A DNA stretch of 64,000 nucleotides. It comes from an uncultured Clostridia bacterium. Its GTDB lineage: Bacteria; Bacillota; Clostridia; Christensenellales; UBA1242. The stretch lies in contig CAKNGB010000003.1 of the NCBI GenBank assembly GCA_930971385.1, positions 21,233 through 85,232 on the forward strand. The letters are read 5' to 3'. A program made the position numbers and the translations under genes. This document shows, piece after piece, positions 1 to 64,000 of the stretch (position 1 is the stretch's first letter; each line of letters opens with the position of its first letter). The notes below the pieces were generated by a model. It saw only the letters and a list, made by a program, of their open reading frames with translations. It did not search any database and had not been told where the DNA came from.

Positions 1-344
1 ACTCCGCTTAATGCAATCACGGCAGACAAATTGGTGTTCACTTGCTTATAGATATTTTCAGGTTTGGCGTTTTCAATTGCGCCAGCAATTCCAAAACCTG
101 CGTTATTAATGAAAATGTCGATGTGCTTTTCTCTTTCAAAAATTTCCTCTAAAATGGTTTTCACTTTAGCTGTGTCATTCACATCACAAGCGTATGCCTT
201 TTCCATTTCCTCATGTTCTTCCACATGGAGAGAAATGTCATATATTTTCACGCCTGCCTTTTTAAGTTGTTTTGTGATGGCGTAGCCAATGCCTCCACTT
301 GCGCCAGTTATAACTGCAACTTTGCCGTTTAACTTCTTGCTCAT
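1..344 (-). CDS. short-chain dehydrogenase/reductase (SDR) family oxidoreductase, N-terminal ~114 aa; the gene runs off the left edge
   Basis: Absent from the ORF track because it is truncated. Minus-strand translation from the ATG at 344 gives MSKKLNGKVAVITGASGGIGYAITKQL...DIFINNAGFGIAG. It carries the TGxxxGIG Rossmann motif and the NNAG motif. GGAGG (complement of 350-354) lies 5 nt upstream. Confidence 0.85.
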   Translation of the reverse strand, partial: MSKKLNGKVAVITGASGGIGYAITKQLKKAGVKIYDISLHVEEHEEMEKAYACDVNDTAKVKTILEEIFEREKHIDIFINNAGFGIAGAIENAKPENIYKQVNTNLSAVIALSG

Positions 345-487
345 AATTGCCTCCAAGGTTAAATTTTTTTCAAATAAATAATATCAAAAATTTAAGAAAA
401 AACCTAATAAAAAAGCAAAAAAATCGATTTTTAGCCATTTTTTAGCGTTATTTTAACGATTTTTCTGCATTTTTTTAATTTTTAAGA

Positions 488-2068
488 TTAATTTTTATAT
501 TTTTCCATATATTCTTCATAACTCATTTGCTTGTCGATGATGGTGTTTTCATCCACAATATCAATAATTCTGTTGGCAACGGTTTCGATGATTTCTTGGT
601 CGCCAGTGGCAAACAAAATTGGACCTTTAAAGTTTATCATACCTTTATTTAATGAGGTTATGCTTTCAAGGTCGAGGTGGTTAATTGGCTCGTCCAAAAT
701 GAGAAGATTTCCTCCTTCCAGCATAAGTTTTGCCAGCATACATCTAACTTTTTCACCACCAGACAAAACGTTGACTTCTTTTAAACTTTCCTCTCCAGAA
801 AACAACATTCTTCCCAGCCAGCCACGCACATAACTTTCTGTTTTATCCTTAGAAAATTGCCTAAGCCAATCCACAATTGAGAGGTGGCAGTTATCAAAAA
901 ATTCGCGGTTATCCTGAGGTAAATATGAAGGTTTAATTGTCTTTCCGAAATGGAAAGTTCCACTGTCTGCCTCTTCTTTTCCCATTAAAATGTTAAAAAG
1001 TGTGGTTAAAACTAAGGAATTATTGGATAAAAACACAATTTTTTGGTCAGGTTCCACATTGAAAGAAAGATTTTTGAATATTCCTTTTTTTGTCAAGTTT
1101 TCCACTTTCAAAATTTCTTTACCAATGGCTTGTTCAAACTTAAAGTCAACATAAGGATATTTTCTTGAACTTGGTTTCAAATCCTCCAGTGTCAACTTTT
1201 CAAGTTCTCTCTTTCTGCTGGTTGCCTGCTTGCTTTTTGAGGCGTTTGCAGAGAAGCGAGCAATAAAGTCTTTAAGTTCTTTGGCGCGTTGTTCCGCTTT
1301 TTTGTTTTGCTCTTTTGCTTGGCGGGCAAGAAGTTGACTTGTTTCATACCAGAAATCATAATTGCCAAGATACATATTAATCTGCCCAAAATCAACATCG
1401 CAAATGTGAGTGCAGACCTTGTTTAAAAAGTGACGGTTATGCGAAACGATGATGACTATGTTTTCAAAGTCTAAAAGGAAATTTTCCAGCCATCTAATCG
1501 TTTTAAAGTCGAGGTTGTTTGTTGGCTCATCCAAAATCAAAATGTCAGGGTTGCCAAAAAGCGCTTGAGCAAGCAAAACTTTCACCTTAATTTTCGAGTC
1601 AAGTTCGCTCATCATTTTATAATAATCGTCTTCTGTGATGCCCATACTTTGCAACAAACTTTTGGCGTCACTGTCGGCTTCCCAACCACCAAGTTCGGCG
1701 AATTCGGTTTCAAGTTCGCCTGCTCTAATACCGTCTTCATCTGAAAAATCTGGTTTAGCATAAAGAGCGTCCTTTTCCTTTTGAATTTCCATCAAACGCT
1801 TATGGCCAAGAAGGACAGTGTCAAGCACGGTTTCGTTGTCGTATTTATTTTGGTTTTGTTCTAGAACCGACATTCTTTCGCCGGGTGTTATCACAACTTC
1901 GCCAGTGTTTGGTTCAATTTCGCCAGTCAAAATTTTTAAAAAGGTAGATTTACCAGCGCCGTTTGCGCCGATAATTCCATAGCAATTTCCCTTTGTGAAC
2001 TTCAAGTTCACTTCTTTATAAAGCGTTCTTCCTCCAAATGATAAGGAAACATTGACAGTTTGAATCAT
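488..2068 (-). CDS. ABC-F family ATPase (two ABC cassettes, no TM domain; YbiT/YkpA-like), with a degenerate second ATP site
   Basis: 526 aa. NBD1 has Walker A GANGAGKST, Walker B ILILDEP and H-loop VSHNRHF. A charged linker follows (QAKEQNKKAEQRAKELKDFIARF). NBD2 has signature LSGGEKVRCMLA and Walker B LLILDEP. The NBD1 signature (ELDSK), NBD2 Walker A (LSNNSLVLTT) and NBD2 H-loop (ATGD) are non-consensus. Confidence 0.9.
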   Translation of the reverse strand: MIQTVNVSLSFGGRTLYKEVNLKFTKGNCYGIIGANGAGKSTFLKILTGEIEPNTGEVVITPGERMSVLEQNQNKYDNETVLDTVLLGHKRLMEIQKEKDALYAKPDFSDEDGIRAGELETEFAELGGWEADSDAKSLLQSMGITEDDYYKMMSELDSKIKVKVLLAQALFGNPDILILDEPTNNLDFKTIRWLENFLLDFENIVIIVSHNRHFLNKVCTHICDVDFGQINMYLGNYDFWYETSQLLARQAKEQNKKAEQRAKELKDFIARFSANASKSKQATSRKRELEKLTLEDLKPSSRKYPYVDFKFEQAIGKEILKVENLTKKGIFKNLSFNVEPDQKIVFLSNNSLVLTTLFNILMGKEEADSGTFHFGKTIKPSYLPQDNREFFDNCHLSIVDWLRQFSKDKTESYVRGWLGRMLFSGEESLKEVNVLSGGEKVRCMLAKLMLEGGNLLILDEPINHLDLESITSLNKGMINFKGPILFATGDQEIIETVANRIIDIVDENTIIDKQMSYEEYMEKYKN

Positions 2069-2835
2069 ACTTCTCTCTCCTTTTTGCTGGTGCTTACTTT
2101 AGATTTCGGGCGGACATTTTCCACTTTTTGTCTTTTTCGTATGTTTGAGTTTTCCACAATTCGATTTATAGTGGTGATGCTTTCAGTTAATTTTTCCTTC
2201 TTTTTCTTTTTCACTTTTTCTTGAAGTTCTTTGTAGGTGGTTTTATAGTTTTCACCAAGATGCTCCAAAAAGTTTTCTAAATTTAAATCTTCTTCAAAAC
2301 TCCTTTCCAAAAGTTTGCCAAAAACTGGATTTATATTATATATTTCAGCATAGGATTTACCCTCTTCAAATTCGGTTTTATGAAAGGAAAAAATTTCATT
2401 TTTTAACAATTTTTTTCGCATGGATAAATAGATTAAAAAATTATTTTTATCAAAATTATCAATTTTTTCCTTATTTTTCACGATTTTTTCCAATTTTTTC
2501 GTGTTTTTTAAAGATTTTTTATATTTTTTTCTAATTTTTCTTTTTTCTTCAAAAATAAAGTTTGGTGTTTTAAGCGTTTTTGCCATTTCGTTAAAAACAA
2601 GCCTTTCTTTGATAAGCTCTTCTGACAGCGTAAAATCATCTGGCAAAGGATTATATCCATAATGAGAATATAAAATGCCAAACTTTTCGTTTATCATGTT
2701 TAAATAATTTAACACTTCAAAATTGATTTCCATGTGTTTATTATACCCATGCATTCTCTTTTTGTCAAGATAAAACAAAAGCCATTTCTTTAAATTTTTT
2801 GAAAAAGATTTAAACAATGTTTTCCACATATCCAC
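2065..2835 (-). CDS. hypothetical lysine-rich protein; its stop overlaps the ABC-F start (ATGA)
   Basis: 256-aa ORF, very K/E-rich with poly-K runs and no TM segment. The start is uncertain: GTG at 2835 or ATG at 2829. The 4-nt overlap with the downstream ABC-F gene suggests co-translation. Confidence 0.6.
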   Translation of the reverse strand: MDMWKTLFKSFSKNLKKWLLFYLDKKRMHGYNKHMEINFEVLNYLNMINEKFGILYSHYGYNPLPDDFTLSEELIKERLVFNEMAKTLKTPNFIFEEKRKIRKKYKKSLKNTKKLEKIVKNKEKIDNFDKNNFLIYLSMRKKLLKNEIFSFHKTEFEEGKSYAEIYNINPVFGKLLERSFEEDLNLENFLEHLGENYKTTYKELQEKVKKKKKEKLTESITTINRIVENSNIRKRQKVENVRPKSKVSTSKKEREV

Positions 2836-2971
2836 AATTAAACAAAATTCTGAAAAAACAAAAAGAAAAAATTAAATCAAAAACATTTAAAAAAATTTAA
2901 TAACTCAAAAAAAACTATTTTTAATTAATTTTAAAATTATTTTTAAATATTATTTTTTAACTTAAAATTGT

Positions 2972-3000
2972 TTGCCTAAATGTGAAAAAAATTGTATAAT
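2972..3000 (+). promoter_or_regulatory. sigma-A-type promoter of the giant gene (TTGCCT-17-TATAAT)
   Basis: TTGCCT at 2972-2977, a 17-nt spacer, TATAAT at 2995-3000. Phased A-tracts lie upstream (2860-2925). RBS AAGGGG lies before the ATG at 3039. Confidence 0.6.
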
Positions 3001-3038
3001 AATTTTGTTTATATTAACAAATAATATAAGGGGTAGTT

Positions 3039-6000
3039 ATGAGAAGAAGAAAAAGAAAAGCACTTGCCGTTTGGAAAGTTGTTTTAATAACGATTGCTTC
3101 TATCATTGGGCTTATGGGCGTGTCCGTTTTTGTTATGTATTTACTCGGCATGCTTGAAGACACAATTGTCAATCCAACCAGCATAAATTTTGTTAAGGAG
3201 GGAAACGAGTTTTATAACTCTGACCGAGATACATACGAAGTTTCTTCAAACTTTTCTCTCACCATCACCACATCAACAGAAGGTGTCACAGAAGATTTAG
3301 TCACGCTTTCTCTTCCAAATGGAACGGTGCGCGATGGCAGAATTTATAATGATGTTGTTTCCGTTCCTCAAACCGTTCGCCTAAACACCCCTTTTGAAGT
3401 TGAACTTAGAGAAAGCTATAATGCAGAGTTAGACCGAAGTTACAGAAACGGCGGAACAACCACAATCTCTTGCGAAAGTGAATATGGACCTAGTGAAAAC
3501 GACACAATAACAATTTCCGTGGATGTTCCAGTTAGCAGTATTCATGCCTATGTTTATGATGCACTTGACAGCACGATGACAGATTTAAATGGCAGTGTGT
3601 TCATAGGCTCGCAGTTTAAAGTTAATGTTGAGTTCTTGCCAGAAGCAAGTAGGTATATGTTCTCAACAGACGAAGAAAAGCTTGTTTTTTATGACCCACA
3701 AAATAACTACATAGATTTTGATTATGAAACACGGACCTTTGATGCTCGCGATGTCAGCGCAGGCACAGGCGACACAATAAGAATTTTCACCTTTGTTGAC
3801 GCCTACGAGCAAAGGCAGTTTTTGGAAGCGAACAGTGACGCACAAAGTTTCAGCGTTTTAAACAGCCGTGCGCTTAACTATTTCGACGCTCATCAAGGTT
3901 CCTATGCTATGGACGAAATTAGAATTATGGTGGAAGAGGTCAGTGTTCACAGTTTCAACATTTCAGCCACCAACTTTTCGTGGTATGCCGACACAAAGTT
4001 CCACTTGGCGTTTAACTCCACTTCTCCAGTGTTCTCTGGCAACCTTGGCGCCAACATCCGCGACAGTGAAGGAAATGCTTTAAACTCGATTTATGCTGAA
4101 GGCGTGGGCATAAGTTACCTTGGAAGCGAAAATGCTGAAGGCGCTGACGGCATCACATTAAGAGGCTCGAACTATGTTATGGAGGTTGTGGAAACTGGAA
4201 CGCAAGGCACGGACGGTGGTTGGCACTACGAATATCAAGTTAACCGCATAGCCTATGATAGTGAGGCTTCCTACACCGCCCATCTTGGAACGGCAGAAGA
4301 TGGTTCTGTCACAAACACATACTATTTCATCTTGCCAAGCATCTCTTCAAGTTCACTTGTCGATAACAATTCCTATGAAATCTCCACAGAAAATCAAATC
4401 GACAATGGCAAATTTATTTCCGCACTATTTTTGGAAACAGAAAAAGGTTATGAAATTTTCTTTGATGAATCATTAAGTGCAAACACGCAAAGTTTGCAAA
4501 ATATCTTCCCAACTTTCTATATGGATTTTGAAGTGAGTGCCGATAATGATATATACTGGACAAGCACCACATCTCCTCTCACGCTTGTTTACGACACCGA
4601 CTCTCTGCTTTCAGACACCTATGACCTATCGCAAGATATTTTTGTGGATGAAACCAACATCTATCAAACTGTGAGGTATTTCTTCTCCACCGATACGGGC
4701 GATGCTCTTGGAACAGCTCCACTTGAATATGCTGACTCTGGACTTTATAATAGAGCGGACTTAGGCATAACAAGCCAAGGCACCTCAACCATCGTTCTTT
4801 ATGAACTCAATAATTCCTTCCTTCGTGCAATTAATGGTTATGATGGCACACTATATCTATATTTTGCCACCGTTAGAACCAATGCCGACGGCGAAATCAT
4901 CTATGGTAATGATGGTTTATATGACATCGTCCAATTCAGCTCAGCAAGAAGTTTGGTTATCGATGCCACAATCTCGTTTGAAAGCATAACTCCACAAATC
5001 ACCATCACTTCGGCGATAGCAGTTGACAGATTTTTGGTGACAGGCACAAATGGTCAAGCAAACATCTATCTTCCAACTGAACTATACACAAATGTGCCAG
5101 AAAACGAAAATGCTGATTCTTTCACTTTTGAAATCTCTCTTAACAGCGAAGATTTGATAAGCCAAAATCAAATCTCAGATTTTTGGACCTTATTCAATAA
5201 CTCTTCTTCAAGTGACAGTTTTCTTAATTTGGAGTTTAGAACTCAGTCAGGCGAAGTTTGGAACTATATCACTATCACCGATGTTGTGAACGACACAACT
5301 GACGGAGTTGTGATAAGAGGTAGCATAGACATATCTGAGGGCTTCACCGACCCAGAAGGCGTGGTTTTAACACCATGGCTTGTTTACAACAACGGCAAGC
5401 AAGTGCAACAAAAGCAGGTAAACATCTCATATAACGATGTAGACTACAACTCTTTCACGGTTTACTTCCAAAGAATAGATAGCGCAGTTTATGCTTTTAT
5501 GGATGAAAACGATGAAGGTAATTATAATCCTGAATTTTTCACAAACGACACTATTGACACGGTTGATGTTAAAATCACAACTAAAAACGGAGTGGAAATC
5601 AAATGGGGTGACACGCCGATTGAAGAGGATGGCAACAGAAGTGCATATGATGTTCTCTCTGACTATCTTCAAGTGCATCTATACGACACTCATGGCAAGA
5701 GAATCTATACCAATGTGGCGACCTACACTTTGCAAGAGCAAGTTAATAATAATTACATCATAATAAATAATAACCGAATAACTTCCTTTGCTTCGGCTGA
5801 GAATGCCACAACCTATCTTTCTGCCACAGCAAGCGGAATCGACGGCTCGGGGACAACAACCGCCAGCGTTAATTTCCACATCGACAGCGAGGGAATTAGG
5901 GAAATTTTTAAAGACAACTCGCTTTATTATAATGGCAATGCTGAAGATAATGGTGTTAAGGTGGACAAAGAAGAATGGTCGAGAGTGCAGGTTGAAAAAT

Positions 6001-9000
6001 ATCTAACAATCGATAAGGACATAATCTTAAGCAATTTAATCCGCGTTTATGTGGGAGAAGAACAAGATCCAACAGCACTCACCTTCCGTTTAAGCGAAAC
6101 CTATGTGGCAGGGCTGACCACCGAGCAGAGAAATCAATTGTTTAGAGTGGGCACTGATAACCAAACCACCATGCTTAACCTATATAGCAATTATAACGGA
6201 AATAAATTCACAGATGATGATATTGCGGAAAGTTTAACAACAGATATAGTCGGCTTAAAACTTAACATTCCATTCTCTGGCGATAATTTCAACATCATTT
6301 TTGATGTGAGAGATACAAATGGGCTTGTGAACATTCAACTTGAACTTATTATATTAAACAACCTTGAAGCCAGCCCAACTTTCGATGCATATGAAGCGGA
6401 ATACGTTTCTCCTGAGGGCGATAGCTATTTGTCAAGTTATGGCGCGTCGGATGATGTGATTATGGTGTTTGCAGTAGACGATGAACACGAAATTGACCTC
6501 AACACTTATTTAGCGCTAAACTACATTGATGCAGGTGATGAGGAAAACACACTTTCTTGGGATGAAGGAGGTGGCAATCTCATCATCTATGCCAACGAAG
6601 GTAGCAACCCTGTTGGAACGGCTGGGCAAACAGATCCAATAACTGTAGACGGAAGCGTGATAACATTTAATGATGTTGCGAAGGCCACAATTGTTTCGCT
6701 AAGAATCTATTTTAAAGCAGTTAACAGCTACACTTACAGCATCAATTTAAACTTTATTGTTAACCCTAACTATGCATTTGTAAGAAATGGCGAATATATC
6801 AACATTCAAGATGTAGACCAAGACTCAATAAACTTGTTAGATCGCTACGAGCTTTATAGGGCAACCGATATAATTTCATATATTAAGGGTGAAATGACTT
6901 GGGATAATGTTATTAAATTTCAACAATTGCCAGAAGGAATAACCTTAACCTATGATGACACTGATAACTCCAATCAAATTATTAGCATTAACAACGCTTA
7001 CATTGCAAGGCGACAGGACGCAACTTTAAATATAAGTTTGGGCGGAGCGGAAAAAGTTTCCATAGGTTTCACTTTCACAAGTGATGATGATAATTTCTCC
7101 ATTTTGATGTTCGATTTTGAGAATCAAGAGATGACCAGCTTTGAAAGAACAAATGCTTTCACTTTTGATGTTGGCTATGGCGAAAACAACAATGCTTTTT
7201 CTGTTATCGAAACTCTCTTGCCGATAGACGATAATCTATCTGATTATGAACTTCGTGAAACAGCAGAAGGGTATCTTCTTGTCCTTCTTGAAAATGCTGA
7301 GTATGTTGTTGGCAACGGCTGGAGTGCCTCTGGAAATGTTGTTCAGCCAAGCACAAACGGCATCAGAGTTGGCGTACTTTCAGATTTTAATGTGCAAGAC
7401 ACAATCTCGTTCACAAACAATGGCGATGTTATCCGTGTTAACTCACTTTTAACAAAGATTGGCTTAGAGTATGTTAAATATGAAGAGGACTATGATTTTG
7501 ACATCATCACATCCACTAATCCAAATGACCTTGTGGAAAACAATATTTATCAAGAGTTTAATGCTGGAGCAAACTATCAAATTGTTTTTGAAGAAAACGC
7601 TGATTATGTTGACGAAGAAGACGACGACTATGGTTTCCACTACATAAATTCAGGCACTGCCTTAAGGGCAACACTTTCGGTGTATAGTTCCACAGTTTCC
7701 GGCTTAGTTTCCACCAGCGGTAACACGATTACCATCAACTCTCTTGTGGAAAGCGAGCAAGAAGTGTTTGTTATTTTGGAGCTAAACTTAAGAGCTAATG
7801 TGAACGCTGGTTACATCAATCATAACATTTATTACAGAATCAAAGTGCTTCCAAACTACACTCTTTCTGATGTTTCCTATCCTTACAGCGACAACGCCGA
7901 ATATTTAAGAGCAAAAGACTTCACCTTAAATGAAAATGAAGAACTTGTTCTCACCATAAACTTTAATGAAGAATTCACATCTTGTAATGCTCAAACAAGT
8001 GTGATTGGTGAAAAGCGTTTTGCTGACCTATATAATATGGATGGCGAAGTTGTTGAAAATGCGAATGCCACCTACAGCATATCCGTCAGCGTTAACTACG
8101 GCGAGCCTCTTACAGATTACAGCCAGTATTTAAGGCTAAATTGCCAGAATGGAAGCCTTGAAATAACTTTGCTTGACACAAGCGCTAGAATTGAAATCAT
8201 TGTTGTTAAAAGTTTTAACGATGTTTATAACTCTTCTCGTGAATATCACATAATCATCAACGGTTCACCTGAATATGAGGTGTATGTTGATAACACTTTG
8301 AATAACCTTGAACACGACATCACGGTTGGCACAGAATATACCTACGATGTTTCTGTTATGGAAAAACAAGACAACAGCACAGAAACACCAATCACAAACC
8401 TTAAAGGGCACGTAACCTCTTCAAACGAAAGTTTGCTTGTGCCATTCATTATTGGTGGAGAATCGCAAGAGGTTTCCACCACTGTATATTCGTATGTTGG
8501 ACCAATTATTAACTTAGATTCACCAATTTTCATTTCTGTTGACACCACACAGGCCTCTAAATATATTGAGGTCACAAGTTATAGGTTATTTGATGATACA
8601 AATAATCAATATGACGAGGAATATTACACAATAGAAACAACACATGGTCAATTTGCTGTTCTAGTCAACGACTTACAGTTCTTTGACCTTTCGCTTAATG
8701 AAGATAATGCCACATACACACTATATTTCAAAACCGTTTCCTCAATCTCTAGTGATGACATTCTCACAATTGGGCTGTATAACGACTATGAAAACATCAC
8801 AGACCTTGTGTTCAATATGGACGGTGGCTATAACATCACTTACGCTGAAGAAATGAGCGGTTCTTATGCAAGCGGAACAAGTTACACAATAAGGAACTTT
8901 ATAACCTCCATTTTTGCACACACTGACGAAGAACAAGATTTAACTGAGTCATTCATCTATTCTCTTGTTGACGAAAACGAACAAAGAGTGATTTTGGATG

Positions 9001-12000
9001 ATGAAAGAAATGTGACAGTCGCATATTCCAACGAGCCTTTCTCAGTTCAATTCAGTGCAACTTATAGTGGCTACACATTCATATTCACTGTGAATTTCCT
9101 TGCAAGTTTCAATCCTAACAATGTTTCCACCACAGTTATTGATTCCACCCCTCATAACTCGCAAGACGTAATTTCATTAAGCACAGTGGAAGATGGTTTA
9201 ATAAAAACAAAAATCGCAGAATTATTCGCAAGTTCTCGTGACACAGTCGACGCTTTCACTTTCGCAAGCAATAACACAGACTCCTTCACAATTTCCACTG
9301 TGAATGTGAGCGAGAATAACACATCATACAGGCAAACGATAAGAATAAACTATGTGTTTAATGGAAATGTTATCTTCTCGTTTGACTTAATCTATTCCTA
9401 CACCGTTTCGCCTAATGTGAATATGGTTATGAACTATCCTAACCCAGAAAATTTAACCGAAACCGACTTCACAAGTGAATACATCACAAACGACGCAGAA
9501 GGCACAAATGTAATAAACAACTTCTTCAACACATCCACTGATTTCATTGCAGAAGTTGACGGTGTTAAACCAAACAGAGTGCAAGTGACAAGCGTTGGAG
9601 AAGGAACTTATTCTTATGCTTCGTCTATCTCAATTTCTGCAATTAACAATGTGACAATCTCAACAGGTGATGGCACATTCTCTTCCGTTGGCGATGTGCT
9701 TGGCTCTTCCTCTTCAACGGCAAGTGGCGGAGACAGTTTAACCTTGCCAGAACTTAATTTAACCTTCACATTAAATGGCTCAGGTGCTTCTGGAAGCGTC
9801 ACCTTTGCCATCAACATCAACAGCGTGATAAGATATTACAGTGTCATCGTCACCACAACTAACAGCGTGACTGTGGAAACAAATGCGGTTGACAGAGTGA
9901 ACTCCGACGAATATCTCTATGCTGAAGATTTAACCAACCAAGAGCTCAACATCTTTGCAAAAGACAGACTTCTTCATTATGAATTCTTGACAGGTGCATC
10001 AGGCACATATGTGGCAAAATTTGTTCATGAAGATGGCTCCTCTTTATACGAAACCTTGGAAGTTGAATCTGGCGAAGTTTTGGTTGACCTTGGAAGGAGC
10101 TACGAAGGCTATCAATATGCGGGAACCTTTGAAAATGAAGTTGATGCAAGAAATAATGAGGACGCGTATAACGATGAAGAGGTGTTCGTCACAGCGCCGT
10201 CGCTTACAAGCAGAATTATTCTTCGCTATGCTGGGCGCGAAGTTTCAAAGGATATTGCAATCATTTACCTTACACAAGGAACAGAAACTCCAACAGCTAT
10301 GGAAGAGGTTTCTGTCACAGGAGATTTCTTTGATACCACAACCACCTATTCAATAGGTTATAGTTTAGACTTAGACGGAACAACAGATAACATAATCACA
10401 ACACGAAATCAATATGGTGTTTATCTCACAGTTAAGTTTGAAGTGAACAGCGATGCAACCTCACATTATGAAGAACTTATTGCTGGCAACACCTATAACT
10501 TACTTGAAGATTTCAGTGCAAGTTTTGAAATTATGAATCCAGAACTTGACACCTACTACGCTCCATCCATGTTCGCTTCAGCAGGCTCACTTGAACTTAG
10601 AATGTATGGCTTTAGTGATATGCAGATTTTAAATCAAGATAATGGTGGCGATGCTCTTCAAGTTGAAGCGTTTAATGTTCACACCGCTTTAACAAACGGC
10701 ACAAGTTCGCTTGCACCAAGCGAGGTGTTTGAAACTGGTTTAATTCCAAGATATAACATGGCTTTAAACGCAGAAGCATCAACCAACATTCAATCGAACT
10801 ATGCCACAATCGAGGAAGTGCCAGTTGGCGGAACAAGCGACCGCACACAAGACTATGAAATTTACGCCAGTGGTGCTGGAAACAACGGCAACTTCATTAT
10901 GATGCGCTTAACCTATGTTGTGGAATTTGGCGGTCAAAGGGTTTCTAAGAGTGCAAACCTAACCTTTAAGATTATGCCAAACTTAACCGTCACCTTCTTG
11001 TCAGATAACAACACGTCAAACGCTCAACCGGGTAGCACTGAAGAGATTAATGGAACAACATATCTAACAAACAGCGCAAGACCTTACACAATTTCGCTTA
11101 GTGAAGACGGTTTAACACAATATCTTTACACAAATTCTGGAAATTCCATTCTCACAGTTAACCTTGCTGGCAATTCAACAAACCTTGCAGGCACTTTCGA
11201 CTACACTTTCCCAACCTTAACCAATGGCTCGGCGCTAACTGGTGGATATAATAGATATAACGATTCACAAGGTTTAAGATTAAGTTGGTCTGGCTCGGCC
11301 AGCGCGGGTGGCTTCACATTTGATGGCTCTGCCACAACCTCATCAATTTCCTTCACAGCAAAGCAAATCTTGCTTGGCGACAGAGATTACTATTTCAACG
11401 CGGTTGACAATCATGGTTTCAACATAAGAATATATGTCAGAATTTCGGCAAGTTTAAGCCCACAAATCTATGATGTGACCTCTTCGGCAAGAGAAGGCGA
11501 CATCATTCAAATTGGCGTTCGTCACACCGAGGTAAATTCAAGACCAACAACCTTGACCTCAACAACTTCGGCAGATGAAAGTGGATTACCTCCAGAAGAT
11601 CAAATTCCAGATAGATATAATGGAACTCAATATAACTATCGCTACACCATTGGCCGTGATGAAAGCACAGCTCCAACATTCAGCATCAATGGCAGAATCG
11701 ATGGCATCATCGCCGAATCATTGAACAGTTCAAATGCAAATGTCGTTTATGTTTACGCAGGGCAAGATAGTGGTGAAGGTGAACTTTTTGCCACACAAAA
11801 CTTCTCTTTGGCAAGAAGTGAGGCGGGCGCTCAAACCATCACCATGTATGTGAACACGACAGCAGCAGGAGTTGGAACAGACGACTTATTGCAAGTTTAT
11901 TATACAAGAGATGATGGAACGGAATATCTTGTTCCAGAGCAAACCACTTCCTCCGCGCGTCCAGAGTTCACGGATGCGTCAGGGCTTCAAGTGATTTTGG

Positions 12001-15000
12001 ATGGATTTAATGTCTACACTTATGATGATTCTGGCACACTTAACGGAATTCCATATTCTCCAGACCTTGCCTCCAATTTCTTAAATGTTCAAATTTCAAG
12101 TATTTCCTTTGAATATAACGGCACGCCTCTAACAGACTTAACCATAAACCCAGGAGATGATGGCTACAACTCTGTTTATGATGGACGCGAAAGCAACAAG
12201 CTTATTGTGGGCGCAGATAAATATATCTATGATTCCTATCTAGATGTTTACAGTGTTCCACGAAGCATCAACACTGCTTCTGAATCTTCTTATAATCACT
12301 ATGTTGTTCCAGAACTTCCAGCATATCTCTATGGCACAAGCAATGTGGTGGAAGATGTTGTTATGGTCATCACTTTAACTTATAACTCAAACTCCTGTGA
12401 AATAAGAACCACAATCGACATTGAGCGCGAAAGAACTGGCGAATTTAATTACGACAGCGTGCTTGACACAACTGTGATAAACAGCAAAGGTATGTTTGGC
12501 TCGTCAGACGGAATATATAACGACACATTGGAAATCACCTTGCAAAGCGGTGCAACATTAGAGTATGCCATCACAACTTCTTCTACAACTCCAGCCGACG
12601 ACAGCGCATACACTCAACTTCCTGTGAATAACAACGATTATGCAGTCACATATTACGCAAGAATAAGTGAAGAATTTGAGAAATTGTCTTCAACTATTAG
12701 TTCTAGCAGATATGTTCACATAAGAAGCACTCAAGGCGATTACACAATTAAATATGGTTCAAGTCAAGAAAATTCAGAATATTTTAATAAGAACACCTAT
12801 TGGAGCATTGGTCAAATTTCCACTATTGGTATTGGCGGAGCACCATTAACGCTTAGAATAAACGATATAGGCGAACTCAACAACGCTGGCTATGTGACAC
12901 GAGAGTTTTACACGATTGTTTCTTCAGGTGGCAAATTATATCAACAAGATAATGAAACCAATGTTTATCCAATTTACACAAGCGTTGCTGGCACCGACAC
13001 CACAACAGCACAATACTCAGTTTCAAATTATTACACTGTTTCTTCAAATGATGGAACAAGCACTTACTATGTTATTGCACCAGAGCAATGGGCAAGTGAA
13101 AGCCTCATCACTCTATCCTCACACGCAAATGTTGAAAGTGGTTTCAGTGCAAATGATCAATACACAACAATAAGAGATAACACAAGCATCGCCAACACGC
13201 CATATAAATTCACCTATGAAATCAATGGTGCAACAATCGACGCTATGGGCACAATCACAACTTCCACAAGTTTCGGACTCAACTCAAACACCATAACAGT
13301 GAAAGTTTATATGAAGGTTTCAGGCGAGGACGGCAACTTCAACAGCGACCGCGGAAGACTCATCGGCACTCTTGCCTTCACGCTTGGTTCTTCCACGCTG
13401 ACAGGCGGTTCTGTTAGCGGACCAGGAATTTACCAAATTGGAAATTCGGTTATTCCAATTGACAGTAACTACACACTCACAGGTGGAAGCGGAAATCCTG
13501 TTTCCGAATATGGTTCTGGCAATTCTTACACTATTCAAGTTAACGAAGAGTTTGTGTTTAGTGAAAAGTTTGGCACAGGAAGTGGTGATAATTCTCACTA
13601 CACCATTGTGCAAGAAAATAGCGGTGAAGGTTATCTCGTTCGTGGGAATGAAAACTCTTATACCTACACCGCAACTGGAAGATACACAAGCACTTTTGTG
13701 GAAAGTTATGTGGATGGTGAAATTTCCTATCGCTATTTCACAGCAACCGTTGTGGTCTATGATGAAAATATAACAACTGAGATTGCGGTATCTGCACAGA
13801 AATCAGACTCGAAATTTTCCGCTATTGAACTATTTAACCAAGCAGGAATAACAGTCAGCGAAGTTTACGATTGTGAAACAGGAGAAAAAGTTTCAGACAC
13901 TGGTATAGGTGTTTCCACAGCGGACATTAAAACCTTAAGCCTTGCAGTTGTGAATGAAACTTCGGTTAGTCACTACACTGTTAACCTTCTTGTTTATGAA
14001 AATGATTATGATAAAGATGTTGCATGGACTTTGAGAAGTAGATATAATTTAAGCAACATCTTTGTAAATAACACGGTATACAAAATTGAGAATAATGAGC
14101 TTATTGAGGTTAGTGGTGAACACTTAACCACAACGCCGACAGAGCCAATTTCCTATTATGTTGTAGAGGGCGGAACGCTTAATAAATATGATATAACCTA
14201 CCATATCCACTCTTCCACTCAAACTGACACCAGTGTAATTTGGTTTGAAGGCGATAGCATATCAAAAGATGACCTTCTAAGTGCGCTTGGCTATACCGAA
14301 ACGGATATAACTTACACAATCTATTCTGTCGATTCCACATCGCGAGTAATTACAGAAATTGCAGATAATCACACACTCAATGACACCGAAAATGTTTTCA
14401 CTCGTGAATTCTTGGTTAATGACGGAAAATCAAATTATCTTAGAAAAGTTGCGTTCTATCGCTACACCGACGAAACAGCAGACGGCGCGATTGATGTTGC
14501 CACAGTTTATGATAATAACTTCATAATGGCAAACCTCAACAGCATTGTTCGCGAAAGATTAGAAATCACAGGAGGAACAATTTCCTACTTCACATATAAT
14601 GAAGAGGCAGGCGCACTAAATCAAGCAAATAACTTCAACCTTTTAACTCAACCTGCTGTTGATAATGTTGTGACACAAGACTTCTATGTGCTTGTGAATA
14701 ACGAATATTACAAATTTACAGTGAACTTCTACTGCACAAGGTCGCGCGTTTCCAGCAACATCATTGTGAAGAACTCCACAAGTTTAACGGACCTAATAAA
14801 TGATGAAGTTAAAGGAAGCTTGGGAATTATAACTGGTGCCACAAGTTATGAATACTACGAGATAACAGATTCCTATCTTAAATCTAACACGCCGTCCAAC
14901 TCTGTCAATATTTCAACCGACGGTTATTCTGCAAAATATATGCACTATCTTTGCATAGTAACCGACGCAGAGGGTAATGTGATTAACTATATCCTAGACA

Positions 15001-15323
15001 TCATGTTTTTATATAACAATGGTGGAGAAGTTGACTCAAAACATCTTTTCACCTCCTCAATTTCCACCACAACGGCGGGAGAAAGAGTGTTTAATTTAAG
15101 TAATGTTGCAAACGCTGTGGCAAATAGGCTATTTGAAACCACAATGGCGAACATCTCTTTCTATGACAGTTTAGACGGCGAAACTCCAATCACTTCCATA
15201 ACACTTGCCGAAAGCACTGAGCAATACTATCTTGTCACTTGCTTTGTTCAAGAAAACACCGCCACAGAAAGAACTCAAATTTTCCTATTGATTGAAAACA
15301 ACATTTCGGGAGGCACTGCATGA
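3039..15323 (+). CDS. giant (4,094 aa) N-terminally membrane-anchored extracellular protein of unknown family
   Basis: A 12,285-nt uninterrupted frame in AT-rich DNA. The N-terminus MRRRKRKALAVWKVVLITIASIIGLMGVSVFVMYLLG is a basic stretch plus a single TM helix. The remainder is T/S/N/Y/D/E-rich and Cys-poor. No LPXTG, SLH or choline-binding C-terminus is visible, and no obvious tandem repeats can be seen by eye. Confidence 0.9.
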   Translation: MRRRKRKALAVWKVVLITIASIIGLMGVSVFVMYLLGMLEDTIVNPTSINFVKEGNEFYNSDRDTYEVSSNFSLTITTSTEGVTEDLVTLSLPNGTVRDGRIYNDVVSVPQTVRLNTPFEVELRESYNAELDRSYRNGGTTTISCESEYGPSENDTITISVDVPVSSIHAYVYDALDSTMTDLNGSVFIGSQFKVNVEFLPEASRYMFSTDEEKLVFYDPQNNYIDFDYETRTFDARDVSAGTGDTIRIFTFVDAYEQRQFLEANSDAQSFSVLNSRALNYFDAHQGSYAMDEIRIMVEEVSVHSFNISATNFSWYADTKFHLAFNSTSPVFSGNLGANIRDSEGNALNSIYAEGVGISYLGSENAEGADGITLRGSNYVMEVVETGTQGTDGGWHYEYQVNRIAYDSEASYTAHLGTAEDGSVTNTYYFILPSISSSSLVDNNSYEISTENQIDNGKFISALFLETEKGYEIFFDESLSANTQSLQNIFPTFYMDFEVSADNDIYWTSTTSPLTLVYDTDSLLSDTYDLSQDIFVDETNIYQTVRYFFSTDTGDALGTAPLEYADSGLYNRADLGITSQGTSTIVLYELNNSFLRAINGYDGTLYLYFATVRTNADGEIIYGNDGLYDIVQFSSARSLVIDATISFESITPQITITSAIAVDRFLVTGTNGQANIYLPTELYTNVPENENADSFTFEISLNSEDLISQNQISDFWTLFNNSSSSDSFLNLEFRTQSGEVWNYITITDVVNDTTDGVVIRGSIDISEGFTDPEGVVLTPWLVYNNGKQVQQKQVNISYNDVDYNSFTVYFQRIDSAVYAFMDENDEGNYNPEFFTNDTIDTVDVKITTKNGVEIKWGDTPIEEDGNRSAYDVLSDYLQVHLYDTHGKRIYTNVATYTLQEQVNNNYIIINNNRITSFASAENATTYLSATASGIDGSGTTTASVNFHIDSEGIREIFKDNSLYYNGNAEDNGVKVDKEEWSRVQVEKYLTIDKDIILSNLIRVYVGEEQDPTALTFRLSETYVAGLTTEQRNQLFRVGTDNQTTMLNLYSNYNGNKFTDDDIAESLTTDIVGLKLNIPFSGDNFNIIFDVRDTNGLVNIQLELIILNNLEASPTFDAYEAEYVSPEGDSYLSSYGASDDVIMVFAVDDEHEIDLNTYLALNYIDAGDEENTLSWDEGGGNLIIYANEGSNPVGTAGQTDPITVDGSVITFNDVAKATIVSLRIYFKAVNSYTYSINLNFIVNPNYAFVRNGEYINIQDVDQDSINLLDRYELYRATDIISYIKGEMTWDNVIKFQQLPEGITLTYDDTDNSNQIISINNAYIARRQDATLNISLGGAEKVSIGFTFTSDDDNFSILMFDFENQEMTSFERTNAFTFDVGYGENNNAFSVIETLLPIDDNLSDYELRETAEGYLLVLLENAEYVVGNGWSASGNVVQPSTNGIRVGVLSDFNVQDTISFTNNGDVIRVNSLLTKIGLEYVKYEEDYDFDIITSTNPNDLVENNIYQEFNAGANYQIVFEENADYVDEEDDDYGFHYINSGTALRATLSVYSSTVSGLVSTSGNTITINSLVESEQEVFVILELNLRANVNAGYINHNIYYRIKVLPNYTLSDVSYPYSDNAEYLRAKDFTLNENEELVLTINFNEEFTSCNAQTSVIGEKRFADLYNMDGEVVENANATYSISVSVNYGEPLTDYSQYLRLNCQNGSLEITLLDTSARIEIIVVKSFNDVYNSSREYHIIINGSPEYEVYVDNTLNNLEHDITVGTEYTYDVSVMEKQDNSTETPITNLKGHVTSSNESLLVPFIIGGESQEVSTTVYSYVGPIINLDSPIFISVDTTQASKYIEVTSYRLFDDTNNQYDEEYYTIETTHGQFAVLVNDLQFFDLSLNEDNATYTLYFKTVSSISSDDILTIGLYNDYENITDLVFNMDGGYNITYAEEMSGSYASGTSYTIRNFITSIFAHTDEEQDLTESFIYSLVDENEQRVILDDERNVTVAYSNEPFSVQFSATYSGYTFIFTVNFLASFNPNNVSTTVIDSTPHNSQDVISLSTVEDGLIKTKIAELFASSRDTVDAFTFASNNTDSFTISTVNVSENNTSYRQTIRINYVFNGNVIFSFDLIYSYTVSPNVNMVMNYPNPENLTETDFTSEYITNDAEGTNVINNFFNTSTDFIAEVDGVKPNRVQVTSVGEGTYSYASSISISAINNVTISTGDGTFSSVGDVLGSSSSTASGGDSLTLPELNLTFTLNGSGASGSVTFAININSVIRYYSVIVTTTNSVTVETNAVDRVNSDEYLYAEDLTNQELNIFAKDRLLHYEFLTGASGTYVAKFVHEDGSSLYETLEVESGEVLVDLGRSYEGYQYAGTFENEVDARNNEDAYNDEEVFVTAPSLTSRIILRYAGREVSKDIAIIYLTQGTETPTAMEEVSVTGDFFDTTTTYSIGYSLDLDGTTDNIITTRNQYGVYLTVKFEVNSDATSHYEELIAGNTYNLLEDFSASFEIMNPELDTYYAPSMFASAGSLELRMYGFSDMQILNQDNGGDALQVEAFNVHTALTNGTSSLAPSEVFETGLIPRYNMALNAEASTNIQSNYATIEEVPVGGTSDRTQDYEIYASGAGNNGNFIMMRLTYVVEFGGQRVSKSANLTFKIMPNLTVTFLSDNNTSNAQPGSTEEINGTTYLTNSARPYTISLSEDGLTQYLYTNSGNSILTVNLAGNSTNLAGTFDYTFPTLTNGSALTGGYNRYNDSQGLRLSWSGSASAGGFTFDGSATTSSISFTAKQILLGDRDYYFNAVDNHGFNIRIYVRISASLSPQIYDVTSSAREGDIIQIGVRHTEVNSRPTTLTSTTSADESGLPPEDQIPDRYNGTQYNYRYTIGRDESTAPTFSINGRIDGIIAESLNSSNANVVYVYAGQDSGEGELFATQNFSLARSEAGAQTITMYVNTTAAGVGTDDLLQVYYTRDDGTEYLVPEQTTSSARPEFTDASGLQVILDGFNVYTYDDSGTLNGIPYSPDLASNFLNVQISSISFEYNGTPLTDLTINPGDDGYNSVYDGRESNKLIVGADKYIYDSYLDVYSVPRSINTASESSYNHYVVPELPAYLYGTSNVVEDVVMVITLTYNSNSCEIRTTIDIERERTGEFNYDSVLDTTVINSKGMFGSSDGIYNDTLEITLQSGATLEYAITTSSTTPADDSAYTQLPVNNNDYAVTYYARISEEFEKLSSTISSSRYVHIRSTQGDYTIKYGSSQENSEYFNKNTYWSIGQISTIGIGGAPLTLRINDIGELNNAGYVTREFYTIVSSGGKLYQQDNETNVYPIYTSVAGTDTTTAQYSVSNYYTVSSNDGTSTYYVIAPEQWASESLITLSSHANVESGFSANDQYTTIRDNTSIANTPYKFTYEINGATIDAMGTITTSTSFGLNSNTITVKVYMKVSGEDGNFNSDRGRLIGTLAFTLGSSTLTGGSVSGPGIYQIGNSVIPIDSNYTLTGGSGNPVSEYGSGNSYTIQVNEEFVFSEKFGTGSGDNSHYTIVQENSGEGYLVRGNENSYTYTATGRYTSTFVESYVDGEISYRYFTATVVVYDENITTEIAVSAQKSDSKFSAIELFNQAGITVSEVYDCETGEKVSDTGIGVSTADIKTLSLAVVNETSVSHYTVNLLVYENDYDKDVAWTLRSRYNLSNIFVNNTVYKIENNELIEVSGEHLTTTPTEPISYYVVEGGTLNKYDITYHIHSSTQTDTSVIWFEGDSISKDDLLSALGYTETDITYTIYSVDSTSRVITEIADNHTLNDTENVFTREFLVNDGKSNYLRKVAFYRYTDETADGAIDVATVYDNNFIMANLNSIVRERLEITGGTISYFTYNEEAGALNQANNFNLLTQPAVDNVVTQDFYVLVNNEYYKFTVNFYCTRSRVSSNIIVKNSTSLTDLINDEVKGSLGIITGATSYEYYEITDSYLKSNTPSNSVNISTDGYSAKYMHYLCIVTDAEGNVINYILDIMFLYNNGGEVDSKHLFTSSISTTTAGERVFNLSNVANAVANRLFETTMANISFYDSLDGETPITSITLAESTEQYYLVTCFVQENTATERTQIFLLIENNISGGTA

Positions 15324-16771
15324 GTCCTTGGTTTTGGGTTTTTGTGGCAACCTACAGTTTAAACTTCTTACTCTTTCTTTCAATGGTGTTCCTGGAAAGA
15401 AAAAAATTCACAACCATAGTTTGTTGGACAACAATTTTAACCATTCTTCCAATTGTGGGATATATTTTCTACATTGTTATGGGGAATGGTTTGTCCATAA
15501 GAACAAGACGAATGATAAACAAGCATAAACTTTATGAACTTGACTATAACGAACGCATTAAAGAAATTCTTTTAATGCAAGAAAATCTGCGGGCAGAACT
15601 TAAAGACGATGTTGGGCTTGTTAAATGTTGCTATAACTTTGGCAGTATTCTTTGCCCTGGGAATGATGTTAAAATCTACCGCTGGGGAATAGACAAGATG
15701 TCGGCGCTTAAACGCGACCTACTGCTTGCCAAAGAAAGCATCAACATGGAGTATTATATTTTTGCTGACGACGAGGCTGGCAAGGAAATTATGAACATTT
15801 TAATTAACAAGGCAAAAGAGGGTGTTAAAGTGAAATTCATTTACGACTCCATCGGTTGCCTTGGCGCGCCAAGACGCTTTTTTAGGAAACTTAAAAAGGC
15901 AGGAGGCGAGGTGGCAGAGTTTTTCCCACCTTTTGCACATATTCGTCTTTTAAACTTAAAAATGAACTACCGTAATCACAGAAAAATTGTGGTAATCGAC
16001 GGCAAAGTTGCCTACACTGGTGGAATGAACATACGAAACGACCACATCTACGGCACAGAAAAGAAAACTTCTCCATGGCGTGACACGCATATAAGAATTA
16101 CTGGAAGTGGAGTTTACATTTTGCAAAACATCTTTCTGAACGACTGGCGCTATTGCAAAAAAGAAGAAAAAAGTGCCGATGAATATGTGCGCGCAGGCTA
16201 CTTTCCAAAAGTGGAGGTTAAAGGCGGAATAAGTTTGCAGGTGGTGGAGTCTGGACCAGACACGCCAATTCAAAAAATCAAGGAAACCTACATCAAAATG
16301 ATAACAAACGCCAAAAGCCATGTTTTCATTCAATCGCCATACTTCGTGCCTGACGACAGTTTCCTTTCCGCCATAAAAATTGCCTTGGCAAGTGGAGTTA
16401 AGGTGGGAATCATGATTCCTCAAAAGCCAGACCACAAAGCAATTTTTCATGTTTCCATTTCCTATCTTAAAGAACTTCTAGACCTGGGCGCGAATGTGTA
16501 TATGTATAAGGGCTTTCTTCACAGCAAGGCGCTGATTGTTGACGATAACAAACTTTCCATTGGCACTTGCAACACCGACAACCGCTCTTTTGCCTTGAAT
16601 TTTGAGGACACGGTTATCATGTATTCCAAGGAACTGACTGCTCAATATGAAAAAAGCGTTTTAGAAGATGTTAAAAACTCGGTTGTGGTTGACCAAATGT
16701 ATTACAAAAAGCGTCGTTGGTACACCAAATTTTTGCAAGCAGTTTTTCGACTCGGTGCGCCTATTCTATAA
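15320..16771 (+). CDS. cls: cardiolipin synthase (PLD superfamily, two HKD motifs)
   Basis: Two N-terminal TM helices. HKD motifs are NHRKIVVIDGKVAYTGGMNI and LHSKALIVDDNKLSIGTCNTDNRSF. The ATG overlaps the giant gene's TGA (gcATGAgt). Confidence 0.92.
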   Translation: MSPWFWVFVATYSLNFLLFLSMVFLERKKFTTIVCWTTILTILPIVGYIFYIVMGNGLSIRTRRMINKHKLYELDYNERIKEILLMQENLRAELKDDVGLVKCCYNFGSILCPGNDVKIYRWGIDKMSALKRDLLLAKESINMEYYIFADDEAGKEIMNILINKAKEGVKVKFIYDSIGCLGAPRRFFRKLKKAGGEVAEFFPPFAHIRLLNLKMNYRNHRKIVVIDGKVAYTGGMNIRNDHIYGTEKKTSPWRDTHIRITGSGVYILQNIFLNDWRYCKKEEKSADEYVRAGYFPKVEVKGGISLQVVESGPDTPIQKIKETYIKMITNAKSHVFIQSPYFVPDDSFLSAIKIALASGVKVGIMIPQKPDHKAIFHVSISYLKELLDLGANVYMYKGFLHSKALIVDDNKLSIGTCNTDNRSFALNFEDTVIMYSKELTAQYEKSVLEDVKNSVVVDQMYYKKRRWYTKFLQAVFRLGAPIL

Positions 16772-16801
16772 AAATTCTTCCATGAAAAAGTGGAAGATTT
16801 T

Positions 16802-16895
16802 TTATCCACACATAAGGCGGATAGTGTTTTATAATGTCGAAAATAATGTGCAAATGTGGATAAAATGTGGATAACTCGTGTGTAAATGTGGATAA
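16802..16895. promoter_or_regulatory. DnaA-box cluster (4 perfect consensus boxes in 94 bp)
   Basis: TTATCCACA at 16802-16810. Its complement TGTGGATAA occurs at 16855-16863, 16866-16874 and 16887-16895. Degenerate copies lie nearby (AGTGGAAAA, TGTGAAAAT). An extended -10 (TGCTATAAT, 16950-16958) for the next gene follows. Confidence 0.8.
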
Positions 16896-16978
16896 CTCAA
16901 AATTTTTAGTGGAAAAGTGTGAAAATTGTTTAATTTTTTTCTTGATATTTGCTATAATTATTCCAGTTAGGAGAGAAT

Positions 16979-17527
16979 ATGGAGTGGAATAGATTTGTTG
17001 ATAAAGATAAAGCATATAATGGCTTTGTGAAATATCGCAAAAAGGTTATCGATGCCTCAGAAATTGGTAAATTCGACGAGGCTTTCATCGACCTTGGCAC
17101 AAAAGCACTTGAGGGCGACGCCGTGGCGCAAGATTGCCTTGCTTATTTTTACAGCAAAGGGCTTCCTGGCTTTTTAAAGCAAAACTATGACTTATATATG
17201 TCGTGGGAAATTTTGGCGGGAGCCAATGGCAACTGTTTCGCACTCGACAAATTTGAATTCTTCTTAAAGTTTGGCATGGATGTTATTTTTGAAAAGGAAC
17301 TCATTTTAAAGCAAGCGCTAAGGCGGGGAAATGTCACTCAAAAAAATGCACTATACATGATTGCCAACCTCTTTTGCGAAAGTATGGCAGACACACTTAA
17401 ACTCGACGCTCAAAACCTCATTAAAGCCAAAAATGAAGAGGTTAAGTTTTCTCAAGAAGTCAACAGAAAATATGTGATTGCCATGGAGTCGTCCATTCCA
17501 GTTGTGGCGGAATTTTTGGTGAGTTAA
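16979..17527 (+). CDS. Sel1-like repeat (SLR/TPR-like) protein, function unknown
   Basis: 182 aa. EGDAVAQDCLAYFYSKGLPGFLKQNYDLYMSWEILAGANGNCFA fits the Sel1 repeat pattern. RBS AGGAGA is present. Confidence 0.5.
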   Translation: MEWNRFVDKDKAYNGFVKYRKKVIDASEIGKFDEAFIDLGTKALEGDAVAQDCLAYFYSKGLPGFLKQNYDLYMSWEILAGANGNCFALDKFEFFLKFGMDVIFEKELILKQALRRGNVTQKNALYMIANLFCESMADTLKLDAQNLIKAKNEEVKFSQEVNRKYVIAMESSIPVVAEFLVS

Positions 17528-18226
17528 ATGAAGATAAAAGTTCTTGGCAACAGTTGCACATGGTTCATGAGGCCCAACACCAATTTTTTGGTGGACGAAG
17601 TTATGCTTATCGACACTCCGCAGTCTTTCACAAAGTTTTTTCATATCGACTATGAAAAACTGAAATATATTTTAATCACACATTTTCATTCCGACCATTT
17701 CACAGACTTACATATCATTTGTGACTATCTTTTCAAAAGAAAAAATAAAGAAAAAGTGAAACTTATTGCGCCAAAAACGGCACTCGATAGGCTATATAAA
17801 CTTGGCAAACTTTTGGAACTAAAAAGAAGTAAGAAAGATTTACTTAAAATTTTTGATGTGGTGGAGATGAAAGATGGCAAAAGCGTTGTGATTGACAATT
17901 ACACTGTAACAGCCTTTAAGGTTAAGCACAATGTGAAATATCCTTTTGCCTACACCGTGGAAAAAGACGGAAAGGTGGCTGGTTTTTCTGGCGACACTGC
18001 GTATTGCGAAAACTTAATTAAATTGATTGAAAAAAGCGACATAGTTTTCATCGACACCGCAACCGAAAAAGTTAACGACACACATCTTTCAACAGGCGAG
18101 GTGCTTAAACTTATGACAAAATATAAGAATAAAAAATTCTATTCCATTCACACCACCGACAACATCCAGCAAAATTTTCAAGATAAACTTAATCTTCCAA
18201 ACATAAATTCGGAAATTCTTTTATGA
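17528..18226 (+). CDS. MBL-fold metallo-hydrolase
   Basis: HxHxDH motif (ITHFHSDHFTDL) plus downstream GDT and H residues. The start abuts the preceding stop (TAAATG). Confidence 0.8.
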   Translation: MKIKVLGNSCTWFMRPNTNFLVDEVMLIDTPQSFTKFFHIDYEKLKYILITHFHSDHFTDLHIICDYLFKRKNKEKVKLIAPKTALDRLYKLGKLLELKRSKKDLLKIFDVVEMKDGKSVVIDNYTVTAFKVKHNVKYPFAYTVEKDGKVAGFSGDTAYCENLIKLIEKSDIVFIDTATEKVNDTHLSTGEVLKLMTKYKNKKFYSIHTTDNIQQNFQDKLNLPNINSEILL

Positions 18227-18260
18227 GTTTCCTTTTTTTATAAAAATTTTTTAATTTTAG

Positions 18261-18319
18261 TTGACAAAGAAAAAGAGGAAGCATATAATGATAGTGAACA
18301 GTTGAACGAACATTCAACT
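18261..18319 (+). promoter_or_regulatory. cadCA promoter (TTGACA-17-TATAAT) with an ArsR/SmtB-type operator inverted repeat
   Basis: TTGACA at 18261-18266 and TATAAT at 18284-18289. The inverted repeat AGTTGAA-N6-TTCAACT at 18300-18319 lies just downstream of the -10, inside a larger ATAGT...ACTAT symmetry. Confidence 0.7.
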
Positions 18320-18332
18320 ATACGGAGGAAAT

Positions 18333-18704
18333 ATGGGTAAAAGTGTCTGTGATTGCGATGTCATTCACAGTGAAATTGTTGAAGAAGTGAAAAAAAAGAT
18401 GCTAAGCGAAGAGATTTTGCTTTCCATGGCAGATTTTTATAAAGCGGTTTCAGATTCCACGCGCATGAAAATCATCAATGCACTTTTCGAGCATGAACTT
18501 TGTGTTTGCGACATCTCATCGCTTGTTAACATGACAAAGTCAGCGGTTTCACATCAGTTGAAATATTTAAAGGATATGAACCTAATAAAAGCGCGTAAAC
18601 AGGGCAAAGAGGTGTATTACAGCCTTGCCGACCGCCATGTTAAAGAGGTCTTTGTGATAAGTAAAGAACATATTTTGGAGAAAATTGATGAAGAAGACTG
18701 TTAA
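18333..18704 (+). CDS. cadC: ArsR/SmtB family metalloregulator, CadC-like
   Basis: N-terminal Cys pair (KSVCDCDV), alpha3 ELCVCDISS, and wHTH VSHQLKYLKDMNLIKARKQGKEVYYSLAD. Overlaps the downstream P-type ATPase by 20 nt. Confidence 0.88.
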   Translation: MGKSVCDCDVIHSEIVEEVKKKMLSEEILLSMADFYKAVSDSTRMKIINALFEHELCVCDISSLVNMTKSAVSHQLKYLKDMNLIKARKQGKEVYYSLADRHVKEVFVISKEHILEKIDEEDC

Positions 18705-20742
18705 AATTGAGGGGTTAGATTGCCCAAATTGTGCACGCACACTTGAAGCGGAAATAAACAAAATTGAGGGCGTTAAAAATGCGGAAATCAACTTTGTGAA
18801 AGGAAAACTCTCCTTTGAAAGTGAAGATATTAACGCTCTTCAAAAGATTGTGGAACTTTCAAAAAAGATAGAACCTAATGCAAAAATAATAGACTCAAAA
18901 AAGAAAATTAATAACAAAAAAATTCTCACCCTCGACCTTGTCACTTTGGGTGTTGGAATCGCACTTGGGCTTTTGGCACTTTTGTTGCCTCTTCCTGTGT
19001 GGGCGTTTTGGCTTATGTATGTTTTAAGCGCACTTTCGCTTGGCTATAAAACATACTATAAAGCGATTCGACTTCTATTTAAAGGCGTGATAAACGAAAA
19101 TCTTCTCATCACGCTCTCTGTTGTTGGCGCCACGGCAATCGGCGAATATATGGAAGGGCTTATGGTGGTTTGCCTATACACAATTGGAAAAATTTTGGAA
19201 GGCCTTGCGGTTAATAGGTCAAGAAAATCTATTGAAGCTTTAACAAATTTTCAGGTGGAATATGCTAACCTCATAACCTCTGACGGAGAAAAACAGGTTT
19301 TACCAAGTGAAGTGGAAGTGGGTTCGCTTATCTTAGTTAAATCGGGCGAGAAAGTGCCACTCGACGGCGTTGTTGTGGAAGGAAAGTCAGCACTTAATAT
19401 GCAAAGTTTAACAGGCGAAAGTGTGCCAGTTCATGTGGAAAAGGGTTGTGAAGTTCTTTCGGGCGCAATATCGCTTGACGGCGTGCTTAAAATTCAAACT
19501 ACTAAAAAATATGAAGAGTCCACAGTCAGCAAAATCATGAATTTAATTGAAAATGCGTCTGAAAAAAAGTCGAAAACAGAAACGCTGATATCCAAAATCA
19601 CTCGCTACTACACTCTCGGCGTCATTCTGCTTGCTCTCATTGTTTGGGGAATTGTTTGGGCAGTGACAAGCGATTTCAATGTAGCAATCTATCGTGGGCT
19701 TATCTTCCTTGTGGTTTCTTGCCCATGCGCTTTTGCCATTTCCGTGCCACTATCTTACTTTTCTGGGCTTGGCAACGCCTCGAAAAAGGGAATTTTAATT
19801 AAAGGTAGCAACTATCTTGATGCCTGCGCCAAATTAAACCTTGTGGCGTTCGACAAAACTGGCACGCTGACCACTGGCAATTTTAAAGTTGTGGATGTTA
19901 AAACTTTTGAAGATATTTCCAAAGATGAAGCAATATATCTTGCAAGTTTGGGCGAACAATATTCCCTGCATCCTCTTGCTAAATCAATAGTTTTAGAGAA
20001 CACAAAACCGCTGGAAAAAGTGAAGAATGTGAAAGAGGAAGCAGGCGTCGGCGTTTTTTACACCTACAAAAAGCACAACTATTTTGTTGGCAGACGCGCT
20101 AAAAACACCAAGGGCACAACGGTGGAACTTTATAAAGACGACAAACTTATAGCCGAAATCTACCTCGCCGACACCATTAAATCCACTTCCAGCGAAGCTT
20201 GCGCAGAACTTGAAAAACTTTCGGTTAAAACCGTGCTTTTGTCTGGCGATAACTTTGAGGTAGCAAACAGCGTGGGCAAGGAAATTGGAATTAAAGAGGT
20301 GAAAGCCGAACTTTTGCCACAAGATAAATATGCCTATCTTGAAAATGCAAAAAAGGATAAGAAGAACTTTATCGGCTATGTTGGCGATGGCTTAAATGAT
20401 GCGCCTTCTCTTATGCTTGCCGATGTTGGCATAAGCATGGGAATTAATGGAAGCCCTGCAAGCATCGAGGCGTCGGATGTTGTTTTGGTGGACGATAATC
20501 CTAAAAAAGTGGCAACTGCAATCAAAATTTCCAAATTCACACGCAAGATTGTTTGGGAAAACATCATCCTTTCCGCGCTTGTCAAACTCACCTTTTTGCT
20601 TTTAGGTGCGCTTGGCATAACTGGAATGACTTGGGCAGTTTTTGCCGATGTTGGCGTCACGCTTCTTGCCATAATAAACAGTATGCGTGCACTTCGTTAC
20701 ACTCCAAAAGAGGAAAAAATAAAAAAAGTGAAAAGTAAGTAA
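18685..20742 (+). CDS. cadA: heavy-metal (Cd/Zn/Pb-type) translocating P1B-type ATPase
   Basis: N-terminal HMA domain with CPNC. TM CPC motif VSCPCAFAISVPLS. Phosphorylation site DKTGTLT and hinge GDGLNDAP. Paired with cadC. Confidence 0.93.
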   Translation: MMKKTVKIEGLDCPNCARTLEAEINKIEGVKNAEINFVKGKLSFESEDINALQKIVELSKKIEPNAKIIDSKKKINNKKILTLDLVTLGVGIALGLLALLLPLPVWAFWLMYVLSALSLGYKTYYKAIRLLFKGVINENLLITLSVVGATAIGEYMEGLMVVCLYTIGKILEGLAVNRSRKSIEALTNFQVEYANLITSDGEKQVLPSEVEVGSLILVKSGEKVPLDGVVVEGKSALNMQSLTGESVPVHVEKGCEVLSGAISLDGVLKIQTTKKYEESTVSKIMNLIENASEKKSKTETLISKITRYYTLGVILLALIVWGIVWAVTSDFNVAIYRGLIFLVVSCPCAFAISVPLSYFSGLGNASKKGILIKGSNYLDACAKLNLVAFDKTGTLTTGNFKVVDVKTFEDISKDEAIYLASLGEQYSLHPLAKSIVLENTKPLEKVKNVKEEAGVGVFYTYKKHNYFVGRRAKNTKGTTVELYKDDKLIAEIYLADTIKSTSSEACAELEKLSVKTVLLSGDNFEVANSVGKEIGIKEVKAELLPQDKYAYLENAKKDKKNFIGYVGDGLNDAPSLMLADVGISMGINGSPASIEASDVVLVDDNPKKVATAIKISKFTRKIVWENIILSALVKLTFLLLGALGITGMTWAVFADVGVTLLAIINSMRALRYTPKEEKIKKVKSK

Positions 20743-20794
20743 AAACACCTATTGATTTCCTTAAATTAATGTGATAAAATTAATTTAGGAGAAA

Positions 20795-21442
20795 ATGATG
20801 GTTAAAACAAAAATATTTCTAGCAAGTGCCAGTCAACATAAAATTAATATCGTTAAAAAATATTTCCAAACCGATTTGGATGATTCTGTCAAATTTAAAA
20901 CAGTGGGCGTAAGAAGTTCGGTTTCAAGAAAGCCTGTTGGAAAAGAGGTTTTTAAAGGCGCTTATGAAAAAACTGCAAGCATTCACGATGTGAAATATAA
21001 AGATTTTGTCATAGGCTTTGAAGGTGGCTATTTCAAAATGAATGGTTCATATTTCATCGGTGAAGTTTGCTGTGTTCGAAATAAAGACAAATATCATTTT
21101 GGTCTTAGCCCATTTGTTAAAATTTCGAAAAATATGTTTGAATGTGTTAAAAATGATATTCCACTTGGGCTTTTGATTTCTGAATATATGGGTGTTAAGC
21201 ACGAAGATTTTAAAGAAAAATCAGGAGTGCTACAATATTTGACAAATGGAAAATTTTCGCGTGGTGTTGGTTCTGTGGTTGCCTTTAATGAAGCTATGAA
21301 AGCAGAGGGATATCCAAGTTTTGAAGAGGCAAACTTAGCTTTCAAATGCCAAGTTGTTAAAAACAATCCTTATGCCTATAACACCTTAGACGCAATGGCA
21401 AGGGCACGCTTAACCTTTATGAATTCAATGAAAGATAATTAA
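20795..21442 (+). CDS. DUF84/YjjX-like non-canonical purine NTP phosphatase (tentative)
   Basis: 215 aa. KIFLASASQHKINIVKKYF...VGVRSSVSRKPVG...IGFEGG resembles the inosine/xanthosine triphosphatase family layout. Judged by eye only. Confidence 0.45.
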   Translation: MMVKTKIFLASASQHKINIVKKYFQTDLDDSVKFKTVGVRSSVSRKPVGKEVFKGAYEKTASIHDVKYKDFVIGFEGGYFKMNGSYFIGEVCCVRNKDKYHFGLSPFVKISKNMFECVKNDIPLGLLISEYMGVKHEDFKEKSGVLQYLTNGKFSRGVGSVVAFNEAMKAEGYPSFEEANLAFKCQVVKNNPYAYNTLDAMARARLTFMNSMKDN

Positions 21443-21445
21443 TAA

Positions 21446-21467
21446 AAGAGGGCATCCTCTTTTTTTA
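21446..21467 (+). terminator. rho-independent terminator
   Basis: AAGAGG-GCAT-CCTCTT hairpin followed by TTTTTT. Confidence 0.7.
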
Positions 21468-21654
21468 ATTTATAAATTATTTGTTAAACATCTTTATTTA
21501 GTTTTTTAAAATTATCTTTTTCTTGATTGCTCTAAATTCTATATATATTATACCTTTTATTATCAAAAATAGCAAAAAAATCATATATATTTTTCACGCT
21601 CCTCGCATATTGGAATAGAATGTATTTAGGAATGAAAATTCCTAAGGAGAAAAA

Positions 21655-23029
21655 TATGGGTGTAATTAATTCAAATAAACTTGTTAGTAGAACAGAGATA
21701 AATTGTGGCGAAGAGTTAAGGGTGACAATTGCTTTCACTGCAACTCCAGACATTTCGTCAAATCCAACCGATATTGTGTTGGTGCTTGATAGGTCTGGAA
21801 GTATGGCTGGCTCTCCTCTTGCCAACTTAAAACTTGGCGCAAATAAATTTATCGACATCATCGATGAAGCCACAGACAGTTCGCAAGACGGGCAAATTGG
21901 TTCGGGTAGCAGAATTGGCATTGTTAGTTTTGCAAGCACTGCTACGGAGGATACACAACTGATAACCTCTGTTGCTGACCTTAAATCTGCTGTTGACGCA
22001 TTAACTGCCGATGGCACAACAAATCATGCCGACGCTTTCACAAAGGCGATTGATTTGTTTGATCCAAGTTCGTCTAACGCTAAGGTTATGGTTATGTTCA
22101 CTGATGGCAACACCACAGCAGGCGGTCCACCAGCACCAGTTGCAGATCAGGCTAAGGCGCAAGGAATAACCATTTTTGTTATTGGGCTTATCGGCTCTGA
22201 CGGCATTGATGTTAACGCTTTAAACGAATGGGCGTCCGACCCAGATTCTGCTCATGTTGCAGTAACGCCAGATGATGCAGACCTTGAAGAACTTTTTGAA
22301 GATCTTGCAGAAAACATTTCAAAACCAGGCGCAACCAACATAAAAATCAGCGAAGTTGTAAATTCCGATTTTGAAATTATCAATATCGAAAATCCACTTG
22401 TTGGAAGTGTCAACCAAATTTCCACCGATGAACTTGAATGGACGATTGACTCTCTTGGCGTGAACGGAAGCGAAAGTGCAGTGTTGGAGTTTGACATTCG
22501 CGACATTTCAAACACACCAGGCGAAAAATATGTTAACGACTCCATTGTTTACACTGACAATGAAAACAACTCTGTCACTTTTCCAACTCCAACCGTGCTT
22601 GTTGACTGTGGCATAATCGTTCATCCTGAAGACTGCCCAACTCCAACTGACTTCACTGTCAGTGGTTGCTCGTCATCAATAACTTATGACCTTGGCGACA
22701 CTTGCTTAGTTGGTGGCAGAATGGTGCAAGTTAATTTCACACTTACCAGTGTTTGCCCACAAAGGCAAGTTGCAGTGGCTGTGAATTTAACAGAACTTGA
22801 CAGTTTCGGCGATGAACATCAACGCGGTTTTAAAGCGTTTCTTCTTCCAGCACACACAGAATCAGAATGCCGAGATATTGAAGTTAGATGTGTCCGATTT
22901 GTGTTGCCAGAAGAACTTAATGTTTCTTGCAACAACGGTATGTGCGAAGAGAGAAATTTAAGAGCGCGCGTTTATGCAAACTATGTTGACAACGATTTTG
23001 TTTGCTGTGACGAAAAAAATCCAGAATAA
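21655..23029 (+). CDS. von Willebrand factor A (VWA) domain protein with an Ig-like middle region and a Cys-rich C-terminal domain; no signal peptide
   Basis: MIDAS motif DIVLVLDRSGSMAG, then ...SFASTA...ADGTTNHADAF...VMVMFTDGNTT. The C-terminal ~140 aa contain 15 Cys. The preferred start is the ATG at 21655 behind AGGAGA; the track start at 21620 lacks an RBS. Confidence 0.85.
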
Positions 23030-23196
23030 TTATAAAAAACACATTTTTTATCAATTTTTAACCGTTTTTTCGCGTTAAAACATCGATTTTTTAGAAATTT
23101 CAAATTTTTATTTTTAAAATCACAATTTAATGCGAATAAAAATTAGAAAAAATTAAACAAAAAATAATAGAAAAATAAAAATATAATAATAAAAAA

Positions 23197-23225
23197 ATTC
23201 GAGAGCAATCTCGAATTTTATTTAT
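23197..23225. terminator. bidirectional terminator hairpin
   Basis: ATTCGAGA-GCAA-TCTCGAAT, flanked by an A-run on the left and a T-rich run on the right. Confidence 0.6.
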
Positions 23226-23695
23226 TAAAATTGTTTAAAAACAAAAGCAGAGAAAACATAACTTAAACCAATTAAAACAACTAAAAAGGCGATGCCGATT
23301 AAAATTTTTAGCCAAGTTTTATTTGTAAGTTTCATCACATACAAACCAATAACACAGCCCAGTCCTCCAAAAATGCCATCAACAATCGCGCTCCAAACAT
23401 TATCCACAAAAAAGGCGAAAGCAAGGCAACCGATGAAGGTGAGAAGGGCGAGAGTGTATTCAAACCAAGTTGTCTTCTTCACCATTTCAATGTTGTTTCC
23501 CTTAAAGCCAATTGTCACGCCCGTCATGTATGAGCCCATAACATTAAAATTATCTTCACCAAGTTTATAGGTGTATTTATCCACACGCTCTGCTTTGTTT
23601 CCGTCGTATTCCACCTCTTTTTTACCCGACCAAAAGCCTTCGGTGTAAACAAGGTCTTTATTTTCTGTTAAATTATTATTCACTTTAAATTTCAT
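23225..23695 (-). CDS. hypothetical membrane protein (soluble N-terminal domain plus 3 TM helices)
   Basis: 156-aa ORF with a hydrophobic C-terminal half (WFEYTLALLTFIGCLAFAFF..., ILIGIAFLVVLIGLSYVF). Confidence 0.6.
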   Translation of the reverse strand: MKFKVNNNLTENKDLVYTEGFWSGKKEVEYDGNKAERVDKYTYKLGEDNFNVMGSYMTGVTIGFKGNNIEMVKKTTWFEYTLALLTFIGCLAFAFFVDNVWSAIVDGIFGGLGCVIGLYVMKLTNKTWLKILIGIAFLVVLIGLSYVFSAFVFKQF

Positions 23696-23831
23696 AAAAC
23701 TTCCTTTTAATCAAATATATGTTTTTAAAAATTCAATATTCCAAATGTGATAACAAATAAATTATAGCATAAAAATCGATAATTGAAAAGAGAAATTTCT
23801 CTTTTTTTCATATACTTTTATAAGAGGAAAG

Positions 23832-24695
23832 ATGTTATATTTTTTATTACTGCTGGTGGTGTTGTCAAATGCTGGCGAAACGATATGCTACAAAAATTCC
23901 AAAGTGCAAAAGCATGATGAGGTGTTGTTTGGCGTCACCTTTTGGTCTTTTCTTTTGTCGCTTCTTGCATTTATCATTTTTCTTTTCACGGGAGGAAATT
24001 TTTTTAGCGGTTTAGACTATGTAACAATTTTATACATATTTTTAATGTCAATTTTGAATGTTTTTTGCATAATTTCTTGGTCGATAACCTCTAAAAATTT
24101 ACCCATGAGTGTGGCGGAGGGCGTTTCGGAAATTTATATTGCCATTTTAACCTTTTTGTCGTGGCTGTGCTTTGGTGGGGAGATTGATGTTTGGGACATT
24201 TCACTTGTGCTTGTGCTGGTTTTGTCTTGCATCTTGCTTGCCTTTGTGCAAAAACGAGAAAAGATAAAGGGAAATTATAAAATTGGCTTAATATTTTTAA
24301 CAATTTGGGTGGTTTTTGCGGTTTTTAAAGGGCTTCTTCCTGGATTTATTGCAGGAAGCGAGATGTTTTCCTACATCTTTCTTTTAAACTTATTCATATT
24401 TTTGGAAGTAAATCTATATTTTCTTATCCGCCGAAAGAAATTTAATAATTTCCTTCCCGCCATTCGTGACCCATATCTATTTGGTGTCGGTTTATCTCGC
24501 GTCGTTTCGCAAATTGTGGTCATCATTCTTGCACTCACCGTGAACTTGGGAATTATTGACGCGGTTGGAGTTTTAGGGCTTGTGCTTATCATGCTTTACG
24601 AGCGCTTCATCATGAAAAATAAGATAAGTTTGAAAACAATCATTCTTTTAATCGTCATCACGCTTTCTTCTGGTGCGCTAGCATTACTTGCGTGA
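23832..24695 (+). CDS. polytopic membrane protein (~9-10 TM, DMT/EamA-like topology, unassigned)
   Basis: 287 aa, hydrophobic throughout. RBS AGAGGA. Confidence 0.6.
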   Translation: MLYFLLLLVVLSNAGETICYKNSKVQKHDEVLFGVTFWSFLLSLLAFIIFLFTGGNFFSGLDYVTILYIFLMSILNVFCIISWSITSKNLPMSVAEGVSEIYIAILTFLSWLCFGGEIDVWDISLVLVLVLSCILLAFVQKREKIKGNYKIGLIFLTIWVVFAVFKGLLPGFIAGSEMFSYIFLLNLFIFLEVNLYFLIRRKKFNNFLPAIRDPYLFGVGLSRVVSQIVVIILALTVNLGIIDAVGVLGLVLIMLYERFIMKNKISLKTIILLIVITLSSGALALLA

Positions 24696-24738
24696 AACAA
24701 TAAGTTAGGTTTTTGAATATATATTTTTGGAGTGAGTT

Positions 24739-25698
24739 ATGAACTATATAGATAAAAATTTTTATAATGTTATAAACGAAATTAAAAGTAAGGATGTTTA
24801 CGACATCTATTTTCACATCTTGGAAAAGTTTAAAAATATTTCAGAAACCACACAGCGTTCCATGGAAAGATTTTTCGCGAAATATAGCTATTGGGGAGAG
24901 TTAAGGATAGATGAGGGATATTTTAAAGTTTTGTTTAATAAGGCAGAAGTTTTTAAAAAATATCTTGACGAATATGCTGTTTTATATGAAAGTTTAAAAG
25001 ATTATAAATCTAAGTATGTTTTGTTTTCAATTATTAACGATTTCTATAATTTTGACTTTGTCAATTTAAAAAACGCCACTGAATATTGTTTTAAACACTA
25101 TTTTGACCTAAATTTAATGCCAAAACTAAAAGAAAATGTGTTTGTGGATGTTGGTGCGTATGTTGGCGACACGGTTTTAGACTATGTGGAAAGTTTTGGC
25201 GAGAAAGGCTATAAAAAAATTTATTGTTATGAAATTTGCCAAGAAAATGTCGACAAAATGAAGATAAACTTAAAAAAGTTTGATAACATTGAGATAAGGC
25301 GAAAAGCGGTTTCTGATAAAAAGGAGAAATTGAGGTTTGATTTAGATAACGACATCTCTTCTAACCACATTTCCACTGGCGGCAAAATTGAGGTGGAGGG
25401 AGTTTCTCTTGACGAGGATATTAAAGAAAAAATTTCCATGGTTAAAATGGATATCGAGGGTTCGGAGATGAAAGCGCTTGCGGGCATGAAAGAGCATATT
25501 AAAAACGATATGCCAATTCTTTTAATTTCCGTCTACCACAACAACACCGACCTTGTGGAAATTCCTAAATATATAAGAAGTTTAAATGAAAACTATGATT
25601 ATTATTTAAGGTATTATGGTGGTTGTGTTTACGCCACAGAAATTGTTTTGTTTGCTCTTCCAAAGACTAAAAAAGTGCTGGTCAAAAATTTAATTTAA
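24739..25698 (+). CDS. FkbM-family SAM-dependent methyltransferase
   Basis: VFVDVGAYVGDTVLDYV (SAM motif I) and MVKMDIEGSEMKALAGM, typical of Methyltransf_21/FkbM. Confidence 0.8.
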   Translation: MNYIDKNFYNVINEIKSKDVYDIYFHILEKFKNISETTQRSMERFFAKYSYWGELRIDEGYFKVLFNKAEVFKKYLDEYAVLYESLKDYKSKYVLFSIINDFYNFDFVNLKNATEYCFKHYFDLNLMPKLKENVFVDVGAYVGDTVLDYVESFGEKGYKKIYCYEICQENVDKMKINLKKFDNIEIRRKAVSDKKEKLRFDLDNDISSNHISTGGKIEVEGVSLDEDIKEKISMVKMDIEGSEMKALAGMKEHIKNDMPILLISVYHNNTDLVEIPKYIRSLNENYDYYLRYYGGCVYATEIVLFALPKTKKVLVKNLI

Positions 25699-25852
25699 AA
25701 TTCAAAATTATTTTTTAAAAATAAAAAATCGCATAAATTTATGAAAAAACACATATTTTTTGCGATTTTTTCGCCTTTTTTTGCATTTTTTAATGATTTT
25801 TTATTATTTTTTTAATTTTCTTTATTTATAATGTAAAAAAATTCCTAAAAAA

Positions 25853-27664
25853 TTAGGAATTATTTTTGAAATATTCAAATATATTTTCTGCCAAACTTTC
25901 GTGTATGCCATGGACCAGCATAAGTTCTTCGCGAGAGGCCTTCTTGATGTTTTCAGTGCTACCGAAAGCCTTTAAAAGCGCGTCTATCTTTTTTTGGCCA
26001 AGCCCAGAGATATTTTCAAGTTCGCTTTTTGTTTGCGCTTTTGTGCGAGTTTGACGGTGGAAGGTTATCGCGAAACGGTGTGCTTCATCTCTTATTCTTT
26101 GCAAAAGTTTAAGTTCGGCGCTTCCCATTTTCAAAATCACTGGCGCGCTTTCGCCAACTTTGAACACCTCTTCAAGTTTTTTGGCAAGTGCGATAATTTC
26201 AATTTGGTCATCTAAATGAAATTCCTTTAAAATTTCATAGGTGGAAGAGAGTTGCCCTTTTCCGCCGTCTATAACAAGAAGGTCGGGTTTTTCTTTAAAA
26301 CTTTCGCCGTCTTTGTTTATTAACCTTTTCAATCTTCGCTCCAAGGTTTCTTGCAAGGAGGCAAAGTCGTTTGAACCTTTAACGTGCTTGATTTTGAATT
26401 TACGATAGTCTTTTTTTGCTGGCTTACCGTCTTTAAACACCACCATGGAAGCCACTTTATAAGTTCCGCTTATGTGAGAAATATCATAGCACTCCATTCG
26501 TCTTGGCAAATTTTTAAGTTGCAATTTTTCTTGCAAGGCGGTCAGTGCGCCAAGCGTGTTGTTATATTGTAGTTTTTCTTTTTCAAGATGTTTTTCAAGA
26601 TATTCAGAGGCATTTTCCTTTGCCATTTTAAGAAGCGTTAGGTTTATGCCATGAGGCGAGGAGGTTATCTTCAAGTTTTTGCCAAGATATGAGGACAGAA
26701 GTTCGCCGTCAATAGCATGGCTGACAATAATCTCGTGCGGTGGAAGCATATTTTGATAGTATTGCACCATAAAGTTGAAAATCGTTTCACTTTCGTCGAT
26801 GTCGCTTTGAACGAAATTTTGAATACCCAAAATTTTTCCTCCGCGCACCACCATGATGTTGATAACACCACTAAGCCCGTCTGTTGCATAGGCGATAACA
26901 TCCTTATCCACACTTTTCGGCATATTTGCCACCACGCGCTGTTTAAGTTTTGCCACCATTTTCAGTGCCTCTCTTAATTCTATCGCGCGCTCGAAGTTTT
27001 CTTGATTTGAGGCATTTATCATTTTTTCTAAGAGGATGTTTTCAATTTCGTCGTCATTTCCGCTTAAAAAGTTGATGACCTTTTTTAGTTCTTCCATATA
27101 CTCTTTGTGCGTGACGCGATTGGTGCAAGGGGCAAGGCAAAGCCCAAGTGAATAGTTTAAACATTCGCGCTTCTGAGGCTTTAAGGAGGAGAGATTTTTA
27201 CTGCAAGTGCGAACTTTAAACGCTGAGGCAATCGCTTTCAAAATTGCCTTTGGGTCAATGCCAGCAATGTATGGACCGAAATATTTTGCACCGTCATTCT
27301 TCTTTATGCGCCTAACAATTTCCAGTCGAGGGAACTCCTCTTTCATGTTGATTTTAATGTAAGGAAAGGTTTTGCCGTCTTTTAAAAGGATGTTGTAAAA
27401 TGGTTGATATTTTTTTATGAGATTGTTTTCAAGGGCGAGGGCGTCGAGTTCGCTCATGGTGATATAGTAGTCAAAATGGTCGACATTATCCACCATGGCT
27501 TGCACTTTAACTGGTTTTTCGCTATTTCGAAAATATTGCGACACACGATTTTTAAGGTTTTTTGCTTTGCCCACATAGATAACTTCACCACGCACATCTC
27601 GCATGATGTAAACGCCACTTTTTGGCGGCAAGGTTTTGAGTTTTTCTCTTATTAGGTCATTCAT
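25853..27664 (-). CDS. uvrC: excinuclease ABC subunit C
   Basis: GIY-YIG domain (SGVYIMRDVRGEVIYVGKAKNLKNRVSQYF), a UVR domain, an Endo V-like domain and C-terminal (HhH)2. The start is placed at MNDLIREKLKTLP (ATG 27664) by comparison with the usual UvrC N-terminus. The track extends to a TTG at 27691. Confidence 0.95.
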   Translation of the reverse strand: MNDLIREKLKTLPPKSGVYIMRDVRGEVIYVGKAKNLKNRVSQYFRNSEKPVKVQAMVDNVDHFDYYITMSELDALALENNLIKKYQPFYNILLKDGKTFPYIKINMKEEFPRLEIVRRIKKNDGAKYFGPYIAGIDPKAILKAIASAFKVRTCSKNLSSLKPQKRECLNYSLGLCLAPCTNRVTHKEYMEELKKVINFLSGNDDEIENILLEKMINASNQENFERAIELREALKMVAKLKQRVVANMPKSVDKDVIAYATDGLSGVINIMVVRGGKILGIQNFVQSDIDESETIFNFMVQYYQNMLPPHEIIVSHAIDGELLSSYLGKNLKITSSPHGINLTLLKMAKENASEYLEKHLEKEKLQYNNTLGALTALQEKLQLKNLPRRMECYDISHISGTYKVASMVVFKDGKPAKKDYRKFKIKHVKGSNDFASLQETLERRLKRLINKDGESFKEKPDLLVIDGGKGQLSSTYEILKEFHLDDQIEIIALAKKLEEVFKVGESAPVILKMGSAELKLLQRIRDEAHRFAITFHRQTRTKAQTKSELENISGLGQKKIDALLKAFGSTENIKKASREELMLVHGIHESLAENIFEYFKNNS

Positions 27665-27857
27665 ATCTTTATTATACACACTTTCTTCCAAGAAAACAAG
27701 TGGACGGCAAGGTGGTTTTTTAAATCAGACTTTTCTTGCGTATAACCATAATTCTAAAATTTTTTTAAATAAATTGGCAAAAATTGGAAAAATTTGTTGG
27801 AAAATGTAATTTTATTTGATATAATGAGAAAAATAAGAATAGGAGGATTGTGCCTAG

Positions 27858-30341
27858 ATGTTTGATTGGATTGGCGATTTTTTCGGCGAACTTTTCAGCT
27901 TAATACCAAAGGTTATTTACTTTTTATACGCCTCCTTTATCAGTTTAATCGATTTAATTCAACTTTTGTTCCGTAAACTTGCGGGACTTGATGTTTATTA
28001 TATTGATGGAGATCCTGTGACGGGCGACATTGTCACCAACTTTATTCAAGGTATTCTTGGCATAAACATGGGCTCGGCTTCAGACACCATGGATTATAGT
28101 CCTCTTGTCACTGTTTTTTGGTCGTTTGTTATTTTTGGTGTTATTGTGTGCTTTGTTGCCACCCTTGTTGCCATTGTGAAAAGCCATTATTCTTATAACG
28201 AAAAGTCGGCGAAAGGACCTCTTCCAATCGTGGCAACGGCAGGCAAGGCGCTTGTCAACATTTTTATTGTGCCAATTATCATTGTTTTTGGGCTTTGGCT
28301 TAGTCAAGCAATTTTAACCGCACTTGACGACATCACAACAACAGGAAGTTCAGATATTGAATCGTTGTATGGCGACCGAACTGACATTTTGCAAACAGCC
28401 ACTCGAGAAGACGGTTCAGAAACCTACATATATTACGACATATTTGGCTTCAGCGGAAATGTTGTTTACGGCGAGCGTGAGGCGCTTGGAAATATTGCTG
28501 ACTGGATAAACAACACCTTTGATGCAAACTTGCCAACTGAAATTGACTATGCCAAAATTGCGGCAAACTCTCAGCCTTTCTCGGGCTCAATATTCAAGGT
28601 GGCGGCGTATAACGCTAACCGCGTGAGAAATAATGAATATGTTTCGGATAGCGTTCCAATCACAATCACTGGCTATCATGATGACATGAACCTTTTTAAC
28701 AATGCAAATGGTGACCCTGTTGTGCTTGCGGATATGATTGACACGGCTTTTGCCAACTTCTTACACCTAGATAAAGGTTATCAAATGATATATGATGGCG
28801 ATATTGATCCGGGTGATGTTGCTTATGCAATAAACTATTTAAGTGTTGACCGCTATTTCACGATGTTCTCAACAAACGCCATTTCGTCGTTCTCGAAATT
28901 TAATGTCGGGCTTGTTTGGTATTACTATAACTTGTGGCAATTCAATTTTATTGTCGGATTTGGTGCGGCGATAATAGCCATCTCACTGTTTATTAATTTG
29001 ATTTTCGGGCTTATGGTGCGTTTCTTCTTATGTATCATTTTGTTCCTTGTTATGCCACCGCTTGCCGGACTTGCTCCACTTGACGAAGGGAAAGCCTTTG
29101 GACAGTGGCGAACAACTTTCATTAAACAGGTGATAATTGCCTATGCGGCCGTCGTCGGAATGAATTTGGTGCTTATCTTACTGCCGTATATCAACAAAAT
29201 CGACTTTTTCGACATTGTAATTGCTGACTTAGTCGTTCAAACCTTGTTTATAATTGTGGGCTTGGTTGCCATTAAAAATGTTATCAATGTGCTTTCACAG
29301 GTTATTGGCTCGGATGATTTAAGAGCGCAAGGTGATTCCGTGGCAAGTGAAGTTAAATCCACAGTCGGAAAAGCTACCTTAATGACTGCGGGTGCAGCAA
29401 AATTAGGTGGCAAGGCATTTGCAAACTTAACAGGCGTTGGCATTGCAGGTCAACTTGCAGGAAGAGGTCTCAGAAAAGCAGGTAAAAAGATTGGCGATTG
29501 GGTTGGTAGAGGCGATAGCAAAGCCGCTCGATTTGTCGGACAAGCACAGGGATTTTTAAAAGGTGGAGTGGCAGGACGTAACGCAGTTAGAGATATGCAA
29601 CAAGCACAACTTGCCCAAAGAAGTGCTAAAGCTGATGAAGATATTGCTAAACGTCAAGAAGAAGCTTTAAGAAGGAATCGTGATTATATACAAGGAACAA
29701 AATCGGATATTCTCAACTCATTTAATGGTAAAAACAATGTAAGTGAAGCACAATTAAGAGAAGAAGCTATAAACAGAGGACTTAGTGAAGCAGATGCTGC
29801 AAGCTTTGCACGCGAGGCGTTCCAGTCAGGTGGTGGTAAATTTATGGGTGCTGCAGCATCAGCTAGAGTAAGAGCCGCAGATACAGGTTATGACGCATTC
29901 ATAAGATCTCATGGCAATAGTTACAGCAAAGCCTTAACAGCATTTAATGATATTAATGCAAGAATAGCTGGCTCCAGAAGATTACAGGGCAATGCAAGAG
30001 ATGCTCAGGACGCAGCAGTTGAAAGATATAAAATTGCAAACGGGCATTTGGTTGATTCATATGAGAAGGGCGGTGTTGTTGGTGGAATTTTAGGTGGCAT
30101 GGGTTCAACATTTACTGGCGTTGGCAAACAGATGATGGACAACTATAAGACCATGGCAAACACTGGAATGAAAGAATTTATGGAAGAGTCAAAGCTTACA
30201 CAAAAAACAGATTGGGCTAAAGAAACGGCTCAAAATGTGAATCTTACGAATAAACATATGGCAAACCTTGCAAGACAAGAAGAAGAAACTCAACAACTTT
30301 TGAGACAGTTATATAATGAGTTTAGACGCAATAATCCATAA
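27858..30341 (+). CDS. large polytopic membrane protein with a ~330-aa A/G/K/R/Q-rich helical C-terminal tail; unknown family
   Basis: 827 aa with at least 8 predicted TM segments. The tail starts GKATLMTAGAAKLGGKAFANLTGVGIAGQLAGRGLRKAGKK. RBS AGGAGG. Confidence 0.75.
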   Translation: MFDWIGDFFGELFSLIPKVIYFLYASFISLIDLIQLLFRKLAGLDVYYIDGDPVTGDIVTNFIQGILGINMGSASDTMDYSPLVTVFWSFVIFGVIVCFVATLVAIVKSHYSYNEKSAKGPLPIVATAGKALVNIFIVPIIIVFGLWLSQAILTALDDITTTGSSDIESLYGDRTDILQTATREDGSETYIYYDIFGFSGNVVYGEREALGNIADWINNTFDANLPTEIDYAKIAANSQPFSGSIFKVAAYNANRVRNNEYVSDSVPITITGYHDDMNLFNNANGDPVVLADMIDTAFANFLHLDKGYQMIYDGDIDPGDVAYAINYLSVDRYFTMFSTNAISSFSKFNVGLVWYYYNLWQFNFIVGFGAAIIAISLFINLIFGLMVRFFLCIILFLVMPPLAGLAPLDEGKAFGQWRTTFIKQVIIAYAAVVGMNLVLILLPYINKIDFFDIVIADLVVQTLFIIVGLVAIKNVINVLSQVIGSDDLRAQGDSVASEVKSTVGKATLMTAGAAKLGGKAFANLTGVGIAGQLAGRGLRKAGKKIGDWVGRGDSKAARFVGQAQGFLKGGVAGRNAVRDMQQAQLAQRSAKADEDIAKRQEEALRRNRDYIQGTKSDILNSFNGKNNVSEAQLREEAINRGLSEADAASFAREAFQSGGGKFMGAAASARVRAADTGYDAFIRSHGNSYSKALTAFNDINARIAGSRRLQGNARDAQDAAVERYKIANGHLVDSYEKGGVVGGILGGMGSTFTGVGKQMMDNYKTMANTGMKEFMEESKLTQKTDWAKETAQNVNLTNKHMANLARQEEETQQLLRQLYNEFRRNNP

Positions 30342-30429
30342 AAATTAAGAGGAAAGAGGCAACTCTTTCTTCTTCTTTCATCTTGACAAAACAAGGTTTA
30401 AGTGCTATCATAATATATATGGAGGCGAT

Positions 30430-30687
30430 ATGAAAGGCTTTTTTAAATTACTTAAAGATTTTGCAACTGGAACCTTGGAAATTTTTAAAATTGGATATAG
30501 CGACGCTCTGAAACCATTCACAAATGAGTTAACGGAAGAGGAAAATTATCAAAAACAAACCGCAGAAAACACAGCGAAGATGAATAAAAGTTTAAAGAGA
30601 ACGGAAGAAGAGAAGGCAGAAATGCTTAAAGCCTTAAATGATTGGCAAAAAAACCGCATGAAAGACCTTAAAAACCTTGAAAGATAA
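30430..30687 (+). CDS. small charged coiled-coil protein, unknown function
   Basis: 85 aa, RBS GGAGG, followed by a terminator. Confidence 0.6.
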   Translation: MKGFFKLLKDFATGTLEIFKIGYSDALKPFTNELTEEENYQKQTAENTAKMNKSLKRTEEEKAEMLKALNDWQKNRMKDLKNLER

Positions 30688-30710
30688 AGAGCGATTAAAA
30701 GGTTAAACAA

Positions 30711-30746
30711 GGACATATTGAAATGAAGTCAATATGTTCTTTTTTT
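30711..30746 (+). terminator. rho-independent terminator
   Basis: GGACATATTGA-aatgaag-TCAATATGTTC followed by TTTTTTT. Confidence 0.75.
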
Positions 30747-30913
30747 CGCCGTTTTGAAGTTTTGCGAAAAGATTTATTCTCTTTTTCGAAAGATAAAGTT
30801 TGTGCATTTTGTTATTAATATATAACTTGATTTCGGGCGTATCGCTAAGTCAGACTTTTTGAAAAATATTTTGAAAATTAAAAAACAATTTTTTAAGAAA
30901 ATTTTTTGAAAAA

Positions 30914-30966
30914 ACACAACATCTTGTGATTTTTGTTTGACTTGAACACTATATATATTGTAAAAT
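30914..30966 (+). promoter_or_regulatory. tandem NrdR boxes overlapping the nrdDG promoter
   Basis: Box 1 ACACAACATCTTGTGA (30914-30929) matches 13/16 of the consensus acaCwAtATaTwGtgt. Box 2 ACACTATATATATTGT (30946-30961) matches 15/16. They are separated by a 16-bp gap (32 bp start to start). TTGACT at 30937-30942 and TAAAAT at 30961-30966 form the candidate promoter. Confidence 0.7.
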
Positions 30967-31001
30967 GGAAATGAAAACTTGTTGACAGGAGGGATAAAAA
31001 A

Positions 31002-33161
31002 ATGCAAGTTGTTAAAAGAAATGGAAATATTGTTGACTTCGACCAAACAAAAATCGAAAATGCCATTTCAAAAGCCAATAATGAGGTTTCCGAGAAGGAA
31101 AGAGCAACAGAAAAGGAAATTCAGGAGATTATCCAAAGCATTCTCGCTCTTAAAAAGAAAAGAATTCTTGTTGAGGACATTCAGGACTTTATCGAAGAAA
31201 AACTTATGGCGTATGGGCATTATGAACTTGCAAAAAAGTATATTATTTATAGATACACTCGTGCGCTTGTCAGAAAGGCGAACACCACCGACCAAACCAT
31301 TAAAGAACTTATCGACGGCGAAAGTGAGTATTGGAACACCGAAAACTCCAACAAGAACGCTAGGATTGTCACCACTCAAAGAGATTATCTTGCAGGCATC
31401 ACCAGCACTGATATAACAAGAAGATTTTTGCTTCCAGAGGATGTTGTTAAGGCACATGACGAGGGCATTATTCACTTCCACGACGCCGACTATTTCGCAC
31501 AAAACGCTCTTCACAACTGCGATTTGATAAACTTGGAGGATATGCTTCAAAACGGCACCAACATTAATGGCGTTATGATTGAAAAACCTCACAAATTTTT
31601 GACTGCCATGACCATTGCCACACAGATTATTACGGCAGTTTCGTCAAGTCAATATGGCGGTGCAACTGTCACCATGACACATCTTGCGCCATTTGTGAGA
31701 GATAGTTATAATAAGTATTTGGCAATGTATCGCGCACGCAAACTTAAAGAGGAAGATTGCGTTAAGTTCGCCAAAGAGGATTTGGCACGAGAAATTCGCG
31801 ATGGCGTGCAAACATTCCAATATCAAGTGAACTCCATGACCACCACCAACGGACAAGCGCCATTTTTAAGTGTATGCCTATATCTTGGCGAAACGGAAGA
31901 GTATAAAGAAGAACTTGCCATGATTATTGAAGAGGTTTTGAAACAGAGAATTCAGGGTATGAAAAACGAAAAAGGCGTTTACATAACCCCAGCGTTCCCA
32001 AAACTTCTGTATGTTTTGGAAGAAGATAACATCCATGAAAACAGCAAATATTGGTATCTAACTAAACTCGCTGCCGAATGCACAGCAAAAAGAATGGTGC
32101 CAGATTATATCTCTGAAAAGATGATGTTAAAATATAAAATTGATAAAAATGGCAACGGAAATTGCTATCCTTGCATGGGATGTCGTTCCTTCCTCACGCC
32201 ATATGTTGACCCTAAAACCAACAAACCAAAATATTACGGCAGATTTAACCAAGGCGTTGTCACAATCAATCTTGTTGATGTTGCTCTTTCTTCCAATAAA
32301 GACTTCGACGACTTCTGGAAGATTTACGAAGATAGGTTGGAACTATGCCATAAAGCCTTGAAAATTAGGCATGAAAGACTTTCCAAAATCACAAGCGATG
32401 TTGCACCAATTTTGTGGCAGTATGGCGCACTTGCAAGGCTCAAAAAAGGCGAAAGCGTGCATCCACTTCTGCATGGCGGATATTCCACAATTTCGCTTGG
32501 ATATGCAGGGCTTTATGAATGTGTTAAATATATGACTGGCCACAGCCACACCGATAACGGCAAGGGCAAACAGTTTGCTTTGGAAGTTATGCAAAAACTT
32601 AACGATAAGTGCAAAGAGTGGAAGGAAGCGGAAGATATTGACTACAGCGTTTACGGCACACCAATCGAGTCAACAACATATAAATTTGCAAAGTGCTTGA
32701 AAAAGCGTTTCGGCGTTGTGAAAGGAGTGACGGACAAGGACTATATCACAAACTCCTATCATGTTCCTGTGTTTGAAGAAATCGATGCCTTTTCAAAACT
32801 TAAACTTGAAAGCGAATTCCAGCGTTTAAGCCCGGGCGGTGCAGTTTCCTATGTGGAAACACCAAATCTTCAAAATAACTTGGAAGTTGTTTTGCAAGTT
32901 ATCAAGTTTATTTACGACAACATCATGTATGCCGAACTTAACACAAAATCTGACTATTGCCAAAAATGTGGCTATTCCGGCGAAATTTTAATCGACGACA
33001 ATTTGGAATGGTATTGCCCAAACTGTGGCAACCGCGACCATAACACCTTGAATGTGGCAAGAAGAACTTGTGGCTACATCGGCACAAACTTCTGGAATAA
33101 AGGCAGAACTCAGGAAATTAAGGAAAGAGTTTTGCATATCGACAATAAGGACGACGAATAG
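31002..33161 (+). CDS. nrdD: anaerobic ribonucleoside-triphosphate reductase (class III)
   Basis: N-terminal ATP-cone (VVKRNGNIVDFDQTKI), a C-terminal Zn ribbon (CxxC...CxxC) and the glycyl-radical motif RRTCGYIG. Confidence 0.95.
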   Translation: MQVVKRNGNIVDFDQTKIENAISKANNEVSEKERATEKEIQEIIQSILALKKKRILVEDIQDFIEEKLMAYGHYELAKKYIIYRYTRALVRKANTTDQTIKELIDGESEYWNTENSNKNARIVTTQRDYLAGITSTDITRRFLLPEDVVKAHDEGIIHFHDADYFAQNALHNCDLINLEDMLQNGTNINGVMIEKPHKFLTAMTIATQIITAVSSSQYGGATVTMTHLAPFVRDSYNKYLAMYRARKLKEEDCVKFAKEDLAREIRDGVQTFQYQVNSMTTTNGQAPFLSVCLYLGETEEYKEELAMIIEEVLKQRIQGMKNEKGVYITPAFPKLLYVLEEDNIHENSKYWYLTKLAAECTAKRMVPDYISEKMMLKYKIDKNGNGNCYPCMGCRSFLTPYVDPKTNKPKYYGRFNQGVVTINLVDVALSSNKDFDDFWKIYEDRLELCHKALKIRHERLSKITSDVAPILWQYGALARLKKGESVHPLLHGGYSTISLGYAGLYECVKYMTGHSHTDNGKGKQFALEVMQKLNDKCKEWKEAEDIDYSVYGTPIESTTYKFAKCLKKRFGVVKGVTDKDYITNSYHVPVFEEIDAFSKLKLESEFQRLSPGGAVSYVETPNLQNNLEVVLQVIKFIYDNIMYAELNTKSDYCQKCGYSGEILIDDNLEWYCPNCGNRDHNTLNVARRTCGYIGTNFWNKGRTQEIKERVLHIDNKDDE

Positions 33162-33166
33162 AAATT

Positions 33167-33670
33167 ATGAGATACAACAAAATTAGAAAAATGGACATTT
33201 CAAACGGCCCGGGCGTTCGAGTTTCGCTTTTTGTTCAGGGTTGCACTTTCAACTGCAAAAACTGCTTTAATCCTGAAACTCACGACTTTAACGGCGGAAA
33301 AGAATTTACTGATGAAACCATAAATCATATTTTGGAACTATGCGCCAATGAAAATGTGGAAGGGCTTTCCATTTTGGGTGGCGAGCCTATGCATCCAAAA
33401 AACATCGATGCTGTCACAAAACTTGCCAAAGCGTTTAAACAGCGCTTTCCTGAAAAAAATTTGTGGGCATGGACGGGGTTTTTATTCGACAACTATCTAA
33501 AAGACAAGGAAATTGCCAAATACCTTGATGTTGTGGTGGACGGGCAATATATGGACGAACTGCACAATTTCACGCTCATGTGGCGAGGCTCTTCCAACCA
33601 AAGAGTGATTGATGTGCCAAAGTCGCTGAAAGAAAATAAAGTTATTTTGCTTGCTGGAAATAACAACTAA
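33167..33670 (+). CDS. nrdG: anaerobic RNR activating radical-SAM protein
   Basis: CxxxCxxC cluster (GCTFNCKNC) and LSILGGEP. Confidence 0.92.
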   Translation: MRYNKIRKMDISNGPGVRVSLFVQGCTFNCKNCFNPETHDFNGGKEFTDETINHILELCANENVEGLSILGGEPMHPKNIDAVTKLAKAFKQRFPEKNLWAWTGFLFDNYLKDKEIAKYLDVVVDGQYMDELHNFTLMWRGSSNQRVIDVPKSLKENKVILLAGNNN

Positions 33671-33697
33671 AAATTTAAATCTCTATTGCGAGGAAAT

Positions 33698-34144
33698 ATG
33701 AATTATATTGATGTTAAAATTAAAAAATTAAATGATAAAGCAATCATTCCAACCTATGGAAGTGAGTTTTCGGCAGGTGCTGATTTATATGCTTGCCTCA
33801 ATGACGATGTGGAAATTTCACCAAACGAAACCAAATTCATTAAAACTGGCATTTCAGTGGAAATTCCAGAGGGATTTGTTCTTCTTGTGTTCGCGCGTTC
33901 TGGACTCAGTTGCAAGCAGGGCTTAGCACCAGCAAATAAGGTGGGAGTTGTTGACTCTGACTACCGCGGTGAGGTGGTGGTTGTGCTTCACAATCATTCC
34001 ACGGAAACAAGAAAGATATCGCATGGCGACAGAATTGCCCAAATGGTTATTGTGCCATATTTCAAAGCGAATTTTGAAGAGGTCACCACTCTTTCTTCCA
34101 CTGTGCGTGGCGAAGGTGGTTTTGGCTCGACTGGAAAAAAGTAA
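33698..34144 (+). CDS. dut: dUTP diphosphatase
   Basis: GSEFSAGADLYA, ARSGLS, VDSDYRGEV, GDRIAQ and RGEGGFGSTG motifs. ATG 33698 behind GAGGAA is preferred over the TTG at 33686. Confidence 0.93.
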   Translation: MNYIDVKIKKLNDKAIIPTYGSEFSAGADLYACLNDDVEISPNETKFIKTGISVEIPEGFVLLVFARSGLSCKQGLAPANKVGVVDSDYRGEVVVVLHNHSTETRKISHGDRIAQMVIVPYFKANFEEVTTLSSTVRGEGGFGSTGKK

Positions 34145-34163
34145 AATTTTGTGTATGAAAAAA

Positions 34164-34190
34164 AGACTTTTCAATCGAAAAGCCTTTTTT
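34164..34190. terminator. terminator hairpin between convergent genes
   Basis: AGACTTTTC-aatc-GAAAAGCCT followed by a T-run. Confidence 0.6.
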
Positions 34191-34199
34191 ATTTTTTTA

Positions 34200-34700
34200 C
34201 TATTTATTTTCTTCTTGTTTTTCTTCTTTACTTTCTGCTTTAACTTCCGCAACTTGACTTACTTGTGGTGCGTTCATTTCTTTTTTGTTCAAAACAATTG
34301 CCACAATGATAAGCACAGCACTTGCAATAAAGCCAAGCAAGCAGATGACTGATAACGCATCAACTTCACTAAACAATCCAATCAAAATCAAAAATCCAAG
34401 AATGAAATTGAATACAGCAACTGTTATTGGCATTCCTTTTTTGTTTGCAAAGGTCTGAGTGTCCATTTTAAGTCTGGTGAAACTAATTCCTGTGAAAATA
34501 ATTCCAAGAATGCCAAAGATAACCATAAGCACAATCATACCAATAGTTATCATGCCCGCAGTTTCAAACACTGGATCTCCTGTTCCCATCATGCCAAACA
34601 CTGCCATCATACTAACAAAGGATGAAACGGTGTAGTAAACAAACAGAACCATACTTAAAATAAGACCGATAAGCAAGCAAATTTTTGATGAACTTTTCAT
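34200..34700 (-). CDS. hypothetical 4-TM membrane protein with an acidic/lysine-rich tail
   Basis: 166 aa. RBS GGAGGT. Confidence 0.6.
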   Translation of the reverse strand: MKSSSKICLLIGLILSMVLFVYYTVSSFVSMMAVFGMMGTGDPVFETAGMITIGMIVLMVIFGILGIIFTGISFTRLKMDTQTFANKKGMPITVAVFNFILGFLILIGLFSEVDALSVICLLGFIASAVLIIVAIVLNKKEMNAPQVSQVAEVKAESKEEKQEENK

Positions 34701-34829
34701 TTTTACCTCCTTAAATAGTATATTATCAAAAAGAAAATTTTAAGTCAACAAAATAATTAAAAAAAATTAATTAAATTTTTTATAGTATAATAATAGGCTT
34801 GAGTAAATTATATTGAAAGTAAAAATCTT

Positions 34830-35252
34830 AAAGTGGACGAGTTAAGTTGGTGAAAAGATATGAAAAAAATTATATGCGAGTTGACCGCATTTTTTAACTA
34901 TAACTTTTCTTTTTTATTTAAAAATATTTTAAAGAAAATAAATATAAAAACAAAAACCAATTAAGTCACGACTGGCTCGCCAGCGGAGTTGTGTTTAACC
35001 ATGGAAAATGTATTAAATTTTAACCACAACTTTTATTTCTTCTTTCTTATTTTTTATTTCAAAATATTTTAGAAGAAAATAGTTATAAAATTCAAAACCA
35101 ATCAAGTCACGACTGGCTCGCCAGCACAGCGCGAGTTGCGCTTGGCCGTGGAAAAGAAAACATTTACAAAACTCTAGATATTTTAACCACAACTTTTATT
35201 TCTTCTTTCTTATTTTTTATTTCAAAATATTTTAGAAGAAAATATTTTGTTT
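34830..35252. repeat. degenerate tandem array (unit ~140-165 bp, ~3.5 copies) abutting attL
   Basis: A perfect 65-bp direct repeat occurs at 35017-35081 and 35180-35244. A 32-bp repeat with 1 mismatch occurs at 34953-34984 and 35094-35125. Progressively decayed copies lie further left (cgagtt-containing hairpin words at ~34846, 34877, 34985, 35131). Confidence 0.85.
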
Positions 35253-35268
35253 TGGTGGTGATAGCTGG
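35253..35268. repeat. attL core (copy of the tRNA-Met 3' end)
   Basis: Identical to 46631-46646. Its reverse complement is CCAGCTATCACCACCA, i.e. T-stem, acceptor and CCA. Confidence 0.85.
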
Positions 35269-35318
35269 GGTAGAATAATAATCGCTAGACAATCGTAAAA
35301 TAAAGAAAAGTAGATTTT

Positions 35319-35345
35319 TTTGACTAAACTTTTGACTAAACTTTT
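35319..35345. repeat. 27-bp internal direct repeat, left copy (candidate integrase arm-type sites)
   Basis: TTTGACTAAACTTTTGACTAAACTTTT, identical to 46494-46520. It is itself 2 x TGACTAAACTTTT. Confidence 0.8.
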
Positions 35346-35379
35346 TTAACAAAAATAAATAGAGGGACTCGCCCTCTAT

Positions 35380-35754
35380 TTATTCTTTATCAGACCTTCT
35401 TTCCACTATTCCAACAGATACTGCTAAAGCAATATCAATCTTCTTTAAAATATCTGGACCTACATTTCCTATTTTTGTTTTTAATCGACTTTTATCTAAA
35501 GTCCTTATTTGCTCTAAGAGAATGATTGAGTCCTCTAATAAATTACAATCTTTCGAAAAAAGTTTAACATGAGTTGGCAATTCTACTTTTTTAATATTTG
35601 ATGTTATTGCAGAAACTACAACAGTTGGCGAAAATTTATTTCCCACATTATTTTGAATTACAACAACTGGACGATAACCACTTTGTTCACTACCTACATT
35701 TTGACCTAAATCACATAAATAAATATCTCCACGTTCAATCATACTTAATTCCAC
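35380..35754 (-). CDS. mazF: MazF/PemK (EndoA-type) endoribonuclease toxin
   Basis: RGDIYLCDLGQNVGSEQSGYRPVVVIQNNVGNKFSPTVVVSAITSNIKKVELPTHV...ILLEQIRTLDKSRL aligns closely, by eye, with B. subtilis EndoA. A hairpin terminator lies at 35354-35382. Confidence 0.92.
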   Translation of the reverse strand: MELSMIERGDIYLCDLGQNVGSEQSGYRPVVVIQNNVGNKFSPTVVVSAITSNIKKVELPTHVKLFSKDCNLLEDSIILLEQIRTLDKSRLKTKIGNVGPDILKKIDIALAVSVGIVERRSDKE

Positions 35755-35987
35755 CTTTTTCTAGGTTTATAATAATAATTAGCAATCTGTTTATTTTTAC
35801 TTTGTTTTTCCATTTCAAACTGTTTGTTTAATTCCAAATATCTTAATCTACAGGTCTTTATATATTCCAACATTTTTAATTTCTCTTCATCAGTGTATTG
35901 TAAAAACAAAATCTTATCTAATAACTCTAATATAGATTTTTCTTCCAAGTTCATTTTTTGTTTTATAGATAATGTTTTTTCTTTCAT
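35745..35987 (-). CDS. putative cognate antitoxin (possibly RHH-like), non-canonical sequence
   Basis: 80 aa. Overlaps mazF by 10 nt and overlaps the Rep stop by 4 nt. An N-terminal TLSIKQKMNLEEKSILELLDKI could form a strand-helix. Confidence 0.55.
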   Translation of the reverse strand: MKEKTLSIKQKMNLEEKSILELLDKILFLQYTDEEKLKMLEYIKTCRLRYLELNKQFEMEKQSKNKQIANYYYKPRKRWN

Positions 35988-37249
35988 AACGGCATTTCTC
36001 CTAATTCCTTTTCATCAATTAAACTTAATTCTTCTTGAAAAGGTTTTTCTCGACTATAAACTATTGAAGCTTTTCCAGTTATATCATATTCATACACTTT
36101 ACTAACTCTCTTCGTTAAACCTTTGACTTTTATTTCCTCTATTGGAATATCTTCCCAAACACTATCACGTTCAACAATATATTGACCTTCAGATACAAAA
36201 TGAATTATTTTATTTATTCTTCTACAAAAAGCACTATATAAAACTTTCAATTTTGGATCATCTTGATATTCTTTATATAAATCTTTCAAAGATAAATTGG
36301 AAACTATGTAAACTTTTGAAAAACAAGCTGGAACCATATCACCTTTGATATTCATCCTCTGTGGAAAAGGGTTTAACAACTTATTCATTTTAGTTATTTT
36401 AACTTGACCAACAAACTCATCCAACATTATACTATCTTGACCTTCATAACCTGTAAACCAATATTCACCATAACTATCAACACGAAATAAATCATTTAAA
36501 TTTTTAAACAATAAATTAACATAAGTAGTTTTCCCAACGCCGGGCGGACCATATATATAAACACACTCAATATTCCTAGCTCGACTTCCAAACTCATTTT
36601 CTAATCTTGACCAATACCTAGATTTTAATAATCGACCATACATAAACGATTGCTTTGGAAAGGTTTCATAAATTGAATTTAAGCTAAAGCCTTCATCAAC
36701 CATTTTTATCATTTTATCTAAGTCAGTTCTTTGGCGTTCATCGACAAATTCGCCTATTTCATATGGGCCACTAACACGTGTATCAACTTTAGAACAATAG
36801 GCTTGACATCTAGTTTTGGTGGAAATCATAGGTTTAAAATGGCAACCGTAAGGAAGTAATTCTTTTACTAATGTAAATCGAGAAGGTGACTTAAAATCTA
36901 CAAAAAATTGAAAATGTATTGTGCCAGTTTTTTCACCTTTCTCTCGTTGGAAAATAGCATATTTTATTCGACCAATATTTTCTAAGTCAATAAAAAATTT
37001 TTCAAATTCCTCATCTGTCATGGCTGGGTTGTTCCAAGTACCTACCCAACAGCAACATCGAGTGTTTTTTCTTTCAGCATCTTTTTCAAGAGTGTCATCC
37101 TCTTGAATTTCAAATGCCTCTTCGTCACTAACATTTATATCTTTCAAAGACTTATCTCCTTTATAGAGGAATGCAGAACCCCCATAGGTAATACTAACTA
37201 TGGGGGTTCTGCCAAAATCAAACTTTTTGATTTCGGCAGAACCAAGCAA
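35984..37249 (-). CDS. rolling-circle replication initiator: HUH endonuclease plus SF3 helicase (circovirus/CRESS-type Rep)
   Basis: Motif I CWVGTWNNP, motif II GTIHFQFFV and motif III AYCSKVD. Walker A GPPGVGKTT, Walker B IMLDEF and motif C IVSN. There is no in-frame ATG before motif I, so the only annotated start is the TTG at 37249 and the true start is uncertain. Confidence 0.85.
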   Translation of the reverse strand: MLGSAEIKKFDFGRTPIVSITYGGSAFLYKGDKSLKDINVSDEEAFEIQEDDTLEKDAERKNTRCCCWVGTWNNPAMTDEEFEKFFIDLENIGRIKYAIFQREKGEKTGTIHFQFFVDFKSPSRFTLVKELLPYGCHFKPMISTKTRCQAYCSKVDTRVSGPYEIGEFVDERQRTDLDKMIKMVDEGFSLNSIYETFPKQSFMYGRLLKSRYWSRLENEFGSRARNIECVYIYGPPGVGKTTYVNLLFKNLNDLFRVDSYGEYWFTGYEGQDSIMLDEFVGQVKITKMNKLLNPFPQRMNIKGDMVPACFSKVYIVSNLSLKDLYKEYQDDPKLKVLYSAFCRRINKIIHFVSEGQYIVERDSVWEDIPIEEIKVKGLTKRVSKVYEYDITGKASIVYSREKPFQEELSLIDEKELGEMPL

Positions 37250-37269
37250 GTCAGCAAACGCTTTGCCTT

Positions 37270-37452
37270 AAGAGGTTTTATTTTGAGCGCACTCCCAAGC
37301 CGTGCAGGCTTGCTGGCCACTCTGGGCGTGTGCCCTCTCTTCGCGGGCGGTGGTCCTCATTGCCGGACAGGCTAGGCTAGAAGAAGTGCGGTGGGCGAGG
37401 GCTTGCGCACTAGCCATGCAAACAAGGCAAGAAGGTTTGCTTTTTCGCTCAA
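37270..37452 (-). other. GC-rich highly structured island immediately upstream of rep (candidate origin/packaging region or structured RNA)
   Basis: A sharp GC-rich patch in AT-rich DNA. The closing pairing is TTTGAGCG (37282-37289) with CGCTCAAA (37445-37452). Nested helices include GGCTAG/CTAGCC, GTGCG/CGCAC, GGCCAC/GTGG(T)CC, GGGC-gtgt-GCCC and CAAGCC/GGCTTG. Confidence 0.6.
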
Positions 37453-37823
37453 ACTATTTCTACATCCTCGTTTTTTGCTAACAAACCCGCTTTCTTTTTT
37501 GGAACGGGTGGCGTCACAGTATATTCTTTATCAGAACTTCCTTTTAAATCAGACTTTTTACTATACATATTCTTCCCTTCTTTTTCAAATGTTGGTAATT
37601 CAATAAAAGCGGGAATTTTTTCATTAATTTGCCTAACGCCCTTTTTATAATCTTTATAAACTTCATGCAAAGCGTTATTTAAAAATTTTTTACCATAGCG
37701 ACCACAAATTTTATAAACAGCAATCTTTTTGCTGAAAACCTCAAAGAGTTCGGAAGCGTCAAACATTAACTGCCTTTTTACTCGCAATCTTTCCATGGTA
37801 TCATCGTTTAAAAATTCTTCCAT
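37449..37823 (-). CDS. hypothetical protein (element-borne)
   Basis: 124-aa ORF between the Zot-like gene and the GC island; no recognisable motif. Confidence 0.6.
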   Translation of the reverse strand: MEEFLNDDTMERLRVKRQLMFDASELFEVFSKKIAVYKICGRYGKKFLNNALHEVYKDYKKGVRQINEKIPAFIELPTFEKEGKNMYSKKSDLKGSSDKEYTVTPPVPKKKAGLLAKNEDVEIV

Positions 37824-37831
37824 TTTTCACC

Positions 37832-38755
37832 TCACACACAAATTTCTTTAAAATCGTCAAATTCATCATTTTCGCTTTGCTTTTTCTTTAAAAAGTCACT
37901 TGGTTTTATCAAATAGCCTTCTGGCATATATAAACCGAAATTTGAAACAAAAGTTTCAACATCTTCAACTGTTTTAATTTCTGGAAAATGTTCGATTATA
38001 TAATCGTCCATTTCTCTACCTTTCAATGCTAAATATTCACACTGTTTCGTATTGTAATTTAGATATACACAACGATTTAAAATCAAAACATATTCTTCTT
38101 TAACTAATTTTTCATTATTAGTTTCAAAATATTTTTCGAGCTGATTATACTTTTTAAATTCTTTAACATAAAGTTTATGTCCTATAACAATTCTATTTTT
38201 ATCCTTAATCTCTTCAACAGGAGCATAAAGATAAATTATCCTATTAAGTAATTCACGCATACCTTTATAAATTAAATTAGGCGAATTGGTATCAATAATA
38301 ATTTCCACTTCTGTCTGTCTTGAAGTTTCCCAATAACGTCGAACTTCTGGACGGAAATAATTCCATAAGTATGCGTTAAAAATAGTTTGTGCCTCTGTTA
38401 GAATTAAAAAAGAATATGGTGGAAGAGGGGTAGTTTCGTAATCTTTACAATGAAAGCCAACTTTATAGGGGTCAACAACATAAGACTTAAATGAAGGAAT
38501 ATGAGTGTATAAGCAATTAATATCAAAATTTGAAAAAACTAAATGTTCATAGTTTTTTGAAAAGTTATAGCCTAAATCGTTATATCTATCTACTCTTTCA
38601 TAACTTTTCCAGCAATCTTGAACACCCATTAACATTTTTTCAATTCCTATATATGTGGAAAGAAGTGTTTTTCCAGCACCTTCTTCACCACATATAAGAA
38701 CCTTTCCTTGCCTTTTTGACAAGTCCATAAATTTATTAAAATGAATTTCCTTCAC
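37832..38755 (-). CDS. Zot/pI-like P-loop ATPase (filamentous-phage morphogenesis-type), tentative
   Basis: N-terminal Walker A GEEGAGKT. Walker B-like FLILTEAQTIF. Then WETSRQTEVEIIIDTNSPNLIYKGMRELL, which parallels the Zot layout FIDECG...HRHhGwDIxLxT..I...IRE. No C-terminal TM is seen. Confidence 0.55.
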   Translation of the reverse strand: MKEIHFNKFMDLSKRQGKVLICGEEGAGKTLLSTYIGIEKMLMGVQDCWKSYERVDRYNDLGYNFSKNYEHLVFSNFDINCLYTHIPSFKSYVVDPYKVGFHCKDYETTPLPPYSFLILTEAQTIFNAYLWNYFRPEVRRYWETSRQTEVEIIIDTNSPNLIYKGMRELLNRIIYLYAPVEEIKDKNRIVIGHKLYVKEFKKYNQLEKYFETNNEKLVKEEYVLILNRCVYLNYNTKQCEYLALKGREMDDYIIEHFPEIKTVEDVETFVSNFGLYMPEGYLIKPSDFLKKKQSENDEFDDFKEICV

Positions 38756-38771
38756 TTTCCACCTTATTTAA

Positions 38772-38800
38772 TTGACTTTTAAAACAATTTAAAATATAAT
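38772..38800 (+). promoter_or_regulatory. promoter TTGACT-17-TATAAT for the 85-aa plus-strand gene
   Basis: TTGACT at 38772-38777 and TATAAT at 38795-38800. RBS AAGGAG lies before the ATG at 38820. Confidence 0.6.
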
Positions 38801-38819
38801 TTTCACAAAGGAGTTTGTT

Positions 38820-39077
38820 ATGAATGAAACTGAATTTGCTAAGTGGCTCGAAAAAGACTATTTAAAAGCCAAAAAGTATTTTAAAAAACCAAATATTACA
38901 CATAATCTTGATAATTTAAAAAATGAATACCACCTAGATTATGAAAAATTAAAGCTTGAAGTCGAGAAGTTAGGCTATCATCTAAAACTTGCAAAAGATA
39001 TAGATAATCAAAATTGGAAAGATGTTTGGTCTATTGGTCACTTTTTCGTTTTTTATAAGAACGAGAACGACCTTTAA
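38820..39077 (+). CDS. hypothetical small protein; the only plus-strand gene inside the minus-strand module
   Basis: 85 aa with its own consensus promoter and RBS. Confidence 0.6.
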   Translation: MNETEFAKWLEKDYLKAKKYFKKPNITHNLDNLKNEYHLDYEKLKLEVEKLGYHLKLAKDIDNQNWKDVWSIGHFFVFYKNENDL

Positions 39078-39327
39078 CAAATTCTTGATAATAATCAGTT
39101 TTTAAAACAAAAGGAGTCAATCTTCTTTTGTTTTTATTATACTGACTGCCAGTATAAACCCATACTGCATTTCCTCTTAAAATGCAATCTTCAAAAATAG
39201 ATTTTGCATAATCTATGTCTAAATAATTTGGCAAATTTAATTCGTTTAACAAAGACCTTGTTATTTGACTTTTGCAAATATATAAATCTTTTGTTTCTTG
39301 ACTTGCGAAAGCATTATATTTTTTCAT
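39031..39327 (-). CDS. hypothetical basic protein
   Basis: 98 aa with a basic C-terminus (KGRSRSYKKRKSDQ). Converges with and overlaps the 85-aa gene by 47 nt. Confidence 0.5.
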   Translation of the reverse strand: MKKYNAFASQETKDLYICKSQITRSLLNELNLPNYLDIDYAKSIFEDCILRGNAVWVYTGSQYNKNKRRLTPFVLKTDYYQEFVKGRSRSYKKRKSDQ

Positions 39328-39371
39328 AATATACCTTCCTATGTAAAACCACCAAAAAGGTGGTTTATTAA

Positions 39372-39656
39372 TTATCTAAAATATTTGGTAAGCTCAGATG
39401 CAGGAATGTTTTTTCTACCTTTTCTTCTTTGATAATCAGGATTATTAAACCTAAAAGCTTGCATTTCTTCTACCTTTGCTTGAGCATAGCCTCTCATTAG
39501 GTATCTATCCCTTTCACTTAAAGAATTTAAAAAAGGTTTATTGAAAGCCATAGCCTGTCTAACTCTATATGGTGATTTATAATAACCATAAGAGTGCATA
39601 ATATCTGTTTCTTTACCTCTTTTTGTTCTAAAAACTTTACTGTTTGCCATTTCCAT
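39372..39656 (-). CDS. hypothetical basic protein (possible nucleic-acid binding)
   Basis: 94 aa, R/K-rich, no TM. Confidence 0.5.
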   Translation of the reverse strand: MEMANSKVFRTKRGKETDIMHSYGYYKSPYRVRQAMAFNKPFLNSLSERDRYLMRGYAQAKVEEMQAFRFNNPDYQRRKGRKNIPASELTKYFR

Positions 39657-40053
39657 TATCCTTTTTATATTTGTTTTTATAAAAATCGTAGTAGTTTTTT
39701 ATCATAGTATTTGAAGAATAATCGCGAGGGAATAACCTATAAACTTCACCATTGGTAAGTTCATATTTCACGCAAGTATAAACCCCAGTGATATTTCCTT
39801 CATCATCTAATTTAAATTCATCTACGAGTTTTTTCGACTTTACAAAACCTTTTTGTCCAGTAATAAGAAACGAACGTAAAAGGTCATACAATTTATTTTT
39901 ATCTCTAAAAATAATTTCTTCACCATTAAACAACTTAACAACACATTCGTTATTTACACCGTAATTAGTCTTTTTTGCAATAAGTTTGATATTCTCAACA
40001 ATATCATTTAAATCTTCTCTTAACTTAAATTCTTTTTCTTTAACATTTTCCAT
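39637..40053 (-). CDS. hypothetical protein
   Basis: The start is placed at the ATG at 40053 (MENVKEKEF...). The track's TTG-extended N-terminus (to 40194) looks non-coding. Confidence 0.5.
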   Translation of the reverse strand: MENVKEKEFKLREDLNDIVENIKLIAKKTNYGVNNECVVKLFNGEEIIFRDKNKLYDLLRSFLITGQKGFVKSKKLVDEFKLDDEGNITGVYTCVKYELTNGEVYRLFPRDYSSNTMIKNYYDFYKNKYKKDNGNGKQ

Positions 40054-40199
40054 TTTCTTTTTCCTTTTAAACAAATAAATTTTTATCAAAAACTCGATAT
40101 TCGCGACTATCTTATTCTTGATTGGCAAGAAGAGAACCCAAGGAGTAAAATTCTCTTCTTTGGTGGTGGGTAGTGTTTTAAAAGTCCCCACCAACGCTT

Positions 40200-40808
40200 T
40201 TAAATTGTTAAAGCACTGTCAACTTTACTGAAATCAAAGAACATTAAGTCGTTATTCTCTAAATCTTTCATAGTTATGTCAGATTCGTCCAAGATTGCAG
40301 TGCAAAAGCCGTCAAGTAATATTTCAGCATTTACTTGACCGAAAACACTGTCTATTTCTTCCCCAGTTCCAAGTTCAGGAGTCTTTGAGAAATCTTGAGT
40401 GTAAGACCAAACTTTAACTGCTTGAGCCTCATCCTCAGTTCCTGTAAACCAATAGAGTTCATAAACAAAAATGGTGTTTTCAGCGTCTTTAGTGTCGGTG
40501 CGCCTCATGGCAGCAGACTCGAGAAGTCCTTCATATTTCGCTGTGACATCATCGAGATTATTAATATCGTTTGAAGTCACAACAAAGAAGCCGTCCTCTG
40601 TCAACTTAGCCTCGAAGTCAGCAAGGGTCATTGTTTCGCCTGCATAAGCGTTATCATTTTCAGTTTGAATACCGAAATAGCCTTGAAGTTTATTCTTAGT
40701 ATAATCCCAGTTATCCACCATGAAGAAAATCATAAACGCAGAAAAAACAACTAAAATAACACTTAATATAATGCTAACAATTTTTCCAGCTCTTTTTAAT
40801 CCTTCCAT
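40200..40808 (-). CDS. N-terminally anchored acidic membrane/secreted protein
   Basis: 202 aa with TM helix AGKIVSIILSVILVVFSAFMIFFMV. Confidence 0.6.
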   Translation of the reverse strand: MEGLKRAGKIVSIILSVILVVFSAFMIFFMVDNWDYTKNKLQGYFGIQTENDNAYAGETMTLADFEAKLTEDGFFVVTSNDINNLDDVTAKYEGLLESAAMRRTDTKDAENTIFVYELYWFTGTEDEAQAVKVWSYTQDFSKTPELGTGEEIDSVFGQVNAEILLDGFCTAILDESDITMKDLENNDLMFFDFSKVDSALTI

Positions 40809-40858
40809 TTTTAAACCTCCAACATATACAACTAGACTGCTCGACTACACAGCCCAAA

Positions 40859-42418
40859 CTAATTTACTATCCAATAATCTTCATCTACAAACGCGTCTAA
40901 ATAAGAAACATATGAATATTCTAAAAGAAAATCAAAGCTAAAATCACTTATAGAATAATAGTAATTATTAGGATTTTCACCATAAACACTTATTCCACAG
41001 CGATAATAAGAGTCTAGTCTAATACCAAAAGCAACAGTTAAATCTATATCAGCAAAAGGCTTTACCTCATATATCAAATATCTAGCAGTTCCCTCTTGTA
41101 AAAACTTAACAGTCATTTCTTCAGAATTTTCAAAATTAGAAATCACTACACTTTCAATAAGATTATCCCGTGAAGGTCCGTATCCAACCGTGAAAGTTAT
41201 ATTTGATTGTGATAATTTTTGAAAATATGGTAAACCATCACCTTTATTTATTCCCGCCATAAAGTCATCACTAAAATCATCAGATATAGGAATAAATGCA
41301 TTTAACCCATTAAAATGATAAACTAAATCATACTCCAAATATTTAGGTGTTATTATTGTCCCACTAACAGAATATTTTTTAGTTGGTAAATCTTTTAATA
41401 GAGTTGTAAGAGAAACACTATCAGCAAATTCAAAACTAACAACACTAGACTCTAATTCATCAGATAATGAAGAGTCAACAAGTAAAATATCCGCAACCGT
41501 TAAATTTTCACCATAACGATATACTGTTTCATTACTGCCAGACAAAAAAGAATTATCATGCTCAATAACCAAATCAATATTATTTCCCATAACAGAGTAA
41601 AATGTGCAATCAGAATTTACAAAATACTCACTTAAATCAGCAACATCAGACGAACTTTCACTTGTTGCCCAGCCATAACACCAACGGTCATATGTTTTAG
41701 CAATCTCAGGAATAACAAGTTTTGAACTTTGAAGAACATAGCTAGAAGATACTACGCTGTCATTATCAGAATTGATAAACTCAACTTTATAGTAATCATC
41801 TAAATTCATATTTTCATAAGCCTCAAGTTCAGCCTCTAATCTTGTAATTTCGTTTCCTAAAGAAACCACTTGACTCTCTAAATCATCATTTGCAATTTCT
41901 AATGATGATATTTGACTATTAAGCGAAGAAATGGTTTCTTCATCAAGGCTATTTTGAGTTAAAGCCTCTTCTAATTGATTAGACAAAGTTTCAATTTGAC
42001 CATTTAGAGTTTCAACTTGAGTTTGAGTTTCTGTTAATGTTTCACTTAAAGACTGATATTGTTCATTCAAACCAGAAATTTCCTCATCTTTTTCAGCAAT
42101 TTGTTCATATGCATCAACAAGGTCATCAGCAGTTTCCTGTAGACTACCTTTAACTCTTAACAAATCTTCATTTAACGAAGAAATAGTTTCTTTATCAATC
42201 TCATTTTGACTCAAAGAAATTGTTAATTGACTAGTTATATCATCAATTTCAATTTGATATTCACTAATTTGGTTTCGCAAATCAGCAACTTCTTCAATTG
42301 TGGAACTATTTTCTTCAATATATCTTTCATTATTGGCATACATGATACCAAAAGTAATGCCACATATTGAACCACCAAAAAGAAGAACGATAACTATATA
42401 TCCTATAACCTTTTTCAT
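40859..42418 (-). CDS. N-terminally anchored coiled-coil protein with a beta-rich C-terminal domain (candidate receptor-binding/virion protein)
   Basis: 519 aa. TM helix VIGYIVIVLLFGGSICGITFGIMYA. A ~190-aa heptad-rich region has an internal repeat (QNEIDKETISSLNEDL / QNSLDEETISSLNSQI). Confidence 0.65.
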   Translation of the reverse strand: MKKVIGYIVIVLLFGGSICGITFGIMYANNERYIEENSSTIEEVADLRNQISEYQIEIDDITSQLTISLSQNEIDKETISSLNEDLLRVKGSLQETADDLVDAYEQIAEKDEEISGLNEQYQSLSETLTETQTQVETLNGQIETLSNQLEEALTQNSLDEETISSLNSQISSLEIANDDLESQVVSLGNEITRLEAELEAYENMNLDDYYKVEFINSDNDSVVSSSYVLQSSKLVIPEIAKTYDRWCYGWATSESSSDVADLSEYFVNSDCTFYSVMGNNIDLVIEHDNSFLSGSNETVYRYGENLTVADILLVDSSLSDELESSVVSFEFADSVSLTTLLKDLPTKKYSVSGTIITPKYLEYDLVYHFNGLNAFIPISDDFSDDFMAGINKGDGLPYFQKLSQSNITFTVGYGPSRDNLIESVVISNFENSEEMTVKFLQEGTARYLIYEVKPFADIDLTVAFGIRLDSYYRCGISVYGENPNNYYYSISDFSFDFLLEYSYVSYLDAFVDEDYWIVN

Positions 42419-42428
42419 TTTTCACCTC

Positions 42429-43787
42429 TTAATCATCATTAAATATTGAGAATGGAGCAGTTATCAACCACCAAATTCCCTTAAACAACCATTTAAAGCA
42501 AAAACTTAAAAACTTAAATAATGCAGGTAATATAATAGGAGCAAGGACAACAACAGCAACCACAATCAAAACTATAGCAATAATTGTAGCAATCATTTTT
42601 AAAATACGCTCCCAAACACTTATCTGTTCATTCCCAGGAGTAATATCACCAGTAGTTTTATTATCAACAACACCTAAATTAAAAATAACTCCGTCATATT
42701 CAAATTTTAAATATAGTATAGTGACATCAACAACGCCAGTTCCATAACCAACTAAATCACCAAAATAACCACCATGCTGTGTATATTCAGACTCATAAAA
42801 TCTTAATACCCATTGTTTATTTTTAATATTATTTTTTGTTTCTTCAGTTAAATCTTCGCTATCAATAAAATCAGAAACTGTTTGTATTCTGTTCCAAGTA
42901 TGACTATCACCAAATAGACCAACTGTCTGATTATTAACTACATCATGATTAGTCAAAACTATTTGATGAAAAACATCATTCTCTTCATTTCTATCTTCAA
43001 CATTGATTATCGGCGTTCCATGCAAAGTTTTATATTCCCAAGTATAAAACGAAACTTCAGCCTCGATAATATCATCCATGGGTCTATCTAACGAAAAAGC
43101 AACATAGTGACTATCTGAACTATAAGTAAACCATGCCCAGCCATCCAAATACCTTAAAAAATCAACGTATTTATCAACGACTTCAACAGTTTCGGTTTCA
43201 ACACAAGTATAAGAAACTTCACCATTTACAGTAGATGCAGTCCATAACTGTCCAACACTATACGAAACTTCGCTTGTAATATTATCATTTTCACTTGGAA
43301 CGTCAATATTTTCATCAAAAACACGATAAATTGAAGAAATATCATAATACCTTAAAGCATCTTCTTTAACACCAAAATCATTTACCAAATACTTATAAAA
43401 AACACCATTTGAACTTAATAACGATAAATCATAATTCACATAATACAAATTATCATTAATTCCAGTAGAAATATTAATTGATGTTGCTTCTAAATTAAGA
43501 CTCTCACCGCTTGGCTGATAAACATAAACGAATAACTCTTTATCGGAACTTTCTGCTATTTGAATAACTTGTAATGAATAATCATCTTCAACAATAGGAT
43601 ATTTACTAACATCAAAATTTTCATCTTTCTCTAAATCTTCTAAAACAGAAGAATAAATTGTTTCAGTTTCAGCAGAAGTTTTAAAATATATAGAAATTGA
43701 CAATAAGCAAGAAAAGATAAGCATTAAAATTACTAACGCTTTAAAAACATTATTATAGTTTATCCTTTTAATTTGCTTATTTTCCAT
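42429..43787 (-). CDS. type-I membrane protein: signal peptide, large ectodomain and C-terminal anchor (g3p-like architecture)
   Basis: 452 aa. N-terminus VFKALVILMLIFSCLLSISIYFKTSA. C-terminus MIATIIAIVLIVVAVVVLAPIILPALFKFLSF. RBS GTGAGGAA. Confidence 0.65.
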   Translation of the reverse strand: MENKQIKRINYNNVFKALVILMLIFSCLLSISIYFKTSAETETIYSSVLEDLEKDENFDVSKYPIVEDDYSLQVIQIAESSDKELFVYVYQPSGESLNLEATSINISTGINDNLYYVNYDLSLLSSNGVFYKYLVNDFGVKEDALRYYDISSIYRVFDENIDVPSENDNITSEVSYSVGQLWTASTVNGEVSYTCVETETVEVVDKYVDFLRYLDGWAWFTYSSDSHYVAFSLDRPMDDIIEAEVSFYTWEYKTLHGTPIINVEDRNEENDVFHQIVLTNHDVVNNQTVGLFGDSHTWNRIQTVSDFIDSEDLTEETKNNIKNKQWVLRFYESEYTQHGGYFGDLVGYGTGVVDVTILYLKFEYDGVIFNLGVVDNKTTGDITPGNEQISVWERILKMIATIIAIVLIVVAVVVLAPIILPALFKFLSFCFKWLFKGIWWLITAPFSIFNDD

Positions 43788-43797
43788 AATTCCTCAC

Positions 43798-43974
43798 TTA
43801 TGTTCCAATAAAACAACTCTCGTAAACTTCCAAAGCCCTTTTATCTCTTTCTAAAAGATAATCTTTATAAACATTGGCTTGCTTTCGTGTTTCAAACCTA
43901 CGCTTTATTCGAGGACAAGCGGGATTATACACAACAAAAACATTTTCTATTTTTTCAATTTTATATTTTGTCAT
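43798..43974 (-). CDS. small ORF (58 aa) missed by the track; possible AP2-like DNA-binding fold
   Basis: ATG at 43974 behind GAGGTG. Sequence: MTKYKIEKIENVFVVYNPACPRIKRRFETRKQANVYKDYLLERDKRALEVYESCFIGT. Confidence 0.45.
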   Translation of the reverse strand: MTKYKIEKIENVFVVYNPACPRIKRRFETRKQANVYKDYLLERDKRALEVYESCFIGT

Positions 43975-44203
43975 TTACACACCTCACTTTATGCCCTTTA
44001 AATTCTGGTGTTTTTTGAAACAACATAGCATATTCGAAATTACCATGTTTTTTCATTGCTTTTATAAGACTGACTTCATTTCCAGTCCTTGCAACTTGCT
44101 TTAATTCCTTTTCTGAAGCCTTATATTTTTTCCTTAATTCACTTTTCTTTAGGTTATAGGCTAAATTTTTTTGATAATCTGTAAAAAACACGGGCCACCT
44201 CAA
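43961..44203 (-). CDS. hypothetical small basic protein
   Basis: 80 aa with a TTG start overlapping the stop of the upstream small ORF. Confidence 0.45.
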   Translation of the reverse strand: MRWPVFFTDYQKNLAYNLKKSELRKKYKASEKELKQVARTGNEVSLIKAMKKHGNFEYAMLFQKTPEFKGHKVRCVNDKI

Positions 44204-44373
44204 ATCATCTTTTTATTTCCGCTTTTATCAACTTCATAAAAAAGCTGACCAACATTGCACGGAATATCAAACAATTTAAAGACTTCTAAAACTTTAGAAA
44301 CTTGATCTTGATTAAAACCAGACACAGAAGTTCCAGTTAAATCACAAATAATAACCATATCATTTTTTTTCAT
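44200..44373 (-). CDS. small ORF (57 aa), first gene of the leftward operon (Cro/early-regulator position)
   Basis: ATG at 44373 behind AGGAG. Sequence: MKKNDMVIICDLTGTSVSGFNQDQVSKVLEVFKLFDIPCNVGQLFYEVDKSGNKKMI. Below the track cutoff. Confidence 0.5.
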   Translation of the reverse strand: MKKNDMVIICDLTGTSVSGFNQDQVSKVLEVFKLFDIPCNVGQLFYEVDKSGNKKMI

Positions 44374-44420
44374 AAAACACTCCTTTTTAATATTTATGAA
44401 GTTTCTTCATATCTAACCAT

Positions 44421-44450
44421 AGTATATAATAAATAATTTCATAATGTCAA
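44421..44450 (-). promoter_or_regulatory. leftward promoter of the element (TTGACA-18-TATACT)
   Basis: Complement of TGTCAA 44445-44450 and AGTATA 44421-44426. The palindrome ATGAAG-TTT-CTTCAT (44396-44410) lies just downstream of the predicted TSS. Confidence 0.6.
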
Positions 44451-44498
44451 ACAATTTTAAGAAGTTTTTTCATAAAATCTAAAATTTTTTCATAAATA

Positions 44499-44527
44499 TT
44501 GAATTTATACATAAAAAAAGTTAATAT
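44499..44527 (+). promoter_or_regulatory. rightward (repressor/lysogeny) promoter TTGAAT-17-TAATAT
   Basis: TTGAAT at 44499-44504 and TAATAT at 44522-44527. Preceded by two TTTTTTCATAAA repeats 20 bp apart (44465-44476 and 44485-44496). Confidence 0.55.
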
Positions 44528-53237: not shown

Positions 53238-53313
53238 GGAAGTTTAGCTCAGCTGGGAGAGCATCTGCCTTACAAGCAGAGGGTCATAGGTTCGAGCCCT
53301 ATAACTTCCACCA
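53238..53313 (+). tRNA. tRNA-Val (anticodon TAC), CCA encoded
   Basis: GGAAGTT/AACTTCC acceptor, TCTGC-CTTACAA-GCAGA anticodon arm and ATAGG-TTCGAGC-CCTAT T-arm. Confidence 0.92.
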
Positions 53314-53318
53314 ATATG

Positions 53319-53348
53319 AAAAAGCACCACATTTTGTGGTGCTTTTTT
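53319..53348. terminator. bidirectional rho-independent terminator
   Basis: AAAGCACCAC-atttt-GTGGTGCTTT with an A-run and a T-run on either side. Confidence 0.8.
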
Positions 53349-53421
53349 GTGTAATTTGATATATTTTTTAGGAACATTTCAGTCACAATATTATTTTTTA
53401 TGATATGCGTATAGATGCGCT

Positions 53422-54999
53422 TTAATCTTTGTTTTCAGTTTTTAGTAAACTATCAATAATGTATTTACAATAGCGAACAAGAATTCGAGCAAGGCTGTCG
53501 TCTTTTTTCACAAAAACATAGATTTTAAGTTTTGGCTCTGTGCCACTTGGACGGATTATGAAGGAACCTGTTTTAAATTTATACTCCAAAAAGTTTTGCT
53601 TTTCCAGCCCTGTGTTGTCATTAAGATAATCGATAATTTTTTCTATTTTCACCACTTCAATTTTGGTTTTTCTAAGTTTTTCCATAACCTTTTGCATATC
53701 ACTTAAATTTTCAAAAATTATGCTGTCGCTTAAATCATAAAGCCTGCCATATTTCGCATAAATTTCGTCGAGATAGTTAAAAAGAGTTTTGTTTTGCTTT
53801 TTTAAGGCTTCGGCAATCTCGCAAATTTTAAGGGCGCTTTTAATGCCGTCTTTGTCATAAAAGTTCTTTTCCACCGAGTAGCCACAACTTTCTTCATAAA
53901 CAAGCACAACATCCTCGTTTTTATCTTGCAACTCTTTAGCTACTCTTCCTAAATCTTTAAAACCAGTGAGTGTTTTACATAGTTTTGCCTCATTATTTTT
54001 GCATATATCTTCAATTAATGGGCTGGTCACAACGCTTGCCACAACAGTTTTGTTTTTTGTGCCAGAAAGGATATTTTCAGCTAAAATATATCCAACCTCA
54101 TTTCCGCTTAATTTAACAAATTCGCCATTTTTCCTTGCCATAACTCCAAGCCTGTCTGCGTCTGGGTCAGTGGCAATAATGATGTCGGCGTCATTTGCAA
54201 TTTTCAAACTTTCGCTAAACGCTTCCACGAATTCTGGGTTTGGATAAGGGCAGGTTTTAAATTCGCCATTTCCATTTTTTTGACTTTTAGGTGTTTTAAA
54301 ATCAAAGCCATTCTGCTTTAAAATTCGGCTAACAGCATAATAGCCAGTGCCGTTCAGCGGTGTATAGACAATTTTTAAGTTTTTCTTCGTTTTGTCGCAT
54401 TTATTTTCGATAAATTTATCTTCAATTTCAAGTCCAATCTTATGATCGTCCTTTCCACTCAGTTTAAGGTATTCATTATATGCTTTCACTTCGTCAGTCG
54501 TATTATATCCCTTAGAAAGTGCCTCCTGATCGTGCGTGTCAATTTGTATTCCATATTGGTCGAAAACCTTAATGCCGTTATATTCTCTGTGGTTGTGGCT
54601 TGCTGTTATCATAATGCCAAAATCAGCCTTAAAGAAAGTTGTTGCAAAAACGCAAATTGGCGTTGGCACAAAGTTGTTAAATAAATAGACTTCTTTTTCA
54701 CTCAAAATTTTTGCCATAATTTCCGCGAATTTTTTGCTGTTATTTCGCGTGTCATAGGCTATGACTATTTTTGCTTTTTTACCACCTAAAAACTTTAAAA
54801 ATGCAAAAGCAAACTTCGCCACCAAAACTTCGTTCAAGGTGTTTGTGCCAAGCTCCATTTTTCCACGAATTCCACCCGTGCCAAAGGAAAGCGAAGAAGA
54901 AAAATTCCTCTCAATTCCCTTTTCACTCATTTTTTTTAGTTTCTTGACAACATTTTCATCTTCAATGTTTTTCAGCCAATTTAAATATGTTTTATTCAT
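53422..54999 (-). CDS. phosphoglucomutase/phosphomannomutase family phospho-sugar mutase
   Basis: Active-site loop MITASHNHREYNGIKV, Mg site TDPDADR and sugar loop GEESCG-like EESCGY. ATG 54999 behind AGAGGA is preferred over 55026. Confidence 0.9.
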   Translation of the reverse strand: MNKTYLNWLKNIEDENVVKKLKKMSEKGIERNFSSSLSFGTGGIRGKMELGTNTLNEVLVAKFAFAFLKFLGGKKAKIVIAYDTRNNSKKFAEIMAKILSEKEVYLFNNFVPTPICVFATTFFKADFGIMITASHNHREYNGIKVFDQYGIQIDTHDQEALSKGYNTTDEVKAYNEYLKLSGKDDHKIGLEIEDKFIENKCDKTKKNLKIVYTPLNGTGYYAVSRILKQNGFDFKTPKSQKNGNGEFKTCPYPNPEFVEAFSESLKIANDADIIIATDPDADRLGVMARKNGEFVKLSGNEVGYILAENILSGTKNKTVVASVVTSPLIEDICKNNEAKLCKTLTGFKDLGRVAKELQDKNEDVVLVYEESCGYSVEKNFYDKDGIKSALKICEIAEALKKQNKTLFNYLDEIYAKYGRLYDLSDSIIFENLSDMQKVMEKLRKTKIEVVKIEKIIDYLNDNTGLEKQNFLEYKFKTGSFIIRPSGTEPKLKIYVFVKKDDSLARILVRYCKYIIDSLLKTENKD

Positions 55000-55134
55000 A
55001 AGTCCTCTTGAAAATATTATAAACAAAACAAACTTTTAAATCAAATTAAAATTAAATTTTTTAATTTCTTGTTTTATTTGACTTTATAGATTACATTAAT
55101 TTATAATGAAATTAACACAATATTAGGAGGATTT

Positions 55135-56298
55135 ATGAAAGTTTTAATTTTAACTGTTTCCGCTGGTGAAGGTCACAATTCCATGAGCCGAGCAATTTCA
55201 AATTATCTTAAAGACACATATAAGGATGTGGAAATAAAGCAAGTTGACCTATATAAAGACGGCGACAAAACTCGCAAGAAAAAACGCGCTAATTGGATGG
55301 TTAACGACGGCTATTTCACACTGGTAAAATATGCTATTAAATTTGCAAACTCCAACTTTGAAAGGTTGAAAGTGCGCAATATTAACAAAAAGGCAACCAC
55401 TCTTCGTGGCAATTTCATTAAGCCTGCTATTGCTGACATCGAAAAGGTTGTTGATGAATTTAAGCCAGACGCTGTTTTCTGCGCACACACTTTTGCTGGA
55501 ATTATCATGACTGATTTAAGAAAGAAAGGCAACGAAAATGCAAAGAAAGCGAGAGTTGTCACAGTGGTTTCTGACTATGATGTTGCTCCATACACTGAAC
55601 TATTAACTGAGGTCGACTTTGTTGTGACTCCTTCTGACGATTTCGACGATGTTTTAAAGGCAAAAGGATTTGACCTTAAAAAGAGAATAACTTTGGGTAT
55701 TCCTGTTCAAACAAAATTTTCAAAGAAAATAGATAAAATCGAAGCGAGAAAGGAACTTGGCATCGACGAAAACAAGAAAACCATCATGATGATGAGTGGC
55801 GGTGTTGGATTTGGAAATATCGCAAAACTTGTTTTAAACTTAAATAAATGTAAGTCAGATTTTCAAATTGTTTGTGTTTGCGGAAGAAACGCTAAACTCA
55901 AAAAGAATTTGGAGGAACTTAAAGCAAAGGGTAAAATCAAAAAAGACATTTATGTCTTTGGATTTGTGAATAATGTTGATGTCATCATGAGTGCTGCCGA
56001 TGTTTTAATTGGTAAAATTGGTGGTGTGGGAATTTCTGAGGCGTTCAACAAGCATTTACCTATTATTGCCAACAAAAAACTACCTTTCCAAGAATATGAC
56101 AACATGGTTTATCTTAAAGCAAGAAATGCCTGCGAATATATTTCTAAAAACAGCGAGGCATATAAGGTTGTGGATAACTTCTTCCAAGACGAAGATAAAT
56201 TAAAAATCATGCGAGAGCAAATTGAAGTTATAAGGCGTCCTGACGCCTCCAAAGACATTGGAGATCTATTATATTTAGGCAAAGTTTCAGTAAATTAA
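55135..56298 (+). CDS. MGDG-synthase family (GT28, UgtP-like) diacylglycerol glycosyltransferase
   Basis: VLILTVSAGEGHNSMSRAI at the N-terminus and a GT-B C-terminal half (IMMMSGGVGFG...GKIGGVGISEAF). Confidence 0.82.
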   Translation: MKVLILTVSAGEGHNSMSRAISNYLKDTYKDVEIKQVDLYKDGDKTRKKKRANWMVNDGYFTLVKYAIKFANSNFERLKVRNINKKATTLRGNFIKPAIADIEKVVDEFKPDAVFCAHTFAGIIMTDLRKKGNENAKKARVVTVVSDYDVAPYTELLTEVDFVVTPSDDFDDVLKAKGFDLKKRITLGIPVQTKFSKKIDKIEARKELGIDENKKTIMMMSGGVGFGNIAKLVLNLNKCKSDFQIVCVCGRNAKLKKNLEELKAKGKIKKDIYVFGFVNNVDVIMSAADVLIGKIGGVGISEAFNKHLPIIANKKLPFQEYDNMVYLKARNACEYISKNSEAYKVVDNFFQDEDKLKIMREQIEVIRRPDASKDIGDLLYLGKVSVN

Positions 56299-56322
56299 AA
56301 ATTTTTAATTTTAGAGGTGAAA

Positions 56323-57423
56323 GTGAAATACGATTATTTGATTGTTGGGTGTGGGCTTTTTGGTGCGGTGTTTGCACATGAGGCGACTAAGAAGGGTAAA
56401 AAATGCTTGATTATTGACAAGCGCTCGCACATCGGCGGAAATTGTTATTGTGAAAAAGTGGAAGGAATTAATGTGCATAAATATGGCGCGCACATCTTTC
56501 ACACTTCAAACAAGAAAGTTTGGGACTATGTCAACAATTTTGTGGAGTTTAATAACTACATCAACAGCCCAGTGGCTTTTTATAAAGATGAAGTGTATAA
56601 TATGCCTTTCAACATGAACACCTTTTCAAAGATGTTCAATGTGAAAACGCCAAGTGAAGCAAAACAAGTGATTGAAAACGAAATCAAAAAGGAAAATATA
56701 ACCAATCCGAAAAATTTGGAAGAACAGGCGATAAGTTTGGTTGGACGCACGGTTTATGAAAAACTTGTTAAAGGCTACACTGAAAAGCAGTGGGGACGCG
56801 ATTGCAAAGATTTACCTGCATTTATCATTAAGCGCTTACCACTTCGCTTCATATACGACAATAACTATTTTAATGACCGCTATCAAGGCATACCAATCGG
56901 CGGATATAATCCTCTTATTGAAAAGTTAATTGAGAAAAGCGATGTTAAACTTAACACCAACTATTTTGATTTTATAAATAAAACAAAAGACTCCTTTAAT
57001 AAAATTGTTTACACTGGTGCGATAGATGAATTTTTCAACTTCAAATTTGGCGAATTGGAATTTAGAAGCGTCTATTTTGAAAACGAGGTTTTGGACTGTG
57101 AAAATTTCCAAGGCAACGCTGTGATTAACTACACTTCTCGCGATGTTCCATACACAAGGATAATTGAACATAAGCATTTTGAATTTGCAAAAACTCCTAA
57201 AACGGTTATTTCCAAGGAATATTCAATTGAGTGGAAGAAAGGTGTGGAACCATACTATCCAATCAATAACGAGAAAAACAACGCAATTTATGCAAAATAT
57301 CAAGAACTTGCAAAACAGGAGAAAAATGTGATCTTCGGTGGCAGGCTTGGAAGTTATAAATATTATGATATGGACAAGACCATTGAAAGCGCATTAAATC
57401 TTGCCGAAGAAGAATTAAAATAG
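56323..57423 (+). CDS. glf: UDP-galactopyranose mutase
   Basis: YDYLIVGCGLFGAVFA...HIGGNCY...GAHIFHT...YTEKQWG...FGGRLGSYKYYDM is near-colinear with E. coli Glf by eye. The start is GTG at 56323 or 56317. Confidence 0.93.
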   Translation: MKYDYLIVGCGLFGAVFAHEATKKGKKCLIIDKRSHIGGNCYCEKVEGINVHKYGAHIFHTSNKKVWDYVNNFVEFNNYINSPVAFYKDEVYNMPFNMNTFSKMFNVKTPSEAKQVIENEIKKENITNPKNLEEQAISLVGRTVYEKLVKGYTEKQWGRDCKDLPAFIIKRLPLRFIYDNNYFNDRYQGIPIGGYNPLIEKLIEKSDVKLNTNYFDFINKTKDSFNKIVYTGAIDEFFNFKFGELEFRSVYFENEVLDCENFQGNAVINYTSRDVPYTRIIEHKHFEFAKTPKTVISKEYSIEWKKGVEPYYPINNEKNNAIYAKYQELAKQEKNVIFGGRLGSYKYYDMDKTIESALNLAEEELK

Positions 57424-57429
57424 AAAATA

Positions 57430-57466
57430 AAGGATAATGTTAAATTCATTATCCTTTTATTTTTAT
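57430..57466. terminator. bidirectional terminator
   Basis: AAGGATAATG-ttaaatt-CATTATCCTT followed by a T-rich run. Confidence 0.75.
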
Positions 57467-57489
57467 CAAAAGTTTTTTTAATTAATTTC

Positions 57490-57903
57490 CTATTGTTTAT
57501 TTTCCTTTTTTTCCTTTTTATCTTGTGAGAAGCCGAGAAGATTTAACATTTCAATAACATCTTTTCCGCCTTTCATAACAGCATAACTCTTTTTTGTGCC
57601 GTCGTTTAAAACAAGTTTAAGCATGGATGTGAATTTTCCAAATTTAGCACTTTTAATGTTTTCTTTCAAATAGCCATATGCCTCGCTGTAGGCGATATCG
57701 CTGTTTTTAAATGGAATGATGCAGATTTTGTTGGAAAGAAGAGTTATCACATATCTTTCGCTAAGTTCGTTATCAATAAGTGCGCCAATCATTCCGCCAA
57801 ACATTGCCACTGTGCTTTGTGTGCGACCAATGGCAACCAAATTGTTTTCAGTGTAGCCATGTTTTACTATGTCTTCTTTAATAACATCATATTTAAATTT
57901 CAT
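57490..57903 (-). CDS. hypothetical protein (possibly a bacterial PH-like domain)
   Basis: 137-aa ORF with a K/E-rich tail. Confidence 0.5.
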   Translation of the reverse strand: MKFKYDVIKEDIVKHGYTENNLVAIGRTQSTVAMFGGMIGALIDNELSERYVITLLSNKICIIPFKNSDIAYSEAYGYLKENIKSAKFGKFTSMLKLVLNDGTKKSYAVMKGGKDVIEMLNLLGFSQDKKEKKENKQ

Positions 57904-57914
57904 AATAACTCACA

Positions 57915-58427
57915 TTAACCTTTGTTTTTCCCAGGAGCAAAAATCACCGAGAAGAAGGAGCAAATGAGTGAAACGATAATTCCCCAGCCAATCGACAGCA
58001 CAATTCCTTGTTCCACAAGTGCGTTCCAACCGTCTTCGCCAAGAAGTGGCACATCCGTTGCCATGTAAACAGCGAACATAATTGTGGCAAGCGCCATAAA
58101 GATGAAGAAGAAAAGCGCAAACCAACGAGAACTAACATAACTTCTGTTTTTTGTTGCCTTTGTGATGAGGTTGATAAGCGTCATAATCAGCATTGCACCA
58201 GCAAACACAAGCGCCAAAATAAGTGCGATTGCGCCAACTGTCAGATAGACGCTTTGCCCTTCCTCAAAACTAATCATATCGAACACTGATTGGTTAAAAA
58301 GCCCAGTGTCTAAGCCCTCCAAACCGCCATCTGAAATATTGTATATTCCAAAAACTGGCTGAGTGAACATCACAACAGCCACAACGCCTAAGATGATGTT
58401 CAAAATTGCGAAAATAATTGTCAGCAT
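57915..58427 (-). CDS. hypothetical 5-TM membrane protein
   Basis: 170 aa, hydrophobic throughout. Confidence 0.6.
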   Translation of the reverse strand: MLTIIFAILNIILGVVAVVMFTQPVFGIYNISDGGLEGLDTGLFNQSVFDMISFEEGQSVYLTVGAIALILALVFAGAMLIMTLINLITKATKNRSYVSSRWFALFFFIFMALATIMFAVYMATDVPLLGEDGWNALVEQGIVLSIGWGIIVSLICSFFSVIFAPGKNKG

Positions 58428-58547
58428 ATTCCCTCCTTATAGATTCTATTTAATTTTAACATTAAACACGGTTATTGTCAAACAAATCAACTTAAAACAT
58501 GTCAAGTAAATCACAAAAATTCTTTTAAAAAATTTTTCATTTTTTCT

Positions 58548-58576
58548 TTGACAATTTGCTTTTCTAATTGTATACT
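58548..58576 (+). promoter_or_regulatory. promoter TTGACA-17-TATACT for yqzL-recO
   Basis: TTGACA at 58548-58553 and TATACT at 58571-58576. A ~130-nt leader follows. Confidence 0.6.
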
Positions 58577-58711
58577 AAAAATGAAAGAGGAAGCAAAAAT
58601 TTTTGCTTAAACAAGAATTTCTTTCAGTAAACGAAAGGAGGAGAATAACTTTCCACGAAAATATCGTGATAATTGTCGAATTTTGAGGCAAACTAAGATG
58701 AGGAGGGAAGT

Positions 58712-58852
58712 ATGGATATTTTTGAAGAACTAACTTTTACAATGTTTAGAATGTCAGGTGGCAACCCTTATATTATTCAAGACCTTGTGCAAGGGCGAAA
58801 TTTAGCACGCGAAAAAAATGCAAGAAAAACTAAGGAAGAAAGAACGAAGTAA
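58712..58852 (+). CDS. YqzL-like small protein (46 aa), missed by the track
   Basis: MDIFEELTFTMFRMSGGNPYIIQDLVQGRNLAREKNARKTKEERTK. RBS GAGGAGGGAAG. TAATG overlap with recO. yqzL-recO synteny is known from Bacillus. Confidence 0.65.
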   Translation: MDIFEELTFTMFRMSGGNPYIIQDLVQGRNLAREKNARKTKEERTK

Positions 58853-59574
58853 TGGGAAGAAAGATTAAGGCTGTTGTTATTAAAGGAAATAATGTGAAAG
58901 AGAAGGATAAGAGTATTCTTCTTTTTTCTCTTGAAGAGGGCAAAATTTGGGCGACCCTTAAAGGTGTTAGAGGCGAGAAAGCCAAGATGAAATACGCCAA
59001 AGAGCCGTTTTGTTTTGGCGACTTCATTTTGGAAGAAGGAAAGGCTGGCGACATTGTGACAAGTGTTGATGTTATTGAAACCTTTCATGAAATAACGAAC
59101 GATATTAACAAATATTTTGAAGGAAATGCGCTTTTAGAGATTGTTTCACAAGTTGATGAGAGTGCTGAACGCTATGCAATTTTTATGAACCTTGTGAAAT
59201 CGCTAAAAATTCTTTGTTTTCACAATGTGCCAAAATATGAGGTTTTGGTTAAATTCATGCTCGACCTATTTTCCCTTCTGGGCGTGGGAATTTACAGCAA
59301 AAAGTGCACCTGTTGCGGAATTGATTTACATGATAACATTTATATTAACTATAATGTTGGCGAACTTGTTTGCTCGCAGTGTAAAACTTTTCAAAGCGAA
59401 CAAATTGGCAAAGCGGAATTTTCGATAATCAAAATTTTAAGTGAAATTGGCTATGAAAAACTTTCCACAACCAAGTTTTCAGAAGAGGCGCTCTTTCGCT
59501 TACTTAAAATTCTTGTTAAAAATTTTTCAGCTCGATTTGACCGAAATTTAAAGATGATAGGTATTTTATCATAA
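58852..59574 (+). CDS. recO: DNA repair protein RecO
   Basis: N-terminal OB fold (KAVVIKGNNVKEKDKSILLFSLEEGKIWATLKGVR) and a C-terminal Cys4 zinc motif (CTCCG...CSQC). Confidence 0.88.
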   Translation: MGRKIKAVVIKGNNVKEKDKSILLFSLEEGKIWATLKGVRGEKAKMKYAKEPFCFGDFILEEGKAGDIVTSVDVIETFHEITNDINKYFEGNALLEIVSQVDESAERYAIFMNLVKSLKILCFHNVPKYEVLVKFMLDLFSLLGVGIYSKKCTCCGIDLHDNIYINYNVGELVCSQCKTFQSEQIGKAEFSIIKILSEIGYEKLSTTKFSEEALFRLLKILVKNFSARFDRNLKMIGILS

Positions 59575-60432
59575 CTTATCCACAGAGATATCCACAATTT
59601 TTCCACATTTTTCAAAAAATCTCACAAACCTTTTTTCATTTTCTCCTAAAACAACAAACTCATTTGTGGATAAAGGTAAATAACTTTTAACATTTCCAAA
59701 AAGTGTTTCCAAATTTTCTTTTGAAACACTCTTTTTTTCAAGCAAATTTAAGGCGAAATCAAAGTCTTTAATTTTTACGGCTTCCAAAAAGCGATATGGC
59801 GTCATATCTTCGCTATACTTATTTTCGTCATGCGAAAAGTCTAAACTTTCAAGTTTTATTTTATCTTCCTCAAGTTTAAATGTCGATTTCTTCACGCGGT
59901 TTTCAAGGTCGTGAAGATTTTTTTTAACGGTCAGCACATTTTTATCTAAATCCATATTCCCAGAAAAGTGAGAAAGCACATTGGTTTTTGTGTTGAAAAG
60001 GTATAGGTTTTCGTCGTCAAATTCCACACAAGCGTAGTTGTCAAGTTTAAAGATGTGGTAGTTAAAAAAGTTGTGAGGCAGAGTGTATTCCACCGAGATT
60101 TCTTCCTTTTCAAATTTAATGGCATTTTGTGAAACGGTCACACTGCAAGAAAGTGTGGGAAAGTTTTCTTTATATAAAATTTTAAGTTCGTCGTTATAGG
60201 TCAAAACAACAAGCGCGAAATCGTCAAATTCATGCACAAAATAGCGGTGACAGGATTTTGGCGCTTGCAAGTTGATGTAGAAAGGGATGTTTTTGCGAGA
60301 ATATAGAGTGGGATAGATAAAAATTTTCTCTTCATTTTCAATTTCCAAAACATCATTTTCGTCGATTTCCAAACTTTCCTTCTCCGTTTTCACAAGGCAT
60401 GGATAGGTGGATTTTAGTTTAATTTTTTTCAT
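59569..60432 (-). CDS. hypothetical protein
   Basis: 287-aa ORF with no recognisable motif. Its 3' end converges with and overlaps recO by 6 nt. Confidence 0.55.
   Translation of the reverse strand: MKKIKLKSTYPCLVKTEKESLEIDENDVLEIENEEKIFIYPTLYSRKNIPFYINLQAPKSCHRYFVHEFDDFALVVLTYNDELKILYKENFPTLSCSVTVSQNAIKFEKEEISVEYTLPHNFFNYHIFKLDNYACVEFDDENLYLFNTKTNVLSHFSGNMDLDKNVLTVKKNLHDLENRVKKSTFKLEEDKIKLESLDFSHDENKYSEDMTPYRFLEAVKIKDFDFALNLLEKKSVSKENLETLFGNVKSYLPLSTNEFVVLGENEKRFVRFFEKCGKIVDISVDKL
59576..59607 (+). promoter_or_regulatory. three co-oriented DnaA-like boxes
   Basis: TTATCCACA at 59576-59584 (perfect). ATATCCACA at 59588-59596 and TTTTCCACA at 59599-59607 have 1 mismatch each. All lie inside the 3' end of the 287-aa CDS. 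Confidence 0.45.
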
Positions 60433-60546
60433 AAAATATGTGTATGAAACTTCTGGGAATAGTTATAACTTTTTCTTTTAAAAAAATTTGCGTATTTTTA
60501 GTTTAAAATTTTCTTTCTTGGCAACAATTTGCTTAGCGAGGTGAAT

Positions 60547-61254
60547 ATGAAGTCAATTTGGTCAGATGAAGAAGTTAAAAGTTTGTTTAACACTGTGGAA
60601 GAAAAAAGAGGTAAGGGCGAATCGCTTAAAAACGCCTTTTCCATGCACGCACAAAAGTTTCACAGAAAAGGCAACAGCGTGCGAAATTATTACTATCATG
60701 AAGTTGACAATTTGCAAAAGGATGATGCAAGGCGAACTAGGCTTAACATCGACCTTAAAAAGCATATAAAAAATCGTTTAGTGCCTTTTTCTAAGGAGCA
60801 AGAGGAAAAGTTTTTAAGTGAGGTAAAAGCGTTAACCGACAAAGGCATGAGTGTGAGGTCTGCGTGCTTCAAACTTTCCAACGGCGATATGACACTTATG
60901 ACACGGCTTCAAAACAAGTTTCAAAACTTGAAGAAAGAGAAGGCGGAAAAGAAAGACAACATCATCACTTTTAAATCAAGAAAAACGCTGACAGATGCCG
61001 ACATAAACAGCCTTTTTGCTGGGCTTGTTAAACTTGTGAAGAAGAATGCCTATGAAGAGGTGAATGTTAAAATTAAAGAGGAAAAAGAAACAAGCGAATA
61101 TCTTTTAAAAGAGGCATATCTTGAACTTAACAAAAAAGAAAAAGAGATAAACAAACTTAAAAACGAGCTAAATATGTTTAAAGGCATGAAAAAACAAGAC
61201 CTTTTGAAAGCAAAACTAAAAAAAGGCAAGGGTTTAATGGAAACAATAACTTGA
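60547..61254 (+). CDS. Myb/SANT-like (RsfA-type?) DNA-binding domain protein with a coiled-coil C-terminus
   Basis: WSDEEVKSLFNTVEE...GESLKNAFSMHAQKFHRKGNSVRNYYYHEV fits a SANT/Myb helix pattern. ATG 60547 behind GAGGTG. Confidence 0.4.
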   Translation: MKSIWSDEEVKSLFNTVEEKRGKGESLKNAFSMHAQKFHRKGNSVRNYYYHEVDNLQKDDARRTRLNIDLKKHIKNRLVPFSKEQEEKFLSEVKALTDKGMSVRSACFKLSNGDMTLMTRLQNKFQNLKKEKAEKKDNIITFKSRKTLTDADINSLFAGLVKLVKKNAYEEVNVKIKEEKETSEYLLKEAYLELNKKEKEINKLKNELNMFKGMKKQDLLKAKLKKGKGLMETIT

Positions 61255-61288
61255 TTTATAATTAAACTTAAAATTAATATTCAAAATG

Positions 61289-61317
61289 AAATTTGGCTTG
61301 TCCAAATTTTATTTTTT
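61289..61317 (+). terminator. rho-independent terminator
   Basis: AAATTTGG-cttgt-CCAAATTT followed by TATTTTTT. Confidence 0.7.
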
Positions 61318-61360
61318 CTTTTCACTTTGAAAAAATCTCAGTTTATGGTAAAATATTGCC

Positions 61361-64000: not shown

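Follow-up and report, generated by a model that had tools for sequence, protein, structure and literature searches.

The window, a 64,000-nucleotide stretch of DNA from an uncultured gut Bacillota, carries a rep gene whose product is probably the rolling-circle initiator of an 11.4-kb temperate element inserted in the 3' end of a tRNA-Met gene. The original prediction had proposed a CRESS-type Rep, an HUH endonuclease joined to an SF3 helicase, encoded without an ATG start inside a bacterial integrated element. That description holds; the nuclease is of the HUQ form and the integration is site-specific (Table 1).

The open reading frame as first listed (35984..37249, minus strand, 421 aa) and its six reported motifs (CWVGTWNNP, HFQFFV, AYCSK, GPPGVGKT, IMLDEF and IVSN) are all present. 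Pfam Viral_Rep (PF02407, E=1.6e-9) and RNA_helicase (PF00910, E=4.3e-7) both match above their curated cut-offs, well past what chance would give. Rep is not of the Rep_1, Rep_2 or Rep_trans type without an SF3 helicase that had been named as the alternative. The porcine circovirus PCV2 Rep structure 7LAR matches over residues 33-313, covering both domains (E=4.4e-17), and the FBNYV nuclease matches with E=2e-12. An AF2 model of Rep (pLDDT 88) superposes on circovirus, nanovirus and redondovirus Reps, and Foldseek searches with it returned vientovirus Rep (9e-13), the PCV2 ATPase (TM 0.82) and the FBNYV nuclease (TM 0.89, rmsd 1.8 A). Judged by these matches, Rep is homologous to the circovirus, nanovirus and redondovirus proteins across both domains.

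The nuclease motifs are I (T37-W-N-N-P, with T37 and N39-N40-P41), II (H78-F-Q80) and III (Y117-C-S-K120), and the helicase carries Walker A (G200..K206-T207), Walker B (D243-E244), motif C (S283-N284) and an arginine finger (R310). All of the catalytic residues are invariant across the 50 homologs compared, and Rep is predicted to be a site-specific nicking and joining enzyme with an ATP-dependent helicase. The Reps of Circoviridae, Nanoviridae and Redondoviridae (PCV2 7LAR/8XMS/6WDZ, FBNYV 6H8O, vientovirus 9PQQ) have the same two-domain architecture, fold and motifs, including HUQ, but are only 21-35% identical in sequence. Unlike them, the window Rep adds a beta-rich C-terminal domain (about aa 313-365), followed by an acidic tail ending in MPL. 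An acidic tail of the form ...[LIM]P[FWL] is found in 75 of 120 homologs. This C-terminus resembles the C-terminal tip of SSB.

The start of the gene required revision. The sequence shows an in-frame stop at 37268-37270 and has no in-frame ATG ahead of motif I, and the expectation of a non-ATG start stands; the TTG at 37249, one of the options put forward, is probably not that start, as a likelier one lies 102 nt downstream. Translation most likely begins at the in-frame TTG at 37147-37145 and yields a protein of 387 aa. This codon is preceded by AAAGGAG with a spacer of 8 nt, and a 94%-identical homolog starts at exactly this codon with the residues MKDINISDEE, also from TTG and with the same Shine-Dalgarno sequence. 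Another relative (L003) has an ATG here, and members of the family are mostly 380-390 aa long. The 34 extra codons from 37249 to 37148 are translated origin hairpins, not protein. Against the 94%-identical relative L186 the dN/dS of rep is 0.055 at a dS of 0.49 and, with the motifs intact, the decayed pseudogene that had been considered at the outset can be set aside: Rep is intact and under strong purifying selection. A promoter and terminator scan, which overlooked a hairpin 3' of mazF, gave no promoter-like site between the GC-rich block and rep and nothing convincing 5' of rep.

The search for a nick site on a stem-loop, suggested with the original prediction, found one directly 5' of rep. 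The nonanucleotide TAGTATTAC of circoviruses (e.g. PMC8950603, PMC4447918) occupies 37196-37188, within the loop of a hairpin whose 3' end lies 25 nt upstream of the TTG start and which folds with z=-7.4. We infer that the nick would fall between T37190 and A37189, i.e. TAGTATT/AC. Of 19 related bacterial loci, 15 have a nonanucleotide hairpin 5' of rep and on its strand (13 with exact TAGTATTAC, two with AAGTATTAC), and two of the four loci that lack it have no upstream DNA. Bajarodino virus 30 and many IMG/VR contigs have such a hairpin as well. In an alignment of 14 sequences, 96% of the stem cells pair, a percentage inflated by the picking script, which demanded a stem of at least 6 bp; double changes occur in 11 of the 12 pairs, and the covariation score is 1.20 as against 0.25 when shuffled and at most 0.33 when slid. 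The alignment thus shows a loop that is kept in relatives while the stems co-vary. The circovirus, nanovirus and redondovirus replicons have the same TAGTATTAC stem-loop 5' of rep, with repeats adjoining the hairpin.

At the gathering threshold, Rfam reports only two tRNAs in the whole window. The ssNA-helicase motif RF03070 aligns with the origin hairpin at 37175-37207 with 22.7 bits (E=0.08), below its gathering score of 41.5, and reaches 47.7 bits, above that score, on the origin hairpin of the related locus L019. Members of RF03070 lie, like the window hairpin, 5' of helicase or Rep genes; the motif is held in Rfam as a candidate RNA, whereas the window hairpin is best read as a DNA replication origin.

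Around the second hairpin and the origin there are two direct copies and one inverted copy of GGTTCTGC, and these repeats are candidate Rep-binding iterons; L096 and L187 likewise have iterons adjoining the hairpin. In the GC-rich block upstream of the origin, the core (37299-37398) is 93% identical to L186, compared with about 60-66% in flanking non-coding DNA and about 64% at neutral sites. The non-coding origin and GC block are thus conserved above the neutral level, and a motif of the block, GACCAC..GGGCAnnCGCCCAGAGnnGCCAGC, is common to distant elements. The block is a candidate minus-strand origin or packaging signal. Its folding is no better than that of shuffled sequences (z=-1.45 and -0.14), leaving a structured minus-strand origin unsupported, and RNAalifold of four sequences gave a short hairpin only. 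The block had no match in plasmid or phage collections, and a 19-mer scan of GTDB gave chance matches only, in high-GC genomes.

Table 1. Features of the integrated element and its boundaries (window coordinates).
Feature	Position	Strand	Details
att core copy, left boundary	35253..35268	+	TGGTGGTGATAGCTGG, displaced copy of tRNA-Met 3' end
Candidate integrase arm sites	35319..35341	+	TTTGACTAAAC twice; second pair 46494-46516
MazF/PemK-family toxin	35380..35742	-	120 aa from ATG 35742
80-aa ORF (orf80)	35745..35987	-	ATGA overlap with rep, translational coupling; candidate antitoxin on position alone
rep	35984..37147	-	387-aa HUH(HUQ)-SF3 replication initiator (predicted), TTG start (most likely)
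Plus-strand origin hairpin (putative)	37173..37212	-	15-bp stem, 10-nt loop TTAGTATTAC
Second hairpin	37205..37243	-	GGTTCTGCCGAAATCAAA / TTTGATTTTGGCAGAACC; GCAGAACC arm common to origin hairpin
GC-rich non-coding block	37262..37450	-	about 60-70% GC; upstream of origin
Conserved 124-aa ORF (orf124)	37449..37823	-	between ATPase and origin
Zot-like P-loop ATPase	37832..38755	-	307 aa, no transmembrane segment
Conserved module	39031..44373	-	orf98, orf94, orf185, orf202, orf519, orf452, orf58, orf80b, orf57
XRE/Cro-CI type HTH repressor	44547..44906	+	
Lipoprotein	44910..45293	+	LTGC lipobox; candidate exclusion protein
Tyrosine integrase	45363..46502	+	
tRNA-Met gene	46631..46707	-	3' 16 nt (46631-46646) form the other att core, right boundary

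The element measures 11,378 bp. Each of its ends carries the last 16 nt of the tRNA-Met 3' end, a repeat unique to these two positions (35253 and 46631), and the integrase gene is adjacent. In the circular form, the TTTGACTAAAC pairs would flank the att core, and for this reason they are candidate integrase arm sites. An empty integration site was sought and not found: genomes matched through NrdD have about 82% DNA identity, and synteny is lost after the dUTPase gene. No circular-junction sequence was recovered; L094 and L096 are without terminal overlap, and the 55-nt terminal overlap of L007 consists of tRNA/att sequence and is ambiguous as a circular form. Within the conserved module, orf202 has an N-terminal transmembrane segment, orf519 an N-terminal transmembrane segment and a coiled coil, and orf452 an N-terminal signal and a C-terminal transmembrane segment, with a homolog in bajarodino virus 12. 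Clostridia/Christensenella MAGs keep the gene order int-xre-...-orf452-...-Zot-like-orf124-ori-rep. Searches of PHROGs and NCBIfam were uninformative for Rep and the genes around it, and the element genes had no PHROGs structural match and no capsid family match.

Downstream of rep, the proposal of a single operon with mazEF joined by overlaps survives in part. The 4-nt ATGA overlap of rep and orf80 (35984-35987) is present; the 10-nt overlap is not, since MazF more plausibly starts at ATG 35742 (AAGGTGG plus 8 nt), 2 nt past the orf80 stop. The toxin is supported by a PemK/MazF domain (PF02452, E=4.5e-32), and a hairpin with a T-run follows mazF at about 35345-35376. The mazE assignment is unproven: searches with the 80-aa protein gave neither MazE nor any other antitoxin family, and no Pfam, PHROGs or NCBIfam model. 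An orf80 homolog lies 3' of rep in L003, where MazF is absent.

Bacterial Reps of this type are not rare. Kazlauskas 2019 (PMC6668415) described about 240 of them in tRNA-integrated elements, those of pCRESS1-3 with a tyrosine integrase and an ATPase and with no viral structural genes reported; the main text mentions neither a nonanucleotide nor a stem-loop origin. Roux 2019 (PMC6813254) described an inovirus Rep family, iPF_00203, with an S3H domain, and the bajarodino inoviruses have related Reps. The rarity implied by the original prediction was thus overstated, and the locus is a well-supported addition to bacterial CRESS-type Reps already described, from an unannotated family that forms a clade of its own in a rough tree.

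That family comprises 121 Rep homologs down to about 30% identity and has no NCBIfam model. Their bacterial contigs reach 576 kb, and most of the homologs come from gut metagenomes and MAGs. In GTDB genomes, scanning with a single sequence gave no relative, and an alignment-based scan was needed. IMG/VR holds distant relatives only (at most 34% identical), the sole PLSDB match is RepA of the Bifidobacterium plasmid p4M (28% identity, 1e-17), and the best annotated match is Dipodfec virus RodF1_123, a 2-kb capsid-encoding CRESS virus (E=3e-30). In a rough NJ tree, built with eight typed references from pCRESS1-3 plus p4M (taken from the plasmid record), the family stands apart as a clade of its own, with pCRESS2 on one side and pCRESS3 plus the CRESS viruses on the other, and lies outside the eukaryotic-virus cluster; support at the deep nodes is 26-52%. 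Motif III of Rep reads YCSK, and Rep lacks the YLxH signature of pCRESS4-8.

Like the window element, the pCRESS2 and pCRESS3 integrated plasmids, among them Bifidobacterium plasmid p4M, combine a bacterial HUH-SF3 Rep, a size of about 5-12 kb, a tyrosine integrase, a tRNA gene and direct repeats; pCRESS3 shares the HUQ motif II and the D-E Walker B, and pCRESS2/3 the TxNNP motif I and the motif C Asn. In contrast, the window Rep is not nested within the pCRESS1, 2 or 3 references in the rough NJ tree and has an extra C-terminal domain of about 75 aa. Whereas pCRESS family i has an FtsK-like ATPase and SSB, the window ATPase is Zot-like and no SSB gene was found. Cressdnaviricota have circular ssDNA genomes of about 2-6 kb with Rep and capsid genes, and the element fits neither in size nor in capsid; compared with Circoviridae, Nanoviridae and Redondoviridae in particular, it is an 11.4-kb integrating bacterial replicon with no jelly-roll capsid gene. 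The iPF_00203 inoviruses and the bajarodino viruses (PQ006165, PQ006184, PQ006185) are, like the window element, small circular or integrated elements that encode Zot and a rolling-circle Rep with an S3H domain. Bajarodino viruses 13 and 30 have the order Zot, TAGTATTAC hairpin, rep, as in the window, and bajarodino virus 12 has orf452, the Zot gene, the integrase and the repressor in common with it. The bajarodino Reps, however, are only about 30% identical and fall in a different clade (HUH, near pCRESS1/2).

The strongest competing explanation keeps the same Rep and origin and sees the element as a non-viral integrated plasmid of pCRESS type that is not packaged; we consider this a serious possibility, though somewhat short of an even chance. 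Such a plasmid, once excised, would undergo rolling-circle replication and be kept or transferred as DNA, with the P-loop ATPase serving segregation or translocation. The pCRESS1-3 elements set a precedent, being likewise tRNA-integrated with a tyrosine integrase and an ATPase and with no viral structural genes reported (PMC6668415), and a MazF module is typical of plasmids. The lack of a PHROGs structural match points the same way, as does a hydropathy scan of all 25-130-aa ORFs of the element for a small transmembrane coat protein, which gave no candidate with a ribosome-binding site apart from a lipoprotein. The ATPase, in both sequence and model, has no hydrophobic segment, while Roux 2019 (PMC6813254) demanded one to two transmembrane segments of a genuine pI. 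Against a plasmid, no MOB relaxase, FtsK domain or SSB gene was detected among the element ORFs, and homologs of orf452 and of the Zot-like protein are found in bajarodino virus 12, a 9.8-kb circular genome from a faecal virome. An FtsK-like identity of the ATPase was considered and rejected: its best folds are the filamentous-phage Zot N-terminal domain (2R2A, its top PDB match, 9e-9) and viral packaging ATPases, Inoviridae Zot proteins are among its top BFVD matches, and 9 of 11 family members match Pfam Zot.

The Zot-like ATPase and the conserved membrane proteins suggest that the single strand may be exported in a virus-like particle. With no SSB, coat-like ORF or ATPase transmembrane segment found, virion formation remains conjecture, and the element is not established as an inovirus; it differs from Inoviridae/Tubulavirales in its ATPase without a transmembrane segment and in having no recognisable major coat protein. 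That the family represents genuine temperate ssDNA viruses of gut Bacillota, with a Zot-like ATPase and membrane proteins and no classical inovirus coat, is a tentative idea to which we give a modest chance.

The two remaining explanations fare worse. A decaying prophage remnant, with rep inactive or kept for a non-replicative role, could explain why recognisable structural genes were not found, but is improbable given the purifying selection on rep and its intact motifs, the intact att copies, integrase, repressor and origin, the conservation of the non-coding DNA and the recurrence of the same gene order in many genomes. A recent capture of rep from a CRESS-DNA virus of eukaryotes, an origin that has been proposed for phytoplasma pCRESS9, would fit the Dipodfec virus match and the circovirus-identical nonanucleotide, but is very hard to reconcile with the diversity of homologs on large bacterial contigs, the synteny in Clostridia MAGs, the position of the family in the tree and a rep GC content that matches the AT-rich element.

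Returning to a rolling-circle initiator of a temperate element, a course of replication can be proposed on the model of circovirus, nanovirus and geminivirus Reps. Once the integrase has excised the element, or perhaps while it is still integrated, Rep would bind the GGTTCTGC repeats, extrude the hairpin and cut TAGTATT/AC via Tyr117, remaining linked to the 5' end. The hexameric SF3 helicase would then open the duplex as a host polymerase extends the 3'-OH and, after one round, Rep would cleave and re-join the DNA to release a circular single strand. The conserved GC-rich block may serve to prime synthesis of the complementary strand or to tag the single strand for export, and the acidic SSB-tip-like C-terminus of Rep may dock onto host replisome proteins. 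The role proposed for MazF and the coupled 80-aa ORF is stabilisation of the element.

A very large class of eukaryotic ssDNA viruses has been proposed to descend from bacterial elements with CRESS-type Reps. To these elements the locus adds a large Rep family (121 relatives) whose members annotation pipelines, having no NCBIfam model for it, will call hypothetical, together with two testable additions, the SSB-tip-like tail of Rep and the conserved GC-rich non-coding block. No single addition alters the known picture by itself. The locus gives direct evidence that bacterial elements carry a circovirus-type origin, a TAGTATTAC stem-loop with adjacent repeats, and its link between a CRESS-type Rep and a Zot-like, virus-type ATPase module bears on whether those ancestors were plasmids or viruses. 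If these elements were indeed viruses, Rep and its TAGTATTAC origin would form a lineage beside pCRESS3 and the Reps of circoviruses, nanoviruses and smacoviruses, the bacterial replisome would be recruited by a Rep tail that mimics the SSB tip, and the CRESS replication module would have been carried by viruses, and not by plasmids alone, while already in bacteria.

Both domains of Rep are of the CRESS type. All of the motifs listed in the original prediction are present in the ORF as it was first drawn, and the protein matches the Pfam families Viral_Rep (PF02407; E = 1.6e-9, 38.3 bits, cut-off 26) and RNA_helicase (PF00910; E = 4.3e-7, 30.8 bits, cut-off 21.5). Its top sequence match among solved structures is the full-length porcine circovirus 2 (PCV2) Rep (7LAR, E = 4.4e-17), where query residues 33-313 align with chain residues 16-280 and both domains are covered; the second is the nanovirus FBNYV Master-Rep nuclease domain (E = 1.9e-12). 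An AlphaFold2 model of Rep was created from 50 family members (mean pLDDT 88.4). Foldseek searches with this model returned the vientovirus Rep 9PQQ (E = 9e-13), 7LAR, the PCV2 ATPase domain (target TM-score 0.82, rmsd 2.2 A) and the FBNYV nuclease (TM 0.89, rmsd 1.8 A, 35% identity). Across the 50 sequences T37, H78, Q80, Y117, G200, K206 and R310 are invariant, and K120, T207 and N284 nearly so. Comparison with the 94%-identical relative L186 gave a dN/dS of 0.055 at a dS of 0.49, which, together with the retained catalytic residues, shows that rep is intact and under purifying selection. The assignment of a CRESS-type Rep to a bacterial integrated element is thus borne out, and the two outcomes that would have spoken against it, a Rep lacking an SF3 helicase or a decayed pseudogene, do not agree with the helicase match and the low dN/dS.

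A non-ATG start had also been proposed. The sequence itself confirmed the in-frame stop (37268-37270) and showed no in-frame ATG ahead of motif I, and a TTG start was retained, but its position was revised. The first 34 codons of the ORF as drawn overlap two hairpins, and the Rep family is mostly 380-390 aa in length. The start of the closest homolog, MKDINISDEE, aligns with L-K-D-I-N-V in the window, and the matching codon is an in-frame TTG (37147-37145), preceded at a spacing of 8 nt by AAAGGAG. Both this TTG and its Shine-Dalgarno sequence recur in L186, the related contig L187 also starts with TTG, and the related genome L003 has ATG at the equivalent position, behind AAAGGGGG. Among Bacillota, TTG starts preceded by strong ribosome-binding sites are not unusual. 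Judging from these alignments, translation most likely starts at TTG 37147, 102 nt downstream of the position first proposed, and the preceding 34 codons are most likely not protein. A database homolog (P0005, 411 aa) carries a similarly over-extended N-terminus containing '...PKVSITFG...'; the equivalent window peptide, PIVSITYG, is the nonanucleotide translated as codons.

Features of the element and its surroundings (window coordinates)
Feature	Position	Strand	Description
Host backbone, left of element	27858-34144		827-aa multi-pass membrane protein and nrdD-nrdG-dut cluster
Repeat units	34891-35250		three tandem-like units of ~126-163 nt, just outside left att copy
att copies	35253; 46631		16-nt TGGTGGTGATAGCTGG; copy at 46631 is the 3' end of the tRNA-Met gene
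TTTGACTAAAC pairs	35319-35341; 46494-46516		just inside both element ends
80-aa ORF	35745-35987		follows rep
rep ORF as first drawn	35984-37249	minus	421 aa
Acidic tail of Rep	35984-36010		flexible, after beta-rich domain
Beta-rich domain of Rep	~36053-36211		predicted, aa ~313-365
Origin hairpin	37173-37212	rep strand	perfect 15-bp stem, loop TTAGTATTAC
Second hairpin	37205-37243		GCAGAACC arm common to origin hairpin
GC-rich block	37262-37450		~190 nt, core 37299-37398; directly upstream of origin; 60-72% GC against ~28% in element
Lipoprotein	44910-45293		LTGC lipobox; adjoins repressor
tRNA-Val	53238-53313		second tRNA
Gene order from tRNA end, 1			tyrosine integrase, XRE repressor, lipoprotein, three small ORFs
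Gene order, 2			452-aa protein (orf452) with N-terminal signal and C-terminal membrane anchor
Gene order, 3			519-aa membrane-anchored coiled-coil protein (orf519), then four ORFs
Gene order, 4			307-aa P-loop ATPase, 124-aa ORF (orf124), non-coding region, rep
Gene order, 5			80-aa ORF, MazF

The nick site that was to be sought on a stem-loop was found upstream of rep. The nonamer TAGTATTAC, which is the standard circovirus nonanucleotide (e.g. PMC8950603, PMC4447918), lies in the loop of the origin hairpin on the rep strand, and the start codon of rep follows 40 nt downstream. It occurs once in the 64-kb window, and as 0.34 occurrences are expected by chance this alone is not significant; it is the context that gives the nonamer weight. 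The 101-nt origin region folds at -22.6 kcal/mol (shuffles -7.7 +/- 2.0; z = -7.4). Of 19 related bacterial loci (from GTDB, genomes L003-L013; from assemblies, contigs L094-L097, L186-L187 and L189-L191; L188 and L190 unscanned), 15 have a nonamer in a hairpin loop upstream of rep on the rep strand, as exact TAGTATTAC in 13 of the 15 and as AAGTATTAC in L094/L095; within this set, it was not found in L011 or L012. The same arrangement is present in bajarodino virus 30, one of the GenBank Zot-encoding inovirus-type records, and in dozens of IMG/VR contigs with distant Rep relatives.

When 14 of these hairpins are aligned without gaps, the loop does not vary between A15 and C22. Pairing over the 12 stem pairs reaches 96.4%, a figure that is partly circular because the script choosing the hairpins accepted only stems of 6 bp or more. 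This circularity does not affect the compensatory changes or the constant position: 11 of the 12 pairs show changes on both sides, and the covariation score is 1.20 against 0.25 when shuffled (0/500 reach 1.20) and no more than 0.33 with the partner slid. Rfam RF03070 ('ssNA-helicase') matches the hairpin of the related locus L019 at 47.7 bits, above the gathering score, and overlaps the window hairpin at 22.7 bits, below threshold, so this hairpin class is already catalogued, though not as a replication origin. Since the two window hairpins share an arm, GGTTCTGC is present as two direct copies and one inverted copy. In two related contigs clear iterons adjoin the origin hairpin's 3' arm, as five copies of TGACGCAT in L096 (7534-7700) and five of GTCGCA in L187 (~6730-6870). 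Circoviruses have iterons beside the origin hairpin in the same layout.

The core of the GC-rich block is 93% identical to L186, compared with 60-66% for flanking non-coding DNA and ~64% at synonymous sites. L096 and L187, with Reps that share only some 38-41% identity with the window Rep, also have its motif GACCAC..GGGCAnnCGCCCAGAGnnGCCAGC. L003 and L191 lack the block and have TGTGG-type repeats at that place (TGTGGAAAT in L003). The block folds no better than shuffles, and no match was found in Rfam, plasmid collections or phage collections. The intergenic region of Ff phages holds the minus-strand origin and packaging signal; by analogy of position, the block could be a candidate for either function.

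At its C-terminus, Rep has a predicted beta-rich domain (pLDDT above 90) without counterpart in PCV2 Rep, followed by a flexible acidic tail. The last three residues are [LIMV]P[FWL] in 75 of 120 Rep homologs (e.g. DDDLPF, DDEIPF, GDLPW), and MPL in the window. Bacterial SSB ends in the tip D-D-D-I/L-P-F. As the Rep tail has this same form, we suggest that it may recruit, and dock on, host replisome proteins that read the SSB tip.

The 16-nt att sequence is present exactly two times in the window, against none expected by chance, and its two copies bound an 11,378-bp element. Its GC content is 25-34%, save for the kilobase holding the GC-rich block (38%), against mostly 36-43% in the flanks. 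In the circular form the TTTGACTAAAC pairs would flank the att core; TTTGACTAAAC is also present at the integrase end of L096 (1-40), and the pairs are probably integrase arm-type sites. Within the repeat units beyond the left att copy, one 68-nt stretch is present in two copies with 99% identity, and the GC-rich core GTCACGACTGGCTCGCCAGC is found in two of the units; these repeats may represent relics of past integrations or a small RNA. The element resides in an uncultured lineage of gut Bacillota, whose NrdD shares 95% identity with the protein from 'uncultured Clostridia bacterium BRZ_EH__bin128', and other NrdD matches are labelled Bacilli, Tenericutes, Clostridium sp. CAG:914 and Ca. Scatovivens.

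MAGs carrying the labels Christensenella or Clostridia have the same gene order, int-xre-...-orf452-orf519-...-ATPase-orf124-ori-rep, and here too it lies beside tRNAs. The cargo downstream of rep differs among relatives, with a PemK toxin in L008, L011 and L187, DUF7448 in L189 and a SpoIIIAH-like gene in L191. In L003 rep is directly followed by a 67%-identical homolog (11179-11415) of the rep-coupled 80-aa ORF, and MazF is absent, so this ORF may have a role other than, or in addition to, that of a MazF antitoxin. The lipoprotein may serve in superinfection exclusion; L008 encodes a homolog with 57% identity.

Bacterial HUH-SF3 Reps have been grouped as pCRESS1-9 (Kazlauskas et al. 2019, PMC6668415). 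About 97.5% of those outside pCRESS7/pCRESS9 lie in tyrosine-recombinase-integrated elements, mostly in tRNA genes, and none of these elements is reported to encode a known viral structural protein; the main text of that paper makes no mention of a nonanucleotide or stem-loop origin (PMC6668415). The HUQ variant of motif II is common to pCRESS3, circoviruses, nanoviruses and smacoviruses (PMC6668415). Among inoviruses, a Rep family with an S3H domain, iPF_00203, has been noted (Roux et al. 2019, PMC6813254). The window Rep shares HUQ and a D-E Walker B with pCRESS3, and TxNNP and IVSN with pCRESS2 and CRESS viruses. Its only PLSDB match is the pCRESS3 member p4M RepA (28% identity), and NCBIfam has no model for its family. 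The best annotated match is Dipodfec virus RodF1_123 (OM869688.1; E = 3e-30), a 2-kb CRESS virus with a capsid gene, Rep and nonanucleotide. The record's placement in Microviridae looks erroneous for a CRESS-DNA virus. A rough neighbour-joining tree was built from 64 Reps (292 columns, 200 bootstraps), with references mostly from Dataset 3 of PMC6668415, PCV2 as a fragment and p4M from the plasmid record. The window Rep family forms its own clade, with 90-100% support at internal nodes and only 26% at its root. It falls between pCRESS2, which is basal and paraphyletic, and a cluster of pCRESS3 with the eukaryotic CRESS viruses (52% support), a deep placement that is unreliable. The bajarodino and IMG/VR 5-10-kb Reps are placed apart from it, close to pCRESS1/2.

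Some of the other genes bear on whether the element is a plasmid or a virus. The ATPase scores just above the Pfam Zot cut-off (E = 2.7e-4), 9 of 11 aligned family members also hit Zot (best 3.7e-8), and the best PDB match of its model (pLDDT 89) is the Neisseria Zot N-terminal domain (2R2A, E = 8.8e-9), followed by the STIV2 B204 packaging ATPase. The top named BFVD matches are Inoviridae Zot proteins; FtsK, also considered for this protein, is absent from both the PDB and BFVD match lists. Bajarodino virus 12, whose circular genome of 9.8 kb comes from the faecal virome of a rodent and also has an integrase and a repressor, encodes homologs of orf452 (36% identity, E = 1e-55) and the ATPase (24%, E = 2e-5), and bajarodino viruses 13 and 30 have the order Zot, TAGTATTAC hairpin, rep. 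The bajarodino virus 12 record (PQ006185.1) has no annotated Rep and a 1.5-kb unannotated stretch (1979-3532), which the window Rep does not match; its replication gene may be of another type. Against an inovirus, the element ATPase lacks a hydrophobic segment, and one or two TMDs were required of a genuine pI by Roux et al. (PMC6813254), no small ORF of the element is both transmembrane coat-like and preceded by a ribosome-binding site, and PHROGs recognised no structural protein in it. For these reasons we rate virion formation no higher than possible.

The Rep described here is an unannotated new addition to the already described bacterial integrated elements with CRESS-type Reps. Its interest lies in an origin identical to that of circoviruses, in the association with a Zot-like module, and in the SSB-tip-like tail together with the conserved GC-rich block.
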